DNA of 44,359 nucleotides from positions 1 through 44,359 of the forward strand of contig JARVJS010000021.1 in the NCBI GenBank assembly GCA_029776125.1, read 5' to 3'. A program made the position numbers and the translations under genes. Positions 1-44,359 of the stretch are shown here, one piece after another (positions within the stretch are counted from its first letter, which is position 1; each line of letters begins with the position of its first letter). The notes under the pieces were generated by a model. That model searched no databases, had not been told where the DNA came from, and was given only the letters and a program-made list of their open reading frames with translations. Source of the DNA: Nitrososphaeria archaeon. GTDB lineage: Archaea > Thermoproteota > Nitrososphaeria > JACIWG01.

Positions 1-42
1 AAAAATAAAAACTGAGACTGTAAAAGTAAAACATTTTTACCT

Positions 43-1131
43 TTAAACTCTTTTAATATATCCATCCTTTATCTGCTCCCTTAAAAACAAAATGTTCTTT
101 TTTAAAAAGTCTGTTACTCTTTCTTTAAGAGGAATTTTAATTTTTAAAATGTTTTGGTTCTGTTTTATTCGGGCAATCTCTGCTATTGCCTCCAATGCGT
201 TAATCCTTTGCCCTGTTATAAGGCTTACATACATGGGATAGACAAAATAAGTTGCATAAACAAGTTGCTCAAGAGTAAGATCATTTGTTCTTCTTTCAAT
301 TGCGTATATATCCTCTGTAAGCCCCCAACCTGCATAAAAAGGTTGTCCATAACATACAACCTTTTTGTACTGTAGCAATGCTTCAAATCCAAAGAGAGAG
401 GTCATTGTGTGTATTTCATCGGCATGCTTAATGAGGCTAAAGGTGGAAAAATTTTCCACCACCTCATCGGCATATTCATAATACTGTTTTTTGTTGGTAT
501 TGTTAACTCTACAGTGTCTGTAAATATCAGGATGAACCTTAAATACAACATAAGCATCGGGATTTCTCTTCCTTACTTCTTTAAGTAAGGTGAGGTTATC
601 TTTAACTACAGGACTACCATACTGAACAGATTTATCGTGCTCTACCTGACCAGGAACTACTATTATTTTTTTATTTACTTTTACATTCCACTCATTTTCA
701 TTGAGATTGTATTTGTTTATCTGATGAAGCCTTATCAGGTTAATTATTTTTCTTGCAGTTTGTTCAATTGTCTCTGAATTTTCTAATCCATTTAGTATAT
801 ACTCAAGTCTGCTTTCAGAGGTTGAGTCAAAGTAAATCCCTAAATCATCAAAAACCAAAGATATAGGTATTGTATGCTCTGCACCAAGCCCTACTGAACG
901 AACAAAGCCATCCTCCACGCTTATTACATTAAGCCCTTTCATTTTTGGTAAATTGTATTGTTGTCTTACAGACCAAACAAGCAAGTTAATTTCACCATGT
1001 TTGTCAATCATTCTTTTGACCTGTTTTAAAGAATTTAAATTACTCTTTAGGTTTACAAATCTGCTAACTATGTACTGTTTCCAAGAATTAAACTGATAAG
1101 AGTAGGTATTAATGTTGTCCTGATAAAACAA
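43..1131 (-). CDS. Capsule polysaccharide biosynthesis protein, KpsC/KpsS (Capsule_synth) family, beta-Kdo-transferase-like
   Basis: 362-aa ORF. The blocks VEDGFVRSVGLG, DDLGIYFDSTSESRLE, VVPGQVEHDKS, KVHPD and GQPFYAGWGLTED match the conserved KpsC/KpsS blocks as I remember them. Its start overlaps the stop of the upstream GT gene. Confidence 0.7.
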   Translation of the reverse strand: MFYQDNINTYSYQFNSWKQYIVSRFVNLKSNLNSLKQVKRMIDKHGEINLLVWSVRQQYNLPKMKGLNVISVEDGFVRSVGLGAEHTIPISLVFDDLGIYFDSTSESRLEYILNGLENSETIEQTARKIINLIRLHQINKYNLNENEWNVKVNKKIIVVPGQVEHDKSVQYGSPVVKDNLTLLKEVRKRNPDAYVVFKVHPDIYRHCRVNNTNKKQYYEYADEVVENFSTFSLIKHADEIHTMTSLFGFEALLQYKKVVCYGQPFYAGWGLTEDIYAIERRTNDLTLEQLVYATYFVYPMYVSLITGQRINALEAIAEIARIKQNQNILKIKIPLKERVTDFLKKNILFLREQIKDGYIKRV

Positions 1132-2392
1132 AGCCTCTATTTACCTCCTTTGGAAAAATCTGGCTTGATGGCTCAATTAACCTATGTTTTTGCAGGATTT
1201 CTCTTAATTTATAAAAGTGATAATTCCAACTGTATTTTGCAAGGTATTGTAGATTTCTTTTCTTTTTCTGTATTTGTTCTGCAATAAAAGTATCTTTACC
1301 TTTCAATGATACCTGTAAAACTGTATCAACCCAATCAGTAGCATCATTCCAACTACAGTAAAAAGGTATATCTTTAAAAAGTTCTACAAAGGTAGCAATA
1401 TTACTGCATACTACAGGTATATCAAGCATAATTGCTTCAAGAACAGGAAGACCAAAACCCTCATCTACAGAAGGCATAAGTAATGCCTGAGAATTTTTTA
1501 GTATGGTTTTAAGTTCAGGATCACTACAATTATTAATTTCTTTTACAAAAGGTGAAATGTTACTTCTTTCAATAAAATCTACTACTTGCTCATTTTCCCA
1601 CCCTCTACGACCAATGAGAACTAACTGAGGCGTTCTTTCTCTTAATAAGGCATAAAGAGTTTTCCAAGCGTAAAATAAAATAAGATGATTTTTTCTTGGT
1701 TCAATTGTGGAAAGAACTACAAAATACTGTTCTTTAAAACCATATTTTTCTTTTAGTAAAGAAAAATCTGTTTCAGGTATGTTTATTAGTTCTGATGATA
1801 ATCCAAGATAATTAACTACTATTTTTTCTGTGTCTACAGGTATTTTTAAATTTGTATTTGCATAGTCTATAAGTTTTTGTCTTGTTTGTTCTGAATTAGT
1901 GAGTATTAAATCGTGCAACAGTAATATATTTTCTATCCTCTGTTTATGCTTTTGTCTTTCCTCTGGTCTTGCTAATTCAGGATGCTCAATAGGAATCAGG
2001 TCATGAACCATAAAAATGTTTTTTAAGTCGTATTTTCTTAATGTTTTCGCATATTTTGAACGATTAAGCCCCCCTGAATGGGAAAGATTAAAGAACAGTT
2101 CCTCCTTATTCGGTTTAACCAAATTAAAGGGAAGTAAAATTAGGATTTTTTTCAAACCTTCAACGTCTGAGGTTACAATTTTATCAATCAAGAGAGTAGA
2201 AAATTTTTCGTTTACTACCCATAATTTATTAAATAAATATATGGATACCTTTGTTTTTTCTCTAAAATAAGATAGATACTCTATACATACTCTATCAATG
2301 CCTGTTGGTTGATACCCCTTGAGCGTTCTTCCTATTAGTCTTGTAATGTCAATTATCATTCTATCCACCTTATTTGTTTGTAAGTCTATCAA
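1109..2392 (-). CDS. Glycosyltransferase, GT4/GT1 (GT-B fold) family
   Basis: 427-aa ORF with the C-terminal signature PSVDEGFGLPVLEAIMLDIPVVCSN (the E-x7-E type motif of retaining GT4 enzymes). It overlaps both neighbouring genes, consistent with an operon. Confidence 0.75.
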   Translation of the reverse strand: MIDLQTNKVDRMIIDITRLIGRTLKGYQPTGIDRVCIEYLSYFREKTKVSIYLFNKLWVVNEKFSTLLIDKIVTSDVEGLKKILILLPFNLVKPNKEELFFNLSHSGGLNRSKYAKTLRKYDLKNIFMVHDLIPIEHPELARPEERQKHKQRIENILLLHDLILTNSEQTRQKLIDYANTNLKIPVDTEKIVVNYLGLSSELINIPETDFSLLKEKYGFKEQYFVVLSTIEPRKNHLILFYAWKTLYALLRERTPQLVLIGRRGWENEQVVDFIERSNISPFVKEINNCSDPELKTILKNSQALLMPSVDEGFGLPVLEAIMLDIPVVCSNIATFVELFKDIPFYCSWNDATDWVDTVLQVSLKGKDTFIAEQIQKKKRNLQYLAKYSWNYHFYKLREILQKHRLIEPSSQIFPKEVNRGFVLSGQH

Positions 2393-3503
2393 TCATGAAT
2401 ATTGGTGAAATTGTATTAGTTATAAGATTAAGAAAGTGTTGGTATTGAACAGATGGAGCAGTTGCTACGTATACAATGTCACCGTCTTTAACCATGAAGT
2501 TTTTTGCAGTAAAGAAACTTTCAGGTTTACTTAAATCTAAGTTGTATACAACAGGAATGCCTTTTTGTGTTTCAACTACTTTGTCTATGTTTAACCTGTT
2601 TACTGTATTTTTATCCTCAAACCTAAATATAAACACACCCTTTGCATCGGCTAAATTGGAATTCAATCCACCTGCTCTTGCAAGTAACTGATTTAGGCTA
2701 ATTCCCTTTGCTTCAAACTCTATTTCTTCGTTTTTGCCTGTAGCACCAAGCACAGTGGCAGACTGATTTTTAAATACAACAGTGATTGTATCTTTAGGTG
2801 CAATGTTTAGATTTAGCTCAGGATTTCTTATTATCTCATCTAAAGGTAAGGAAATCTTTTTGTCTGCTCTGTTTATTTGAATTAGTGTTTTTTCTACAGG
2901 AGAAACTACACCACCTGCCTGAGCAAGTATATCAAGTATGGTAGTAGTGTTATAACCAAGTTGCACCTTTTTGCTTTCTTTAACTGCTCCAAACACTGTC
3001 ACATAGGAAGAATCTGCATTAATTTGCCTTACAATCACAGTAGGATTATTGGCTTTCCCTTTAAGAGCACTTTTTATCTCCTCTGAAAGTTGACTTACTG
3101 TTTTGCCTTTTGCAACAACTTGACCTACATAGGGAATGGTTATCGCTCCATCTTCTGTTATTGTCTGCATAGGTATGCTGTAAGCAGTAGATTTTTCTAA
3201 AACAGGTAATAATACAGGAGGATACTGCTCCTGTATTATTACTTCAACGGCATCACCTATGCCAAGACAAGGAGAATATTTGTCCCTTTTAAACTCTGAA
3301 ACAGAGAGGATAAAATTGTTCTCTAATAGAGAAGTAATTTTAGGGTTTAATTCTACTATAGTTATAAATGGTTCGATTTTTTCAGATTTTACCTCTACTG
3401 AAGAGGAATAAACCTGATGAGACATAGGACCTGATTGAGGTAAAAAACCTGAACAACCTGAAAGAAAACAAACTGTTGAAAGTGTAGCAATTATTTTTTT
3501 CAC
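2370..3503 (-). CDS. Polysaccharide export outer-membrane lipoprotein, Wza/KpsD-like (Poly_export + SLBB)
   Basis: 377 aa. Lipobox LSGCSG at the N-terminus. Has the IGDAVEVII-type Poly_export block and repeated SLBB-like segments (VTVFGAV, ATVLGAT, GDIVYV). GTG start at 3503 preceded by AAGGAGG. Confidence 0.75.
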   Translation of the reverse strand: MKKIIATLSTVCFLSGCSGFLPQSGPMSHQVYSSSVEVKSEKIEPFITIVELNPKITSLLENNFILSVSEFKRDKYSPCLGIGDAVEVIIQEQYPPVLLPVLEKSTAYSIPMQTITEDGAITIPYVGQVVAKGKTVSQLSEEIKSALKGKANNPTVIVRQINADSSYVTVFGAVKESKKVQLGYNTTTILDILAQAGGVVSPVEKTLIQINRADKKISLPLDEIIRNPELNLNIAPKDTITVVFKNQSATVLGATGKNEEIEFEAKGISLNQLLARAGGLNSNLADAKGVFIFRFEDKNTVNRLNIDKVVETQKGIPVVYNLDLSKPESFFTAKNFMVKDGDIVYVATAPSVQYQHFLNLITNTISPIFMIDRLTNK

Positions 3504-3523
3504 TTATGCCTCCTTAAAAGTAT

Positions 3524-3555
3524 CTCTATATATAGGGTACATAAATGTATCAAAA
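3524..3555 (-). promoter_or_regulatory. Element promoter-like motif, copy 1 (class A)
   Basis: Transcribed strand reads TTTTGATACATTTATGTACCCTATATATAGAG. It sits 20 nt upstream of the GTG start of the wza-like gene, in the 75-bp gap after the methylase stop. Confidence 0.65.
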
Positions 3556-3578
3556 CAGAAGGAAAGGCTTGATTTTGC

Positions 3579-4817
3579 TTATTTTTTAATTATGAAAAGA
3601 TTTTTAAAATGTTCTAAAATAAGATTTTTTGACTGTTCTAAATCTAAAGAAAATCCTTCAAGGTAGGTTTTTTTGATTAAATCTATTACTTCTTTATCAA
3701 AGTTTTTTAGCGTAGATGAGGTTTGTAGTGCATAATAAACAAATACTGCTTTGTTTCTTTCTAAAAATTCTTTATCAACCAAGGGGGAGAGATTTCCAAA
3801 TAACCACATATATTCTGTTTTAAGAAGTTTTCTAATACAATGTAAATAGGCATATTTATAAAATTCCTCAAGGGTTACAACAACTGAAAAATCGTGTTTT
3901 TTAGCTATAAAAGTTGTATTTCTTTTAACAGAGTTTAAATCCCTAAAGGAATAGTAATAAAGTCCTATAGGAGATTCTTTAAGTAAAGAGTTTTTTCTTG
4001 GTTGATATTTGTTTATGTATCCATCAGTAGTAGGATAACTTTTAAGAATAAACTTTTGGTCTGTATTAAGCAATTCAAACTCAAAGTTTTCTATGTAATC
4101 GTAAGTCATGCCCTTTTCATCTCTTTCATAAAGAGCAATCATAACTGCAAAGGGAGAGGTTCTTGAGGTATATTTAAACATAGTGCTTGGAAATAAAACA
4201 CCTTTGACAAGCTTATAGTTAGAAGTAAAGTCTTTAATCCTTACAAAGTTCCATCTTTTCCCTATGTAAGAAAAAGGATGAACAACACATACTATGTCTG
4301 CTTTTAATTTATTAAAGGCTTTTAAGAAGCATATCCCTATGTCATTATCATAAAGATCAGGATCACAAACAAACTCTCCTTTGCCATTTTTTTTGTAAAC
4401 AGAAGTAATATCATTGTAAGGTGGATTACCTGTTATTATTAAAAAATTATCCTTTGGTATTTTAAATTTACTTCTTTTCACTTTAAGCAAAGAGTTAGTA
4501 TGTATAACCTTGTCTTCATCTAATTGATTTCTTAAGTAGTTAATAACAGAATAATCGTAATCAACTGCTCTGTAGTCGTAATCTCTAAAAGGCAAAATAA
4601 ATGCTCCTGCACCTGCGGAAAGATCTACTACAGTAAAATTTTTATTTTTCAAATAAGGAGTAATATACTCTACTGTTTTTTTTACAATTTCCGGTGGAGT
4701 ATAAAAAGCACCTATTGAGATTTTTTCCTCTTTTGATAGGTGCTTTGCCTGATAAGGAGATACTATTCTGTTATAAAGCAAATAAAACTGTTTAACTGTT
4801 TTATTTGGCATTTTCAC
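3579..4817 (-). CDS. N6-adenine DNA methyltransferase (gamma-class, Eco57I/TaqI-like), no partner nuclease seen
   Basis: 412 aa. Motifs GAFYTPPEIV, VVDLSAGAGAF (AdoMet motif I) and ITGNPPY (motif IV). Its start overlaps the recombinase stop by 17 nt. Confidence 0.8.
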   Translation of the reverse strand: MKMPNKTVKQFYLLYNRIVSPYQAKHLSKEEKISIGAFYTPPEIVKKTVEYITPYLKNKNFTVVDLSAGAGAFILPFRDYDYRAVDYDYSVINYLRNQLDEDKVIHTNSLLKVKRSKFKIPKDNFLIITGNPPYNDITSVYKKNGKGEFVCDPDLYDNDIGICFLKAFNKLKADIVCVVHPFSYIGKRWNFVRIKDFTSNYKLVKGVLFPSTMFKYTSRTSPFAVMIALYERDEKGMTYDYIENFEFELLNTDQKFILKSYPTTDGYINKYQPRKNSLLKESPIGLYYYSFRDLNSVKRNTTFIAKKHDFSVVVTLEEFYKYAYLHCIRKLLKTEYMWLFGNLSPLVDKEFLERNKAVFVYYALQTSSTLKNFDKEVIDLIKKTYLEGFSLDLEQSKNLILEHFKNLFIIKK

Positions 4818-5655
4818 CTTTTGAAAGTTTTTCTAACGCTTCCTTAGCAAGTTGAGGTTTTACTTTTGCGTATCTCATTGTAGTGTTCAAAGACTTGTGC
4901 CCACAAATTTCTGCAATTACTCTTATATCTACACCCTGAGAAAGCAGTTCTGTAGCACAGGAATGCCTAAGCCAATGAGGAGTAATTTCCTCTAACCCTA
5001 CCCTTTGAGCTATTCTTTTCAATTGATTGTAAAGAGTATTATAGGTAAAGGGAAATAATTTGTCTGTGTTTTTATACTTTAATTCGTGATATTTAAAATA
5101 CTGAATAAGAACGATTCTTAATTGTTCTACCACAGGTATATTTCTGTATGTGCCACCTTTTCCTTTTACTTTTATATACAAACTACCATCTATTTCTACA
5201 ATATCTCTTTTACTTAAAGAAAGCAGTTCTCCTGCTCTCATACCTGTGTAGTAAAGCATTTTTATTATTATTTCTTCTTCAATATCTTTACAGACATTAA
5301 ATATGTTTTCAATTTGAGCCTTATTTAAATAGGAAGGAATTTTTTGAGATACCTTTGGTCTTAATATTTTTAAGTCATCTATATCTATGGTCTTTATTTT
5401 ATATATTTGTCTTAAAAACTCTATAAAACCATGAATAGCAGAGAGAGCAACTGCTACAGAGGAACTCAAAGACTGTTTGCTATATAAATAAGATTTATAG
5501 TGCATTATATCCTCAAAGGTTAACTCCTCTACAGACTTGTCTCCTGTAAACCTAATAAGTCCCTCTATAGCACGACTGTAGGTTTTTATAGTAGCCTGAG
5601 ATTTTAAACCTGAAAGATACTGCCTGTATTTCTCTAATGCCTCTGTAAGTTTCAT
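4801..5655 (-). CDS. Tyrosine site-specific recombinase, XerC/XerD-like
   Basis: C-terminal HWLRHSCATELL ... GHKSLNTTMRYAKV (R-H-R-Y catalytic pattern) and an N-terminal SAM-like core-binding region. The ORF is open to 5697, but residues 8-14 (YPIYRD) are just the translated promoter motif. I therefore favour the ATG at 5655 (MKLTEALEKY). Confidence 0.85.
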   Translation of the reverse strand: MKLTEALEKYRQYLSGLKSQATIKTYSRAIEGLIRFTGDKSVEELTFEDIMHYKSYLYSKQSLSSSVAVALSAIHGFIEFLRQIYKIKTIDIDDLKILRPKVSQKIPSYLNKAQIENIFNVCKDIEEEIIIKMLYYTGMRAGELLSLSKRDIVEIDGSLYIKVKGKGGTYRNIPVVEQLRIVLIQYFKYHELKYKNTDKLFPFTYNTLYNQLKRIAQRVGLEEITPHWLRHSCATELLSQGVDIRVIAEICGHKSLNTTMRYAKVKPQLAKEALEKLSKGENAK

Positions 5656-5657
5656 AT

Positions 5658-5689
5658 CTCTATATATAGGGTACATGAATGTATCAGAA
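5658..5689 (-). promoter_or_regulatory. Element promoter-like motif, copy 2 (class A), abutting the recombinase ATG
   Basis: Transcribed strand reads TTCTGATACATTCATGTACCCTATATATAGAG, then AT, then ATG (5655). No Shine-Dalgarno sequence can fit. Confidence 0.6.
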
Positions 5690-5730
5690 TTTTCCATTTT
5701 TTACTAAAAAACGCTTTAAATTCAAAAGGT

Positions 5731-5758
5731 TATCAAAAACCACAAATGGTTTTTGATA
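5731..5758. repeat. 28-bp perfect palindrome TATCAAAAACCA-CAAA-TGGTTTTTGATA (also readable as 11+6+11)
   Basis: Read directly. The 12-bp arms are exact reverse complements. It lies between divergent motif copies 2 and 3, and its right arm supplies the TTGATA of copy 3. Confidence 0.9.
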
Positions 5759-5780
5759 CATTGTGGTACCCTATATATAG
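5751..5780 (+). promoter_or_regulatory. Element promoter-like motif, copy 3 (class A), the only plus-strand copy
   Basis: Plus strand reads TTTTGATACATTGTGGTACCCTATATATAG. It sits 58 nt upstream of the only convincing plus-strand gene (5839). Confidence 0.65.
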
Positions 5781-5838
5781 AAAAAGGGTTCTTGACAGAA
5801 CAAATTAATAGGAGTAAGCTAAAAAAAGGAGGAGTAAG

Positions 5839-6168
5839 ATGAAAAAAATAGCAAAAATTTTAAATACTTTTTTATTATTTATATTTATGACTGTTTTTTT
5901 TACAGTTATGATATTTGGCTTTACAGGTAAAATGGGATTTTCAATTCCAGTTGTTATTTTTATTGAGTTTTTTATTGGATTAATTGGATGGCAAATATTT
6001 AAAAAATTAAAAAAAGAAAATAAAAGTAACATTATAATTACACCTATAAGTTTAGAATCAATCATGGATAAAAAAACAGATTACCACGAAGATGAGGAAG
6101 ACGATCCTTTAGAAATTGGGTCTCTTACATATTGGGTTCAAAATTCTTTTGAACATGATGACAGTTAA
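5839..6168 (+). CDS. Small membrane protein (2 predicted TM helices, acidic C-terminal tail)
   Basis: 109 aa. Strong SD AAAGGAGGAG lies 5-6 nt before the ATG and the gene has its own motif copy upstream. Hydrophobic stretches FLLFIFMTVFFTVMIFGF and IPVVIFIEFFIGLIGW. Tail HEDEEDDPLE. Confidence 0.6.
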   Translation: MKKIAKILNTFLLFIFMTVFFTVMIFGFTGKMGFSIPVVIFIEFFIGLIGWQIFKKLKKENKSNIIITPISLESIMDKKTDYHEDEEDDPLEIGSLTYWVQNSFEHDDS

Positions 6169-6479
6169 ACTAGCAATTTTAAAATTTCATCTTTTTCTTC
6201 TTCCTTAATAGCAGATAAACCATCTATAAAAATTTCTTCTCTTCCTAAATGTTCTGCTATTTTTTCTACATTACTTTTTATCTGAAATAAAAGTGCATCA
6301 AAATCGTTTCTTAACAAAGTTAATTTATCTCCCTCTAAAAAAACCTTTTTATCACATATTATTATATGTGAATACTTTCTGCCTTCATAATTGCCATTTT
6401 TTATTAAAATTTCCTTTTCAATATCTTTATGAATAAATTTTATAATTACATCATGCCCTAAAATTTTAATTTTTATCAT
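6165..6479 (-). CDS. Hypothetical protein, last gene of the traH-traG unit
   Basis: 104 aa. SD AAAGGAGA before the ATG. Starts 32 nt downstream of the traG stop. I recognise no motif. Confidence 0.5.
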   Translation of the reverse strand: MIKIKILGHDVIIKFIHKDIEKEILIKNGNYEGRKYSHIIICDKKVFLEGDKLTLLRNDFDALLFQIKSNVEKIAEHLGREEIFIDGLSAIKEEEKDEILKLLV

Positions 6480-6510
6480 GTTAATCTCCTTTAAATTAAT
6501 TAAAAACTAA

Positions 6511-9500
6511 TTATCTAAATGGAGCTACTTGTCCATGAGCATCCCCCGCAGTTGTAGGATCATACCCTTTTGGCTCAGGAATCCTTTGACCTTTATATGG
6601 ATTATTTGCTCCCATTTCTAATTGTTGAAGGGTAGAAGCTCCACCATAAAACTCAAGTTCTTTATACAAAGCATGCAATTCTTGTGCAAAAAGTTTGTTC
6701 TTTTGTTCAATTGTCAAATTTCTATCTGCCTGAATTTGCTCATATCTTTTAGTTATTCCTAAAGCTAAAGTATTTGCGTTTACCTGTTCTATAGCAGATC
6801 TTTCACCTTTTAAATAAGCCTGATAATCTAAACCACCAGCACTTAAAAATTTTAACAATGTATTTTTGGTCCTTAACTGATGCCCTATTGCGGCAGAATC
6901 TTTCGTTAACTGTTCAAACTTTCCAAATATACCTACCGAATCAGCAGCTTTTATAGCTACTTGCTTACCCATCATTGGGTTATACCACATATCACTATAT
7001 TTTTCTTGTAAAGGTCTCCAGTCTCCTGTAGTTACTATATAAGGCAATTCACTTCCAATATTTACTCTCGTTCCATAATGATGATCTTCTGACCCATGAT
7101 AGTATGTATTATGTGAACCAAACTCGCCCTTGCTTACAGCTTTTGTTATGTTTTCCCACCCTTTTTGATTAGTCCTAAAGTCTTCTTGTTTGAACGTTCC
7201 ACCTGTGCCTGCATGTATAGTAGCTATCTGTCCTGTTGTTGGATCTCTTTCTATTAAAAAAGCAACTGCCCTGCCTTCTTTCATCGCTTTTTCTATTCCA
7301 TCAGCTGTATTCTTAAATTGTGGACCTGCTGCTCTTAACTGCTCAACAATAGGTTTTAACTGTTCCCCTGATAAGGTAAGCATCTGAGAATGCCTCATGC
7401 TATCTTGCATATTAATTCCGCTCTTAGAATCAAAAAATACTAAATTTCCATTTGTATCTAAATATGCATTACCATATCTTGTAACTCCATTGCTATCTGT
7501 AAAAGTTCCTTGTAAAGAAGTAAACTCTTTACCATCCCAACTTCTTATTGTGTTCATTGAACCTGTAAACCTATTCCCACTAACCATTAAATCGTTAACT
7601 GTTTTTTCTATTCTTATTCCACTTCCTGAAATATCAATATTTTCTTTAACAAATGGATCACTTTTTGTTGCCTTTATAAAGAAATTCCCTTGTCCATCTG
7701 TACCATAATCAAGCCTCATACCCGTTTTAAAAACATCAGTATTATACCTTTGATTTAATCTATCAGCCATCTTTTGATCTAAAATTCTACCTTTAGCTTC
7801 AAATTCTGCATATTCTTTTAAAGATTGTCCTAAAGAATCTGCAATAATTTGTTTTCCCTGCACTGTGCCTATTTCTGATTGAGCTCCTGCACTACCTACC
7901 TTGAATGCTGTTCCCATATCTTCATAACCAGAACCATGACCTATCAAACGTGCATGATGATTTTGAGAACTTAAAACTGCTGTTTCATACCCGAACTGAT
8001 TAATTGCATTTAAAGCACCCTCTCCACCGTGAGCTCCGCTAAGTAATTGTCCTTCTGTTGCTCTTGCAATTCTTGATACTCCTAATCTATTTCCAAAACT
8101 TGCACCACCTGCCATTTCTCCTGCCTGCTTTTGAACAAGACCGCTTACTAGATTACTTACTCCTCCTGCAGCAACTAATGCGCTTGCCCAAGTTTGAGTA
8201 GGCATAACTTCGTTTTGTAAAACACCATGTGCATTTCTGAGCACGCTACCACCATACGCTGCACCACTGCTTTGAGGCATGCCTGCAATTGAGCCTGCAA
8301 GCATAGCAAGTGCAGTACCACCAAACTTTATAAGCATGCCTGATATTACAGAGGCAAGCATAAGCCCTGACCACCTTAAAGCACCAAAAGTTGCAGCAAT
8401 TTTACCTGTGTAACCCGGAAATCCAAGCATGGAAACAAAACCCATGTCATCTCCCATTGTTTTAAGTGACTCAGAGTACTGTTGAGCAAGGTCTACGCCA
8501 AAACTATGAATAATTGCATCTATTACTCCCCACAGGGCAAGCCATACAAACATGCCTAAAGTTAATGACAAGGCTCTTCCAACAAAAGGAGTTGCTACAA
8601 AAAGAAGTATTACTGGTGCTATGCTTATAGCAACAGCAGTAAGAGATTCCTTCAAAACAGGTATCCATGAATTTGCATGTATCCCAAGTCCTATAAACTG
8701 AGATTGAGTTTGAGCAGTTGCCATAGATGCAATTGCCATATTTGGAGAACCATTTATAATAACATTTTGAAATATGTCTGCCATTGTTTTTTGTGCTATA
8801 AACAAATTTGTTGTACCTGAAGACCATACAGAAGTTATTACAGAACTTAACAAATTTTTACAGTTTGTTATAGCTGTAGGTGTTGTATAGCCATTGCTTT
8901 TACATAGAGAATTTACATAATTACTTGTAGAACTTGCAGCAGTATTCATTATTGTTAATACCGTTGACGACGCCTCTGAACATGTTTTTGTCTCTCCTTC
9001 TGCTCCAGAATTTTCAGGATAAACTATAGTATAAATATTTGGATTTGCACTTTGACTTATAACGTAATCATATTTTTGCTCTCCACTTGCTATTTTATCT
9101 ATAGATAAAGGGGTTCCATTTCTTAAAAGCTCTACAAAAACACAATCTTTAATGAAGTTTTTTAATGTTGCCGATTGTGAAGGTGTTAATACTTCCTCTC
9201 CTTTTACTCCTTCAAGTAACTTCCAACCTGTTGCACCTGAATTAAGTCTATAATCTGATACAGGATCAGAACTTGTAGATATTATCTCAATAAAACCTTT
9301 TTCAATCTTGTTTAATAATCCTGCACTCATAGCTATTATCTTAGGAATATTACTTACTTGATAAGGACCTCTGTTTAGCTTTTCGTCATATATAGTAATA
9401 GTGTCTTTCGGTGATATGAAGGTTACATACATTACCATACCAATTAAAACCGGCACAGACCAACTAACAGCTGAAGTCCTTGCACCGAATAAAATTCTTA

Positions 9501-9720
9501 CATAAGTAGATATAAATATCGCAATCGCTCCTAAAACAATAACTGATAAAAACAAGCCATTGTAGGAAGCACTGCTAAATATTAAGCCTATTCTTTTCCA
9601 GGCGTTTACTGCAGCATCATACCCACCATAAGTAACATACTCCCACGTATCTGCTAAAGCTGTAGCAGGTAAAAACAAAATTAGAAAGATAACTATTTTA
9701 AAATATTTTAATCTTGCCAT
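6511..9720 (-). CDS. traG: F-type conjugative transfer protein TraG (mating-pair stabilisation / pilus assembly)
   Basis: 1069 aa. Polytopic N-terminal TraG_N-like half with several TM segments and a large soluble Gly/Ala-rich C-terminal half. Lies directly after traH, as in F/SXT. Confidence 0.8.
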   Translation of the reverse strand: MARLKYFKIVIFLILFLPATALADTWEYVTYGGYDAAVNAWKRIGLIFSSASYNGLFLSVIVLGAIAIFISTYVRILFGARTSAVSWSVPVLIGMVMYVTFISPKDTITIYDEKLNRGPYQVSNIPKIIAMSAGLLNKIEKGFIEIISTSSDPVSDYRLNSGATGWKLLEGVKGEEVLTPSQSATLKNFIKDCVFVELLRNGTPLSIDKIASGEQKYDYVISQSANPNIYTIVYPENSGAEGETKTCSEASSTVLTIMNTAASSTSNYVNSLCKSNGYTTPTAITNCKNLLSSVITSVWSSGTTNLFIAQKTMADIFQNVIINGSPNMAIASMATAQTQSQFIGLGIHANSWIPVLKESLTAVAISIAPVILLFVATPFVGRALSLTLGMFVWLALWGVIDAIIHSFGVDLAQQYSESLKTMGDDMGFVSMLGFPGYTGKIAATFGALRWSGLMLASVISGMLIKFGGTALAMLAGSIAGMPQSSGAAYGGSVLRNAHGVLQNEVMPTQTWASALVAAGGVSNLVSGLVQKQAGEMAGGASFGNRLGVSRIARATEGQLLSGAHGGEGALNAINQFGYETAVLSSQNHHARLIGHGSGYEDMGTAFKVGSAGAQSEIGTVQGKQIIADSLGQSLKEYAEFEAKGRILDQKMADRLNQRYNTDVFKTGMRLDYGTDGQGNFFIKATKSDPFVKENIDISGSGIRIEKTVNDLMVSGNRFTGSMNTIRSWDGKEFTSLQGTFTDSNGVTRYGNAYLDTNGNLVFFDSKSGINMQDSMRHSQMLTLSGEQLKPIVEQLRAAGPQFKNTADGIEKAMKEGRAVAFLIERDPTTGQIATIHAGTGGTFKQEDFRTNQKGWENITKAVSKGEFGSHNTYYHGSEDHHYGTRVNIGSELPYIVTTGDWRPLQEKYSDMWYNPMMGKQVAIKAADSVGIFGKFEQLTKDSAAIGHQLRTKNTLLKFLSAGGLDYQAYLKGERSAIEQVNANTLALGITKRYEQIQADRNLTIEQKNKLFAQELHALYKELEFYGGASTLQQLEMGANNPYKGQRIPEPKGYDPTTAGDAHGQVAPFR

Positions 9721-9738
9721 AGCCTTTTCTTTGAACTA

Positions 9739-11142
9739 TTACTTAAATGCCCTTGCAGCAATGCCTGCTCCAAACTTTTCAGATAGTTTTTTGTCAACAA
9801 TCTCTTCAAATTTTTGATAAATAGCTACAATCTCAACAACAGACTTAGCTTCGTTTAAACTTTGTAAATATACTGAATTCAAAGCTGAAAAACCTTCCTG
9901 CATTCTTGCTAAAAGTTCAGTCATTTTTGCTTTAATTGTATCTACATTACACGTGTCATTTGGGTTACTTGGATTGTTTGTTTTTTCTGCAGTTGCCTGT
10001 ATTGTCTCTAATACTTGTTTTAGATACATGTAAATATCAAGATACGCCTGATAAAGCATTCCCTTTGCTATCGGGTCTGCCATTACGGGTATAACTGTAG
10101 AGTCTCCTGTTACTGCTGCGTATCTTAATAGTTTATAAACAGGTAAAGGAGATGCCTGCATCAGTTTTTCTTCCTCTTGTGAATAACTGTCTGACTTACT
10201 TTTTATTCTATTAAAAGCATCAACCATAACGCTTGCTACTTTATTCGTTAAAGAATTTGCATTATCTTCAGTACACGAATCGTTATATCCTGTTTTTTTA
10301 AAAATTCTTCCTTCTTTAAAGGACTGAAAAACATTCTGAGTACAAGAGGGGGTGATACTTGGGTAATAAGAACTTGAACCAACCTTTATATAAAGGTCTC
10401 CAATCATTCCTCTTATAATCGGTGCTAATTCAGCTGGTTTGCCTGTTTTGTTTATTGCGTATAAAATTGCTCCACTACTTGAAGCCCCTGTGATAAAAGC
10501 TTGTAAATCTGATGAACATCCTTTTATTTGGTCATTAACACTTGGTTGAGATCCATCTATTGTTTCTACTTTGTCTCCTTTAGGTTTTATCGCATTCCAC
10601 AAATCCGTAATTCCTGTTGATTTTAACGCTGTTTCTGCAGCGTTAACAAACTGTGCCCCTGCAGTGTCATCTTTTATTGCTATTGTCGTAAAGGGTTTAA
10701 GAACTGAACATTCATTAAGCTGTAATTGGTTTAACAAATTGACAATTTTTTCTATGTCTTTAGTTTCAATACCTAACTGTGCACTTAGCGTATTTAACGC
10801 TATTTGAAAAGCTACTGCAGGTGCTGCCTGTATAAGCCTCTGAAATTTTTGAACAAGATAATCAAAATTGGTAAAACCAAAACCGCCAAAAAACATATCT
10901 ATACCACCACATCCTCCTTTAAGCCTTGGCAACTCTATGCTTAGCAAATAATCAGTAGAAGTTGGTATTCTTGCACTAAAAGAACCTGCTGTAAAGTATC
11001 CACGCTTCTGTCCTTCAAAATAGTTAGGAGATGTTGAAACTTTTTGGTCAAACCAATTATCAAGCCAACCACTGTAAACAAAGGGAGGAAAAACTAAAAA
11101 CATAGTAAGAACAATTACAAGCAAACCCCTAATTAATGCCAT
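9739..11142 (-). CDS. traH: F-type conjugative transfer protein TraH
   Basis: 467 aa. Signal peptide and the block LPRLKGGCGGIDMFFGGFGFTNFDYLV, typical of TraH. SD GAGGTGA. Confidence 0.85.
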   Translation of the reverse strand: MALIRGLLVIVLTMFLVFPPFVYSGWLDNWFDQKVSTSPNYFEGQKRGYFTAGSFSARIPTSTDYLLSIELPRLKGGCGGIDMFFGGFGFTNFDYLVQKFQRLIQAAPAVAFQIALNTLSAQLGIETKDIEKIVNLLNQLQLNECSVLKPFTTIAIKDDTAGAQFVNAAETALKSTGITDLWNAIKPKGDKVETIDGSQPSVNDQIKGCSSDLQAFITGASSSGAILYAINKTGKPAELAPIIRGMIGDLYIKVGSSSYYPSITPSCTQNVFQSFKEGRIFKKTGYNDSCTEDNANSLTNKVASVMVDAFNRIKSKSDSYSQEEEKLMQASPLPVYKLLRYAAVTGDSTVIPVMADPIAKGMLYQAYLDIYMYLKQVLETIQATAEKTNNPSNPNDTCNVDTIKAKMTELLARMQEGFSALNSVYLQSLNEAKSVVEIVAIYQKFEEIVDKKLSEKFGAGIAARAFK

Positions 11143-11160
11143 GGCATCACCTCAAAAAAA

Positions 11161-11196
11161 TATATATAGAGAGATATGCATATCTCTCTATATATA
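11161..11196. repeat. 36-bp perfect palindrome TATATATAGAGAGATATG|CATATCTCTCTATATATA
   Basis: Read directly. The right arm is the -10/start-proximal part of motif copy 4 and the left arm is its mirror image. A T7 run follows on the minus strand, then the traH SD. Confidence 0.9.
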
Positions 11197-11238
11197 GGGT
11201 ACCTCAGAGTATCCTTATTGGATAAGGACTTTTGAAAA
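11184..11238 (-). promoter_or_regulatory. Element promoter-like motif, copy 4 (class B with dyad operator)
   Basis: Transcribed strand reads TTTTCAAAAGTCCTTATCCAATAAGGATACTCTGAGGTACCCTATATATAGAGAG. It begins 1 nt after the traV stop and sits 41 nt upstream of the traH ATG. Confidence 0.65.
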
Positions 11239-11682
11239 TCAATCTTGAGGCATGCTTGTTAGATTCTGCAGTATCCATTGTGGTTCTTCTACTAAAACAT
11301 AAACATACCTTGCAGAATAAAATTCTTTACCATTTTCTCCTTGGTAAGGGAGTATCATAACCCTTACAATTTTGGGTGGTGCTAAAATAGGAGATTTTGG
11401 ATCTTTAAGTAACTGTGATAACTTATTAAACAAAGCATCCTTGTATACGTCCTCTACAGGAGCAAAATCCTGTTTCAAAAGATCATTTCTTTCTGTTCTT
11501 TCGTTTAGTGTAATTTTGTAATTTTGTACCGACTCTTGATATGCTTGCTGAATTGGAACGCACTTGCCCTGCTCAGAAATAGGACAAGTAAAATTTTCGC
11601 TGTAAGGATTCATAGTTGAAGCACAACCAAAAGCTGTTAATGATGCCAATCCTAATAAAAACTTAGATATTTTTTTAACCAT
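11239..11682 (-). CDS. traV: F-type lipoprotein TraV
   Basis: 147 aa. Lipobox LTAFGCAS, then SENFTCPISEQGKCVPIQQAYQ, which resembles the paired-Cys N-terminus of F TraV. Position after traB. Confidence 0.65.
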   Translation of the reverse strand: MVKKISKFLLGLASLTAFGCASTMNPYSENFTCPISEQGKCVPIQQAYQESVQNYKITLNERTERNDLLKQDFAPVEDVYKDALFNKLSQLLKDPKSPILAPPKIVRVMILPYQGENGKEFYSARYVYVLVEEPQWILQNLTSMPQD

Positions 11683-11697
11683 TTTTCCTCCTCTTTT

Positions 11698-12900
11698 TTA
11701 GTCTTTGAAATGATATTCTCTGATTTCTAACTCTACTCCTTCACTAACAACTAAAGTTACAGTCCTTGTTGCCTGTATTTCTACAATAGGTATTGTCTGC
11801 TGTGCAAGTTCAAGATAAAATTTCTGTATGTTCTGTGCTGCCTGCTGTATTCCTGCACCAACTGCTGCTTGAGCAAGTTTTCCAGTATCTATTGTAGACA
11901 CAGTCCCTGAACCCGTTATATTGTATGTATATGCTTGAGTTCCTGCTACTTGACCAAGCCCACCAAAAAATCCTGCAATTAATGACCTTACAATATGAGA
12001 TCCCATTTTAGATACTACTCTTCCACGAAGTCCAATCTTACCATCATTGTCTACCACAAATCCTTTTATTTTTTGGTCAATTACTGCATTACCTTTTTTA
12101 TCAATACAACTTATTGACACCAGTCTTAGATGAGCCCTCTCGTCCGCCAAGTTGCCCAGTCCCTCTGCTATCACGAAGCACCCCTTGAGGTTTGCCTTCA
12201 CTTGATTTGGAAGCACTGCTGGTGCTTTTATCCTGAACAATGCCGGCATCGGGTTGTGATCCCCCTTTGACACTGCTGGTGCATCTAAGCCTGAAAGTAG
12301 GGTCGCCTCCATAAAAGAAGTTGGCAAATAATACTTTTTTTTTACTTCCTTCTTGTCTTGCTCCTGTTGTTTCTGTTGTATCTGTTGAGAAACCATTCCT
12401 ATTCCTCCTATTACCTCTACTTTCTCCTGCGGCGGAGCAGGTGGATAACCAGGTTGTCCTGCAGGCACAGGCGTTTGTCCTGCAGGCACAGGAGGAGGTG
12501 GAGTTGCAGGCATTTGTGCTTTTAATGCTTTTTCTTTCTCTTCTTTTTCTTTCTTAGCTTTTTCTTCTTCTGCCTTACGTTTTGCTTCTTCTTCAGCCCT
12601 TCGTTTTTCCTCTTGCATCTGTTTTATCTGTTCTTGTAATTCTCTTATTTGTTTCTGGCTCTCTGCATATTGAGTTTTTTGTAAAACTCCTGCATCAATT
12701 TTTATCTCTTCCTGTTTAGCTACTTCTTGCTTCTGAGAATCTACTTTTTTACCTGACCTTGAAAAATAATATCCAAACACAGATATAACAATTATCAAAA
12801 TAGCAACAATTGCAATTACTACTTTCCTTTTTTGTTGAGGTTCTAATTTATCAAACCATGCTTTACCTTTTTCCATTAAAACGTTCTTCTTTTTTTCCAC
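11698..12900 (-). CDS. traB: F-type TraB (VirB10-like)
   Basis: 400 aa. N-terminal TM, Lys/Glu coiled coil, Pro-rich linker (PATPPPPVPAGQTPVPAGQP) and a C-terminal beta-rich VirB10/TrbI-like domain. Position traK-traB-traV. Confidence 0.8.
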   Translation of the reverse strand: MEKKKNVLMEKGKAWFDKLEPQQKRKVVIAIVAILIIVISVFGYYFSRSGKKVDSQKQEVAKQEEIKIDAGVLQKTQYAESQKQIRELQEQIKQMQEEKRRAEEEAKRKAEEEKAKKEKEEKEKALKAQMPATPPPPVPAGQTPVPAGQPGYPPAPPQEKVEVIGGIGMVSQQIQQKQQEQDKKEVKKKYYLPTSFMEATLLSGLDAPAVSKGDHNPMPALFRIKAPAVLPNQVKANLKGCFVIAEGLGNLADERAHLRLVSISCIDKKGNAVIDQKIKGFVVDNDGKIGLRGRVVSKMGSHIVRSLIAGFFGGLGQVAGTQAYTYNITGSGTVSTIDTGKLAQAAVGAGIQQAAQNIQKFYLELAQQTIPIVEIQATRTVTLVVSEGVELEIREYHFKD

Positions 12901-12904
12901 TATA

Positions 12905-14308
12905 CTACCCCCTTGCTCTTTCTACAATTAAAAGTACGGCTCTTTCATTAAGATTTAATTTCAGTTTGTCCAAGCTAATTGCTAGAGGATTTTGGGTAAT
13001 TTCTTTCCTTAAAAAGTCCTTTTCTCTTATTTCAATCTCTGACTTTTTCCCGGTAACGTAAAAAAATCTTATAACTATTCCTTCCCCTTCAATAACATAT
13101 ATGCCCTTCTCTGTAATGTCTATGTCCCGATACAAAGAATAAGACAAATTTTTATTAATAAAAGTTGTCTCAGGTGGAATTTGCCCTGACATAAAAGCTT
13201 TTACATAATTAACAATTTTCTTTTCATAGGGCATTGAATTGTTTTTTTCTAAAATTTCTTTTATTTTTGATTCCTTATCCTCTAAGTAAACTGTTACCGA
13301 AGGAATTCTTTCAGGTATTCCTATTAAGTTGTAAACTTTATTGCCACAAACAATATACATGTCTACAGGAATTTTGGAATATATTTCTTTTTCTCCCATT
13401 CTTTTAATCACAAACTTTACAAAAGCATTTGTCCCGCTTATTTTAACCTGAACTCCCTTTTCCTCAGAGAAAACTACATCTTTTATGTCTGTTGAACAAA
13501 CTATCCTATTTATGTCTGATGAAGACATTTTTACTGCTGTCATCTTCTCTGGTGCTACTATATAACTGTTACTTGCTAATCCAAATGGTTGTTTATCTTC
13601 CACAACAACATTCTCTTGAAAAGTTTTATTTTCATAATCAGTGCTTACTTCAACTCCCTTTAACAACTGATCAATTGTAATTTCTTTCTTTGTTGTCTGT
13701 GCTTTATTCGTATCTTGCGACACGTTTTTAGTTTCTTTAATACTAGAAACACTAGGCACAAATCCAACTCCTGACATACCAAACACTTTGCTTTTCTGCT
13801 GAGCCTCTAGAGAGTTTACCTTTTTCTGAACGCTCTGTGGATTTATTGTCTCAGACATGTTTTTTACTTTCGGCTCATTTTTAACCTCTGCTTGTTTACC
13901 ACTACTAGAAACAACTCCAGAAGGACTTAATGGGCAAGCACCGCTTTGAACAACAGCAGGAGCACATGATCCAATAGAAGCACTGTTTGTTATTTTTTCT
14001 GATACAGGAATAACACTGTTGTTTTTATCTACTTTTGCCTGATTGTCAACAGCAACAAACATTGACATATGTACCCATCCTATAATTCCTGAAGAACTTT
14101 TTATTTTCATCCATCTCCCTGATTGCTCTATTTCCTCTACAATAATGTCTTTTTTTAGATAAGAAACGACTTGAGATGAAGCATCTGGTTCTTTTCTTAT
14201 TGTTACATTGCCTGTGGTTTTCCACAAATCGCCCGTCTTTGCGTAAACAAAACTCGTTGTAATACAAAAAATAAACAAACAAATTAAGATTAATCTTATT
14301 TTTCCCAT
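12905..14308 (-). CDS. traK: F-type TraK (secretin-like core) with N-terminal SH3b domain
   Basis: The C-terminal part (SSDINRIVCSTDIKDVVFSEEKGVQVKISGTNAFVKF ...) is TraK-like. Residues about 38-97 of the long ORF (GNVTIRKEPDASSQVVSYLKKDIIVEEIEQSGRWMKIKSSSGIIGWVHMSMF) fit bacterial SH3_3. The ORF is open to 14347. I favour the ATG at 14308 (SD AAGGAGA, signal peptide MGKIRLILICLFIF). Confidence 0.75.
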   Translation of the reverse strand: MGKIRLILICLFIFCITTSFVYAKTGDLWKTTGNVTIRKEPDASSQVVSYLKKDIIVEEIEQSGRWMKIKSSSGIIGWVHMSMFVAVDNQAKVDKNNSVIPVSEKITNSASIGSCAPAVVQSGACPLSPSGVVSSSGKQAEVKNEPKVKNMSETINPQSVQKKVNSLEAQQKSKVFGMSGVGFVPSVSSIKETKNVSQDTNKAQTTKKEITIDQLLKGVEVSTDYENKTFQENVVVEDKQPFGLASNSYIVAPEKMTAVKMSSSDINRIVCSTDIKDVVFSEEKGVQVKISGTNAFVKFVIKRMGEKEIYSKIPVDMYIVCGNKVYNLIGIPERIPSVTVYLEDKESKIKEILEKNNSMPYEKKIVNYVKAFMSGQIPPETTFINKNLSYSLYRDIDITEKGIYVIEGEGIVIRFFYVTGKKSEIEIREKDFLRKEITQNPLAISLDKLKLNLNERAVLLIVERARG

Positions 14309-14309
14309 T

Positions 14310-14876
14310 TTATTCTCCTTGTTTATATTCGTTGAATTCAACAACATAAAACATCCCGTTGTCTATTTTATATTTCAATATGTATCTTTTATTCTCGTTT
14401 GTAATAAACTGCTTGTCCTGAGTCCACTGATTTAGTAAACCAGTTGTTATAATCGTATTGTTTTTCTTATCTACTTTTATGCTTGTTATGTAATACGCTG
14501 ATGACACATTTCCTGTTTCTATTTTATCTGCTAAGGAATAAAAAACATCTTTGTAAGAAATAAACGTTGAAGGAGCTACCATCTTTAAAAAATCGTTAAA
14601 CTGAGCTCTTGCAACAGAAGGATTGTAGTTTAAAACAAGCATAGATACATACCTTACCATAGCTTTTAAATATTCATCCGATGCGTCTGAGCCTCCTACA
14701 TACATTTGTGTATTCATAGCAGGAGGAACAAGAATAACTTTCTGCTTGCCAATTAAACTGTAAGTAACTAAACCATTAACAACCAATAGCACGACAAGCA
14801 TTATTACTACAAATTTTAATAATCTTGCTCCATAAATGTAATTTGCCTTTTCCTCAAAATATTTTTTTATTTCCAT
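14310..14876 (-). CDS. traE: F-type TraE
   Basis: 188 aa. Single N-terminal TM and blocks collinear with F TraE (VILVPP ... SDASDEYLKAMVRYVSMLVLNY ... SSAYYITSIKVD). Confidence 0.85.
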   Translation of the reverse strand: MEIKKYFEEKANYIYGARLLKFVVIMLVVLLVVNGLVTYSLIGKQKVILVPPAMNTQMYVGGSDASDEYLKAMVRYVSMLVLNYNPSVARAQFNDFLKMVAPSTFISYKDVFYSLADKIETGNVSSAYYITSIKVDKKNNTIITTGLLNQWTQDKQFITNENKRYILKYKIDNGMFYVVEFNEYKQGE

Positions 14877-15033
14877 TTTTCAACTCCCTTTCTTTGAAGT
14901 ACTTTATTATATGTTCTATTACTTGCCCGTTATTTTTTATGTCTAAATTTAGTTTTATCAATAAATAGGCTTTAATTTTTTTAAGCTCTTTATAAATTTC
15001 AGAAGTTACCATTATGCTATGCCTTCTTTGCAT
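14854..15033 (-). CDS. Small ribbon-helix-helix-like protein (59 aa), not in the supplied ORF track
   Basis: My hand translation: MQRRHSIMVTSEIYKELKKIKAYLLIKLNLDIKNNGQVIEHIIKYFKERELKNGNKKIF. SD AAAGGAG lies 7 nt before the ATG at 15033. It fills an otherwise empty 194-bp traL-traE gap and overlaps the traE start by 23 nt. The strand-helix-helix pattern is typical of CopG/Arc/TraY. Confidence 0.45.
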   Translation of the reverse strand: MQRRHSIMVTSEIYKELKKIKAYLLIKLNLDIKNNGQVIEHIIKYFKERELKNGNKKIF

Positions 15034-15070
15034 TCTTTTTCTCCTTTGAATTCATTAATTACAAAAAAAA

Positions 15071-15337
15071 TTATTCATTAAAAGTTTTCTCAAAAAATAA
15101 AGGTGCACCTTTGAACCGAATTATCCCCAACTTATACAGGTAATGCTTTAAGAAGCCTCTTGGGTATTTCTTTTTGCCTTTAAAATACAAAAAAGGAATA
15201 AAGAATAGTAAAAACCAAAAAATATACCCAAAAGTTAGTGCGAAAAATAAAAGAACTATTATCATTGCAAATTCATCTGCATCCATAAATAAAACTTGAT
15301 GAGGTTTGTGTAGATATTGTGGTATTCTATACTTCAA
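15071..15337 (-). CDS. traL: F-type TraL
   Basis: 88 aa. TTG start with SD AAGGAGG. KYRIPQYLHKPHQVLFMDADEF is collinear with F TraL (KYRFPETL ... GLPLDEL), followed by TM segments and a KGKKKYPRGFLKH block. Confidence 0.8.
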   Translation of the reverse strand: MKYRIPQYLHKPHQVLFMDADEFAMIIVLLFFALTFGYIFWFLLFFIPFLYFKGKKKYPRGFLKHYLYKLGIIRFKGAPLFFEKTFNE

Positions 15338-15367
15338 CTTTTACTGCCTCCTTGGTTATTTTCTACT

Positions 15368-15400
15368 CTTCTATACATAGGGTACATGGATGTATCAAAG
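15368..15400 (-). promoter_or_regulatory. Element promoter-like motif, copy 5 (class A, variant -10 TATGTATAG)
   Basis: Transcribed strand reads CTTTGATACATCCATGTACCCTATGTATAGAAG. It lies between the pilin terminator hairpin and traL, 30 nt upstream of the traL start. Confidence 0.6.
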
Positions 15401-15408
15401 TGAAACTT

Positions 15409-15435
15409 CTTAGAGGCGGAATACCCGCCTCTAAG
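15409..15435 (-). terminator. GC-rich hairpin 2 nt after the pilin stop (CTTAGAGGCGG-loop-CCGCCTCTAAG)
   Basis: 11-bp perfect stem with a 5-nt loop. On the minus strand it is followed by AAGTTTCACTTT, which is only partly U-rich. Confidence 0.6.
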
Positions 15436-15437
15436 CT

Positions 15438-15812
15438 TTAAAACAGTAAACCTAATGTTTCTGTAATTGCGTCAGCCTTAAGCAATGCCGCACCACCAAT
15501 AATTGCAGGAACCGCTGCCATAATTCTGCCGGTTATTGCAGAGACTGCTCCAAGAACTATTGCAGATGCCCCACACACGAAACCAATAGGTCCTTTAAGA
15601 ATTTTGTTTACTGCAATATCATAAACATCATAAGCAAAAGAACCTGAAGCAGGTGCAGTTACTGCATAAACAGCAGGAGCCAAAATCATAACCGCCCACA
15701 TAGCAATCATTGCCATGAAAAGAACCTTTGTCCTTTCCATCTTAAACCCTCCTTTTTGTTTGGTTTTTAGTCTTATATACAACTTTTTTCTGCCACTAAG
15801 GCATTCTATCAA
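15438..15812 (-). CDS. traA: Conjugative propilin, TraA/TrhA-like
   Basis: Long form is 124 aa (TTG at 15812, SD AAGGAGGTGA). The alternative ATG at 15743 (SD AAGGAGGG) gives 102 aa. Predicted cleavage after AVYA leaves about 74 aa with two hydrophobic helices. That resembles F propilin (51-aa leader plus 70 aa). Confidence 0.65.
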   Translation of the reverse strand: MIECLSGRKKLYIRLKTKQKGGFKMERTKVLFMAMIAMWAVMILAPAVYAVTAPASGSFAYDVYDIAVNKILKGPIGFVCGASAIVLGAVSAITGRIMAAVPAIIGGAALLKADAITETLGLLF

Positions 15813-15848
15813 CTATCTATCACCTCCTTTTTATGCTGAAATTTATAT

Positions 15849-15904
15849 CTCTCTATATATAGGGTACTTTCAAGTATCCTTATTAGATAAGGACTTTTGA
15901 AAAG
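15849..15904 (-). promoter_or_regulatory. Element promoter-like motif, copy 6 (class B)
   Basis: Transcribed strand reads CCTTTTCAAAAGTCCTTATCTAATAAGGATACTTGAAAGTACCCTATATATAGAGAG. It lies directly after the stop of the 95-aa gene and upstream of the pilin gene. Confidence 0.65.
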
Positions 15905-15905
15905 G

Positions 15906-16193
15906 TTATTTTTTTATGTTTGAATTAATGAAATTTCTTAAAGCTTCCAGATATTCTTTTGAACTTACAGGGTTTGGATTTTTGTGTGAAGAACCTACTT
16001 CTGTTAATTTAGAAGGTTTGTGAACTGTTATTACAAAAGTTTCAGTGTAAGCGTATTTCACGAACTGGTCGCTATACTGATATGGTAAGAAATGGATATC
16101 TAAAAAAGCACCTTCTTGAGCATTAACAACGCATGTAGACGATATTAATAGAAAAACTAAAAATACTAAAAACTGTAAAAAAATTTTTTTCAT
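15906..16193 (-). CDS. Small secreted hypothetical protein
   Basis: 95 aa. Signal peptide MKKIFLQFLVFLVFLLISSTCVVNA. SD GGAGGAAAT. Last gene of the long dsbC-to-trbC unit. Confidence 0.5.
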   Translation of the reverse strand: MKKIFLQFLVFLVFLLISSTCVVNAQEGAFLDIHFLPYQYSDQFVKYAYTETFVITVHKPSKLTEVGSSHKNPNPVSSKEYLEALRNFINSNIKK

Positions 16194-16212
16194 ATTTCCT
16201 CCTTATTGCTTT

Positions 16213-16968
16213 TCAAAAAAACTTTTTTCCTGATTTTTCTTCTATTAACTTTAAGTGATACTCAAGAGGGACGTCTCCATAGGAAACCCAAAAATTGCTA
16301 ACCTTAACGGAGTCAAGACCTTCAGAACCTAACAATTCATTTTTTAGCCCCTTTACATATACAACCGCAGGAACTGCGTTAATGTTATACTTAGAGAAAA
16401 GAAACGGATCTACGATAAACTTCACAGGATACAACTCGCAATCTAAAGAGTTACAATACTCATCCTTTTTTATGTTGTTGTATATCCACCTAACAGTTGG
16501 TGTCATCCGAGATATTCCACTTATAAATCCTCTTAAAACAAAGTAAATGTTAGATTCGTTCATTTTAGCAACCCTCTGAACATACTTTTTTAATGTATAC
16601 TCTGGAATAGACGAAGAAACAAATATATATATTCTCTCATCAGAGTTTAATACGCTTTTCTTAACCTTATACTGAGAGTAGTACTTGTCAAAAACGTTCT
16701 CTGACTCATTTAACTTGGAGTTTATTATCTGTTCGAGGTTTTTCCTGTGCTCTTGAACTGCATTTAAAAATTCCTCAGATAAAGTATATTCATAAATGTT
16801 TCGTGCTGCCTCTGATGCCCTTTCGTCCTTTTCAAAACTTGGAACTTTCATTTCCTGTGCTCTTTTGGTAACCCCCTCTATATCCTGTTCAAGAGTTTTT
16901 TGTTCCGCAGAGCACAGTAATGAACTTGCCAAATAAAATATTATGGAAATGAATATCCTAAACAACAT
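16213..16968 (-). CDS. trbC: F-type pilus assembly protein TrbC
   Basis: 251 aa. Signal peptide. IYIFVSSSIPEYTLKKYV ... YFVLRGF ... IVDPFLFSKYNINAVPAVVY is collinear with TrbC family blocks. Confidence 0.75.
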   Translation of the reverse strand: MLFRIFISIIFYLASSLLCSAEQKTLEQDIEGVTKRAQEMKVPSFEKDERASEAARNIYEYTLSEEFLNAVQEHRKNLEQIINSKLNESENVFDKYYSQYKVKKSVLNSDERIYIFVSSSIPEYTLKKYVQRVAKMNESNIYFVLRGFISGISRMTPTVRWIYNNIKKDEYCNSLDCELYPVKFIVDPFLFSKYNINAVPAVVYVKGLKNELLGSEGLDSVKVSNFWVSYGDVPLEYHLKLIEEKSGKKFF

Positions 16969-17987
16969 TTCACCCTCTGAAACATCATGTATCCAAAATT
17001 ATCCGGAGAATTACTTTGCGTACCATAAGGCATGTTTTTACCTGTTTCCCACAAAATTGAAGGTCTACCAATATACATAGGCTCACTTCTTGTTGGTTTT
17101 ACCATGTGCATTTTATAGTGAGTTTTTATCCAAAAAGGAGTTATTTGAGCACCACAAATATCCACAGCAGTATCCCAGTGAATTAACTCTCTATTCATCT
17201 TATATATCATTCTTGAAGCAAGAGAAACGTTGCCTTTTATGTAATTGGACTCCGACACGGTCCCTGTCATGGGGTAAGGATTGTTCCAAGCACCCATACA
17301 CCAAAACAATTGGTCAAGTGGATAATCTGCGGTAGAGGCAACAGAGTCTGCCATACACGCCATTTGAGCTACAGGATTTGCAACGAGCAGTGCTTCAGGA
17401 TTCAAAATGAACCCTACTGAATCGTTATTCCAAGTAGGATCTACTTCTGTTATGTAAGCAAGATCAAAGCCCTCTACAGGCAAACAGGGAACGTCTAAAA
17501 ATAAATCCATCATATGCCATATAGGCATAACATACCAGTGAGCACTCTGTTTTGTAGCAGGGGTATCAGTTTCCTCTCCCCCTACCTTTGTTCCTTGGTT
17601 TGGATTATTAAGTTTTAACCCACCAAGAATAGGAAAACAAAAAGGAATTTTTGTCGTCTCTACAAATCTTGTTGGGGCCCAATAAGACACTGTTATTCCC
17701 AGTACTACTTTGTTTGACTTTTTACAAACACATACCACTTGTCCTATTTTGTCGGGGTTTTTTAATTCACTTGGACTTTTTATCTCTATTCCCGCTATTT
17801 CCACTGGAAACATAGCGTCCCAACGAATGTCTTTTATTACGTTTATAAAAGACCCTCTACAGCCTTCCTCTGCAAAGACAACCTGTACTTGAACAATAAG
17901 AAGTAAAAATAAAACAAATAAAAACTGCTTGCTATTTTTTGTTTTCTTTGTTTTGTTTTCCATATATACCCACCTCTTTTGCCACAA
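16941..17987 (-). CDS. traU: F-type TraU
   Basis: 348 aa. CRGSFINVIKDIRWDAMFPVEIAG and HWYVMPIWHMMDLFLDVPC are hallmark TraU blocks. A start at the internal Met (17963) is possible. Confidence 0.9.
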   Translation of the reverse strand: MWQKRWVYMENKTKKTKNSKQFLFVLFLLLIVQVQVVFAEEGCRGSFINVIKDIRWDAMFPVEIAGIEIKSPSELKNPDKIGQVVCVCKKSNKVVLGITVSYWAPTRFVETTKIPFCFPILGGLKLNNPNQGTKVGGEETDTPATKQSAHWYVMPIWHMMDLFLDVPCLPVEGFDLAYITEVDPTWNNDSVGFILNPEALLVANPVAQMACMADSVASTADYPLDQLFWCMGAWNNPYPMTGTVSESNYIKGNVSLASRMIYKMNRELIHWDTAVDICGAQITPFWIKTHYKMHMVKPTRSEPMYIGRPSILWETGKNMPYGTQSNSPDNFGYMMFQRVKCCLGYSFP

Positions 17988-18573
17988 AATATCTTTTCTC
18001 TGCCTCTACTATAGTAGGCGTGCTTTGTATTTTGAATCTCTCTATAATTCTGTCGTTTGCTCTGTAGGCTACCTTGTTCAACAAGCTGCTAACTTTAAAA
18101 ACATCCCCCGAGGTTACTATCACAAGAGTGTTGTAGTCATACAACAAAGGCTGCTTTTTTAACCAATTAATTTCATCAACTGAATTTCCATTTATAAAAA
18201 CCAGTTTTTCCCTAAAAACTACATAATCAAGGGGATTAAAAGTAAAACCTTTAGGATAAATAATTCTTCCTTCAGCATCGACCATATCTACAGGCAAAGT
18301 ATATGTAGGATCTACGTAAAAAATTCTATCGTCCTTAGCTTTCCTTAAATTGTAATTCACGACTAAATTATCCTTAACGGTTTCCTTAAATTTCCTTTCA
18401 ATCATTGACCACTTTATTTTTTGAGCTCTTTGTAGTATCTCTTCGTAAGCGTCTTTTTCCTCTATTGGATATACCTTACCAGTTATTCCTACTGTTTCTG
18501 AAAAACTATAGCTCACAAAAATTACAATTAAACTCAAAATTAATATAACTCTAACCATTTCTACTGACCCCAA
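17932..18573 (-). CDS. traW: F-type TraW
   Basis: 213 aa (TTG at 18573, or ATG at 18558). GKVYPIEEKDAYEEI, NPLDYVVF and LVFINGNSVDEINWLKK are collinear with F TraW. Confidence 0.8.
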   Translation of the reverse strand: MGSVEMVRVILILSLIVIFVSYSFSETVGITGKVYPIEEKDAYEEILQRAQKIKWSMIERKFKETVKDNLVVNYNLRKAKDDRIFYVDPTYTLPVDMVDAEGRIIYPKGFTFNPLDYVVFREKLVFINGNSVDEINWLKKQPLLYDYNTLVIVTSGDVFKVSSLLNKVAYRANDRIIERFKIQSTPTIVEAEKRYFVAKEVGIYGKQNKENKK

Positions 18574-21500
18574 GAATTATTAATGATTTCAATCATTTGT
18601 GGTTCTATATTCTGCATTATATTTCTCTGTATATCCTCTAGATATTCAGAAAGGTCTATTTTATTAAAATCTAATGCCTGAAATTCCTCTGGGAAAAAGC
18701 CCCTACAATTTGGACTTTTTGGCGTTCCCCATCCACCATCTGGACCAAAAGAAATAAGTTGTGGTCTTCCCTGTTCGTGAATAATCCTTGCCAGTTTAGA
18801 ATTAAAACAACAATATCTTCTCGCCCTCTGCACGCACGCCCCTGCAATTTTCTTAATACAATAGGAATCTCCTACCTGATGACAAAAACCAGATTCATTT
18901 AGCGTGGAAGTTGAAATGTCCTGAACATCACAGTTCGACAGCAGTATGTTTAAAGCAAAAGAAAATACTGCTACAGCAAATCCATAAATACTCACAAAAC
19001 CCGTTTTCCAAAGAATTGCCTGAGCCACCAAGTTTACAGCAGACGATAAAATTGGGTCTTTTATTGCCAGACTCGTTGCAAGTGAAACAACTGTTCCCAA
19101 CAGTTCACTTTGTTTAATATACTCGTAAATTATGTCTCCACTTAGGGCGTCTAAATTAAAATCACGAATAGTTATGAAAAGCGTGTCACCACTTTGCTCT
19201 ATCTGAGAGATTGTTCCGTTATTTATAAAAGCATTGTACAGAGAAGCAGCATCTTTACCCGTATAAACACCCACCCCTTGTATGACAAGTCTTCCCGATT
19301 GTGCTCCCGTAAAAGTGTAAGCAAAATTAATTGTTTCACCAAACTTTGAAGTTAACTGCGCAAGGCTAATAGCTTTATATACAGCATATACCATCTCTGC
19401 CATGTTTTTTAAACCTAATAAACTGCCTAATCCTCCCCCTGTTGAATCATAAATCTTGCCTTGAGATTCATCGCAACAGTTGTGAAAACCAGTATACAGT
19501 CCGGATAGTCTACACCTCATTTCTTTACCGTTAAATATGTAAACTGTTCCTAAACACCCGCTATCATTCACCTCTGCGTCGTTAGTCAATCCTTCTGCTT
19601 CAGTATCTTCAGCATTTTCTGTAGTACTTACACAATCAATTGGCGAACACTTATATTGGTTATCAGTTAAATCTTTAAGACAAGGTCTATTTGGATAAGG
19701 ACATGAATATTTTTCCGATATAACACATAAGTCTAAGTTAGGATCTAAGGTAGAACCATCACCGCCTGCAGGACATATTGGCTTACATGTTCCTACTGTT
19801 TTAGTTCCCTCTGCTATACATATATTTGTATTGTAATTGTACCACATACCTTGAGGACATTGAGGCACACAATTACCCATTTGTCCTTGCGGTGTTGCTT
19901 CACATTTCCCTGTTTGAGAATTATACTGAGTGCCTGCAGGACATGTTGGTTGCCCTACACAAGTTCCTGATCTGCTACAAGAAGGAGGACTGCCCGTACA
20001 AGGATACTGACTACCAAAAGGGCAAATATAAGTATATGTTGGTCTAAATTTAATCCAACTACCACAACTCAAAACGTTATAGCCACTACAACTACTATTT
20101 GTAGCCTGAATAATACAAGGTCTAATATAACCGCTGCTCGTCTCTATTCTGTATCCTACAGGATAAGAAGTATAATGACAGGTACAAGGGAAAGTTCCAC
20201 ATCCAGATGGTATAAAACCTTGTGTTGCTCCTGAGCCATTAACGTAGGCTACACTTCCGTGATTAAAACACGAACCTGAACCAGCTAGGGAGTTTGCAAA
20301 CTGAATCGTTGGGTTCGTTCCGCTTCCACATACTATTCCTGCAACATTGCCTGCTACGCCAGTTCTTTGTCCATAAAAATAACTTCCACCAATGTACTGT
20401 GCAGGACAAGTACTATAATTTACCTCTGGTCCAGAGTTATAAGCCGAACAATTTTCAGGAGGTGAATAATTGTTATCCTGTATAACTGTGTTTATGTTTA
20501 TTGTATTGTCTCCGGTAGTAACATTAAAGAAAAATGTCGTATTACCTACTGTTGCACTGGTAAAAGAAAAAGTCAAATCTGAAGTACTTTTATTACAGTT
20601 TGCTGCCTGAACACACGCTGTCTGACAAGCCTGTTGAGTAGGATAACTCTGCCCATTAAGACTGCACTGATAGGAAAAAGTAGGGTCTGCTTCGCATTTT
20701 CCCGTTTGCTGATTGTATTGAGTTCCTGAAGGACAGGTTAAAGATCCGCATACACTTGTACAGGCACTCATTTCTGTATAGGTTTGTCCATCTAAATCGC
20801 ATTTGTAGGTAGCACTGGCTTCGCACTGCCTTGTTTGTTCGTTAAAATTACCTGAACTACAGTAGAAACTGTAACAGGAAGGATTGCACTCTGCAAGTGT
20901 TTCGTATATTTTATTGTCTAGTGTACACTGGTACTGAGTTCCACCGGGACAATCGGCTGGACAAAAAGGTGATGCCTCACAAAGACCACTCGTTGGATTA
21001 TACGCAGTTCCAGTAGGACAGTGTTCATAACAGGCTCCCACTGTGGTTTCACATCTGTTCGTTTGATAATTATATCTCATACCAGAAGGACATAGCGGTT
21101 GACAATCACCCGTAGTTGCTTGAGGTGACGTTTCGCAGTAACCCGTAACAGCACTACACGAAGTTCCCGATACACACTGAGGTGGTAGATTTACTCCAGG
21201 TTGGTTTAACAGTATTCTTGCTATTACTACTGCTGTTTCTGCCCTCGTAATGGCCCTTCCCGCACCAAAAGTTCCGTTGTCATAACCCATCATTAACCCG
21301 AGTTCCCTTGCTTTTTGTACGTATTTAAAATAAGGATGACTACTGGGAACGTCCGAGTAATAAGGAGTCGTGTTGTATGTAAAATTATCTCCTACTTTTG
21401 CAATTACAAACTCTTTAGCTACTTCCTCTCTCAACATATCGTGTCCTTCGTCCTGACAGCTTGAAGTTCCATAACCAAGCCTGCTAAATATTATGTTTAG

Positions 21501-22655
21501 CTCATAACAATTAAGAAGCCCACTAGGTTCCCAGTACTCATACTCTACACGACCTATCATTATTCCTCTTTGAGCAACAAGTTTTATGTAAGAGTACGCC
21601 CAGTGAAAACAAAATACGTCTTTATAAAATATTGGTTGACCATTGAGCATCAAGTGCGGCTCAACGCATTTGTCTATGTCCTCTTTGTAAACAGTTCCTT
21701 GAGGGCATCCAACCTGTCCACAAAAGCTTGTACAACTTTGTAAATCATTGTATTTTTGTCCATTTCTCAAGCAAATAAACTCAGGATTTATCCAGCAGAT
21801 TGAATTTGAGGGCTCATAAACTGCTCCTGACGGGCAACTAAGAGAAGCACAGTTTTGAAAACAAGTATTAAAATCCTGATAAGTATTTTGATCTAGTCCG
21901 CACTTAAAAGCAGGTGGTGCAACACATTTATCCAAATCTGAATTGTAATAAGTTCCTGCAGGACAAACAGGTGGAAAAGTACATTTACCATCTTGGGGAA
22001 CAAATCCTGAAGGACATTCCGCATTGCAAGGAGCTAAATCTATAGTGCAAAGTTGTTGTCCCTCTGCCGTATTAATACACTCGCCAAATTCATCGTCCTG
22101 AAGCTGCCCATCGTTATTGAAATCCTTTGCGCATGCTACCGGAGGAAGTTCCGGTGGTGAAGTCGCTGAAGGAGGCTCAATATTTATTGGCTCGCACTTT
22201 TTTGTTTCTACGTTCCATGCATACTGTAAGTTCGGACCTCCTAAACAGAAAGGAATTCTGATACACTTCTTTTCAACAGGTGAAAACATATAAGGTAAAG
22301 GACACGTTTCTGTAGTGCGCTCAACAACACATAAACCTAGCTCGTGATTAAAAGTTCCCTGAATCCCTCCTTCTGCAGGGGGACAAACGGGAACTCCTTC
22401 CTGTCCCTGCAAAGTAGCATAGGCGTTCCCATAATTGCGTAAATCCTGCAAAAATAGAAAAGGTATCCCGTCAAAAACTTTGCTGTTTCCGATCTGTAAG
22501 TTTATGGTTAAAAAATATGATACGTCAAATAGGAGCGGTTCTAAAAATATCAGCACAGAAAGAAGTGTACAAGTTATTATTTCAAACGCCTTTTTCACCG
22601 AAAACTCCTTATGGCAACGAAGGAGGAGGCAGAAAAACTGCCTTCCCAGTTTCAT
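18561..22655 (-). CDS. traN: Giant TraN (mating-pair stabilisation) with SLH domains and tandem Cys modules
   Basis: The C-terminus RRYCCFNSKLARIIHEQGRPQLISFG ... PNCRGFFPEEFQALDFNKIDLSEYLEDI matches the F TraN C-terminus (YCQFDSKLAQIVQQQGR ... PDCRGIT ... FNRLDFTNFYEDL), and FHNCCDE is also present. At 1364 aa it is about twice the 602 aa of F TraN. I counted about 90 Cys by hand. Confidence 0.85.
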   Translation of the reverse strand: MKLGRQFFCLLLRCHKEFSVKKAFEIITCTLLSVLIFLEPLLFDVSYFLTINLQIGNSKVFDGIPFLFLQDLRNYGNAYATLQGQEGVPVCPPAEGGIQGTFNHELGLCVVERTTETCPLPYMFSPVEKKCIRIPFCLGGPNLQYAWNVETKKCEPINIEPPSATSPPELPPVACAKDFNNDGQLQDDEFGECINTAEGQQLCTIDLAPCNAECPSGFVPQDGKCTFPPVCPAGTYYNSDLDKCVAPPAFKCGLDQNTYQDFNTCFQNCASLSCPSGAVYEPSNSICWINPEFICLRNGQKYNDLQSCTSFCGQVGCPQGTVYKEDIDKCVEPHLMLNGQPIFYKDVFCFHWAYSYIKLVAQRGIMIGRVEYEYWEPSGLLNCYELNIIFSRLGYGTSSCQDEGHDMLREEVAKEFVIAKVGDNFTYNTTPYYSDVPSSHPYFKYVQKARELGLMMGYDNGTFGAGRAITRAETAVVIARILLNQPGVNLPPQCVSGTSCSAVTGYCETSPQATTGDCQPLCPSGMRYNYQTNRCETTVGACYEHCPTGTAYNPTSGLCEASPFCPADCPGGTQYQCTLDNKIYETLAECNPSCYSFYCSSGNFNEQTRQCEASATYKCDLDGQTYTEMSACTSVCGSLTCPSGTQYNQQTGKCEADPTFSYQCSLNGQSYPTQQACQTACVQAANCNKSTSDLTFSFTSATVGNTTFFFNVTTGDNTININTVIQDNNYSPPENCSAYNSGPEVNYSTCPAQYIGGSYFYGQRTGVAGNVAGIVCGSGTNPTIQFANSLAGSGSCFNHGSVAYVNGSGATQGFIPSGCGTFPCTCHYTSYPVGYRIETSSGYIRPCIIQATNSSCSGYNVLSCGSWIKFRPTYTYICPFGSQYPCTGSPPSCSRSGTCVGQPTCPAGTQYNSQTGKCEATPQGQMGNCVPQCPQGMWYNYNTNICIAEGTKTVGTCKPICPAGGDGSTLDPNLDLCVISEKYSCPYPNRPCLKDLTDNQYKCSPIDCVSTTENAEDTEAEGLTNDAEVNDSGCLGTVYIFNGKEMRCRLSGLYTGFHNCCDESQGKIYDSTGGGLGSLLGLKNMAEMVYAVYKAISLAQLTSKFGETINFAYTFTGAQSGRLVIQGVGVYTGKDAASLYNAFINNGTISQIEQSGDTLFITIRDFNLDALSGDIIYEYIKQSELLGTVVSLATSLAIKDPILSSAVNLVAQAILWKTGFVSIYGFAVAVFSFALNILLSNCDVQDISTSTLNESGFCHQVGDSYCIKKIAGACVQRARRYCCFNSKLARIIHEQGRPQLISFGPDGGWGTPKSPNCRGFFPEEFQALDFNKIDLSEYLEDIQRNIMQNIEPQMIEIINNSWGQ

Positions 22656-24678
22656 CCATCTTTTTCTTTTGACCCGTTGAACATATCAAATCTTGCCCAG
22701 CAAGTCTGATAGTTTGCATTATAGTTGACGCTGCAGGAAAATCGTCCTGACACCTACAGTCTGCTACTATCTCTTCTCCCTGCAAGGTAGGACATATAAA
22801 TGTACCGCTGTCGTTTCTTTCGCACTTTCTGTTTAGGTATACGTAATCACCCTGTATATTTGTATGCATCGAACTTATCACGCCTGAAAAACTTACCTGC
22901 GTATTTTCTCTATTAACTCTAACCTTGCATGTATACTCGCAATCGCTACCTTCCGGCATTGGCGTAAGTTTTATCTTTCTGTCTGGATATTCCTGCCAAG
23001 AACCCTGCTGTTTAAGTGTATCGGTGTAGATAAGTTCTCCTTTTTGTTTGTCAAAGTTCACGCTTGGAACTACTGTTGATACCTTATGTCCTGCATCCGA
23101 AAGATCAAAACTTCCTTGACTGTCACACTTATAAGTTCTCTCAATGCTCCAGTATTCTGGACAAACATACTGATTGCAGATAAGTTGACAGGATTTAAGA
23201 GGTTGTAAGCCTGTTTTTACCCCGCTTCTTACGGTATAAGTTCCGTTGACTTTTTCATTCCACAATTTACAGTCGCTTCTGTTTTCAACTTGCTGACAGG
23301 TATTATTATCGGAAAAAATAACCTCACAGGCATCTTTGACTCTTATCGTTATGATTGCGTATCCTTCACCACAACCAGCCACTGCAACTTTTACGAAAGA
23401 CTGTAAAAGAGTATTTGGAGGATAGCTTCTAAACAGATTTGTCAAATCCAAATTCGGATATCTTTTCCATGAAGTTCTAAGCTCGCAATCCCCTGGTGGG
23501 CTTGTAGACCCTCTGTCAGTCCACGGATAAGGTCCGGAATAAATCAGTCTCTCGTTAAGCCACACCTGAATCCAGTCGTCCCACGCAACGTATTCAAGCA
23601 CTGCTGATTCAATTAGGTCTGGTCGTTTTAACCTGAATGTATGAGATAGTTCGTGAATCTCGCAATCCCCACACCAGTAGTTATCACCTTCCCAACCTAA
23701 TATTACCTGGATACATCCCGGTTCTCCATTTAAACAATTACGATAAGACCCGCCATTGCCTTCAACAGATTCTATTATGTCTTCGGGACGAATTATTTGT
23801 CCTTCGTAAGAAGTCTTAGTAATCTGGCAGGTTACAAAATCACTCTGAGAAGCACCCGATAAGATAAGATTATATTTACTTTCAGGATCCCTGCTTTGAT
23901 TAAAAACCTCACTTTCTACCTGCATTTTAAATATAGCATCAGAGGTTTTGCTAAAATATCTCTCTGGAAAATTCTCTCCTCCTGAAATAGCAGGTAAATT
24001 GCAGTTTGAATAATCCTGCCCATAAAAATAAATAGAAGTGTCTACAATTCTGCTGTTTGATATGGCTACCCTTGAGTCTCCCCTGAAGGCACTTGCTACT
24101 GCTCCACCAATTGTTTTTACTACAACAGGCAGGTTGCTCATAACAATGTTGTTACCACAAGATTTATTAATACAATAACACCCCGATAAATCTGACAGTT
24201 CTGCTTCTGCTATATATAAATTCCCGTCTCTGTAAGCGAACTTTTTAGGTAAACAGTTGTCCCAAGTTCCTGGAGTGCACGTTATAAAACCATTTGTACA
24301 TATTCCGCTCACATTATCTATTGTAAGTTGTCTGTCTATTTGTCCGTTCATGTCAGAATCCCAGTACACAAAAACTTTTATATCTCCAGTACTTTTTGGT
24401 TGAATGTTAACCGTAAGATACTCTTTACTGCTGGGACAGGCCACTTGTGGATTGAAAGTTGTTTGTCTGTCTATAGTGGTCATATCGCCACCGCCAAGCA
24501 GTGGTCCGATAAGATTTCTTTGTAGCGTTTCCTGAGTGCCACCAAAATTTTTAAAATTATCGTACATTTCCTTTGCCTTTTGTTCAGGACTAACCTGTTC
24601 GTCAGCAAAAACATTAAATGTTAAGCACAAACTAACTGCTAAACCTGCACCTAACCATTTCCTCAATAGCCTCTTCAT
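22609..24678 (-). CDS. Secreted Cys-rich protein of unknown function, located between traC and traN
   Basis: 689 aa. Clear signal peptide MKRLLRKWLGAGLAVSLCLTFNVFA and many Cys residues. The segment VAWDDWIQVWLNERLIYSG is faintly PA14/GLEYA-like. It overlaps both neighbours by 47 nt. Confidence 0.6.
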   Translation of the reverse strand: MKRLLRKWLGAGLAVSLCLTFNVFADEQVSPEQKAKEMYDNFKNFGGTQETLQRNLIGPLLGGGDMTTIDRQTTFNPQVACPSSKEYLTVNIQPKSTGDIKVFVYWDSDMNGQIDRQLTIDNVSGICTNGFITCTPGTWDNCLPKKFAYRDGNLYIAEAELSDLSGCYCINKSCGNNIVMSNLPVVVKTIGGAVASAFRGDSRVAISNSRIVDTSIYFYGQDYSNCNLPAISGGENFPERYFSKTSDAIFKMQVESEVFNQSRDPESKYNLILSGASQSDFVTCQITKTSYEGQIIRPEDIIESVEGNGGSYRNCLNGEPGCIQVILGWEGDNYWCGDCEIHELSHTFRLKRPDLIESAVLEYVAWDDWIQVWLNERLIYSGPYPWTDRGSTSPPGDCELRTSWKRYPNLDLTNLFRSYPPNTLLQSFVKVAVAGCGEGYAIITIRVKDACEVIFSDNNTCQQVENRSDCKLWNEKVNGTYTVRSGVKTGLQPLKSCQLICNQYVCPEYWSIERTYKCDSQGSFDLSDAGHKVSTVVPSVNFDKQKGELIYTDTLKQQGSWQEYPDRKIKLTPMPEGSDCEYTCKVRVNRENTQVSFSGVISSMHTNIQGDYVYLNRKCERNDSGTFICPTLQGEEIVADCRCQDDFPAASTIMQTIRLAGQDLICSTGQKKKMDETGKAVFLPPPSLP

Positions 24679-27184
24679 AACTCATCCCCTGGTTTACCAT
24701 TTTTTGAATTTCTGCTATCTCTGTTGGATTAGAGGTATAAATATAATATGAATATGGATCAACCATTAGTCTTACAACGCCTACGCCAAAATTATCAGTA
24801 TGTATAAATATTTCCGAATACTTAGGAGCGTTATATTTAATTGAGTTAAGAATACTTAGCGTAAACTCATCGTAATCTATAAGTTTTTTATCCTTCGCTA
24901 AAACAAAATCTCCACTTTCAAGAAAAAATTTAAAGGCAGAGTTTGAGTTTATAACTCTACCTACCCTACCAAACTGTTCAAGGTCAAGTATTGACTGAGT
25001 TATTATTCCAAAACTGCCTTTGTATTTTCTTGCTCTACGATAACCTTCTTCAATAACATTCTGAAAGACTTCTGTATCCTGCAAAAACTGCCACGCTTCA
25101 TCAACGATAACCATTCTTGGATTTGCTCTGTCACTTAAATATAAGTCCATTGTTACTGCATTTAAAACTTGCAAAACAATTACCTTAAATAAATCAGGCA
25201 ACGCCTTAAGGTGTTCAAGTTCCAAAACTACAAAATCGTCATTGGCTATATCAAAAGTAGACTCACCATTAAACCACTTACCATAAATACCTGTTGAGGT
25301 AAATTTGTTAAGATTGAACGCCAAATGGGTAGCTATTAGTTTAAAATCTTCTAAACACACTTCTTTACCTTCGCAAAGTATATCTCTACCATCGTAGTAT
25401 TTAGGAAATTCAGCTAAATACAGTTGAATGTGATCAATGCTTGTTTCTTTGCCCATTTTTTCTATTGCCCACCTTACAGCAGAATTTAGTAAATTAACAA
25501 TACTTTCGTGGTTTACTCCCTGTGGTAATTGCCCTGTAGAAGATATAGCCATTTGCAAAATTATGTTCGATATAACAGGTATATCATATTGAGGGTCTTT
25601 TATATGTGAAAAAGGATTAATACATATATCACTATCAGAGGAAAACTCTAAATACTTCCCATTGAACATTTTAGCTAATTTTTTATAGCTTCCACCTATA
25701 TCAACAATTCTAATCTTAACTCCTGCACCGTAATAATTCGTTACTATATAGTTTGTCGTAAAGGATTTTCCTTTACCTGTTGGTGCAGCTATGTAAAAAT
25801 TATAGGAAGAACTCTTAGGGCTTAGTAAGTTTAATCCTACTACCTGCCCTTTTCTGCCCATAAATAAAAGCATCGGTTCTCCTGTACCTACATAATCTGC
25901 CTGAACAGGAGCCAAAACAGGCAAAGTATCAATAGGAACAATAAAATCTCTATCTAAAAGAGTAAGAGTATTTGAATCAGCAAAACATCCAAAAGGCAAA
26001 CTATAGGTAAAAAGAGGAGTCAATATGGTAGAGTCCTCTTGCATTACTGCACCAGTTGACTCCCATATTTTAATTATTCTATATATAGCAGTTCTTGTTT
26101 GCTCTTCATCTTCAGAATACGCCCATATTATTGGAACAATTCTAAAAAACTTTTCACCTCTTTCTACTTTGTCTACTGCCCAGAAAAACTCTTCCTGCTT
26201 CCTCTTTAAACTCGCAATAAACGAACCAAAAGACTGCTGACCCAGCACTAAATTTGCCTTCCCATGTATTTTCATCTTTAAATCTTCTACAAAAATGTTC
26301 AAAGTTATCCAAAAAGGCGTGTTTATCTGAGATATGTCTCCACTTATTCCATCGTAACTACCTGAAATTTTGTTTGCCCAAAAGAAATCTACCTCTTGAG
26401 GCATTGATTTTACAGTTGCACACCTAAAATACTTAACCAAGTCAACTTCCTCTAGTAAATCTCCTCCATTTTGTTTTACTGTTCGAGTTTTTGCTTTAAT
26501 AAATCTTTTCTCTACTTCTATTTCTGTTTCTGCCAATATAGCCTGAGTGTTTATAGGAGCAGTTTTACACCATAAGTGAGTATTAGTGTCTATCCTTCCA
26601 TTTAATAACTGCCTAATAAACTTTAAATAGGTCTCAGGTCCGCACAAAACAGGAGCAAGATATGAAGATTGTAGTATTTCTTTAGTTGAAGCAATAATTT
26701 CCTTAATTAAATTTTCATCTACTTTTTTCACAGGCATCTTAACTGTAAAAAACAATCTAAAACTTCTTGCCGGTGGATTGCCAACCTTTTGATCTTCATA
26801 AAATTTTCTTAAACTCCTGTAAGATTTCTTTATGTAATCAGGTGCATATTGTTTGTAGTTTTGATAATAATCCATAAAATCTCTTACATCAGGGTCTGCA
26901 TACAAAATAAATTGCAAAATAGAGCCTTCAGGATAATTTATTTGAAATAAACCTTTAAAAGTTTGTATTGTTTGCTCACTAAAAAATAACACAGGCACGC
27001 ATTCGTATAATATTCCAACTGTATCATCCTGGTTATAAAAAATACCCATTTCCTCATCATAAGCAACCGGCAACAAATATTTACTAAACTTGTTTCTTTG
27101 TAATTCATTATGTATTTCTTTAACCTGCATTACATTTTTTTCATAACTTTCCTTTTTTAACCCTAGTGCTTCTAAAATATTCAC
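24632..27184 (-). CDS. traC: F-type TraC ATPase (VirB4 family)
   Basis: 850 aa. Walker A AAPTGKGKSF and Walker B-like MVIVDEAW. Size and position are typical of TraC. Confidence 0.9.
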   Translation of the reverse strand: MNILEALGLKKESYEKNVMQVKEIHNELQRNKFSKYLLPVAYDEEMGIFYNQDDTVGILYECVPVLFFSEQTIQTFKGLFQINYPEGSILQFILYADPDVRDFMDYYQNYKQYAPDYIKKSYRSLRKFYEDQKVGNPPARSFRLFFTVKMPVKKVDENLIKEIIASTKEILQSSYLAPVLCGPETYLKFIRQLLNGRIDTNTHLWCKTAPINTQAILAETEIEVEKRFIKAKTRTVKQNGGDLLEEVDLVKYFRCATVKSMPQEVDFFWANKISGSYDGISGDISQINTPFWITLNIFVEDLKMKIHGKANLVLGQQSFGSFIASLKRKQEEFFWAVDKVERGEKFFRIVPIIWAYSEDEEQTRTAIYRIIKIWESTGAVMQEDSTILTPLFTYSLPFGCFADSNTLTLLDRDFIVPIDTLPVLAPVQADYVGTGEPMLLFMGRKGQVVGLNLLSPKSSSYNFYIAAPTGKGKSFTTNYIVTNYYGAGVKIRIVDIGGSYKKLAKMFNGKYLEFSSDSDICINPFSHIKDPQYDIPVISNIILQMAISSTGQLPQGVNHESIVNLLNSAVRWAIEKMGKETSIDHIQLYLAEFPKYYDGRDILCEGKEVCLEDFKLIATHLAFNLNKFTSTGIYGKWFNGESTFDIANDDFVVLELEHLKALPDLFKVIVLQVLNAVTMDLYLSDRANPRMVIVDEAWQFLQDTEVFQNVIEEGYRRARKYKGSFGIITQSILDLEQFGRVGRVINSNSAFKFFLESGDFVLAKDKKLIDYDEFTLSILNSIKYNAPKYSEIFIHTDNFGVGVVRLMVDPYSYYIYTSNPTEIAEIQKMVNQGMSYEEAIEEMVRCRFSS

Positions 27185-27199
27185 TGCTATATCCTCCCA

Positions 27200-28096
27200 C
27201 TAATTATTATTCTTTTTTTTCCACATTGGAGAAGGTTCCAATGGATCAACGCTGGTTCCCTTTTGAAATTCGTAAATACCATACCTATCAGGACTTCCTC
27301 CAGACATAATCCTAATTGCCCTCGCAGTTCTCCGATATATCTCATCAAGAGAAATAACCCCTGCACTTATCGGCATATACTTGCCTGTTTTTTGATCTAC
27401 AACTATTATCGTAGGAGTTACTTCTACAGCAAACTGCTGTTGAGCAGATGGATTTCTCTCTACATCAACAACCTTTATAGGAATGCCATCCATCTCTGCG
27501 TATTTGAGTATTTTTAATTGCGTATCACAATACCCGCAGTCCTGTTTAACAAAGACTACATAACCAAATTCAGAAGCATTCTTCTGCTTGTAATCCTGCA
27601 ATTCTTTGCGTATAAGATCGTTTCGTTGAGTTATACCAGGACCAACAATTGGTATATCACGCTCTGTTGAAAGCTCGGGATATTTTTGCCAAACATAACC
27701 TGCATAATGAGAAAAAAGTAGTGCCTTTTTTCTCGCTACATCCTGCAAATTGTAAAACTCATAAACATTTTCTTCTGTAGGTTTTTGAACCGCTTTTTTT
27801 AAATAATAATCGTAGAGCTTGCTAAACTCATCAGGATGCATATAAAGCAGTTCTTCGTAAGAGTATTCTTTTAAAGGCTTAGGAGTAAATACCTGCTTTT
27901 GCTGTTCCTGAAAAGGCTCTTTTTTTGTCTCCTCTTCCTGTTTTTCCTCTTTCTTGTAAATATCCTCATACCACCACCAACCTTCTTTAGTTTTTCCTCT
28001 ATAATAAGAATCTACTTTCTTTTGCTCTTTGTCCTGCACTCCATTACTATGCACAGGAAAAACAAGAAAAATAATAATTAGAAAAACTACTACCAT
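27200..28096 (-). CDS. traF: F-type TraF (thioredoxin-fold pilus assembly protein), retains CxxC
   Basis: 298 aa. Signal peptide, EGWWWYED block and thioredoxin-like VVFVKQDCGYCDTQ ... VTPTIIVVD. Confidence 0.8.
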   Translation of the reverse strand: MVVVFLIIIFLVFPVHSNGVQDKEQKKVDSYYRGKTKEGWWWYEDIYKKEEKQEEETKKEPFQEQQKQVFTPKPLKEYSYEELLYMHPDEFSKLYDYYLKKAVQKPTEENVYEFYNLQDVARKKALLFSHYAGYVWQKYPELSTERDIPIVGPGITQRNDLIRKELQDYKQKNASEFGYVVFVKQDCGYCDTQLKILKYAEMDGIPIKVVDVERNPSAQQQFAVEVTPTIIVVDQKTGKYMPISAGVISLDEIYRRTARAIRIMSGGSPDRYGIYEFQKGTSVDPLEPSPMWKKKNNN

Positions 28097-28665
28097 ATTG
28101 GTAATAACCTCGCAAGTATTTTTTCTTTAGGAACCACTCCAAAATATTTACTGTCATAACTGTCTTTGTGAGTACCTACAACAAAATAAAATCCTTCGGG
28201 AATTCTATATTCGCACTTTTCTGTAGCACCACAAGGGTTATATGCTTTAACAGGTATTCCTGTTTTGCTATATTTTTTAGCCTTTCCTAAGTATTCACCC
28301 TTACAGTAGTAATCGTCATTATGAATTATTAAAGTTTCCCCACTTGAACAACCTATTTTTTTACTAATATTCATTCCTTTTGCAAAACAATCGTTTTTAT
28401 CTGTTGTTACCATTACATAATGCCCATTCTCCAAACCCTCTGGAACTATTTTCCAAAATATTTTATGATCAACAGAATTTCCATAACTTATTACAATTTT
28501 GCTTGATATAAAAAAACCTATTAACGCCATCATCGAAATTCCTGTAATCAAATTAATAAGTTTTTCAGGGTTTCTTAATGTCCTCTTTGATTTGCGTATC
28601 AGTATTTTCTGTTTTAGGTTTAACCCTCTCTGGAAGTTTCGGAGTAAGATTTTCAACTCTATCAC
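28090..28665 (-). CDS. S26-family signal peptidase-like protein (TraF-RP4/TrhF type, pilin maturation)
   Basis: The C-terminal VVGTHKDSYDSKYFGVVPKEKILARLLPIW matches the S26 box (SxDSRYFG). N-terminal anchor. The start is uncertain: the ORF overlaps trbI by 101 nt and the internal Met at 28533 would remove the overlap. Confidence 0.65.
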   Translation of the reverse strand: MIELKILLRNFQRGLNLKQKILIRKSKRTLRNPEKLINLITGISMMALIGFFISSKIVISYGNSVDHKIFWKIVPEGLENGHYVMVTTDKNDCFAKGMNISKKIGCSSGETLIIHNDDYYCKGEYLGKAKKYSKTGIPVKAYNPCGATEKCEYRIPEGFYFVVGTHKDSYDSKYFGVVPKEKILARLLPIW

Positions 28666-28924
28666 CTCCTAAAATTACGTCTGACGTAATTATTACTTTG
28701 TTTTTAGGTGTGTTGAGAACTATCTCTTCAATTTTATCTATTCTTTTTCTTAACTCTACATCATCAATTTGCTTTGCTAAATACAAATCCCTCAATGTTG
28801 CTACGTATCCCTGCAAGTCAAAAGTTACTATTTTTTGGGTAAAAAATTTGTCGTAAACCAAAATTGCACATACTGAAACAACCATAGAAACAATTACATT
28901 TAATATAATAGCCTTGTATTTCAC
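28565..28924 (-). CDS. trbI: F-type TrbI
   Basis: 119 aa. N-terminal TM. IVTFDLQGYVATL ... KVIITSDVILGG is collinear with F TrbI (VTVAFNMKQTVDAF ... AVILVSPAVVQG). Confidence 0.6.
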   Translation of the reverse strand: MKYKAIILNVIVSMVVSVCAILVYDKFFTQKIVTFDLQGYVATLRDLYLAKQIDDVELRKRIDKIEEIVLNTPKNKVIITSDVILGGDRVENLTPKLPERVKPKTENTDTQIKEDIKKP

Positions 28925-28927
28925 GAT

Positions 28928-29635
28928 TTATTCTCCTTGTTTTAACATATTTTCAATGAGTGGAATATTAGCACCAAATACCATTCTGCCATTTATAAAA
29001 TATGTAGGTGTTCCTCTTATGCCAAACTTTTCAGCGGTTTCAAAATATTTTTTTATCGTTTCTTCAGATTTCTTCAAACACTCTGCAGAAACGTCCTGCC
29101 CATTTTTTAATCCAGACATAATTTCCATATATGCCTTTTCTTTATCTTTACTGCATAAAATGTAAGAAACTTTTTTCTTTGAAGTTTCCCCCTTAAAGGG
29201 CAAGAAAAATATGTGTTCTGTTACATCATTTCTCTTTGAAAAATATTCGTATCCCCTTTTACAGAAAGGACATTCAGGATCAGTAAAGGTTACGACCTTA
29301 TTTTTACCCTTACCCACCTTTACTGCTATAGATGTATCCATGTTTTTAAGTTTTTCAATTATTATTTCTTGCCTTCTTTCCGCAGTAAGCGATTTACCTG
29401 TTGATGTCCATATTTCACCAAATACCATGTAACCTCTTGGTGACCAATACATTATGTTCCCATCTGTAGTTATAATTTCGTATAAACCTGGGATTGGCGA
29501 CTCTGTTACTTTTGATAGAGAAAAATTAGGGAAAATTGCCTTAATTTGTTTTTCTACGTCTTCCTTAGATTGCTGAGCAAACACAACTGATACGAAAAGC
29601 AATACAAAAAATACTGAAAATAAAAGTTTCTTCAT
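28928..29635 (-). CDS. dsbC: Thiol:disulfide interchange protein DsbC-like
   Basis: 235 aa. Signal peptide, N-terminal dimerisation-like domain, active site TDPECPFCKR and a cis-Pro block GTPTYFING. Confidence 0.85.
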   Translation of the reverse strand: MKKLLFSVFFVLLFVSVVFAQQSKEDVEKQIKAIFPNFSLSKVTESPIPGLYEIITTDGNIMYWSPRGYMVFGEIWTSTGKSLTAERRQEIIIEKLKNMDTSIAVKVGKGKNKVVTFTDPECPFCKRGYEYFSKRNDVTEHIFFLPFKGETSKKKVSYILCSKDKEKAYMEIMSGLKNGQDVSAECLKKSEETIKKYFETAEKFGIRGTPTYFINGRMVFGANIPLIENMLKQGE

Positions 29636-29685
29636 CTTATTCTCCCTTTTTTAGAAATTGAGCTTTCTAATGAAAGCTCATCCCT

Positions 29686-29738
29686 CCTATATATAGGGTA
29701 CACTGATGTATCAAAACTGGATAAGGACTTTTGAAAGG
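29686..29738 (-). promoter_or_regulatory. Element promoter-like motif, copy 7 (hybrid: class B half-site plus class A core)
   Basis: Transcribed strand reads CCTTTCAAAAGTCCTTATCCAGTTTTGATACATCAGTGTACCCTATATATAGG. It sits 50 nt upstream of the dsbC ATG. The leader contains a 9-bp hairpin, TGAGCTTTC-ATTA-GAAAGCTCA (29659-29680). Confidence 0.65.
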
Positions 29739-29748
29739 TTATATATTT

Positions 29749-31353
29749 TTAGTTAGCAGAAAACCAGATTTGAACGTATCCATCACCTGAATTTGCCCCT
29801 GACTGTGAACTCGTACAGTTAAATCCTGAACGACAATAACCAGAACCACCACCGCCTCCACCACCATTTCCATTTCCACCTGCACCACCGCCACCGCCAT
29901 ATCCGGCTCCACCGCCTCCGCCACCCCATTCATTTCCACCTGCACCGCCACAACCATAACCGCCACTACCACCATATTTAGTGTATGAGTAGTGAACATA
30001 TAAAATACCGCCTGAAAAATCAGATGACGCAGGTCCATATAAAACATTACTTCCATTATAATAACGACCCCTACCACCATAACCTAAAGAGCCATTGTCT
30101 CCATAATAAGTACTACCACTATATGTAAGCCCACCACCTGCACCACCATATCCACAAGCACCACCTCCACCTGAAGCATAACCACTTGAAGCATTACTAC
30201 CACCACCTCCGCCACCTGCTACACCCCAACCTGTGGTTCCTACCGAACCTCCACCATTTGTAGTACCACCACTTCCTTGACCACCGCCTCCACCACCTAA
30301 TCCTGCTTTATTTCCACCAGCACCTGCTGCAGTTCCGCCATAACCACCACTACCTCCACCTGCACTACCATTACTACTACCACCGCCACCAGAGCCACCT
30401 GCACCGTTATATCCGGCTCCACCGCCTCCGCCTGCTACAAGCAATATATTGCTGTAACCAACACTATCTATCCATACAGCAGATGCACCACCACCGCCAG
30501 CACCACCATACGCACTGGAATTATCACTTGTTCCATCAAAACCTTTCCCACCTACTAAAATTCTTAATGCTAAAGTTGTCCTATTTGGAAACATAGTGTT
30601 CAGGTCAGATATTTTAATTTTCCCTACAGTAACACCACCGTTACCACCTAAATATTGTATAGTTCCCACATTATTTACAGCATGACCACCTCTACCGCCT
30701 GCAACTATTATGTTTAAGTAATAATTACCACATCTAGACACATAATCTTGCCAATTATAAACAAAAAAATTCTTTAATCCATATTCAAAATAATTCACAT
30801 TATATAAATTCAAATTATTACAAAATACATCATCAGAAGTAGCACCGCCACCAGAGCCACCGCTACCACCTACGTCTCCATGAAATCCTTCTACCACTAT
30901 GTCGTTTCCCTGAACTTCTGTGTCTGTACAAGCAGTCTGAAAGGTTTTATCACGACCTGCAGAGATTACTCTGATTATCAATCCACTTTTTGGTGGTGTT
31001 GTATTGTTTTGTGAATAAGTAGGATTAGCAGTGTTTGGACTTCCTAAATCCCATGTGCAGTATCTATACTGAGTTCCCCATTCGTCTACCTTGCTCATAG
31101 GTAAATCTGCCGGAAGTGTATTGCCTGATGCTTCTTTAAGAGGTTCTTTAAAGGTATCATTGTCAGGATCTGCTGTATTCATGAGCAACCAATTGACAAT
31201 ATTTGTCATTCTTTGCTTTGTAAGCAAAGTTTTTTGTGTATCCGTCATCAGGTTCCATCCCGAAACAACTTCAACTAAAGTATATGCCAGAATCATTAAA
31301 AAAGCTACTGCAAGTAAAACTTCTATTAATATAAACCCGCTATCTTTTCTCAT
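29749..31353 (-). CDS. Pilin-like protein with a large C-terminal glycine-rich domain (candidate pilus tip adhesin)
   Basis: 534 aa. Class III signal MRKDSG/FILIEVLLAV (G-1, F+1, E+5). About 365 C-terminal residues consist of GGxGG runs interrupted by short beta-like segments (YYLNIIVAGGRGG, LALRILVGGKG, NILLVAGGGGGAG), ending in GDGYVQIWFSAN. Confidence 0.7.
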   Translation of the reverse strand: MRKDSGFILIEVLLAVAFLMILAYTLVEVVSGWNLMTDTQKTLLTKQRMTNIVNWLLMNTADPDNDTFKEPLKEASGNTLPADLPMSKVDEWGTQYRYCTWDLGSPNTANPTYSQNNTTPPKSGLIIRVISAGRDKTFQTACTDTEVQGNDIVVEGFHGDVGGSGGSGGGATSDDVFCNNLNLYNVNYFEYGLKNFFVYNWQDYVSRCGNYYLNIIVAGGRGGHAVNNVGTIQYLGGNGGVTVGKIKISDLNTMFPNRTTLALRILVGGKGFDGTSDNSSAYGGAGGGGASAVWIDSVGYSNILLVAGGGGGAGYNGAGGSGGGGSSNGSAGGGSGGYGGTAAGAGGNKAGLGGGGGGQGSGGTTNGGGSVGTTGWGVAGGGGGGSNASSGYASGGGGACGYGGAGGGLTYSGSTYYGDNGSLGYGGRGRYYNGSNVLYGPASSDFSGGILYVHYSYTKYGGSGGYGCGGAGGNEWGGGGGGAGYGGGGGAGGNGNGGGGGGGSGYCRSGFNCTSSQSGANSGDGYVQIWFSAN

Positions 31354-32342
31354 TTTCCTGCCTTTTTAATAACAAAAACACTTAAACCATCTGCTTTTTC
31401 TGCGGTAAAAATTGGAGTCTTTTTCTCAAACCTTAGTTTGTTTTCAACATGCTCATGCTGATTTTCTCCTGTAACTATGTAAATTAACTTGTCGTTTGAA
31501 CAATAAAACACTTTCCCTATTCCTTCTACATTAACAACAGAACAGTGATTCTTTAGGTTTTCATTTACCGCCTGCACTCTGTCTTTGTAAACTATTAGTT
31601 CAGTATTTTTCTTTTTTATTTCTTCTCTTAATTTTTCGTTCTCCATTGTTAGGCTTTCAACTTGAACTGCCATACTTTTGTACTTCTGTAATTCCTCACG
31701 AAGCCTCTTTATGGTTTCGTCCTTTTCTGTAAAAATACTATAATTTTCCCTGCGTTCTTCTTCTATTTGTTGTAATGTTTTATTGTGGCTGCTATCCAAC
31801 TGTTGAATTGCTTTTTCTTTTTCCTTTAATTGCCGTTGTAAATTTTTAATCGTGTTTTCAAAATCCTTAATTTTTGCTTCTAATTCTTTCTTTTCCTGTT
31901 CTATCTTTATGTTTTTTTGTTCAAGCTCCTTTTGCTGTTTTTTTTGTTTTTCTTTTAAAACTTTTTTATGTGCATCACAAATTAATTCAGGATACTCTAC
32001 AATACATCCGTCCACCTCATCACCGTTATTAACAGATAGCCTTTTACCTAAAGAATTAATAACTATAATTTTCCCATTTACAACCCCTTTGATTTGAGGA
32101 AAATTTTCTTTGCCTGCAGACACAGGTTCAGGCATTTTAGTTAAAGGCATTGGAGGAGGTATAGCTTCAGGCTTTTTGTCTACCGTTTCTGATTGTTGAA
32201 ATTTTGCTTTCTTACTACTTCCACTTTTATCTTGACCTGTCTTATTTTGACCTGAGTTATAAAAAGGTGTTTCAACTGCCAAAGCTATATGCCACATAAA
32301 AAACAAAAACATTAATACTAAAATATTTAGCCTTTTTCTCAT
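31350..32342 (-). CDS. Secreted coiled-coil protein, possible PilP/GspC-like pilus alignment component
   Basis: 330 aa. Signal peptide. IKGVVNGKIIVINSLGKRLSVNNGDEVDGCIVEY resembles the PilP/GspC HR beta-domain. It is followed by a coiled coil of about 130 aa. Functional call is weak. Confidence 0.4.
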   Translation of the reverse strand: MRKRLNILVLMFLFFMWHIALAVETPFYNSGQNKTGQDKSGSSKKAKFQQSETVDKKPEAIPPPMPLTKMPEPVSAGKENFPQIKGVVNGKIIVINSLGKRLSVNNGDEVDGCIVEYPELICDAHKKVLKEKQKKQQKELEQKNIKIEQEKKELEAKIKDFENTIKNLQRQLKEKEKAIQQLDSSHNKTLQQIEEERRENYSIFTEKDETIKRLREELQKYKSMAVQVESLTMENEKLREEIKKKNTELIVYKDRVQAVNENLKNHCSVVNVEGIGKVFYCSNDKLIYIVTGENQHEHVENKLRFEKKTPIFTAEKADGLSVFVIKKAGK

Positions 32343-32791
32343 TTTACATACACCTCTTTTTCTTTTTTAGGAATTACTGTAAAACTTACTACTCTTTCTC
32401 CACAGTTTATACCTAAACACAAATTAGAGTATTCAATCTTATAAGGAAAACTACTGATAAAATCTAAAAAGGATAAAAACTTTTCATATTCTTCTTTGTT
32501 TATTAATATTTCCTTTTTGTTTGAAAACAAAATAAAACCTTCATTACCTTGTTGTACTTCAATGGGCAAATTGTTGCTTCTTATATAATTTTCAAGTACT
32601 TGTTTTATAAAAATAGACTCTCCAGAGGAAAGACTCACAAAATCTTTTTTTAGATTTATTTTTATATCCTGATTTAAAACTCTCTGAACATCATTTTTAT
32701 AAAAAATAATGCTATATATAAGCAAAAAAACACCGCTACATACTAAAATCAAGGGAAAAAACAACCTTATTATTTTCATAAGTTCCTCCAT
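32339..32791 (-). CDS. Bitopic membrane protein, possible PilO/GspM-like
   Basis: 150 aa. One N-terminal TM (IIRLFFPLILVCSGVFLLIYSIIF) and a small periplasmic domain. The assignment rests on operon context only. Confidence 0.35.
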   Translation of the reverse strand: MEELMKIIRLFFPLILVCSGVFLLIYSIIFYKNDVQRVLNQDIKINLKKDFVSLSSGESIFIKQVLENYIRSNNLPIEVQQGNEGFILFSNKKEILINKEEYEKFLSFLDFISSFPYKIEYSNLCLGINCGERVVSFTVIPKKEKEVYVK

Positions 32792-33557
32792 GCATTTCTA
32801 AAAACTTTTGTGCTGACATTTCTTTGTCAAAATATACTTCTACAACAAATTTTTTATCACTCTGATATATCTTTAAAATTTTTCCATCCTCTATACTCTT
32901 TTCAACTTTATTGAGTAAATCTGCCAAACTGATTTTTGCAGAAGTGGAAACATTAACTTGCGACATTAACTGATTCTGTCGATTTTTTAAAATTAAATCT
33001 TTTTTGTTGTACGCTTCGTTCAATACAAAAAAATAAGTTAACAATCCCACAAAAAAAACCACTAAACCAATACTTAAATAAGACTTGTTGTCAAGAGACC
33101 AACGCAATCTAAGTTGTTTAGGTATTTTACCTACTGATAAAAGCAAATCTTCATTAATTTCTACGCCACTTTCAGGCTTTTTATAGGTTATTACATGTTG
33201 AATTTCATTGCCTTTGCTAATAAAATAGTGGTAGAACTCTTTATTTTTATCCTTTAGATAATAATCTCCTTCCCCCATAAAAACAACGCTTAATACAGGA
33301 AACTTTCCCTTAACAAAATTTTTTGACTTGCCTGCTATAAATAACAAAACTCCATTTTTGTATGTGTAGGTATAGTAAAAATTATCGCCTAAAATGGGGA
33401 TACATCTTCCCTTAATGTAGTTCTCTATTTCCCGCTTGGGAATAACTACGCTTTCAGCAACATACTCTTCAAGATGAACAAAATCTTTAAGCTTTTTTTT
33501 CTCTGAGACTTGAACCCGATCGTCAATCTTTGTTTCACTTTTTTTCCTCTTAAACAT
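32736..33557 (-). CDS. Bitopic membrane protein, possible PilM-N/GspL-like
   Basis: 273 aa. About 155 aa cytoplasmic, TM YLSIGLVVFFVGLLTYFFVL, then a periplasmic tail. SD AAGGAAGG. First gene after motif copy 8. Context-based call. Confidence 0.35.
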   Translation of the reverse strand: MFKRKKSETKIDDRVQVSEKKKLKDFVHLEEYVAESVVIPKREIENYIKGRCIPILGDNFYYTYTYKNGVLLFIAGKSKNFVKGKFPVLSVVFMGEGDYYLKDKNKEFYHYFISKGNEIQHVITYKKPESGVEINEDLLLSVGKIPKQLRLRWSLDNKSYLSIGLVVFFVGLLTYFFVLNEAYNKKDLILKNRQNQLMSQVNVSTSAKISLADLLNKVEKSIEDGKILKIYQSDKKFVVEVYFDKEMSAQKFLEMHGGTYENNKVVFSLDFSM

Positions 33558-33591
33558 TGTCCTTCCTTTTGTATGTTTTGTCTAATACCCT

Positions 33592-33625
33592 CTCTCTATA
33601 TATAGGGTACATGAATGTATCAAAA
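33592..33625 (-). promoter_or_regulatory. Element promoter-like motif, copy 8 (class A)
   Basis: Transcribed strand reads TTTTGATACATTCATGTACCCTATATATAGAGAG. It lies 3 nt after the pilC stop and 34 nt upstream of the next ATG. Confidence 0.65.
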
Positions 33626-33628
33626 GCA

Positions 33629-34798
33629 TTAATTCCCCATTCCCATCATCAACTTCAAATAAGGAACAAATACTGAGAAAAAGGTTAACAGGAAAATACC
33701 CATAACCATAACTAAAGAAATTGTATAAATTAATGGAGATAGCAACCGAATAGCAGATATGTATTTATCATAAAAACGTCTCGCTACTATTTCAAAGTTC
33801 TTTGAGAGTTTGTCTACATTTAAAGACCAACCAACAATTTGTTTATCAAATTCAGGTATTGTTTTGAATCCATTAACAAAAGGTTCCCCCTTCTTTAATT
33901 TCTTTAATGCGCTTTCAAACTCATCACGAACTACTTTTATTGAAATTGTTTTACTAACTATCTCAAAAGCACTAGACAGCCTAATGCCAACTGACAATAA
34001 TTTGGACATGGAAAAAAAACCAATAAAATATGCACGATAAAATAATAGTTCCCTAATTAAAGGAAGTCTTAAAAATTTACTCTCAATAAATTTTTGATTT
34101 ATTCTATAAATTATCAAAGCTACAAAAATTAGCCCTACAAAAAAAATTAACGCTAGAGGAATACCAATAGAAGCAATTTTGAGAAAGTTTATTGCCCACA
34201 CATTTGGTGAACTAGATATTAATACACTTTTAAACAACTCAGAAGACAATAGTTTAGGAATTATAACCCTTGTATTTATTATTAACAAAAGTAAACTTAT
34301 CATAAACACTGTGACTGGATAAGACAACTTCTTTAATATCTCTTTCTTAGTTGTGTGTAAATCAATTAAATACTGCGAAACTACGTTTAAAGTTTTCGAC
34401 AAATCTCCCGTATTATACCCCGCTTTTAACATTTGTACCGCTGTTTCGCCAAAATAAACACTGTAGCCCTGTATTGCTTCAGGAAAACTTTTACCCGACT
34501 CTATCATTTTCTTAATGTTTAAAAATACCTGTTTATAAGGACTTTTATAACTTATTGACTTTACTAAAGAATCTATGGCATTTGAAAGAGACATGCCTGA
34601 CGTTAAAATGTCAGATAATGCTTGAAAAATATACGCTAATTCTAACTGCTTATACTTAATTATATTTACTGAATGAATCTTTTTTATTTTTAAAACTACC
34701 TTACCTTCTTTCGAAAAAGTTTTATAAATTTCATCTCTGTTTCCAACAAATATTTCCACGAATTTAGCGTTATTTTTAAAATACTCTACCCTATACAA
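33629..34798 (-). CDS. Type IV pilus/T2SS platform protein (PilC/GspF family)
   Basis: 389 aa. Two GspF-like repeats, each followed by TM segments, and three or more TM helices in total. Lies directly downstream of the ATPase. Confidence 0.85.
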   Translation of the reverse strand: MYRVEYFKNNAKFVEIFVGNRDEIYKTFSKEGKVVLKIKKIHSVNIIKYKQLELAYIFQALSDILTSGMSLSNAIDSLVKSISYKSPYKQVFLNIKKMIESGKSFPEAIQGYSVYFGETAVQMLKAGYNTGDLSKTLNVVSQYLIDLHTTKKEILKKLSYPVTVFMISLLLLIINTRVIIPKLLSSELFKSVLISSSPNVWAINFLKIASIGIPLALIFFVGLIFVALIIYRINQKFIESKFLRLPLIRELLFYRAYFIGFFSMSKLLSVGIRLSSAFEIVSKTISIKVVRDEFESALKKLKKGEPFVNGFKTIPEFDKQIVGWSLNVDKLSKNFEIVARRFYDKYISAIRLLSPLIYTISLVMVMGIFLLTFFSVFVPYLKLMMGMGN

Positions 34799-34810
34799 AG
34801 CAACCCTCTC

Positions 34811-36337
34811 TTAATTTGCGTGGCCTATTGACTCTGCAAAATTAAGTAACTCTATTCCTAAAACTCTTTTAATCTCTTCTTTATTGGTTATGCCTTGACT
34901 AACCTTGTATACTGCGTCTTCATACATAGTGTAATAAGGCAACTTTCCTTCCATTAAAGCAATAACTTCTTTATAGCTATTAAATCTAACTATTTCAGAA
35001 ATCATAGTTCTCCCCATATATCCAATCCCTGAGCAAAAAGAACAACCTACTCCAAAACAATTTTTACAAATTTTTCTTACGAGTCTTTGAACTAGTATTC
35101 CTTTTAGCAGAAACGACAGCGCTGTCATGTCTACGCCTAAACCTTGAAGCCTTATTAACGTTGAAGGAATGTCGTTTGTATGTAATGTAGAAAAAACTAG
35201 ATGCCCTGTGTCTGAAAGTGTTAAAGCATTCACTGCCGTCTCTCTGTCTCTTATTTCACCAACTATAATTACATCTGGGTCGTGCCTTACTATTGTCTTT
35301 AAATACATAGCAAAATCAAAACCCGCTTTTCTGTTTATCTGTACCTGATTTATAAAAGGAAGATGATACTCAATAGGGTCTTCTATGGAGTAAACTGTTT
35401 TGTGGATTCTGTCAAGCCACTGCACCGTTGCATACAAGGTGGTTGTTTTCCCTGACCCTGTAGGACCACAAACCAAAACTAAACCTGTCTGCTGAGAGGA
35501 AATTTCCAACCAATCGTTTATCTTGGTAAGCCCTAATTCATTTATATCTAAAAGCATTTTTTCTCTATCAAGTAATCTTATGGATACTTTCTCTCCATTT
35601 GCCGAAGGTAATGTAGCCACTCTTAAATTTATTAACCTGCCACAATAAGAATAAGAAAACGAACCATCCTGCGGTAGCCTCGTTTCTGAAACGTCCATCC
35701 CTGCACGATTTTTAATTGCAGTTACAAGTAAAGAATGTATTTCTATAGGTAAATACATTTTTATATACAAAACACCATCTATTCTATATCTAATTATTAC
35801 CACTTTTTCCTGCGGTTCTATGTGTATGTCAGATGCTCTGCTGTTTAACGCGTCTAAAAACAATTCATTTGTTGCAAGTATAGTTTCCTCTCTTTCTAGT
35901 AAAGATTTAACCCTGTAATCAATGTCATAAACCTTTACATTTTTCATCTCCAAATATTTTTGATAAAGTAAATTAGCAGGATAAGAAACCAACTGCACAA
36001 TCTTGCCTCTTGCATACTGCTCTACAATTTGCTTTGCTTCCATAGGAGAATCATGCAGAGTTGCTACATATAAAGTTTGTCCTGTATCTCCTAAAACTAC
36101 AGTTTTTGTATCTAGCAATATGTCAAGAGGTATATCAAAGGACGAAAAATTCTCTCCAATTAACGCTTCAGGACAAATTACGCAAAGTGCGTTTAATATG
36201 TGCTGCCTTTTGACAAAATTTAACCTTATAAGTATTTCTCCAAGCTTTTCACCCGTTATTTCCTGCTGCTTAAGCGCTATTTCAAGCTGTTCTTCGTTTA
36301 TTATCCCTTGCTGTAGTAAATACTCTCCAAGTCTCAT
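34811..36337 (-). CDS. Type IV pilus/T2SS assembly ATPase (PilB/GspE/MshE family) with MshEN N-terminal domain
   Basis: 508 aa. Walker A GPTGSGKTTT, Asp box and His box regions, tetracysteine CKNC ... CSFC. The N-terminus RLGEYLLQQGIINEEQLEIALKQQ fits the published 24-residue MshEN motif exactly. Confidence 0.9.
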   Translation of the reverse strand: MRLGEYLLQQGIINEEQLEIALKQQEITGEKLGEILIRLNFVKRQHILNALCVICPEALIGENFSSFDIPLDILLDTKTVVLGDTGQTLYVATLHDSPMEAKQIVEQYARGKIVQLVSYPANLLYQKYLEMKNVKVYDIDYRVKSLLEREETILATNELFLDALNSRASDIHIEPQEKVVIIRYRIDGVLYIKMYLPIEIHSLLVTAIKNRAGMDVSETRLPQDGSFSYSYCGRLINLRVATLPSANGEKVSIRLLDREKMLLDINELGLTKINDWLEISSQQTGLVLVCGPTGSGKTTTLYATVQWLDRIHKTVYSIEDPIEYHLPFINQVQINRKAGFDFAMYLKTIVRHDPDVIIVGEIRDRETAVNALTLSDTGHLVFSTLHTNDIPSTLIRLQGLGVDMTALSFLLKGILVQRLVRKICKNCFGVGCSFCSGIGYMGRTMISEIVRFNSYKEVIALMEGKLPYYTMYEDAVYKVSQGITNKEEIKRVLGIELLNFAESIGHAN

Positions 36338-36343
36338 AGTGTA

Positions 36344-36874
36344 TTAAAACCTTACCATCCAATAGGTAACTATAACCTGTGTAGCTGTGTCTGGATCTGT
36401 CATGTTAGAAGAACTTGGACAAGTAGTGTTGTAATAAATTTTATTTGGATAATTAAGCGCCAAATCTTTTATTGTTTTAAACACTTCTGATGAACTTGTT
36501 ACAGCAGGAGTTTTTACGCAAACATAATATCCACTATCGTTTTTAAACATTAAATAACCATTTACCCCATAAGAAGTATCAAGCTCAGAAGACACCTTCG
36601 GTGGCATCAGAAAGGAAGGCACAAAATTAGTGTCAGACAATAAATTACTTGCGTGCGTAGGGTAATCATTTTTCGTGGTAACAAAAAAACCAAGTGCACT
36701 TTCCATTGCAGTAAAATCTGAAATCAATCTTGACTGTAATGTTTTCTTCTTGTTTTCTGCCATGTTTACATTAACAAGTGGTACTACAATAGCAATTATT
36801 AACGCCAATAAAGTTACCACCACTACTAATTCAATCATTGTAAATCCAGTATTACTCATTAACCTTTTTTTCAT
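36344..36874 (-). CDS. Type IV pilin/pseudopilin (second)
   Basis: 176 aa. MKKRLMSNTG/FTMIELVVVV (G-1, F+1, E+5). SD AGGAGAGG. Confidence 0.8.
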   Translation of the reverse strand: MKKRLMSNTGFTMIELVVVVTLLALIIAIVVPLVNVNMAENKKKTLQSRLISDFTAMESALGFFVTTKNDYPTHASNLLSDTNFVPSFLMPPKVSSELDTSYGVNGYLMFKNDSGYYVCVKTPAVTSSSEVFKTIKDLALNYPNKIYYNTTCPSSSNMTDPDTATQVIVTYWMVRF

Positions 36875-36890
36875 TTTTCCTCTCCTCTTA

Positions 36891-36921
36891 CAAGAAGCGA
36901 GGGGGTTTCCCTCGCTTCTTG
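36891..36921 (-). other. 13-bp-stem GC-rich hairpin filling the gap between the two pilin genes
   Basis: CAAGAAGCGAGGG-GGTTT-CCCTCGCTTCTTG, a perfect stem. No U-tract follows on the minus strand; the SD of the next pilin follows immediately. Confidence 0.6.
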
Positions 36922-37455
36922 CTATTTTGCTACTACCTGTTTTAATGCAATGTTGTTAGTGCCATCATTGTAACATTGTATGCTTTTGCCAGTTGTAACA
37001 GCATTGGGAATAGCATCGTTTTCTCCCGCTCCTGCATAAAGATGGTTAATCTTTTTGCACACATCATCCGTAATCCCCTCAAGCAATATCACCGTGTCTT
37101 TAGTTGTTGATCCACCTAAATTATAATTAGTAGTATCAACTGTGTAGGCAAATGTTCCTGAATAGCCTGATTTTTTAGCAGCTGATGGTGGTTCTGGTTT
37201 TGCCTTTAGTATTCCCTCCGTCACTATTGCATCAATACTTGCAGGCTCAGTAGTCTTAGAAACGTAATACTGATTCCACGCTTCATCAAGAACTCTCAAG
37301 TTGTCTGCAATCTGTACAGCAGAAGACTGAACTGAAGTTTTCTGCAATGGATTACCAAGAAAACTGAAAAGCAAAACCGCAATTAGAGCAAGAACAATGA
37401 TGACAATCAGTAACTCCAGCAGTGTAAACCCCTTCTCATTTCTTAATGCTTTCAT
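36922..37455 (-). CDS. Type IV pilin (probable major subunit)
   Basis: 177 aa. MKALRNEKG/FTLLELLIVIIV (G-1, F+1, E+5). SD GGAGGTA. Followed by a strong hairpin. Confidence 0.85.
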   Translation of the reverse strand: MKALRNEKGFTLLELLIVIIVLALIAVLLFSFLGNPLQKTSVQSSAVQIADNLRVLDEAWNQYYVSKTTEPASIDAIVTEGILKAKPEPPSAAKKSGYSGTFAYTVDTTNYNLGGSTTKDTVILLEGITDDVCKKINHLYAGAGENDAIPNAVTTGKSIQCYNDGTNNIALKQVVAK

Positions 37456-37489
37456 TTCAAATACCTCCTTCTTTTTTTTATTAAACCTC

Positions 37490-39055
37490 TCATGAGGTTT
37501 TACTCTTTTTTAAAGGAACAAACTCAATTATGGTTGGTTTGACCAGTATTACAAGCTCCTCCTTTGTCTTAGTCCTGTTCATCTCCTTTGTTAACACAGT
37601 GTCAAACCCTGGTAAACCATGAGTAGTCCCTAGTTCTTTCTCATAAATCAATCCTCCTAACAAAACAACCTGCTCTGGAGACATTCTTATGTATGTGTCC
37701 ACCTTTTTAACCGCAGTTTCAGGTTGCGTTATGTTGCCAATTTGTTGCCCCGCATTTAAAGTTATTAGCCTTACTACTTCAGACACGTTTACCTTTAAAT
37801 TAATACTTAAAACATCAAAACTTTTGTCATAATAGGGTAATACTTCCATCTCTACACCACTTTTTGCTTTCTCGCTTGTTGCGGTACCTATGGTGGTTCC
37901 AGAAGTCCCAGAAGTAGACAGAGAAACCTCTTTTATGTAAGGTATCTCCCTTGCTACTTCAATTTTTCCCTTTACTCCTGAAAGCGTCTGTATGTATACG
38001 TCCTGAAGAATTGAATACTTTCCATAACTTTCAAGAAAACTTAAAAGCCCAGATAAGGTAAACTTGTTTCTCTCTAAAAACACCAACGCTCCTACATCGT
38101 TTGTTACCACCCCTACCCCTGTTTTGTATAAAGTTTCAGTAGTTGTTCTCAATGTAGTTGTGCTCTCCGAAGTAGAACCATTGTTATTTATATTGTTATC
38201 ACTACTCTGAATTAATTGACTATCAAATATGGACTTCATCTTTTGAGAACCCCACCCAAAATTTAATCCGCTCCAGTTTATTCCTATGTTTTTGTCAGAA
38301 CTAAAACTTACTGAAAGCAATACTATCTTCAGATTAATTAAAGAAGCGTTTTTTAAAAAGCCTTCTAAAAATTTTCTTATTCTTTCATAGCTGTTATAGT
38401 CTGCTGTAAAGCTTAGCGTAGTAGTTAAATTGTTATAAGCAATGTTAAATCCACCTAACTTCTCTATGCTTTCTTTTAAATGCTTCAATAAATCAGGATA
38501 GTTAGGAACAGAAATGTTAAAAATTTTACTCTTTTCAACAACTATTGTTCTGTCGTCGTGACAGTTAAAAAAATAACCCGTTTTTTGAGAAAGTAACTTT
38601 AACAAATTATCTACTTTGCCTTTATATTTTAAGGTCAATAAGGGTTCATTTTGACTACTAACAACAGATATAGCCGGAACTCCTTGTTTTTCTGTTGTCC
38701 CAGGTTGAGACATTAAAACACCACTACACCCTGCATTACCGCAAGACTCTATGATAACTCCTATGTTCAAAGTTGAATACAAAGAAGATATAATAGTTTT
38801 TATATCTGCATCTATAAATTCTATATCCACATCTTCGCTAATTTTGCATTGTGAATCCTCTGCTTTTATTAAAAAACCATCGTCTATAGGAATTTGTAAT
38901 TTTGCAGGTGTTACCTGCATTTCATTCTCAATTTTTGTCTGTTTTTCTTTTACAATTTCAGATATGTTGTCTGATTGAATTTCTTTCATTGAGGTACAAG
39001 AAACTAACATTAAAGATAAACACAATAAAATTAATACAAATTTTCGTTTAATCAT
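37490..39055 (-). CDS. Secretin, lipoprotein type (PilN-R64/PilQ/GspD family)
   Basis: C-terminal secretin domain (GVEMEVLPYY ... VVLLGGLIYE ... GLPGF ... ELVILVKPTII). Lipobox LMLVSCTS. The ORF is open to 39094, but the ATG at 39055 has SD AAGAGG and yields a normal signal peptide. Confidence 0.85.
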   Translation of the reverse strand: MIKRKFVLILLCLSLMLVSCTSMKEIQSDNISEIVKEKQTKIENEMQVTPAKLQIPIDDGFLIKAEDSQCKISEDVDIEFIDADIKTIISSLYSTLNIGVIIESCGNAGCSGVLMSQPGTTEKQGVPAISVVSSQNEPLLTLKYKGKVDNLLKLLSQKTGYFFNCHDDRTIVVEKSKIFNISVPNYPDLLKHLKESIEKLGGFNIAYNNLTTTLSFTADYNSYERIRKFLEGFLKNASLINLKIVLLSVSFSSDKNIGINWSGLNFGWGSQKMKSIFDSQLIQSSDNNINNNGSTSESTTTLRTTTETLYKTGVGVVTNDVGALVFLERNKFTLSGLLSFLESYGKYSILQDVYIQTLSGVKGKIEVAREIPYIKEVSLSTSGTSGTTIGTATSEKAKSGVEMEVLPYYDKSFDVLSINLKVNVSEVVRLITLNAGQQIGNITQPETAVKKVDTYIRMSPEQVVLLGGLIYEKELGTTHGLPGFDTVLTKEMNRTKTKEELVILVKPTIIEFVPLKKSKTS

Positions 39056-39106
39056 TTTTGCCTCTTTTTTAATTTGTTTTTGAACTATTTGCATTTTTTG
39101 TATTTT

Positions 39107-39159
39107 CTATATATAGGGTACTTTCAAGTATCCTTATTGGATAAGGACTTTTGAAAAGG
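39107..39159 (-). promoter_or_regulatory. Element promoter-like motif, copy 9 (class B)
   Basis: Transcribed strand reads CCTTTTCAAAAGTCCTTATCCAATAAGGATACTTGAAAGTACCCTATATATAG. It lies between the HD-GYP stop and the secretin start. Confidence 0.65.
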
Positions 39160-39178
39160 TGAAACAAAAAAGTTTCAC
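39159..39178 (-). terminator. Weak AT-rich hairpin GTGAAAC-T6-GTTTCAC overlapping the HD-GYP stop
   Basis: 7-bp stem followed by CTTTTC on the minus strand. Low predicted stability. Confidence 0.3.
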
Positions 39179-40095
39179 AAAATTGACAAAAAAGCCTTTA
39201 CATTTTCTTCGCCAAATTTTTCCTTATTTGCTTTTATGTAACTTAAGGCTATATCTTGATCTATAGCAGTCCTGTATGGACGATTGTTTATTAAAGCATC
39301 ATAAACATCTACTATTGCTACTATTTGTGCTTCTACAGGTATTCCATTTTTTGTCAAACCATAGGGATAACCCGTTCCATCACATCTTTCATGATGAAAA
39401 ACACAAATATTTTTTGACATTTCTTTAATGTTTTTGTCTAAAAACTTCAGTTGTCCAGCTACCAGCCCTCCCCAAATTGTATGAAATTCTACGACTCTTC
39501 TCTCTACTATAGTTAGTTTGCCTTTTTTGTTTAAAAGAGAGCTTGGAATAAACATTTTCCCTATATCATGCAGTAAACTTGCCAGACTTATTTGTTCAAC
39601 AAATTCATTGCCTAAGTTTAAATAAGCCGCCATCCTACGGGAAAGAGTAGAAACCATTTTGGTATGATGAACCCCTTCTAATGCAGAAACTATTGCTAAT
39701 ATTCCCTCTTTTAACAAAGTTTTATCACTATTTAACTTTAATATAGAATAGTAATACCCTAAAAATATGTTTAAATCTGCTATGTTCCAAAAACAGGGAA
39801 CTTTCTTTAAATATAGTGTCTTAACTATATAACCCAATTTGTCTCTAGTAACTCCATCACATAGGTTACAAGGATAATAAATAACCGCATCTACACCAAC
39901 CTCAATTAGCCTGTCTATATAGTCAAATACTTTTTTTGTTATGTTTCTTGTCTGTATTATATAAAGACTTTCTCCATTTACACTTACCGGCTCTCCCATT
40001 TTCTCAACCTCAACATCTAACCCATAAAACATAAAAACAGGTATATCATTAAATTTTTCTATATCTCTTTCGTCTTCCATTACCCACTTGAACAT
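39175..40095 (-). CDS. HD-GYP domain c-di-GMP phosphodiesterase with an uncharacterised N-terminal domain
   Basis: 306 aa. LLHDIGK ... HHERCDGTGYPYGL ... VDVYDAL. The first 150 aa or so are unassigned. Confidence 0.85.
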   Translation of the reverse strand: MFKWVMEDERDIEKFNDIPVFMFYGLDVEVEKMGEPVSVNGESLYIIQTRNITKKVFDYIDRLIEVGVDAVIYYPCNLCDGVTRDKLGYIVKTLYLKKVPCFWNIADLNIFLGYYYSILKLNSDKTLLKEGILAIVSALEGVHHTKMVSTLSRRMAAYLNLGNEFVEQISLASLLHDIGKMFIPSSLLNKKGKLTIVERRVVEFHTIWGGLVAGQLKFLDKNIKEMSKNICVFHHERCDGTGYPYGLTKNGIPVEAQIVAIVDVYDALINNRPYRTAIDQDIALSYIKANKEKFGEENVKAFLSIL

Positions 40096-40127
40096 ACCTG
40101 CTTTATTACCTTACCCTCTCCTTTTCC

Positions 40128-41807
40128 CTAATCATTTCGTGGCGGATATACTCTTTTAATATCCAACAACCTACCCTCTTTCATTACCTCTAAAGGTCCT
40201 ACATCTATTCCAAACGCCTCTTTCGCCCTGAAAGGTACATATAACGCCCTGGAAATTCTCTTACCATCTTTATCCTCTAATATGAAAGGCGCAGAAAAAT
40301 ATCCATCCCTGATTAGCGAAGTCTCTATACCATCTAACTCATCTCTTACTCTACATAAAACTGAATACACATAATCCCTCTTTATAGATTTGTCCGAACT
40401 TGCTAAATCTAATATGCCCCGCTCCTCTGCCATTACTTTAAGCTCAGTAAATATTAAATCAGGCAAAACATAAACTACTCCATTGTTCATACTAAATGCT
40501 TTCCATGTTTTTTTATCGTCAAGTATGTTTACATGCCTCCTAATCCTACCTAAAAACTCTCTAAGATCTAACCATTCAAGAGGAACTCGCTTGGGCTTGT
40601 TTTCTTTCCTTTGGTTTTCCAATACACCTGCATCAGGACTGATAAATATGTTAGAATAATTGCTGGCTTCAATATCTTTCATCCTCTCATATTTGCAATT
40701 TCCTTGCCTTTCCTCCTCAAGTCCAAATATTTCAGGCACACCATTAAAAGCACTTTCGTTCTCTTGCTCTGACAATATATACTGGCTTAAACCAAAAACA
40801 CTTAACTGAGATTGTTTGTTCGTTCCTTCGTTTGATACCGTTTGATTTGTTGTTTTCTCTGTCGTTTGATTTATATCAGGTTTGGTGGGGGTTTGATGGG
40901 TTTGATGGGTTTGATCCTGTTTGATAAATTCTGTATTTCTTTCTGTAGTGTCCAATGTAGAGACTACAGAAACTGTACTGCTTACATGAGGGTCTCCTGT
41001 CTGCCCCAATACTTCCTCCGTTAGTATTACATTGCTTGTCTGACTTAATTCCCTACGCCTTGCCCTCTGGTCTGCTTCCTTTAAATACTCTGTTAACTTG
41101 TCCTTCGGCTTTAGGTGATGATCCCGCACTGCTTTTAGCACATCATCTGCATATACAAGATTTTTAAAATCAGGTAACTGCTCTAATACGCTTACGCTTA
41201 TAAATGGATGATCCCCAAAAGCATAATACTGTTGCCTGTATTTTGGTATCTTGCCTATGTCATGCCCAAGTGCTGCAATTATTCCCTTCGGTATCATTGG
41301 ACCATAAGGAATTATCTGTATTATCTCCTCTGCCACATGAATTGTATGCTCAAGTAAAGAAATACTGCTTAGTTTCTTATAAATGTCCTGCCCAATTTTC
41401 CCTTCCGTGTCTTGCTGTCCTGATACAACAGAGGATACATTGCCTTCTGTATCAAGCAAAGTCAACAAATTTAATATAACCTTCTTGGTATTGCCAGTAA
41501 AAAAAAGTTTTCCTTCTATATGCTCTTTAAAAAATTTGTTTAATGCTTCGCTGTAAAACTTTATCTCCTCTTTCTCTGTATCGCTTTCCGACTTTATAGA
41601 ACGCCAGAGCAAAGAAAGTTCTTCTATGTTGAGAATGGCTTCCTTTCTTTTGCTCCAGATTACTGCTATGGTATCAAGAACTATTGTTTGTCTCTGCTTT
41701 TTTGACGTTTTTTTTGTACTTTTAGGTAATATAAAATCCCTAGCAACCCAAAACAACATAGCACTCCCTGCTATTCCTGCAACAAGAAAAACTTCACTAT
41801 GCAACAT
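40128..41807 (-). CDS. HD-domain protein, candidate MOB-H-type relaxase (TraI_2-like), with N-terminal TM
   Basis: 559 aa. LLEHTIHVAEE ... AALGHDIGK ... DHH (HD domain). C-terminal NNGVVYVLPDLIF ... resembles the TraI_2 C-terminal domain. Thr/Gln-rich linker. Its start overlaps the T4CP stop by 11 nt. The relaxase role is an inference. Confidence 0.5.
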   Translation of the reverse strand: MLHSEVFLVAGIAGSAMLFWVARDFILPKSTKKTSKKQRQTIVLDTIAVIWSKRKEAILNIEELSLLWRSIKSESDTEKEEIKFYSEALNKFFKEHIEGKLFFTGNTKKVILNLLTLLDTEGNVSSVVSGQQDTEGKIGQDIYKKLSSISLLEHTIHVAEEIIQIIPYGPMIPKGIIAALGHDIGKIPKYRQQYYAFGDHPFISVSVLEQLPDFKNLVYADDVLKAVRDHHLKPKDKLTEYLKEADQRARRRELSQTSNVILTEEVLGQTGDPHVSSTVSVVSTLDTTERNTEFIKQDQTHQTHQTPTKPDINQTTEKTTNQTVSNEGTNKQSQLSVFGLSQYILSEQENESAFNGVPEIFGLEEERQGNCKYERMKDIEASNYSNIFISPDAGVLENQRKENKPKRVPLEWLDLREFLGRIRRHVNILDDKKTWKAFSMNNGVVYVLPDLIFTELKVMAEERGILDLASSDKSIKRDYVYSVLCRVRDELDGIETSLIRDGYFSAPFILEDKDGKRISRALYVPFRAKEAFGIDVGPLEVMKEGRLLDIKRVYPPRND

Positions 41808-43164
41808 CAGCTGCTGCCTCCGGAAATTTTACATCTATGTATCTGTCTGTTACATCTATGGTTCTACCTTTAAACCTACCCTTGTAAGTCATCAAATAAA
41901 ACTGTCTTGGCGGTAAACTTAGTACATCGTAAGGTTTTATGATCGGTTCCTCTGATTCTTTTGTTGTTATGCCTGCGTTTGTAGTCAACACAGGTGATAT
42001 TTTCTTTTTCGTGCCAAAGTGTTCTGCTACATATTCTGCAGTCTCAGGATCAGGAACTCTCATGAATAGCTTTGTATTTGTGTTGTCAAGTATGGAACGA
42101 CCAAAATCTTTACCTACTCTTGAGTAAATCTGATTAACTGACTGACTAAAACCATGCACCCAAACTCCTGCTCCACCTGCTTTGGCAAATAAATCCTCTA
42201 TATCATAATAAAGTGTGTTTTGTGCTTCGTCTATATAAAGTGCTAAAGGTGGATTTACTGTTTTACCAGAAGAAAACACCCTACCAACATAACTCTGAAT
42301 CATACTGATTACTACCTTACCAAGAGTAAACGCTGCTTTTCTTGTAAGGAGACTGCCAAGATGAACTACCATTATGACTCTCTGTCCAGATTCAAGTCTC
42401 TTAATAAATCTGTTTTCGTCTGCCTTACCTATTATCTTTCCTATGTTTCCAGAAGAAAGTTCCATCAGAGCAACTCTCAAAGAAGATGACACCTTTGAAT
42501 AGTAATCCTGCGGTGAATTCACAATTTTAAGAATATCCTGTTCCAGTTGTCTTGCTTCAGGTAAATCTATAGATTGAACTTCATGTAGTAATTTCTCAAT
42601 TTCTTCTTTACTCATTCTGTCTTTTACTTCATTAAGGTTAAAGGAATGAGGCTTGCCTTCAACTTTAGCTTTAAGCAACAAAGACTGCACAATTATCATG
42701 CTAATTTCGTAAGCTACATTGTAAAAAAACGGCTCCTTTACATCTACGCCACTTACTATGTGTCCTACAAGTTCCTCTGGCATATAGTAAAAAGCAAGTG
42801 GGTCTATTAACGCAGAATACTCAGGGAAAATTGCAGTTACAAGTATTAATTCTTCGTGCCTGCTTTCCTCAAAGGCAACTTGCACTACCTTTGAAAATAA
42901 CTCTATATCACCTTTTGGATCTACAATTACTACCGAATATCCTTTCCTTATGTCCTGCTCAACCATACTCTCTATAAGCCTTGTCTTACCCACTCTGGTA
43001 GTCCCGAAACACCAAAAATGCCCTTTTCTGTCAGAATCAGGTATGGAAATCGTAATCTTTTGAGAGGGATTATCCATTGAATAACCAACTCCTAAAATAG
43101 TTTTTTTCTCCTTCACCGCTTCATCTACCAAATTTTTCTCCTTACTGAAAAATTTAAACATCAC
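41797..43164 (-). CDS. Type IV coupling protein-like ATPase (TraD/VirD4/TraG family) lacking TM segments
   Basis: 455 aa. Walker A GTTRVGKT, VVIVDPKGD, Walker B LYIDEAQ and a C-terminal TraG-D_C-like block (LFMRVPDPETAEYVAEHFG). No hydrophobic N-terminus. Confidence 0.7.
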   Translation of the reverse strand: MMFKFFSKEKNLVDEAVKEKKTILGVGYSMDNPSQKITISIPDSDRKGHFWCFGTTRVGKTRLIESMVEQDIRKGYSVVIVDPKGDIELFSKVVQVAFEESRHEELILVTAIFPEYSALIDPLAFYYMPEELVGHIVSGVDVKEPFFYNVAYEISMIIVQSLLLKAKVEGKPHSFNLNEVKDRMSKEEIEKLLHEVQSIDLPEARQLEQDILKIVNSPQDYYSKVSSSLRVALMELSSGNIGKIIGKADENRFIKRLESGQRVIMVVHLGSLLTRKAAFTLGKVVISMIQSYVGRVFSSGKTVNPPLALYIDEAQNTLYYDIEDLFAKAGGAGVWVHGFSQSVNQIYSRVGKDFGRSILDNTNTKLFMRVPDPETAEYVAEHFGTKKKISPVLTTNAGITTKESEEPIIKPYDVLSLPPRQFYLMTYKGRFKGRTIDVTDRYIDVKFPEAAADVA

Positions 43165-43185
43165 TTTCTTTTCCTACCTGCTTAA

Positions 43186-44007
43186 CTAGTACTTCACAAT
43201 TATTCCCTCTTTTAATAAATCTCCCACTTCTTTAATACACTCTTTGGGCAACCTTTCCTCTGCTTGTATCTCTGTCCAACCTCCTGCGATTCGCCTTACC
43301 GCTTTTATAGAAGTAAATATGCCCCTTTGCGCCAGAGACATACGTAGTAGTTCTTCAGGTAAAGAAATGGAATTTCTGCTTACAGTGATAATTATTTTAG
43401 GAGTGTTGTTTTCAACCACCCCCCTCACGCTTGTAACAAAAAAAGGCAGGATTTGCCCTTCCCTGTAGTGCCCTCTTTCTTTAGGAGTCTGATGCTCCAG
43501 AGGACACTGCCCTATCAAATCCCTTCCTGCCTTTATTGTTGCATGAGGATTTTTAATTTTTACATAAAGTGTGTTTTTGATGATTCTAAAAATAGGAGCA
43601 AAAACAACAGTTCTCACTAATTTCTTTGCGTCTTCAAAAATTTTGAATGCTTGATAAATATAAAAACGAAAAGATAACCTCTCTTTAACATACTTAAAAG
43701 CTTCTTTTTTTATTTGAGAGGGTTGAATCTCTCTTACCGCAAAATCGGTGTAAATATAAATCCTGCATTCAGGTTTCAGATAAACCTGAATATCATGCCC
43801 AATATATTCACTTAACGCCAAACTAATAGCTGATTCTGCAATCTCTACCGATTCTTCTATGGACAGCTCGTATTTTTCTGCCAGTTCCTCTATAGCATCA
43901 ATAAGAGAACCAAAAATTTCTATGTCCCTTTGATTATAACTTATTGTCCTGTTTTTCTCAGTAGAACTGGACCGCAATGACATATTTTCTTGTGTGAAAT
44001 CTAACAT
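43186..44007 (-). CDS. NusA-like protein (NTD plus S1-like plus first KH-like segment only)
   Basis: 273 aa. GQCPLEHQTPKERGHYREGQILPFFVTSV and PKIIITVSRNSISLPEELLRMSL ... IKAVRRIAGGWTEIQAEE align by eye with E. coli NusA ([28 protein letters not shown] and [25 protein letters not shown] ... IKAAARDPGSRAKIAV). Confidence 0.55.
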   Translation of the reverse strand: MLDFTQENMSLRSSSTEKNRTISYNQRDIEIFGSLIDAIEELAEKYELSIEESVEIAESAISLALSEYIGHDIQVYLKPECRIYIYTDFAVREIQPSQIKKEAFKYVKERLSFRFYIYQAFKIFEDAKKLVRTVVFAPIFRIIKNTLYVKIKNPHATIKAGRDLIGQCPLEHQTPKERGHYREGQILPFFVTSVRGVVENNTPKIIITVSRNSISLPEELLRMSLAQRGIFTSIKAVRRIAGGWTEIQAEERLPKECIKEVGDLLKEGIIVKY

Positions 44008-44010
44008 ACC

Positions 44011-44063
44011 CTCTGTATATAGGGTACTTCAGTGTATCCTTACTGGATAAGGACTTTTGAAGG
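44011..44063 (-). promoter_or_regulatory. Element promoter-like motif, copy 10 (class B), abutting the NusA-like ATG
   Basis: Transcribed strand reads CCTTCAAAAGTCCTTATCCAGTAAGGATACACTGAAGTACCCTATATACAGAG, then GGT, then ATG (44007). Confidence 0.6.
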
Positions 44064-44202
44064 AGACACAAAACTATCTTGTCATTTTTTTGCTGTTAAC
44101 TGTTTTTTGTCGTGAACTACTCCTGCCTTACGGAAGGAGTCTTCCCGGCAAGGGAGATAAAAAACAAGGCAAAAACTGACAATTACGAATAGCGGTGAAA
44201 AG

Positions 44203-44359
44203 TTAATCAAGTAGAAAATTTTTTTGTTGAGAGTAACAAAAAATAAAATCCTGCATAAATTCAGACAAATTTTTTTGTGTTAAACCTATATCTTCGTGGT
44301 CTATTTTAATGTTTTGTAAATATTCTAGTCCTATTCCTAGGCTGTTACAAATTTGATCT
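44203..44359 (-). CDS. 3' end of a gene truncated by the window edge; possible HTH (XRE-like) regulator
   Basis: My hand translation: DQICNSLGIGLEYLQNIKIDHEDIGLTQKNLSEFMQDFIFCYSQQKNFLLD, ending at a stop codon (TAA 44203-44205). ICNSLGIGLEYL looks like helix 3 of an XRE HTH. Only 51 codons are visible. Confidence 0.3.
   Translation of the reverse strand, partial: DQICNSLGIGLEYLQNIKIDHEDIGLTQKNLSEFMQDFIFCYSQQKNFLLD

Follow-up and report, generated by a model that had tools for sequence, protein, structure and literature searches.

A two-gene TraN with an internal pair of S-layer-homology repeats in a probable integrative conjugative element of Thermodesulfovibrio

The locus analysed here raises the question of what a pair of S-layer-homology (SLH) repeats does inside a TraN protein, and to what kind of cell envelope such a protein belongs. 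In the window (the whole stretch of DNA that was analysed, 44,359 bp), the gene, traN-C, lies in an ORF of 1364 codons with 92 Cys (18561..22655); all features described below are on the minus strand, and residue numbers are those of the ORF. The original prediction of a protein of 1364 aa with about 90 Cys holds for this ORF, while the likely product is slightly shorter. An AAGGAG Shine-Dalgarno sequence precedes the GTG of codon 20 (nt 22598), which agrees with the database gene call (P0015, 1345 aa); judged from these signals, this GTG is almost certainly the true start. The resulting CDS (18561..22598) encodes 1345 aa with exactly 90 Cys.

The C-terminal part was shown to match TraN, as originally predicted (PF06986, residues 1233–1320, E = 1.1e-21, 78 bits compared to a cutoff of 23). 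With the NCBIfam models for TraN, E-values reached 4.5e-33 and the alignment covered the C-terminal ~120–160 aa only; NF011458 matched residues 1188–1345. On these profile matches traN-C has the C-terminus of a TraN, and the conserved "base" domain was placed at residues 1034–1364 (18564..19556). The cutoffs of the full-length TraN equivalog models were not reached, neither by the best of them, NF009019 (114.6 bits compared to 518), nor by TIGR02750 (81.5 bits compared to 422), the model suggested originally as a check; the N-terminal homology resides in a separate upstream gene. Within representative clusters, 3037 matched the TraN base at E ≤ 1e-3. TraN proteins are expected to contain at least 20 Cys, and besides the 90 Cys of traN-C, genes for DsbC and for a thioredoxin-like TraF lie close by; disulfides are predicted. 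Clusters of hydrophobic 19-mers were found only at residues 20–51 and 1213–1244. The first is presumably a Sec signal or anchor (22503..22598), and the second forms the hydrophobic core of a ~170-aa helical/hydrophobic insertion in the base. In a 1200-residue AlphaFold model of traN-C (mean pLDDT 38), the base was the sole confident part.

The gene upstream, traN-N ("u689"; 22609..24678), encodes a secreted 689-aa protein with 30 Cys and an N-terminal signal-like sequence. Plasmid TraNs share homology with it over their N-terminal ~650 aa, which take in a stretch that matches the TraN-medium tip in position. In tblastn searches against plasmid genes annotated as TraN, 91–97% of u689 was covered (E ~ 1e-85), and on the 931-aa model NF011458 u689 matched positions 236–389 (E = 1.2e-24) and traN-C positions 720–869. 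The gene is kept upstream of traN-C in the loci L002, L003 and L005, and the gap of 10–11 nt between the two genes is preserved in L002 and L003 despite only 45% identity of u689. The same two-gene arrangement was found in pYE854 from Yersinia enterocolitica, in which adjacent genes of 679 and 536 aa are both annotated as TraN and the gene order is identical: traC, traN-N, traN-C, (traW), traU, trbC. Over nearly its whole length, u689 showed 30% identity to the TraN-N of pYE854 (692 aligned positions, E = 2e-98), and the C-terminal domain of traN-C showed 52% identity over 132 aa to its pYE854 counterpart. By homology and gene order, traN-C is thus only the C-half of a two-gene TraN, of which the 689-aa gene is the N-half.

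Both genes are part of an MPF_F operon on one strand encoding TraC, TraF, TraW (TIGR02743, E = 2.7e-28), TraU, TrbC, TraE, TraK, TraB, TraV, TraH, and TraG; the complete MPF_F set is accompanied by DsbC, TraF and an integrase. A flanking Wza-like gene was 83% identical to that of the cultured Thermodesulfovibrio sp. 1176, and TraU and TraE were 71 and 76% identical to counterparts in a Thermodesulfovibrio MAG. Gene content and identities indicate that traN-C is very probably carried by an integrative conjugative element (ICE) of Thermodesulfovibrio, and that the host is very probably a hot-spring member of this genus (Nitrospirota, a Gracilicutes phylum).

The TraN-C of pYE854 likewise starts with a signal peptide, an EF-hand-like Cys loop and CPxG hairpins, but traN-C is 2.5 times longer (1345 vs. 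536 aa). Its SLH pair, a presumably beta-rich segment of 190 aa and ~25 additional Cys modules are all absent in pYE854. The conserved base is thereby preceded by an appendage of ~850 aa, which reaches up to ~1900 aa in relatives. An EF-hand-like calcium-loop motif lies between C175 and C193 (22077..22133), with DFNNDGQLQDDE at residues 178–189; EF-hand Pfam models matched weakly at the homologous site of a related TraN, P0002, and the motif CxxDLNxxGxxxxxExxxC is part of the consensus of 38 giant TraNs and was found also in the pYE854 TraN-C. Three blocks of Cys modules follow, at residues 207–335 (block I; 21651..22037), 494–687 (block II; 20595..21176) and 878–1008 (block III; 19632..20024), and in block I CPxG...C hairpins alternate with C-x-L/R-D/N-G/N-Q-x-Y-x5-C-x3-C modules. 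Both module types had been predicted, in at least 10 and in 5 copies, and both were recovered: CP.G occurs 12 times (mean 0.5 and maximum 3 in 2000 shuffled sequences) and C-x-[LR]-[DN]-x-x-x-Y-x5-C-x3-C 5 times (0 in 2000 shuffles). The suggested likeness of the spacing to Kazal domains was not borne out by any Kazal HMM match at E ≤ 10. As far as pairing can be predicted, the appendage is built of disulfide-locked hairpin modules, of a kind from which giant environmental TraNs are commonly assembled. Residues 688–877 (20025..20594) form an S/G/T/N-rich, presumably beta-rich segment that matched no Pfam family, for which the AlphaFold model was unusable and which is missing from P0002 in the alignment. 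The enlargement, ascribed earlier to SLH domains and Cys modules, is mainly due to Cys modules and this 190-aa segment, the SLH pair adding only ~140 aa.

The SLH domains had been predicted at about residues 343–392 and 432–482. The whole protein matched PF00395 with 60.8 bits compared to a cutoff of 20.8 (E = 1.2e-16; best stretch 433–475), and a 166-aa SLH fragment with 68.9 bits; the threshold is passed because of the second repeat, as the first by itself falls short. Repeat 2 (SLH2; residues 432–483; 21207..21362) is intact and contains a TRAE motif (T470–E473, with the Arg at R471), G453 and G457, whereas the Trp position is substituted (SHPYFKY). It was modelled with pLDDT > 90 in an SLH model of pLDDT 76 and pTM 0.69, and its PDB sequence matches were to OmpM (8bz2, the best) and Sap (3pyw). 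The best 12 Foldseek matches in PDB were all SLH structures, headed by 3pyw (probability 0.96, TM 0.50), with weak E-values (≥0.055). Repeat 1 (SLH1; residues 343–421; 21393..21629) is degenerate, and was recognised from PF00395, a custom HMM (iE 1.2e-4), the family alignment A4, AlphaFold and BLASTP. Scored alone with PF00395, it reached 18.3 bits (E = 0.002), under the cutoff, over profile positions 2–27 only. It consists of a helix at 354–362, a low-confidence insertion of 24–36 aa at ~369–404 and a second helix at 409–421, rather than at 369–392 as first predicted; this helix was placed by alignment to 55 homologues, by BLASTP to the SLH protein P0325 (24-aa gap) and by the AlphaFold model. 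W352, G364/G368 and R409 (in LREE instead of TRAE) are kept. On profile and model evidence together, the SLH module is genuine, with SLH2 a solid repeat and SLH1 a worn-down one.

The closest relatives of this module were found to be chromosomal SLH-triplet proteins in MAGs of Thermodesulfovibrionales and Nitrospirales. A profile search gave matches down to E = 1e-53, and BLASTP to P0325 gave 1e-21; the named matches of the subfamily came from Thermodesulfovibrionales (a 145-kb chromosomal contig) and Nitrospirales. The TraN module and the chromosomal triplets share the linker YGE(N/D)FTY..TPY(F/Y)SDVP and the identical 12-mer SDVPSSHPYFKY. Partner domains in the subfamily are RHS, BACON, Lcl_C, M10 protease and Flg_new_2, one case adjoining a T2SS cluster, which suggests secreted, surface-retained proteins. 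In P0325, P0336 and the M10 protease-SLH protein of L007, full triplets stand at the extreme C-terminus and end in ...RAFLGM, whereas the TraN module is internal and has two repeats in the lineage of the window. All three full repeats are retained in P0002; traN-C and P0001 have two, and a third copy was not found anywhere in the window. By this comparison, the two SLH repeats represent a worn copy of the triplet subfamily. Since this triplet type is usually C-terminal on secreted Nitrospirota proteins (RHS, BACON, Lcl_C, and protease proteins), it was most likely recruited from within the host phylum, and since the nearest relatives are chromosomal triplets of Thermodesulfovibrionales and Nitrospirales, some SLH ligand probably exists in this lineage.

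What the module may do was considered in the light of the characterised TraNs. TraNS, TraNM, TraNL, and TraNV have, as traN-C does, a conserved Cys-rich C-terminal base and a variable N-terminal part, the base lying in the outer membrane and the tips being exposed (Low et al. 2022, PMC9246713; PMC13104618). Sizes up to 1882 aa occur in Xanthomonas, tips can be swapped and set recipient specificity, and two distinct adhesive arms coexist in TraNV (PMC9246713; PMC13104618). The tips known so far have a beta-sandwich fold and bind OmpK36, OmpW, OmpA or OmpF of the recipient (PMC9246713; PMC13104618), and the characterised proteins are single polypeptides from Proteobacteria, none of which has been reported with an SLH or glycan-binding domain. 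We propose, with a probability of about 40%, that the appendage of traN-C is a stalk exposed at the surface and that the SLH pair is its lectin-like arm, which would bind the envelope glycan that tethers the host's own SLH-tagged exoproteins. Such a second, sugar-directed contact would stabilise mating pairs, acting together with the canonical tip-like region of the traN-N product.

Nucleotide comparison with L002 revealed a shared recombination tract (18584..22180), with identities of 83–98% in the extension and 74–89% in the base compared to 44–64% on both flanks. The tract coincides with traN-C, so that nearly the whole gene was swapped between two diverged ICE backbones. The arm would thus move among backbones as a cassette, as expected for a determinant of recipient specificity, and an exchange between backbones of 44–64% identity provides natural evidence of a transferable specificity module.

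SLH ligands normally bind in grooves among three repeats. Contacts are made by Trp and Gly to the sugar and by the Arg of TRAE to the pyruvate ketal, as summarised in Silale 2023 from SpaA structures. The loss of the third repeat, the interrupted and sub-threshold SLH1 and the replaced sugar-contacting Trp of SLH2 speak against a lectin-like arm. They are what would be seen if the functional triplet of an ancestral TraN, as in P0002, had lost ligand binding and remained in the stalk of the window lineage as a structural spacer, and the fold match to the SLH structures of Sap and SpaA, moderate at TM 0.4–0.5, fits such decay. However, both repeats keep the Arg position that salt-bridges the ketal in known SLH domains (R409 and R471), and the Gly residues and W352 are likewise present. 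Besides, dN/dS was 0.15 overall and 0.19 in the SLH region (0.16–0.19 over SLH1, linker and SLH2), values that do not exceed those elsewhere in traN-C, and by these ratios the gene is under purifying selection. A decaying relic is considered improbable, with the reservation that purifying selection alone cannot tell binding from a structural role.

The original prediction had instead explained the SLH domains by the envelope, suggesting as host an SLH-type diderm of the kind seen in Thermotogae, Negativicutes, Deinococcus-Thermus or cyanobacteria, with TraN re-engineered to fit such an envelope and its pyruvylated secondary cell-wall polymer; OmpM and CsaB would belong to this envelope type. 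The genuine SLH match, the TRAE motif and the OmpM structure 8bz2 as best PDB sequence match of SLH2 are in line with this. Binning of such elements is also unreliable, the L002 contig having been placed in a "Bathyarchaeia" MAG. However, both the flanking gene and the T4SS genes point to Thermodesulfovibrio, and Witwinowski et al. found OmpM to be absent in Gracilicutes and the combination of SLH and CsaB to be "practically absent" there; the seven Nitrospirae genomes of their survey, T. yellowstonii among them, all scored negative both for OmpM and for SLH together with CsaB. A CsaB-type pyruvyl transferase was not found among the ORFs of the window. A host without SLH biology had been named as grounds for discarding the idea, and this applies only in part: the seven surveyed genomes of the phylum scored negative for SLH with CsaB, yet the closest SLH relatives are on chromosomes of Thermodesulfovibrionales and Nitrospirales and belong to Nitrospirota, not to the classical phyla. 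OmpM/SlpA of diderm Terrabacteria have SLH on an outer-membrane-associated protein, as traN-C presumably does. OmpM, which trimerises, combines a single SLH domain at the N-terminus with a coiled-coil stalk and a porin barrel at the C-terminus, an architecture that traN-C lacks: its SLH module is internal, and neither a porin nor a coiled-coil family was detected in it by Pfam. Sap of B. anthracis (3pyw/6bt4) and SpaA of P. alvei (6cwc and related entries) belong to the same Pfam family and share the conserved TRAE Arg and Gly with traN-C; in these S-layer proteins of monoderms the SLH domain is N-terminal, forms a pseudo-trimer of three repeats and binds pyruvylated SCWP, whereas traN-C has two repeats mid-protein in the T4SS of a Gracilicutes diderm. 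Adaptation of TraN to a classical SLH-type envelope is thus highly improbable.

The SLH pair might also act in cis: by binding a polymer, periplasmic or at the surface, that is associated with the donor's own wall, it would hold TraN and the outer-membrane complex of the T4SS to the envelope. The original prediction had offered both such an anchoring of the donor and a grip on the recipient wall as possible roles. In diderms, all SLH domains characterised so far are periplasmic wall anchors, an observation that also weighs against a surface lectin. T. yellowstonii was negative for all four standard outer-membrane tethers (Witwinowski et al.), and the element might therefore supply its own. Putative wall binders are added in the same ICE family, where TraK has an SH3b domain and L002 and L003 contain a gene of the OmpA family, and this fits cis anchoring. 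Furthermore, the canonical tip-like region is encoded by the separate traN-N, so recipient binding does not have to depend on the SLH arm. These points are countered by the modelling of TraN as an outer-membrane-anchored protein with its variable parts exposed, by an appendage that, at ~850 aa and ~1900 aa in relatives, would be hard to fit in the periplasm, by lectin-like inserts in the same region of relatives, by SLH subfamily partners that resemble secreted exoproteins and by the exchange of the arm between backbones like a specificity module. We regard cis anchoring as doubtful.

TraN tips are the best-understood determinant of which recipients an F-type plasmid enters, and the known cases all recognise outer-membrane proteins. 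If the proposed lectin-like arm is real, recipient recognition would come to include envelope glycans and would reach a thermophilic phylum that branches deeply. The finding also provides a testable handle both on the SLH ligand in a Gracilicutes lineage lacking classical OmpM/CsaB and on conjugation across such envelopes. A farther-reaching version, possible though rather unlikely, is that the arm is a functional surface lectin and this TraN the first to be directed at glycans. It would point to a new SLH surface display in Nitrospirota, in which C-terminal SLH triplets would fasten T2SS-secreted proteases and RHS/BACON proteins to an envelope glycan that doubles as conjugation receptor. A literature search found no paper joining "Nitrospirota" with "SLH domain". 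If the pair is a cis anchor or a relic, the gain is modest, with one more entry among the known size variants of TraN.

SLH was present in just 2 of the ~160 nearest TraN clusters, and an SLH-bearing TraN was not found on any PLSDB plasmid. Among the 38 giant TraNs, one extension carries a ConA-like lectin domain and seven carry CBM_14-like modules. In traN-C itself CBM_14/peritrophin-A was the sole match to the Cys pattern and was rejected as weak (E = 0.017, 15.7 bits compared to a cutoff of 22.1), the alignment being limited to the C-terminal CPxG..F/Y..C hairpin; in relatives the matches were stronger, with 35 bits in P0002 and a best E-value of 7e-18 among the seven giant TraNs.

The gene under study (traN-C) occupies an ORF of 1364 codons with 92 Cys on the minus strand (18561..22655), to which residue numbers refer here. 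Its real start was placed at nt 22598, since a GTG at codon 20 lies just behind AAGGAG and the public gene call is 1345 aa long. The 1364 aa and about 90 Cys of the original prediction hold for the ORF, while the real product has 1345 aa and exactly 90 Cys. Its C-terminal TraN identity was confirmed by the Pfam model F_T4SS_TraN (78 bits, cutoff 23; residues 1233-1320), and the Pfam model SLH (PF00395) scored 60.8 bits, above its cutoff of 20.8, whereas matches to the NCBIfam TraN models were confined to the last ~120-160 residues and fell far under equivalog cutoffs. The two Cys modules were also found as described, with 12 copies of CP.G (at least 10 had been counted) compared to a mean of 0.5 in shuffled sequences, and five copies of the second module compared to 0. 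The likeness of the latter to Kazal-like knots was not borne out, no Kazal HMM matching traN-C; CBM_14 scored sub-threshold (Pfam), and a Kunitz match in the PDB (E=0.085) was judged spurious. As an observation the original prediction was largely correct, and its interpretation was partly supported.

The product begins with a leader (22415-22598; ORF residues 20-80) consisting of a hydrophobic segment (20-51) and about 30 further residues ending on 'AYA' at 78-80. This AYA is invariant across the window protein, its own cluster (P0001) and a related TraN with three SLH repeats (P0002), and might conceivably be a late signal-peptidase site. An S26 peptidase encoded in the integrative conjugative element (ICE) at 28090-28665 could possibly take part in cleavage of the leader.

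As for the two SLH domains claimed, the second (SLH2, residues 432-483) is canonical with TRAE at 470-473, but the first (SLH1) is degenerate, and part of an insertion had been taken for its second half; scored by itself SLH1 reached 18.3 bits (E=0.002) and covered profile positions 2-27 only. BLASTP of the pair against a Nitrospirota-type SLH-triplet protein gave E=1e-21 with a 24-aa gap, and an AlphaFold model of the pair (pLDDT 76.4, pTM 0.69) contained helices at 354-362, 409-421, 443-451 and 471-483 and a low-confidence stretch at 369-404. These results and an alignment with 55 homologues all concur on the layout of SLH1, which is a degenerate repeat of full length whose loop holds an insertion. 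The larger model, covering the conserved C-terminal domain (base) and the part before it (appendage; residues 165-1364, 13-sequence alignment), was unusable (mean pLDDT 38, pTM 0.29), its architecture being unreadable. The top 12 Foldseek matches of the pair model were all SLH crystal structures, with Sap (3pyw; probability 0.96, TM 0.50) best and SpaA next, at weak E-values. No third SLH repeat was found in the protein, and a six-frame scan found none elsewhere in the window, which ruled out a complementing repeat encoded there.

In known SLH domains an Arg contacts the pyruvate ketal (Silale 2023). This position is kept in both repeats of traN-C (R409 and R471), and the sugar-contacting Trp is present in SLH1 (W352) and substituted in SLH2. 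P0002, whose best local alignment to the window TraN is 37% identical, contains three intact repeats (motifs TRAE, TRAQ and TRRV), and by this comparison the pair of the window lineage is an eroded derivative of such a triplet. That the pair is a structural relic, kept as a non-binding structure, is considered rather unlikely.

An assembly chimera as source of the SLH insert was ruled out, because the TraN-SLH fusion recurs on independent contigs, namely those of three related conjugative loci (L002, L003 and L005) and the 9-member P0002 cluster. Among the 150 nearest relatives plus the first-search matches, SLH was found in P0001 and P0002 only, and a search with the C-terminal TraN domain gave 3037 representative relatives at E<=1e-3. 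A metagenome scan with the TraN alignment, run on low-information patterns, gave one extra locus (L005, P0002 type). No plasmid in PLSDB aligned past the C-terminal 38% of the protein, and a literature search for TraN linked to SLH gave nothing relevant. A TraU scan of genome contigs found one Thermodesulfovibrio locus, in which the contig end cuts TraN before the SLH region can be read. Giant Cys-rich TraNs were shown to be common (maximum 2305 aa and 137 Cys), with a consensus that includes CPxG hairpins and an EF-hand-like loop; among 38 scanned, seven scored as CBM_14-like and one contained a ConA-like lectin domain. The Cys modules are thus generic to the clade, with the SLH insert as the unusual element.

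A profile built from the TraN SLH segments matched 72 proteins (E down to 1e-53), the majority being either fragmentary genes or short proteins; an SLH triplet at the end was seen in many. This subfamily contains the inter-repeat linker 'YGE(N/D)F(T/S)Y..TPY(F/Y)SDVP', which in the window protein reads KVGDNFTYNTTPYYSDVPSSHPYFKYVQK, and many of the sequences terminate in '...RAFLGM'. The named matches came from one Thermodesulfovibrionales MAG, where the gene (L006, 10001-10585) lies among housekeeping genes on a 145-kb contig, and one Nitrospirales MAG (L007), where it adjoins an M10-protease/Flg_new_2/SLH protein (L007, 1-2625) and a T2SS cluster. Further partner domains in metagenomic relatives were RHS, BACON and Lcl_C. 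The shared linker, the named Nitrospirota matches and the partner domains place the SLH module of traN-C in a subfamily used in the host phylum on apparently secreted, cell-retained proteins. The C-terminal SLH triplets of Nitrospirales and Thermodesulfovibrionales may reflect a system for surface display by SLH domains in a phylum of the Gracilicutes; a literature search for 'Nitrospirota' and 'SLH domain' together gave nothing relevant.

The host is very probably Thermodesulfovibrio (Nitrospirota), because a Wza-like protein, encoded with capsule genes past the integrase, showed 83% identity to isolate Thermodesulfovibrio sp. 1176 (next named relatives <=48%), and TraU and TraE showed 71 and 76% identity, respectively, to Thermodesulfovibrio MAG proteins. 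The window has a GC content of 35%. Witwinowski et al. placed Nitrospirae within Gracilicutes, for which they reported OmpM as absent and SLH+CsaB as 'practically absent', and none of the seven Nitrospirae genomes in their table, T. yellowstonii among them, was scored positive for either OmpM or the SLH+CsaB pair. For T. yellowstonii DSM 11347, the four surveyed outer-membrane tethers OmpM, OmpA, Pal and Lpp were all scored negative and LolA alone was found (supplement, bioRxiv 10.1101/2021.05.31.446380). The SLH-type diderm host of the original prediction is therefore not supported, and a host with an envelope of OmpM/CsaB type is considered very improbable. The nearest relative of the window locus, L002 (GCA_038871635.1, JAVZHP010000026.1), is likewise a bacterial F-type T4SS and includes outer-membrane components; the label 'Candidatus Bathyarchaeia archaeon' on the MAG that contains it almost certainly reflects misbinning.

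The N-terminal half of TraN is encoded by the adjacent upstream gene (u689; 22609..24678, minus strand), a secreted protein of 689 aa with 30 Cys that matches the 931-aa TraN model NF011458 at 236-389 (E=1.2e-24), traN-C matching the same model at 720-869. Besides, u689 aligns with plasmid genes annotated TraN along 91-97% of its length, and the Yersinia enterocolitica plasmid pYE854 has the same layout of two adjacent genes (679 and 536 aa). Since L002 and L003 keep the 10-11-nt spacing of the gene pair despite just 45% identity in u689, the split is old and stable; a fused u689-like region was found in only 4/161 relatives. By position, the NF011458-matched part of u689 would overlap the published TraN-medium tips (residues 205-360; Low et al. 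2022, PMC9246713).

Comparison with L002 showed 86% identity for TraN-C and 45-74% for neighbour proteins alignable across most of their length. At the nucleotide level the appendage, from about nt 22180 onwards, is 83-98% identical and the base 74-89%, compared to 44-64% on either side of this tract, the right-hand edge of which is the stop codon. The dS was lowest in the appendage (0.15-0.5), rose to 0.8 in the base and reached about 2 across the N-terminal 150 residues, and dN/dS was 0.07-0.20 in all segments (0.19 in the SLH region). The identity tract, the dS contrast and the low dN/dS strongly support that nearly all of traN-C was swapped between diverged ICE backbones and is under purifying selection. 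GC content was rejected as a pointer to the direction of exchange; the GC3 of traN (0.28) resembles that of its neighbours, and its higher GC is thus an effect of amino-acid composition.

The TraNs characterised so far combine a base at the outer membrane with exposed tips, which can be swapped and select the recipient; TraNV is two-tipped (PMC9246713; PMC13104618). The most likely reading of the window protein, with a probability of about 0.4, is that the appendage forms an exposed stalk on which the SLH pair would act as a lectin-like second adhesive arm, binding the envelope glycan that serves SLH-tagged exoproteins in Nitrospirota. A serious though tentative rival is that the pair fixes TraN in cis to the donor wall: every known diderm SLH domain is periplasmic in role, and the ICE family has an SH3b domain on TraK as well as OmpA-family genes. 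TraK (12905-14347, minus strand) was found to carry an N-terminal extension of about 200 aa with SH3_3 (E=2.8e-9, residues 47-95) before TraK_N and TraK_C, as is also seen in L002; this extension may add peptidoglycan binding to the outer-membrane core complex of the T4SS. OmpA-family (PF00691) genes lie just past trbC in L002 (13549-14178), L003 (7572-8246) and probably the related locus L001 (7852-8481); at this position the window has no OmpA-family gene and instead a 95-aa ORF (15906-16193).

The integrase gene (4801-5697, minus strand) is followed by T4SS genes for TraG, TraH, TraV, TraB, TraK, TraE, a pilin-like ORF, TrbC, TraU and TraW, all on the minus strand, and then by traN-C, u689, TraC, TraF, the S26 peptidase, DsbC, a type IV pilus/T2SS-like cluster, two HD-domain proteins and a coupling protein. 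All function-assigned ORFs are on the minus strand, and GC skew is below zero in all 2-kb bins of the window. An 88-aa ORF (15071-15337, minus strand), located where L002 has TraL, is probably TraL, and a 124-aa ORF (15438-15812, minus strand) with a weak match to TrbC/TraA-type pilins (E=1.4e-4) is a probable pilin. A circular plasmid was rejected, as the window has no terminal overlap or repeat; no tRNA gene marking an att site was found in the window, and no relaxase family in the window ORFs scanned. The pilus/T2SS-like cluster (29749-39094, minus strand), which lies within the ICE, encodes a secretin (37490-39094), two pseudopilins (36344-37455), a T2SSE ATPase (34811-36337), T2SSF (33629-34798) and a 534-aa protein with an N-methyl prepilin motif (29749-31353), all on the minus strand, and recalls the thin pili found as accessories on some conjugative plasmids. 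The genes of the two HD-domain proteins (39175-41807, minus strand), one of HD_5 type, separate the secretin gene from that of the coupling protein, and the two proteins may take part in signalling within the ICE.

What the first reader, a model, noticed from the sequence alone, without database searches (positions are those of the whole stretch)
29749..31353. Pilin-anchored 365-residue polyglycine-type domain: candidate novel pilus tip adhesin
The product has a canonical prepilin signal (G/FILIE). Its globular part consists of long GGxGG tracts separated by short hydrophobic beta-like segments (IIVAGGRGG, ILVGGKG, LLVAGGGGGAG) and ends in GYVQIWF. This pattern resembles the glycine-rich domains found in phage receptor-binding proteins. 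The T-even gp38 adhesins form polyglycine-II sandwiches, and many uncharacterised tail-fibre proteins carry a similar glycine-rich domain. It occupies the operon position that PilV, the recipient-specificity adhesin, holds in R64-type thin-pilus clusters. A phage-RBP-like glycine domain displayed on a conjugative type IV pilus has not been described, to my knowledge.
Basis: partly seen in the sequence, partly recalled or inferred. Interest (0 to 1): 0.8.

Follow-up and report, generated by a model that had tools for sequence, protein, structure and literature searches.

The report
Conjugative pilus tip pilin, glycine-rich head
This gene encodes a type IV pilin whose anchor half is fused to a rare glycine-rich domain resembling the ligand-binding domain of ALK receptors. 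It belongs to a family of pilus-tip proteins, found on conjugative DNA-transfer elements, that exchange phage-tail-fibre-like heads and so probably choose which cells receive the DNA.

Summary
Window 29749-31353 (-) is a real 534-aa gene with a G|FILIE prepilin signal, a pilin module (aa 1-160) and a 363-aa C-terminal region that is 36% glycine.

It is the last gene of a type IV pilus operon embedded in an F-type conjugation cluster.

The pilin module defines a family: 57 cluster representatives reach E<=1e-10. They share this module and carry different C-terminal modules, many of them phage tail-fibre-like. A sibling element (L090) is syntenic gene for gene but has an LCCL module where the window gene has the glycine-rich domain.

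The glycine-rich part matches only Pfam ALK_LTK_GRD and Gly_rich_2, always below threshold. Its single detectable homologue (P0082) also lies in a type IV pilus cluster. AlphaFold could not fold this domain because the alignment was too shallow, so a PGII-type fold is likely but unproven.

The protein is not a member of the R64 PilV family, and there is no shufflon.

The pilin + PF12810 architecture is already listed, without comment, in a 2021 survey of modular pilins.

Verdict: a new variant of a known kind (modular tip pilin). The more interesting result is the family context. A role in recipient recognition is inferred, not shown.

The parts
29749..31353 (-). Gene for the 534-aa modular (bimodular) type IV pilin
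   Evidence: ORF. The start codon overlaps the upstream stop and has an RBS-like GGCAGGA. An identical protein occurs on an independent Logan contig, L087.
31336..31353 (-). Class III (prepilin) leader MRKDSG; predicted cleavage after Gly6, leaving F1...E5
   Evidence: Sequence. Pfam N_methyl E 8e-4 to 6e-3, 16.6-19.3 bits against a cutoff of 21.2. Gly6 is nearly invariant in the family alignment.
30874..31335 (-). Pilin module (aa 7-160): long alpha-1 helix, small beta-sheet, DxDxD..E motif (D62, D64, D66, E70) and Cys99/Cys142
   Evidence: AlphaFold2 with a 58-sequence alignment gives pLDDT 96-98, helix 5-58 and strands 97-100, 125-131, 152-157. There are 57 relatives at E<=1e-10, 39-48% identical among the closest hits.
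30838..30873 (-). Flexible linker (VGGSGGSGGGAT, aa 161-172)
   Evidence: Sequence. Family homology ends here.
29752..30837 (-). C-terminal glycine-rich module (aa 173-534, 36% Gly, six Cys), in which beta-like hydrophobic strands alternate with Gly runs; ends in GDGYVQIWFSAN
   Evidence: The only homologue is P0082.
30376..30711 (-). Core (aa 215-326) that matches Pfam ALK_LTK_GRD positions 12-128 of 243
   Evidence: E 1.8e-4, 22.0 bits, gathering cutoff 24.5; E 5.5e-4 with another cut-out. The same model region is hit by P0082 at E 3.6e-5, 24.3 bits. hhalign against human ALK gives E 7.9e-4, probability 25%. Block alignment.
29848..29973 (.). Imperfect tandem repeats (periods 27, 33 and 60 nt) inside the last Gly-rich stretch; a sign of expansion by slippage
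   Evidence: TRF. P0082 lacks about 160 aa of the Gly-rich stretches.
31350..32342 (-). 330-aa secreted coiled-coil protein encoded directly upstream
   Evidence: Of the eight relative loci compared by tblastn it gave no hit in any, although L090 has a 283-aa gene at the same position.
32339..33557 (-). Two conserved single-TM accessory proteins (273 aa and 150 aa) that precede the modular pilin in related cassettes
   Evidence: tblastn synteny in L084, L085, L086, L090, L092, L093, L094 and L095.
33629..36337 (-). Platform protein (T2SSF) and assembly ATPase (T2SSE)
   Evidence: Pfam E 6e-30 and 6e-97.
36344..37455 (-). Two 176/177-aa pilins, candidates for the major subunit
   Evidence: N_methyl and the TIGR02532/GspG/ComGC models.
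37490..39094 (-). Secretin
   Evidence: Pfam Secretin 1.3e-19; best NCBIfam model MshL.
28928..29635 (-). DsbC-type disulfide isomerase immediately downstream; the pilin has 8 Cys
   Evidence: Pfam DsbC_N and Thioredoxin_2. The same position is occupied in L090 and L093.
6511..28665 (-). F-type conjugation genes flanking one side of the pilus operon: S26 peptidase, TraF, TraC, two TraN-like, TraU, TrbC, TraE, TraK, TraB, TraV, TraH, TraG
   Evidence: Pfam.
41797..43164 (-). Type IV coupling protein (TraD/TraG-like), flanking the other side of the pilus operon
   Evidence: Pfam TraG-D_C, TrwB_AAD_bind and T4SS-DNA_transf.

Best explanation
The gene encodes a modular minor pilin of an accessory type IV pilus carried by an F-type conjugative element.

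Proposed mechanism:
1. A prepilin peptidase cuts after Gly6. No such peptidase is encoded in the window, so it is presumably supplied by the host (inferred).
2. The N-terminal alpha-helix and small pilin domain insert the protein into the pilus, which is built by the adjacent ATPase, platform protein and secretin.
3. A 363-residue module hangs off the pilin through a GGSGGSGGG linker, so the protein can sit only at the pilus tip, probably as the first subunit assembled (inferred by analogy with CofB/TcpB, S. sanguinis PilB and R64 PilV).
4. The C-terminal module is a divergent, expanded member of the ALK/LTK-type TNF-like plus glycine-rich (polyglycine-II) domain superfamily. It acts as the ligand-binding head, recognising a surface structure on recipient cells and holding mating pairs together before DNA transfer by the F-type system (inferred).
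5. Specificity changes by replacing the whole head module, not by a shufflon.
For: Shown:
- The gene is real and translationally coupled.
- The pilin fold is predicted at pLDDT 96-98.
- The operon runs secretin, pilin, pilin, ATPase, platform, 273 aa, 150 aa, 330 aa, this gene. It lies between the coupling protein and DsbC/TrhF/TraF/TraC/TraN....
- The pilin module is shared by 57 cluster representatives (E<=1e-10), 164-1453 aa long, with unrelated C-termini.
- Those C-termini include Peptidase_S74 (5), Laminin_G_3 (4), Shufflon_N (3), Gp53-like_C (2), Collar, LCCL and Gly_rich_2. They also match 76 PHROG families, mostly tail fibre or baseplate.
- Sibling element L090 (GC 0.33) is collinear from secretin to TraN at 33-67% identity. 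The only exception is the 330-aa coiled-coil gene, which has no detectable homologue. Similarity in this gene stops at aa 158, and an LCCL module follows.
- The same cassette with a modular pilin lies next to tra/virB genes in L091, L093, L094 and L095.
- A second family member, P0035, carries a bona fide Gly_rich_2 domain (E 3e-15) next to TraV.
- In L095 the pilin tip is the target of a diversity-generating retroelement, which is the hallmark of a ligand-binding surface.

For the glycine-rich domain:
- Across 13 cut-outs the only Pfam families found are ALK_LTK_GRD (E 1.8e-4 for the window protein, 3.6e-5 for P0082, same model region) and Gly_rich_2. With the extra Gly insert removed the match is end to end, 20-223 of 226.
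- hhalign against ALK (sequence verified) gives E 7.9e-4 in the same register.
- The sole homologue, P0082, is a Sec-signal protein encoded next to a 430-aa pilin in another type IV pilus cluster. This is a fusion/fission pattern linking the domain to pilus tips.
Against: - All Pfam matches of the glycine-rich domain are below the gathering threshold, and the hhalign probability is only 25%.
- Both AlphaFold models leave the domain at pLDDT <50, so no fold was obtained and no Foldseek test of PGII was possible.
- There is no match to phage families or phage genomes for this particular domain, and none to solved structures by sequence.
- Part of the Gly-rich region arose by recent tandem duplication and may be disordered.
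- No prepilin peptidase or retraction ATPase is found in the window.
- Some cassettes of this family show no conjugation genes within 10 kb (L085, L086, L092). The pilus type is therefore not exclusively conjugative.
- Tip location, ligand and role in mating are all inferred.
Confidence: 0.6

Rival explanations
1. The pilus and its glycine-rich tip serve general adhesion (to surfaces, biofilm matrix, minerals or a eukaryotic host) or aggregation of donor cells. They do not serve specific recognition of recipients. The element benefits only indirectly.
For: Related cassettes in L085, L086 and L092 have no tra genes within the available flanks. L086 lies beside sugar-nucleotide and glycosyltransferase genes and looks chromosomal. 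Modular pilins studied so far (S. sanguinis PilB and PilC) bind host proteins and glycans (PMC8179133).
Against: In the window and in L090, L091 and L093 the cassette sits inside the tra operons. In L094 and L095 it lies beside VirB8/VirB9/TrbI genes. Head swapping between sibling elements and DGR targeting fit a changing target such as cell-surface polysaccharides. Known plasmid-borne type IV pili (IncI1, IncI2, PAPI-1) act in recipient recognition (PMC12282955, PMC9045228, PMC5297154).
Confidence: 0.22
2. The glycine-rich region is not a folded domain. It is an intrinsically disordered, low-complexity tail (a spacer or 'sticky' polymer brush) that grew by repeat expansion on a minor pilin.
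For: AlphaFold pLDDT is <50 throughout. Tandem repeats occur in the last Gly stretch. The full-length protein gives no Pfam hit. Matches to PDB are only Gly-Ser linkers.
Against: The low pLDDT is expected from a 2-sequence alignment and is not evidence of disorder. The first 150 residues of the region have regular hydrophobic strands that are conserved with P0082 (41% identity, including ASAVW, LLVAGGGG and GYV.IW). These strands match the strand/Gly-run order of ALK. Six Cys residues and an adjacent DsbC suggest a disulfide-bonded fold.
Confidence: 0.13
3. The cluster is a type II secretion-like pseudopilus, and the protein is a pseudopilin tip (GspK-like) or a secretion substrate carrier. 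On this view it is not an extracellular pilus adhesin.
For: The pilins score best with GspG, GspH and ComGC models. The top Foldseek matches are GspG pseudopilins, although not significant (E 0.4). No retraction ATPase is present.
Against: There are no GspC/L/M or GspH/I/J/K homologues. The secretin scores best with the MshL pilus model. The head modules in the family are tail-fibre-like binding domains up to 2,500 aa long, which is hard to reconcile with a periplasmic pseudopilus.
Confidence: 0.05

Closest known systems
PilV tip adhesin of the IncI1/IncI2 (R64, TP114) thin type IV pilus
   Same: It is a large minor pilin encoded at the end of a plasmid-borne pilus operon. A constant N-terminal part carries a variable C-terminal part that selects recipients through surface LPS (PMC12282955, PMC9045228). 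Some members of the window's family carry the Shufflon_N stalk motif in their C-terminal modules.
   Different: There is no Shufflon_N match in the window protein. The pilin module is not detectably related beyond the signal. The pilus machinery differs and is not type IVb R64-like. No rci or shufflon is present. Variation is by whole-module replacement, and in one relative by a DGR. The host element is F-type, not MPF_I.
Modular pilins (S. sanguinis PilB with vWA, PilC with lectin; Raynaud et al. 2021, PMC8179133)
   Same: The design is the same: a small pilin module, a short linker and a grafted functional module, probably exposed at the tip. That paper's Dataset S1 already lists IPR012902-PF12810, IPR012902-IPR030392 (S74) and IPR012902-IPR007001.
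   Different: Those proteins are chromosomal adhesins of a monoderm. The GRD and S74 architectures were only counted there, and S74 was read as a 'peptidase'. No link to conjugation or to phage receptor-binding modules was made.
CofB/TcpB minor pilins with the secreted partners CofJ/TcpF (type IVb pili of ETEC and V. cholerae; own knowledge, CofB also cited in PMC8179133)
   Same: These are tip-located initiator pilins with bulky C-terminal domains. A secreted protein docks on the tip. P0082 (a secreted GRD next to a large pilin) compared with the fused window protein looks like the same partnership in split and fused forms.
   Different: There is no sequence similarity. Their C-terminal domains are beta-repeat and beta-sandwich. 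Trimer formation was not tested here.
ALK/LTK extracellular TNF-like + glycine-rich domain (PF12810; PDB 7MZW, 7LS0, 7NX0) and the phage counterparts Pam3 gp24 and S16 gp38
   Same: The order of the hydrophobic strand / Gly-run units is the same (Y.I..GA.GG; L.ILVG..G; GGGGGA..V.; L..AGGGG..Y). These are the only Pfam families matched. In phages this fold is the distal receptor-binding tip (PMC9608196).
   Different: Scores are below the family thresholds. The window domain is about 160 aa longer because of extra Gly-rich stretches. There is no structural confirmation and no direct hit to phage GRD proteins.

Membership tests
Type IV pilin (class III signal peptide proteins) | Short basic leader ending in Gly, then a hydrophobic residue at +1 and Glu at +5, followed by an approximately 20-residue hydrophobic alpha-1N | tested here: met
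   MRKDSG|FILIEVLLAVAFLMILAYTLV. Pfam N_methyl gives 16.6-19.3 bits against a cutoff of 21.2, so it is borderline by HMM.
Type IV pilin (class III signal peptide proteins) | Pilin fold: an extended N-terminal helix packed on an antiparallel beta-sheet | tested here: met
   AlphaFold2 gives pLDDT 96-98 for aa 11-160, with helix 5-58 and three strands. Foldseek's best hits are GspG pseudopilins but are not significant (E 0.4).
Type IV pilin (class III signal peptide proteins) | Encoded with, and assembled by, a T2SSE ATPase, T2SSF platform and (in diderms) a secretin | tested here: met
   All three are in the same operon. Actual assembly is not testable here.
Type IV pilin (class III signal peptide proteins) | Processing by a prepilin peptidase | not testable with these tools
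   No Peptidase_A24 gene was found among the window ORFs. The enzyme is presumably supplied by the host.
Modular pilins (Raynaud et al. 2021) | A pilin module followed, through a linker, by an additional module not specific to pilus biology | tested here: met
   Family homology ends at about aa 160-175. A GGSGGSGGG linker follows, then an unrelated 363-aa module.
PilV / shufflon adhesins (Pfam Shufflon_N, PF04917) | Shufflon_N constant region | tested here: not met
   No hit even at E<=10. hhalign of the pilin-module profile against R64 PilV aligns only 21 signal residues, probability 0.5%.
PilV / shufflon adhesins (Pfam Shufflon_N, PF04917) | Invertible 3' segments with sfx repeats and an adjacent rci recombinase | tested here: not met
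   Only chance AT-rich inverted repeats were found. DsbC follows the gene directly, and the only integrase is 24 kb away.
ALK/LTK glycine-rich domain (Pfam PF12810) | HMM match at or above the gathering score (24.5 bits) | tested here: inconclusive
   Scores are 20.4 and 22.0 bits (E 5.5e-4, 1.8e-4) for aa 215-326. The full-length protein gives no hit. P0082 gives 24.3 bits.
ALK/LTK glycine-rich domain (Pfam PF12810) | TNF-like beta-sandwich interleaved with a lattice of polyglycine-II helices | tested here: inconclusive
   Both models have pLDDT <50 in this region. The strand / Gly-run order agrees with ALK.
Phage / bacterial Gly_rich_2 (Pfam PF21722) | HMM match at or above the gathering score (24.3 bits) | tested here: not met
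   Only 14.9 bits (E 0.026), and only after deleting aa 321-399, though the match then covers 20-223 of 226. hhalign against the Gly_rich_2 domain of P0035 finds nothing.
T-even gp38 adhesins (PGII sandwich) | Sequence or structural similarity to gp38 | tested here: inconclusive
   No PHROG, PDB-sequence or phage-genome hit. A structural comparison was not possible for lack of a confident model.

The most novel reading that the evidence does not exclude
A widespread, so far undescribed class of conjugation-associated type IV pili uses one conserved pilin module as a universal socket for receptor-binding heads. These heads would come from the same pool that phages use for tail fibres: intramolecular-chaperone fibres, collar domains, glycine-rich tips and DGR-diversified tips. 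Plasmids/ICEs and phages would then exchange host-range determinants. The ALK-type glycine-rich head in this window would be the recipient-recognition device of one such element.
Probability: 0.4. Interest if true: 0.8.

Novelty: new variant of a known kind. Interest (0 to 1): 0.6.

Why it matters
Which cells a conjugative element can reach is a central question for the spread of genes in nature. So far it is understood only for TraN-OMP pairs and for IncI-type PilV shufflons.

This locus shows an environmental F-type element with an accessory type IV pilus whose tip pilin carries an exchangeable head. Relatives carry phage tail-fibre modules, and in one case a DGR-mutated tip, at the same position. 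This points to a second, modular route to recipient specificity and a shared module pool between phages and conjugative elements.

It would also give the bacterial ALK-like glycine-rich domain, whose function outside phages and animals is unknown, a concrete and testable role.

Tried and rejected
- The word-indexed homologue search was swamped by poly-Gly words. The full-length query found only itself. A 147-aa sub-region found nothing. A spliced two-sequence profile found only P0082.
- A genome-contig scan with the protein found nothing. The second scan, with the ATPase, returned only chromosomal PilB at <=38% identity (41% over one partial match) and was uninformative.
- tblastn of the protein or its pilin module against PLSDB plasmids gave no match. 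The two glycine-rich domains against GenBank phages also gave none.
- PDB sequence searches returned only Gly-Ser linkers, geopilin signal regions and a chance hit.
- AlphaFold of the glycine-rich part with 2 sequences gave pLDDT 34, which is unusable. The full-length run solved only the pilin module.
- Foldseek on the full-length model gave no significant hit. I did not search with the low-confidence domain model, because the matches would be meaningless.
- The idea that the pilin module is a PilV homologue was rejected. The Shufflon_N hits in relatives map to their C-terminal stalks.
- The closest plasmid TraC (Desulfosarcina sp. BuS5, 43.5%) has no pilus cassette in its tra region.
- The host organism could not be identified. 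There is no tRNA in the window, and the assembly accessions were not found in papers.
Full report
**1. The observation**

A 534-codon ORF lies on the minus strand at 29749..31353, the coordinates given. Its ATG overlaps the stop codon of the upstream gene (…GGCAGGAAAATGAGA…). All neighbouring genes are on the same strand.

The product starts MRKDSG|FILIEVLLAVAFLMILAYTLV. This has Gly at -1, Phe at +1, Glu at +5 and a hydrophobic helix. Pfam N_methyl scores just under threshold (16.6-19.3 bits against 21.2).

Residues 1-165 are 8% Gly and residues 166-534 are 36% Gly. Local GC rises to 43% in a window of about 33% GC.

Part of the last Gly stretch is an imperfect tandem repeat at the DNA level (29848-29973). 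An identical protein occurs on an independent short-read assembly contig (L087).

**2. Surroundings**

Reading along the minus strand, the window carries the following genes:
- a type IV coupling protein and two HD-domain proteins;
- a secretin, two ~177-aa pilins, a T2SSE ATPase and a T2SSF platform protein;
- three small or unknown proteins (273, 150 and 330 aa), then this gene;
- DsbC, an S26 peptidase, TraF, TraC, two TraN-like proteins (one with an SLH domain), TraU, TrbC, TraE, TraK, TraB, TraV, TraH and TraG;
- an integrase.

So a complete type IV pilus operon is embedded in an F-type (SXT/IncH-like) conjugation cluster, and this gene is its last member. R64 pilV also follows all the pilus machinery genes, ahead of only the shufflon and its recombinase.

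The two machineries otherwise differ. The window has no PilL/M/O2/P, transglycosylase or prepilin peptidase. No tRNA gene is present. The closest plasmid TraC (43.5%) is from a Desulfosarcina plasmid that has no pilus cassette.

**3. The N-terminal half is a conserved pilin module that carries interchangeable heads**

An exhaustive HMMER scan of 1.84 billion cluster representatives gave 198 hits at E<=1e-3 and 57 at E<=1e-10. Of the 149 other proteins listed, 148 match only residues ~1-175; the closest are 39-48% identical. The remaining one is P0082. These proteins are 164 to 1453 aa long.

The module has a nearly invariant DxDxD..E motif, a WG..Y(C)TWD motif, an ISAG.D motif and a Cys pair. 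With this alignment AlphaFold2 predicts residues 1-160 as a canonical pilin, with helix 5-58 plus a sheet at pLDDT 96-98. Foldseek's best matches are GspG pseudopilins but are not significant.

The C-terminal parts of the relatives are unrelated to one another. Among the top 57 plus P0082, Pfam finds Peptidase_S74 (the intramolecular chaperone of tail fibres and spikes; 5 proteins), Laminin_G_3 (4), Shufflon_N (3), Gp53-like_C tail fibre (2), phage tail Collar, LCCL and Gly_rich_2. PHROGs finds 76 families at E<=1e-5, down to 1e-60. These are overwhelmingly annotated as tail fibre, long tail fibre distal subunit or baseplate wedge.

**4. Genomic context of the relatives**

- L090 (an NCBI assembly, GC 0.33) is a sibling element. 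From secretin to TraN the genes are collinear with the window at 33-67% identity. The exception is the 330-aa coiled-coil gene, whose counterpart shows no similarity. In the modular pilin, similarity stops at residue 158 and an LCCL-containing head replaces the glycine-rich one.
- L093 has the cassette with a 1276-aa S74 tail-fibre-like pilin, followed by DsbC and TraL-E-K-B-V-C-N.
- L091 has TraV, the cassette, and a pilin (P0035) with a bona fide Gly_rich_2 domain (E 3e-15).
- L094 has the cassette beside VirB8/VirB9/VirB10 genes, with a Gp53-like head.
- L095 has the cassette beside TrbI. Its 935-aa pilin is followed by bAvd and a reverse transcriptase. A template repeat differs from the 3' end of the pilin gene at nine positions, all of them adenines in the template. 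This marks a diversity-generating retroelement aimed at the pilin tip.
- Three further loci (L085, with a 2528-aa pilin; L086; L092) show the cassette without conjugation genes in the available flanks.

The family is therefore frequently, but not always, part of conjugative elements, and the head is the variable part.

**5. The glycine-rich head**

The full-length protein gives no Pfam, PHROG or PDB hit for this region, probably because of the composition filters. Cut-outs give hits to only two families, both glycine-rich domains:
- ALK_LTK_GRD for residues 215-326 (E 5.5e-4 and 1.8e-4; 20.4 and 22.0 bits; gathering score 24.5; model positions 12-128 of 243);
- after removing residues 321-399, Gly_rich_2 end to end (20-223 of 226, E 0.026) and ALK_LTK_GRD end to end (12-238 of 243, E 2.8).

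The only homologue of this region anywhere is P0082 (282 aa; library-wide E 8e-8; 41% identity, with conserved ASAVW, LLVAGGGG and GYV.IW motifs). P0082 independently hits the same part of ALK_LTK_GRD at 24.3 bits (E 3.6e-5).

I wrote the human ALK domain from memory and checked it against PDB 7MZW and related entries. hhalign of the two-sequence profile against it gives E 7.9e-4 but a probability of only 25%. A three-way alignment shows the same order of strand / Gly-run blocks.

AlphaFold could not fold the region. pLDDT was 34 with a 2-sequence alignment and below 50 in the full-length run. This reflects the shallow alignment. It is evidence neither for nor against a PGII lattice.

There is no similarity to the Gly_rich_2 head of P0035 or to phage records. 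Published structures show that the ALK-type TNF-like plus glycine-rich unit is also the distal receptor-binding tip of phage Pam3 gp24 and resembles S16 gp38 (PMC9608196).

I put the probability that this is a folded ALK-type glycine-rich domain at about 0.7. Membership is not established.

**6. P0082 links the domain to pilus tips a second time**

P0082 has a Sec-type signal and no pilin part. It is encoded in a different, low-GC type IV pilus cluster, directly upstream of a 430-aa pilin.

Split in one locus and fused in another, the pair behaves like a Rosetta-stone fusion. It recalls secreted partners such as CofJ docking on the tip pilin CofB (own knowledge).

**7. Mechanism (inferred)**

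A host peptidase processes the prepilin, and the pilin module primes or caps the filament. The head is too large to fit anywhere but the tip, where it binds a surface structure of recipient cells and stabilises mating for the F-type system.

Most relatives lack Glu5, as expected for a first-assembled subunit. The window protein keeps it. Eight cysteines and the adjacent DsbC suggest disulfide-dependent folding. Specificity would change by head replacement (L090), or in a relative by DGR mutagenesis, rather than by a shufflon. No shufflon repeats or rci are present.

**8. Comparison with known systems and novelty**

In function it resembles R64/TP114 PilV (PMC12282955, PMC9045228). It fails the PilV membership tests: no Shufflon_N, no homology beyond the signal and no shufflon. 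It does meet the definition of a modular pilin (PMC8179133).

That paper's Dataset S1 already lists the architectures pilin-PF12810 (about 3-4 proteins), pilin-S74 (29) and pilin-Shufflon_N (177), and a PilY1 with PF12810. The bare architecture is therefore catalogued, though never discussed. S74 was read there as a peptidase.

Searches of the open literature found no paper on glycine-rich-domain pilins, pilin/tail-fibre fusions or DGR-targeted type IV pilins on conjugative elements. The nearest is DGR diversification of type V pilus adhesins in Bacteroides.

I therefore rate the gene itself as a new variant of a known kind. The family-level pattern is the part worth following up: a conjugation-linked pilus with plug-in phage-like heads.

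Noticed in passing
L095:12699-12784 (VR), 13761-13840 (TR), bAvd 12867-13724, RT 18573-19463: In a relative's locus, the 935-aa modular pilin P0012 is the target of a diversity-generating retroelement. All nine mismatches in the 53-nt repeat fall on template adenines. The same pilus cassette lies next to TrbI.
   Followed up: partly
L090:2526-21659: A sibling low-GC conjugative element is collinear with the window from secretin to TraN. It has an LCCL/Rxt3 head on the modular pilin in place of the glycine-rich head. GGDEF, SLT and CheW genes lie upstream of its secretin.
   Followed up: yes
window 18561-22655 (-): A 1364-aa TraN-like protein carries an S-layer homology (SLH) domain. This suggests a diderm host whose outer membrane is tethered through SLH domains, and a second, unusual mating-pair protein.
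   Followed up: no
window 15438-15812 (-): A 124-aa ORF with a signal-like N-terminus and two hydrophobic helices looks like a TraA-type F-pilin by eye. The element would then make both an F-like pilus and a type IV pilus.
   Followed up: no
window 39175-41807 (-): Two HD-domain proteins (one HD_5, HD-GYP-like) lie between the coupling protein and the secretin. They may provide cyclic-nucleotide control of pilus or transfer genes.
   Followed up: no
L081:8621-8890 and 13977-16108: In the P0082 locus, an 89-aa peptide with a twin-arginine-like signal and a Cys-rich C-terminus, plus two radical SAM/SPASM enzymes, sit inside or next to the type IV pilus cluster.
   Followed up: no
L085:9950-17536: A 2528-aa member of the same pilin family has no Pfam domain. 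It sits at the end of a syntenic pilus cassette in a 53% GC contig.
   Followed up: partly
L097:7944-13173: Family member P0007 lies in a tandem of three Laminin_G_3 proteins, with no pilus machinery genes within 10 kb.
   Followed up: no
L089:24791-26215 (R64 pilV): The C-terminal segment of this R64 PilV variant contains a strand / Gly-run string (LFIYASGGNGGSAGG) reminiscent of glycine-rich-domain units. This is an impression only, not tested.
   Followed up: no
window 43-5697 (-): Beyond TraG there is a tyrosine integrase and a DNA methylase, then capsule-synthesis, glycosyltransferase and polysaccharide-export genes. This is probably the edge of an integrative element.
   Followed up: no

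Follow-up and report, generated by a model that had tools for sequence, protein, structure and literature searches.

An F-type conjugative element carrying an MshEN-type pilus ATPase and an HD-GYP protein that are inherited separately among its relatives

The window analysed here, a stretch of 44,359 nucleotides, is an F-type conjugative element, probably of a Thermodesulfovibrio-like host, in which the genes for a type IV pilus ATPase with an MshEN-type N-terminal domain and for an HD-GYP protein share a strand and are separated by only a few others. The first is a candidate receptor for c-di-GMP and the second a candidate c-di-GMP phosphodiesterase (PDE). A preliminary description had taken the two for a self-contained circuit. 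Their place on one element and one strand was borne out, and a promoter-like 15-mer appears to precede both transcription units, but across related elements enzyme and receptor are not inherited together. We lean towards the view that the element joins two independently inherited c-di-GMP parts, any coupling between them being a by-product of juxtaposition rather than a co-evolved dedicated circuit.

The element was assigned to the F-type because of its F-type secretion system (T4SS) genes. By Pfam, the F-type (MPF_F) set is complete (TraC, TraU, TraN, TraF, TraH, TraG, TraE, TraK, TraB, TraV and TrbC), and a coupling protein is also present. The principal features are the following.

6511..29635, minus strand: F-type T4SS genes TraG, TraH, TraV, TraB/TrbI, TraK, TraE, TrbC, TraU, TraN, TraC, TraF, S26 peptidase and DsbC (Pfam)
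29687..29742, minus strand: direct repeat of about 50 nt, downstream copy, just upstream of DsbC (alignment)
29743..39105, minus strand: separable type IV pilus module, 9.4 kb (Pfam, NCBIfam; absent from locus L087, present in L001, L003, L004, L006 and L174)
29749-31353, minus strand: Gly-rich pilin-like protein
31350-33557, minus strand: three small proteins of the pilus module
33629-34798, minus strand: PilC (Pfam, NCBIfam)
34811..36337, minus strand: PilB/MshE/GspE-type extension ATPase, 508 aa (Pfam T2SSE, E 5.7e-97; PDB matches PilF, GspE and PilB)
36344-36874, minus strand: pilin (Pfam, NCBIfam)
36922-37455, minus strand: pilin (Pfam, NCBIfam)
37490-39094, minus strand: secretin (Pfam, NCBIfam)
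39107..39161, minus strand: direct repeat of about 50 nt, upstream copy (..AAAGTCCTTATCCA..GATAC..GTACCCTATATATAG), after the HD-GYP stop codon and before the secretin gene (aligned with the downstream and L087 copies)
39175..40095, minus strand: HD-GYP protein, 306 aa, catalytic domain at about residues 105-306 (Pfam HD_5; 4MCW by sequence and fold)
40128..44007, minus strand: backbone block ahead of HD-GYP (Pfam, NCBIfam), made up of the next three
40128-41807, minus strand: HD-domain protein, 559 aa, occupying the expected relaxase position (Pfam, NCBIfam)
41797-43164, minus strand: TraD-type coupling protein, T4CP (Pfam, NCBIfam)
43186-44007, minus strand: NusA-like protein, 273 aa (Pfam, NCBIfam)

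The backbone runs T4CP, HD protein, HD-GYP, DsbC, S26 peptidase, TraF and TraC. The order of the 273-aa protein, T4CP and HD protein was kept across 80 related metagenome loci wherever coverage allowed; some of these loci gave no detectable match to the 273-aa or the HD protein, mostly at contig cuts. The nearest NCBIfam model of the T4CP was the SXT-type TraD, with a score below the cut-off of that model. The 559-aa protein matched an HD domain and no other domain in Pfam and NCBIfam, and its plasmid homologues are mostly annotated as 'HD domain-containing protein'; a MOBH-like role for it is conjecture. No cyclase gene is encoded by the element, and any effects of c-di-GMP through the pilus or HD-GYP would therefore all depend on the c-di-GMP of the host.

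The pilus is IVa/MSHA-like, with short leaders (G|FTLLE), and the secretin scored highest with the MSHA-type MshL model of NCBIfam. Accessory type IV pili occur on other conjugative elements, the thin pilus of R64 and the type IVb pilus of PAPI-1 being encoded among the transfer genes and probably aiding mating-pair formation. Those are type IVb pili on I-type or G-type elements, whereas the pilus of the window is IVa/MSHA-like and belongs to an F-type element; the R64 and PAPI-1 systems are not known to have ATPases with MshEN domains. The term mating pilus, used in the preliminary description, denotes here a candidate role. The element has a full F-type T4SS besides.

Two copies of the direct repeat flank the module in the window. 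A single copy is present in L087, whose alignment to the window skips from 39106 to 29742 and so contains no pilus module. The flanking repeat fits either history, insertion of the module in the window or its deletion from L087. A search with a single 45-nt pattern for the repeat gave no match because the spacing differs between copies. Its promoter-like 15-mer core does match, with 10 occurrences in the window against 0.1 expected, and the transfer and pilus transcription units each appear to be preceded by it.

The ATPase core has a Walker A motif (GPTGSGKT) and a tetra-cysteine site (C424/C427/C432/C435), all invariant in a subfamily formed with 13 relatives of 39-64% identity. The ATPase is no strict orthologue of GspE or PilB, as it scored below the cut-offs of both equivalog models in NCBIfam. 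A scan of genome contigs with the ATPase revealed no sister element; all its matches were generic PilB/GspE proteins (33-41% identity), and tblastn against plasmids gave generic matches only. Its N-terminal part was delimited as follows.

36176..36334, minus strand: MshEN_N region of 53 residues (ATPase residues 2-54), with motif I at 2-25, the spacer EITGE and motif II at 31-54 (regular expression; NF053729; 5HTL)
35858..36337, minus strand: whole MshEN/GSPII-type domain, ATPase residues 1-160 (AlphaFold model, Foldseek)

The N-terminus reads MRLGEYLLQQGIINEEQLEIALKQQ-EITGE-KLGEILIRLNFVKRQHILNALCVI. As originally described, motif I (residues 2-25, RLGEYLLQQGIINEEQLEIALKQQ) fits RLGxx[LVI][LVI]xxG[LVI][LVI]xxxx[LVI]xxx[LVI]xxQ at all constrained positions; across all six translated frames of the window this pattern matched once, against about 1.8e-5 matches expected from composition. 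The NCBIfam model NF053729 ('c-di-GMP_motif, MshE-related') matched residues 2-51 with 64.5 bits, as compared with a curated cut-off of 38 (E 5.6e-18), and matched 13 of the 14 subfamily members at E <= 0.001. By phmmer, residues 2-101 aligned with the MshEN domain of Vibrio cholerae (5HTL, E 2.7e-9). Modelled with AlphaFold (pLDDT 85), residues 1-160 form a four-helix bundle (helices 3-9, 15-28, 32-38 and 44-54) and an alpha/beta C-subdomain. Foldseek against the PDB ranked 5HTL first for this model (E 2.6e-7), and each of the first 20 matches was an MshEN/GSPII domain, PilF GSPII-B and Xanthomonas citri PilB-N being the other leading ones; the TM scores were low (0.35-0.43) owing to uncertain orientation between the subdomains. 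Pfam T2SSE_N (PF05157) was not matched by the ATPase or by its N-terminal 168 residues, even with E values as high as 10 allowed; the scan gave only weak matches to DUF2949 and DUF4388. Sequence and modelled fold together indicate homology, not chance, and make the N-terminus of the ATPase a genuine domain of the MshEN type.

This domain resembles that of V. cholerae MshE (5HTL; Wang et al., 2016, PMC5013675), in which a tandem-motif four-helix bundle of 53 residues, followed by an alpha/beta subdomain, forms the N-terminus of a T2SSE-type pilus extension ATPase; in motif I the two agree wherever the pattern is constrained. The window protein differs from MshE in the start of its motif (residue 2, against residue 9 in MshE), in falling under the Pfam T2SSE_N threshold, in lying on a conjugative element and in being a predicted binder. 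It also differs in motif II, where, after the five-residue spacer, the degenerate second copy noted earlier was confirmed. In MshE numbering R38 is replaced by K31, G47 by N40, L54 by I47 and Q61 by I54, while L39, G40 and L58 are kept. K31-L32-G33, I47 and L51 are acceptable; the turn glycine is Asn40 and the terminal glutamine Ile54. The position of Q61 is hydrophobic in all 14 subfamily members, none of which has glutamine there, whereas Q25 of motif I is almost invariant.

In MshE, the Leu clusters and Gly11/Gly40 matter most for c-di-GMP binding, which is abolished by their mutation (PMC5013675); the corresponding residues are kept in the window protein as L3, G4, L18, L22, L32, G33, I47 and L51. 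Natural variation of the motif is also seen in the GSPII domains of Thermus thermophilus PilF (8PDK and others, 9G1W; PMC11731258, PMC12002112), three in tandem as compared with one here. PilF GSPII-B, with K167/L196 at the first motif position, binds c-di-GMP at 6 nM, and the first position of the consensus was widened to R/K/L (PMC11731258), so that the lysine at the start of motif II would be tolerated. The variable first residue of motif I (R/K/L/T in the subfamily) was considered as evidence against binding and was dropped, as R/K/L are all accepted (PMC11731258). Single Gln-to-Glu changes in GSPII-B lowered affinity 77-158-fold (PMC11731258). On these comparisons the N-domain plausibly, and probably, binds c-di-GMP, and such binding would most likely be weaker than that of MshE because motif II has no terminal glutamine.

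The motif is, however, neither strictly necessary nor sufficient for binding (PMC5013675, PMC12002112). PilF GSPII-A, which pairs a near-consensus motif I with a degenerate motif II much as the window protein does, is a non-binder even with the consensus restored (PMC12002112) and gives the chief caution here; binding is thus not inferable from the motif alone. It is possible, if rather unlikely, that the MshEN-like domain has lost c-di-GMP binding, as in XpsE or GSPII-A, and is a structural or interaction domain by which the ATPase docks onto the pilus platform or an adaptor, in the manner of the Xanthomonas PilB-N/PilZ complex. This would agree with the hydrophobic residue at Q61 throughout the subfamily, the asparagine at the G47 turn in the window, the failure of T2SSE_N to match, and Foldseek matches that include the PilB-N/PilZ complexes 7LKM, 7LKN and 7LKO. 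It sits less well with a perfect motif I, the retention of Q25, Gly11, Gly40 and the Leu triads, and the wide margin over the NF053729 cut-off; moreover, the MshEN authors hold that perfect conservation is not needed for binding (PMC5013675).

The HD-GYP protein was recognized by Pfam HD_5 (101.3 bits, cut-off 27.2) and matched 4MCW by sequence (E 8e-25) and by fold (E 2.8e-10). Its signature HHERCDGTGYP has the full HHExxDGxGYP form. In an alignment of 20 sequences H144, H176-D177, H205, H234-H235-E236, G242-Y243 and D263 were invariant, and D239 and P244, both present, nearly so; the HD-GYP residues align to 4MCW and the metal ligands (H, HD, H, HH, D) are complete. All catalytic signatures are therefore in place, in agreement with the preliminary description, which had also placed this protein three genes upstream of the ATPase; the three genes in between encode the secretin and two pilins. 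The structure model (pLDDT 87.5) matched PmGH (4MCW), PA4781 and c-di-GMP-bound DvhD in Foldseek. From its conserved residues and modelled fold, the protein is likely to be a c-di-GMP-degrading enzyme. Its N-terminal part was mapped as follows.

39796..40095, minus strand: orphan alpha/beta N-terminal domain of HD-GYP, about residues 1-100 (Pfam, Foldseek and HMMER searches)

An unassigned N-terminal domain of about 150 aa had been proposed. The N-terminal part indeed has no Pfam match, but its unique portion is about 100 aa, since helices 105-140 belong to the HD-GYP fold. Foldseek gave no confident fold match for it, only weak flavodoxin/REC/SIS-like ones (E > 0.1), and an exhaustive HMMER search of 1.84 billion representative proteins found only its own family member P0125 below E 1e-10.

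HD-GYP and the pilus ATPase were then separable in both directions among related loci. In the sister element (L087/L088) HD-GYP is present and the pilus module absent, HD-GYP being followed directly by DsbC in L087. HD-GYP is likewise present in L089-091, which have a secretin and an Ig-like protein instead of PilB, and in L093 and L095-097 it is degenerate (GYV form) and PilB is lacking; the L092 contig ends at the HD-GYP gene and is uninformative on the module. Conversely, the module with the same ATPase subfamily occurs without HD-GYP in L001, L003, L004, L006 and L174. Outside the window the module occupies three distinct sites in F-type elements, and two further loci that appear to be chromosomal also have it, in each case with no HD-GYP. 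Of the more distant loci, 45 continue for 4 kb or more downstream of the coupling protein; an HD-GYP homologue was found in 4 of these and PilB in none. Both were found in the window only, of about 90 related loci. The coupling proteins of L087, L089 and L092 are 91-93% identical to that of the window; for HD-GYP the identities are 50-74%, showing that it diverges independently of the backbone.

These distributions make it unlikely that the two parts form a dedicated local circuit, in which the N-terminal domain of HD-GYP would respond to a signal and the enzyme would set the c-di-GMP level for the MshEN ATPase, so timing extension or retraction of an accessory mating pilus. Such a circuit would be favoured by the shared strand with three intervening genes, between which no strong intrinsic terminator was found, and by the 15-mer ahead of both transcription units. 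There are precedents, in the parts of these reports available, for a PDE linked to pilus retraction (CdpA and the MSHA pilus, PMC8851539) and for synthesis under local c-di-GMP control in which an MshEN-bearing protein is involved (PMC8669469). In the divergent relative L001, moreover, an intact GGEEF cyclase with an RxxD I-site is encoded, together with CheW, immediately upstream of this pilus module. Enzymes of c-di-GMP have thus come to lie beside the module more than once, within about five genes of the secretin in 2 of the 4 pilus-bearing F-type elements (the window and L001), which, small as the sample is, could reflect a real functional linkage rather than chance. Of c-di-GMP domains besides HD-GYP, the screen of the related loci covered GGDEF, from a single seed sequence. 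The L001 enzyme is, however, opposite in sign, promoting synthesis rather than degradation.

It is highly improbable that HD-GYP has no part in pilus c-di-GMP signalling and hydrolyses 3'3'-cGAMP or the like, as do V-cGAP enzymes, for example to blunt CBASS-type immunity of the host, or has a DNA-processing or regulatory role beside the coupling and HD proteins. In favour of this, its backbone position right after these two is kept whether or not a pilus is present, cGAMP-specific V-cGAP3 (5Z7C) is among its sequence and fold matches, clade-B homologues have a degenerate GYP (HHEKYNGEGYV) with the HD ligands kept, and the orphan domain is confined to the element family. Against it, the best matches by sequence and fold are c-di-GMP-specific HD-GYPs (4MCW, PA4781 and c-di-GMP-bound DvhD), its own HHExxDGxGYP signature is complete, and PADLOC returned for it and the 559-aa protein only generic HD/Cas3 similarity, which does not support a known defence or anti-defence family.

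On the reading we favour, of two independently inherited parts brought together, the MshEN-type ATPase domain of the separable MSHA-like module probably binds c-di-GMP; if it does, pilus extension would depend on the cellular level of c-di-GMP, as in MshE and PilF. The backbone HD-GYP, last gene of the coupling-protein/HD-protein block, would most likely lower c-di-GMP in cells expressing the transfer genes. In MshE, bound c-di-GMP promotes pilus extension, and retraction is favoured when c-di-GMP is low (PMC7096442). By this analogy a co-expressed PDE that is not kept inactive by its N-terminal domain would damp the pilus, turn it off or make it retract; the earlier proposal that HD-GYP merely times extension does not fit this direction.

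The logic of that proposal is that of MSHA control in V. cholerae, where a PDE lowers c-di-GMP, the MshE-type ATPase loses its drive and the pili retract (Floyd, 2020, PMC7096442), nitric oxide stimulating retraction through CdpA according to the available part of PMC8851539. In contrast to the window enzyme, CdpA is chromosomal and is not homologous to the orphan-domain HD-GYP, and the enzyme and receptor of the window are not inherited together in relatives. Enzymes of c-di-GMP are also known from mobile elements, and section 10 of the review PMC10333796 cites those of SXT/R391 ICEs, PvrR on PAPI-1 and, for plasmids, Madsen 2018; turnover genes are reported there on 6-10% of plasmids, and GGDEF proteins are reported to raise conjugation rates. 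HD-GYP homologues occur on at least 578 PLSDB plasmid records. The window thus resembles these cases as a conjugative element with a c-di-GMP turnover gene, but its enzyme is an HD-GYP with an orphan N-terminal domain at a fixed backbone place beside the coupling protein and not in a cargo hotspot.

ATPases with MshEN domains, the control of MshE pili by a PDE and c-di-GMP enzymes of mobile elements have all been described before. With components that are individually familiar, the finding adds to what is known and does not alter it. The more useful leads are the orphan-domain HD-GYP at a fixed place in the transfer backbone and an MSHA-like pilus cassette that F-type elements have captured more than once, each time at another site. 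A wider proposal, distinctly unlikely on present evidence, is that in this Thermodesulfovibrio-like F-type family the backbone orphan-sensor HD-GYP makes conjugation gated by c-di-GMP or another cyclic dinucleotide, and that in the window the MshEN pilus module, acquired next to this enzyme, completes a portable pair of PDE and receptor able to control an accessory mating pilus whatever the wiring of the host. Should the ATPase bind and the HD-GYP be active, one conjugative element would carry both an adhesion or mating pilus responsive to the messenger and an enzyme that resets it, which, if true, would bear on how mobile elements steer the choice of their host between biofilm and motile life to favour transfer.

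All large ORFs of the window, an F-type conjugative element, lie on the minus strand. It encodes TraG, TraH, TraV, TraB, TraK, TraE, TrbC, TraU, TraN, TraC and TraF, along with an S26 peptidase, DsbC, a TraD-type coupling protein (T4CP) and an integrase. A type IV pilus gene set, comprising an MshL-like secretin, two pilins, a PilB/MshE-type ATPase, PilC, three small proteins and a Gly-rich pilin-like protein, sits between DsbC and an HD-GYP protein. The features considered here were as follows.

43-5697, window left end: capsule/polysaccharide genes (Capsule_synth, GT4 glycosyltransferase, Poly_export), with a type II-like N6 DNA methyltransferase and a tyrosine integrase
18561-22655: TraN homologue, 1364 aa, with an S-layer homology (SLH) domain (Pfam E 1e-16)
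29749-31353: Gly-rich pilin-like protein, 534 aa, with prepilin-type N-terminus MRKDSG↓FILIE
34811-36337, minus: ATPase, 508 aa, T2SSE family (Pfam E 5.7e-97)
39175-40095, minus: HD-GYP protein, 306 aa (Pfam HD_5, 101 bits)
40128-41807: HD-domain protein, 559 aa, overlapping the end of the coupling-protein gene
43186-44007: 273-aa protein with weak NusA-like similarity (E 4e-7)

The processing sites of the two pilins read G↓FT(L/M)(L/I)E; the window ORFs that were scanned included neither a prepilin peptidase nor PilT. The 534-aa protein has a long C-terminal region rich in Gly/Ser/Tyr and is possibly a pilus tip adhesin; its counterparts in the related metagenome loci L001, L003 and L006 match the N-terminal part only. 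An SLH fusion is unusual for the mating-pair stabilisation protein TraN. The 559-aa protein, at the expected relaxase position, has an HD domain as its one recognised domain, and did not match known relaxase profiles. Where coverage allows, related loci too encode it after the coupling protein, and homologues occur on Desulfosarcina, Trichlorobacter, Pelobacter and Geobacter plasmids. The 273-aa NusA-like protein lies upstream of the coupling protein in the window and in most related loci.

Positions 36176-36334 correspond exactly to ATPase residues 2-54, and the N-terminus reads MRLGEYLLQQGIINEEQLEIALKQQ-EITGE-KLGEILIRLNFVKRQHILNALCVI. The preliminary description had matched residues 2-25 to the published motif of MshEN, a c-di-GMP-binding-type domain built of two 24-residue copies (motifs I and II). 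The match was borne out: every constrained position was satisfied, and a six-frame scan of the window gave no other match, with ∼1.8e-5 expected from composition. Among the 120 best PilB-type homologues, just 15 carried one strict copy or more, and none a strict tandem pair. Pfam T2SSE_N did not match the ATPase. In phmmer, residues 2-101 aligned to the crystallised Vibrio cholerae MshEN (5HTL; E 2.7e-9), and the N-terminus also to GSPII-B, a domain of Thermus PilF that binds c-di-GMP. The score with the NCBI curated 53-residue model NF053729 ('cyclic di-GMP-binding domain, MshE-related') was 64.5 bits (cut-off 38). Residues 1-160, modelled with AlphaFold (pLDDT 85), formed four helices and then an alpha/beta subdomain; 5HTL was the model's best PDB match in Foldseek, and the top 20 were all MshEN/GSPII domains. 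TM scores were low (0.35–0.43), since the model leaves the linker (residues 62-65) and inter-subdomain orientation uncertain. Given the phmmer, NF053729, fold and Foldseek results, the assignment as a real MshEN domain is secure.

MshE holds c-di-GMP mainly via two Leu triads and the Gly11/Gly40 backbone amides; mutating either group lowers affinity >10-fold or abolishes binding, changes at Arg9, Asp12 or Gln32 reportedly cost <5-fold, and according to the authors perfect motif conservation is not needed (PMC5013675). The ATPase keeps L3, G4, G11, L18, L22, Q25, L32, G33, I47 and L51. It has K31 at the MshE Arg38 position; the first consensus position has since been widened to R/K/L, and PilF GSPII-B (K167/L196) binds at 6 nM (PMC11731258). 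Motif II truly departs at two positions, with Asn40 at the Gly47 turn and Ile54 for Gln61. Single Gln-to-Glu changes in GSPII-B cause a 77–158-fold loss, and the double change abolishes binding (PMC11731258). PilF GSPII-A, with one near-perfect and one degenerate motif, fails to bind c-di-GMP, even with the consensus restored (PMC12002112). Within the 14-member ATPase subfamily (39–64% identical to the window protein), Q25 hardly varies, the KLGEILIR stretch of motif II shows strong conservation, the Gln61 position is hydrophobic in all 14, and NF053729 matches 13 (E <= 0.001). On balance, c-di-GMP binding by the ATPase domain is rather more probable than its absence, and would probably be weaker than that of MshE.

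The HD-GYP protein retains H144, HD176-177, H205, HHE234-236, DGTGYP and D263, and nearly all signature residues were invariant in a 20-sequence alignment. It aligned to PmGH (4MCW; E 8e-25), and its model (pLDDT 87.5) matched 4MCW, PA4781 and c-di-GMP-bound DvhD. Residues ∼1-100 form a small alpha/beta domain. This domain had no Pfam match, a fold search of the model found no confident structural neighbour, and 1.84 billion representative proteins held no relatives outside its own family; these searches mark it as a predicted orphan confined to this element family. The nearest HD-GYP homologue from a named organism is that of Thermodesulfovibrio sp. 1176 (74% identity), and the window GC of ∼32–40% is in keeping with a Thermodesulfovibrio-like host. 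Clade-B relatives (L093, L095, L096, L097) have intact HD-type metal ligands and the degenerate signature HHEKYNGEGYV, which suggests that phosphodiesterase (PDE) function is altered or lost.

The preliminary description had joined the HD-GYP protein and the ATPase in a self-contained circuit. Related loci, considered with flanks of up to 10 kb, did not sustain this. Sister elements whose coupling proteins are 91–93% identical to that of the window share the order 273-aa protein, T4CP, HD protein, HD-GYP, DsbC, small ORF, S26, TraF, TraC. L087 and L088 have this order and lack pilus genes. The L087 alignment covered window 44063-39106 and then jumped to 29742-25608, delimiting a 9.4-kb pilus module; a ∼50-nt direct repeat found on both sides of the module is single-copy in L087. 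L089–L091 have a secretin and an Ig-like protein and lack the ATPase. There (L089 6284-9803), this secretin and 206-aa and 488-aa proteins lie between the HD protein and HD-GYP, with no ATPase or pilin genes; the 488-aa protein carries multiple Ig-like (ASH/HYDIN-type) domains. The Micrarchaeia label of the L089 MAG is probably a binning error.

In 80 more distant metagenome loci (T4CP 56–72% identical), the three backbone proteins kept the same order wherever coverage allowed. Forty-five of these had at least 4 kb downstream: four carried an HD-GYP homologue, always with HHEKYNGEGYV, and none a PilB-type ATPase or, in a screen with a single GGDEF seed, a GGDEF domain. Pilus modules with this ATPase subfamily lay upstream of DsbC (L001), after TraG (L004), after TrbC (L174) and among housekeeping neighbours only (L003, L006); HD-GYP was absent from all five within the same flanks. 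Upstream of its secretin, L001 carried an intact cyclase (RTED I-site and GGEEF) fused to a PfkB-like kinase domain (L001 4415-5749), and a stand-alone CheW (L001 6746-7153). A c-di-GMP enzyme was nearby in two of four pilus-bearing F-type elements (the window and L001), with opposite signs. Each part occurs without the other in relatives, and the evidence is against the HD-GYP protein and the pilus ATPase being one unit.

The 15-mer GTACCCTATATATAG is present in 10 window copies against 0.1 expected, nine of them on the coding strand.

44013, 39107, 33596, 29687, 15853, 15371, 11188, 5660, 3526: minus
5766: plus

Most copies are intergenic, and a gene block begins ∼20–50 nt downstream of them; genes leading such blocks include those for the secretin, a 273-aa pilus protein, DsbC, a T4SS pilin candidate and TraH. 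At the left end, one copy stands ahead of the capsule-type genes, and the copy at 5660-5674 is within the integrase ORF as called. The true secretin start is probably Met14. GTACCCTATATATAG is also the core of the ∼50-nt repeat flanking the pilus module, and probably acts as a promoter or operator specific to the element or the host. If so, the HD-GYP gene would close one transcription unit, the pilus genes would form the next two, and all three would be under the same control. A perfect 14-bp GC-rich hairpin (36891-36921), without a T-run on the coding strand, lies directly 3' of the first pilin gene and ahead of the second gene's Shine-Dalgarno sequence; it resembles an mRNA stabiliser or attenuator setting the pilin-to-machinery ratio.

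With MshE, c-di-GMP promotes pilus extension, and retraction is favoured when c-di-GMP is low (PMC7096442), and MSHA retraction is described as driven by the PDE CdpA (PMC8851539). By analogy, the backbone HD-GYP protein would lower c-di-GMP in transfer-competent cells, leaving the pilus ATPase less active; unless the enzyme is gated by its orphan domain, the pairing may thus be a brake or reset, not a simple timer. Elements that lack the pilus have HD-GYP too, so its primary target must lie elsewhere, for example in the host biofilm/motility state or the T4SS.

ATPases bearing MshEN are widespread, with >10,000 proteins reported to carry the domain (PMC5013675), and PDE control of MshE pili is established. 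Enzymes of c-di-GMP metabolism are common on mobile elements (6–10% of plasmids, SXT ICE enzymes, PAPI-1 PvrR; PMC10333796), and at least 578 PLSDB plasmid records have HD-GYP homologues. Less expected are an orphan-domain HD-GYP protein at a fixed backbone position and an MSHA-like pilus cassette that F-type elements have captured repeatedly.
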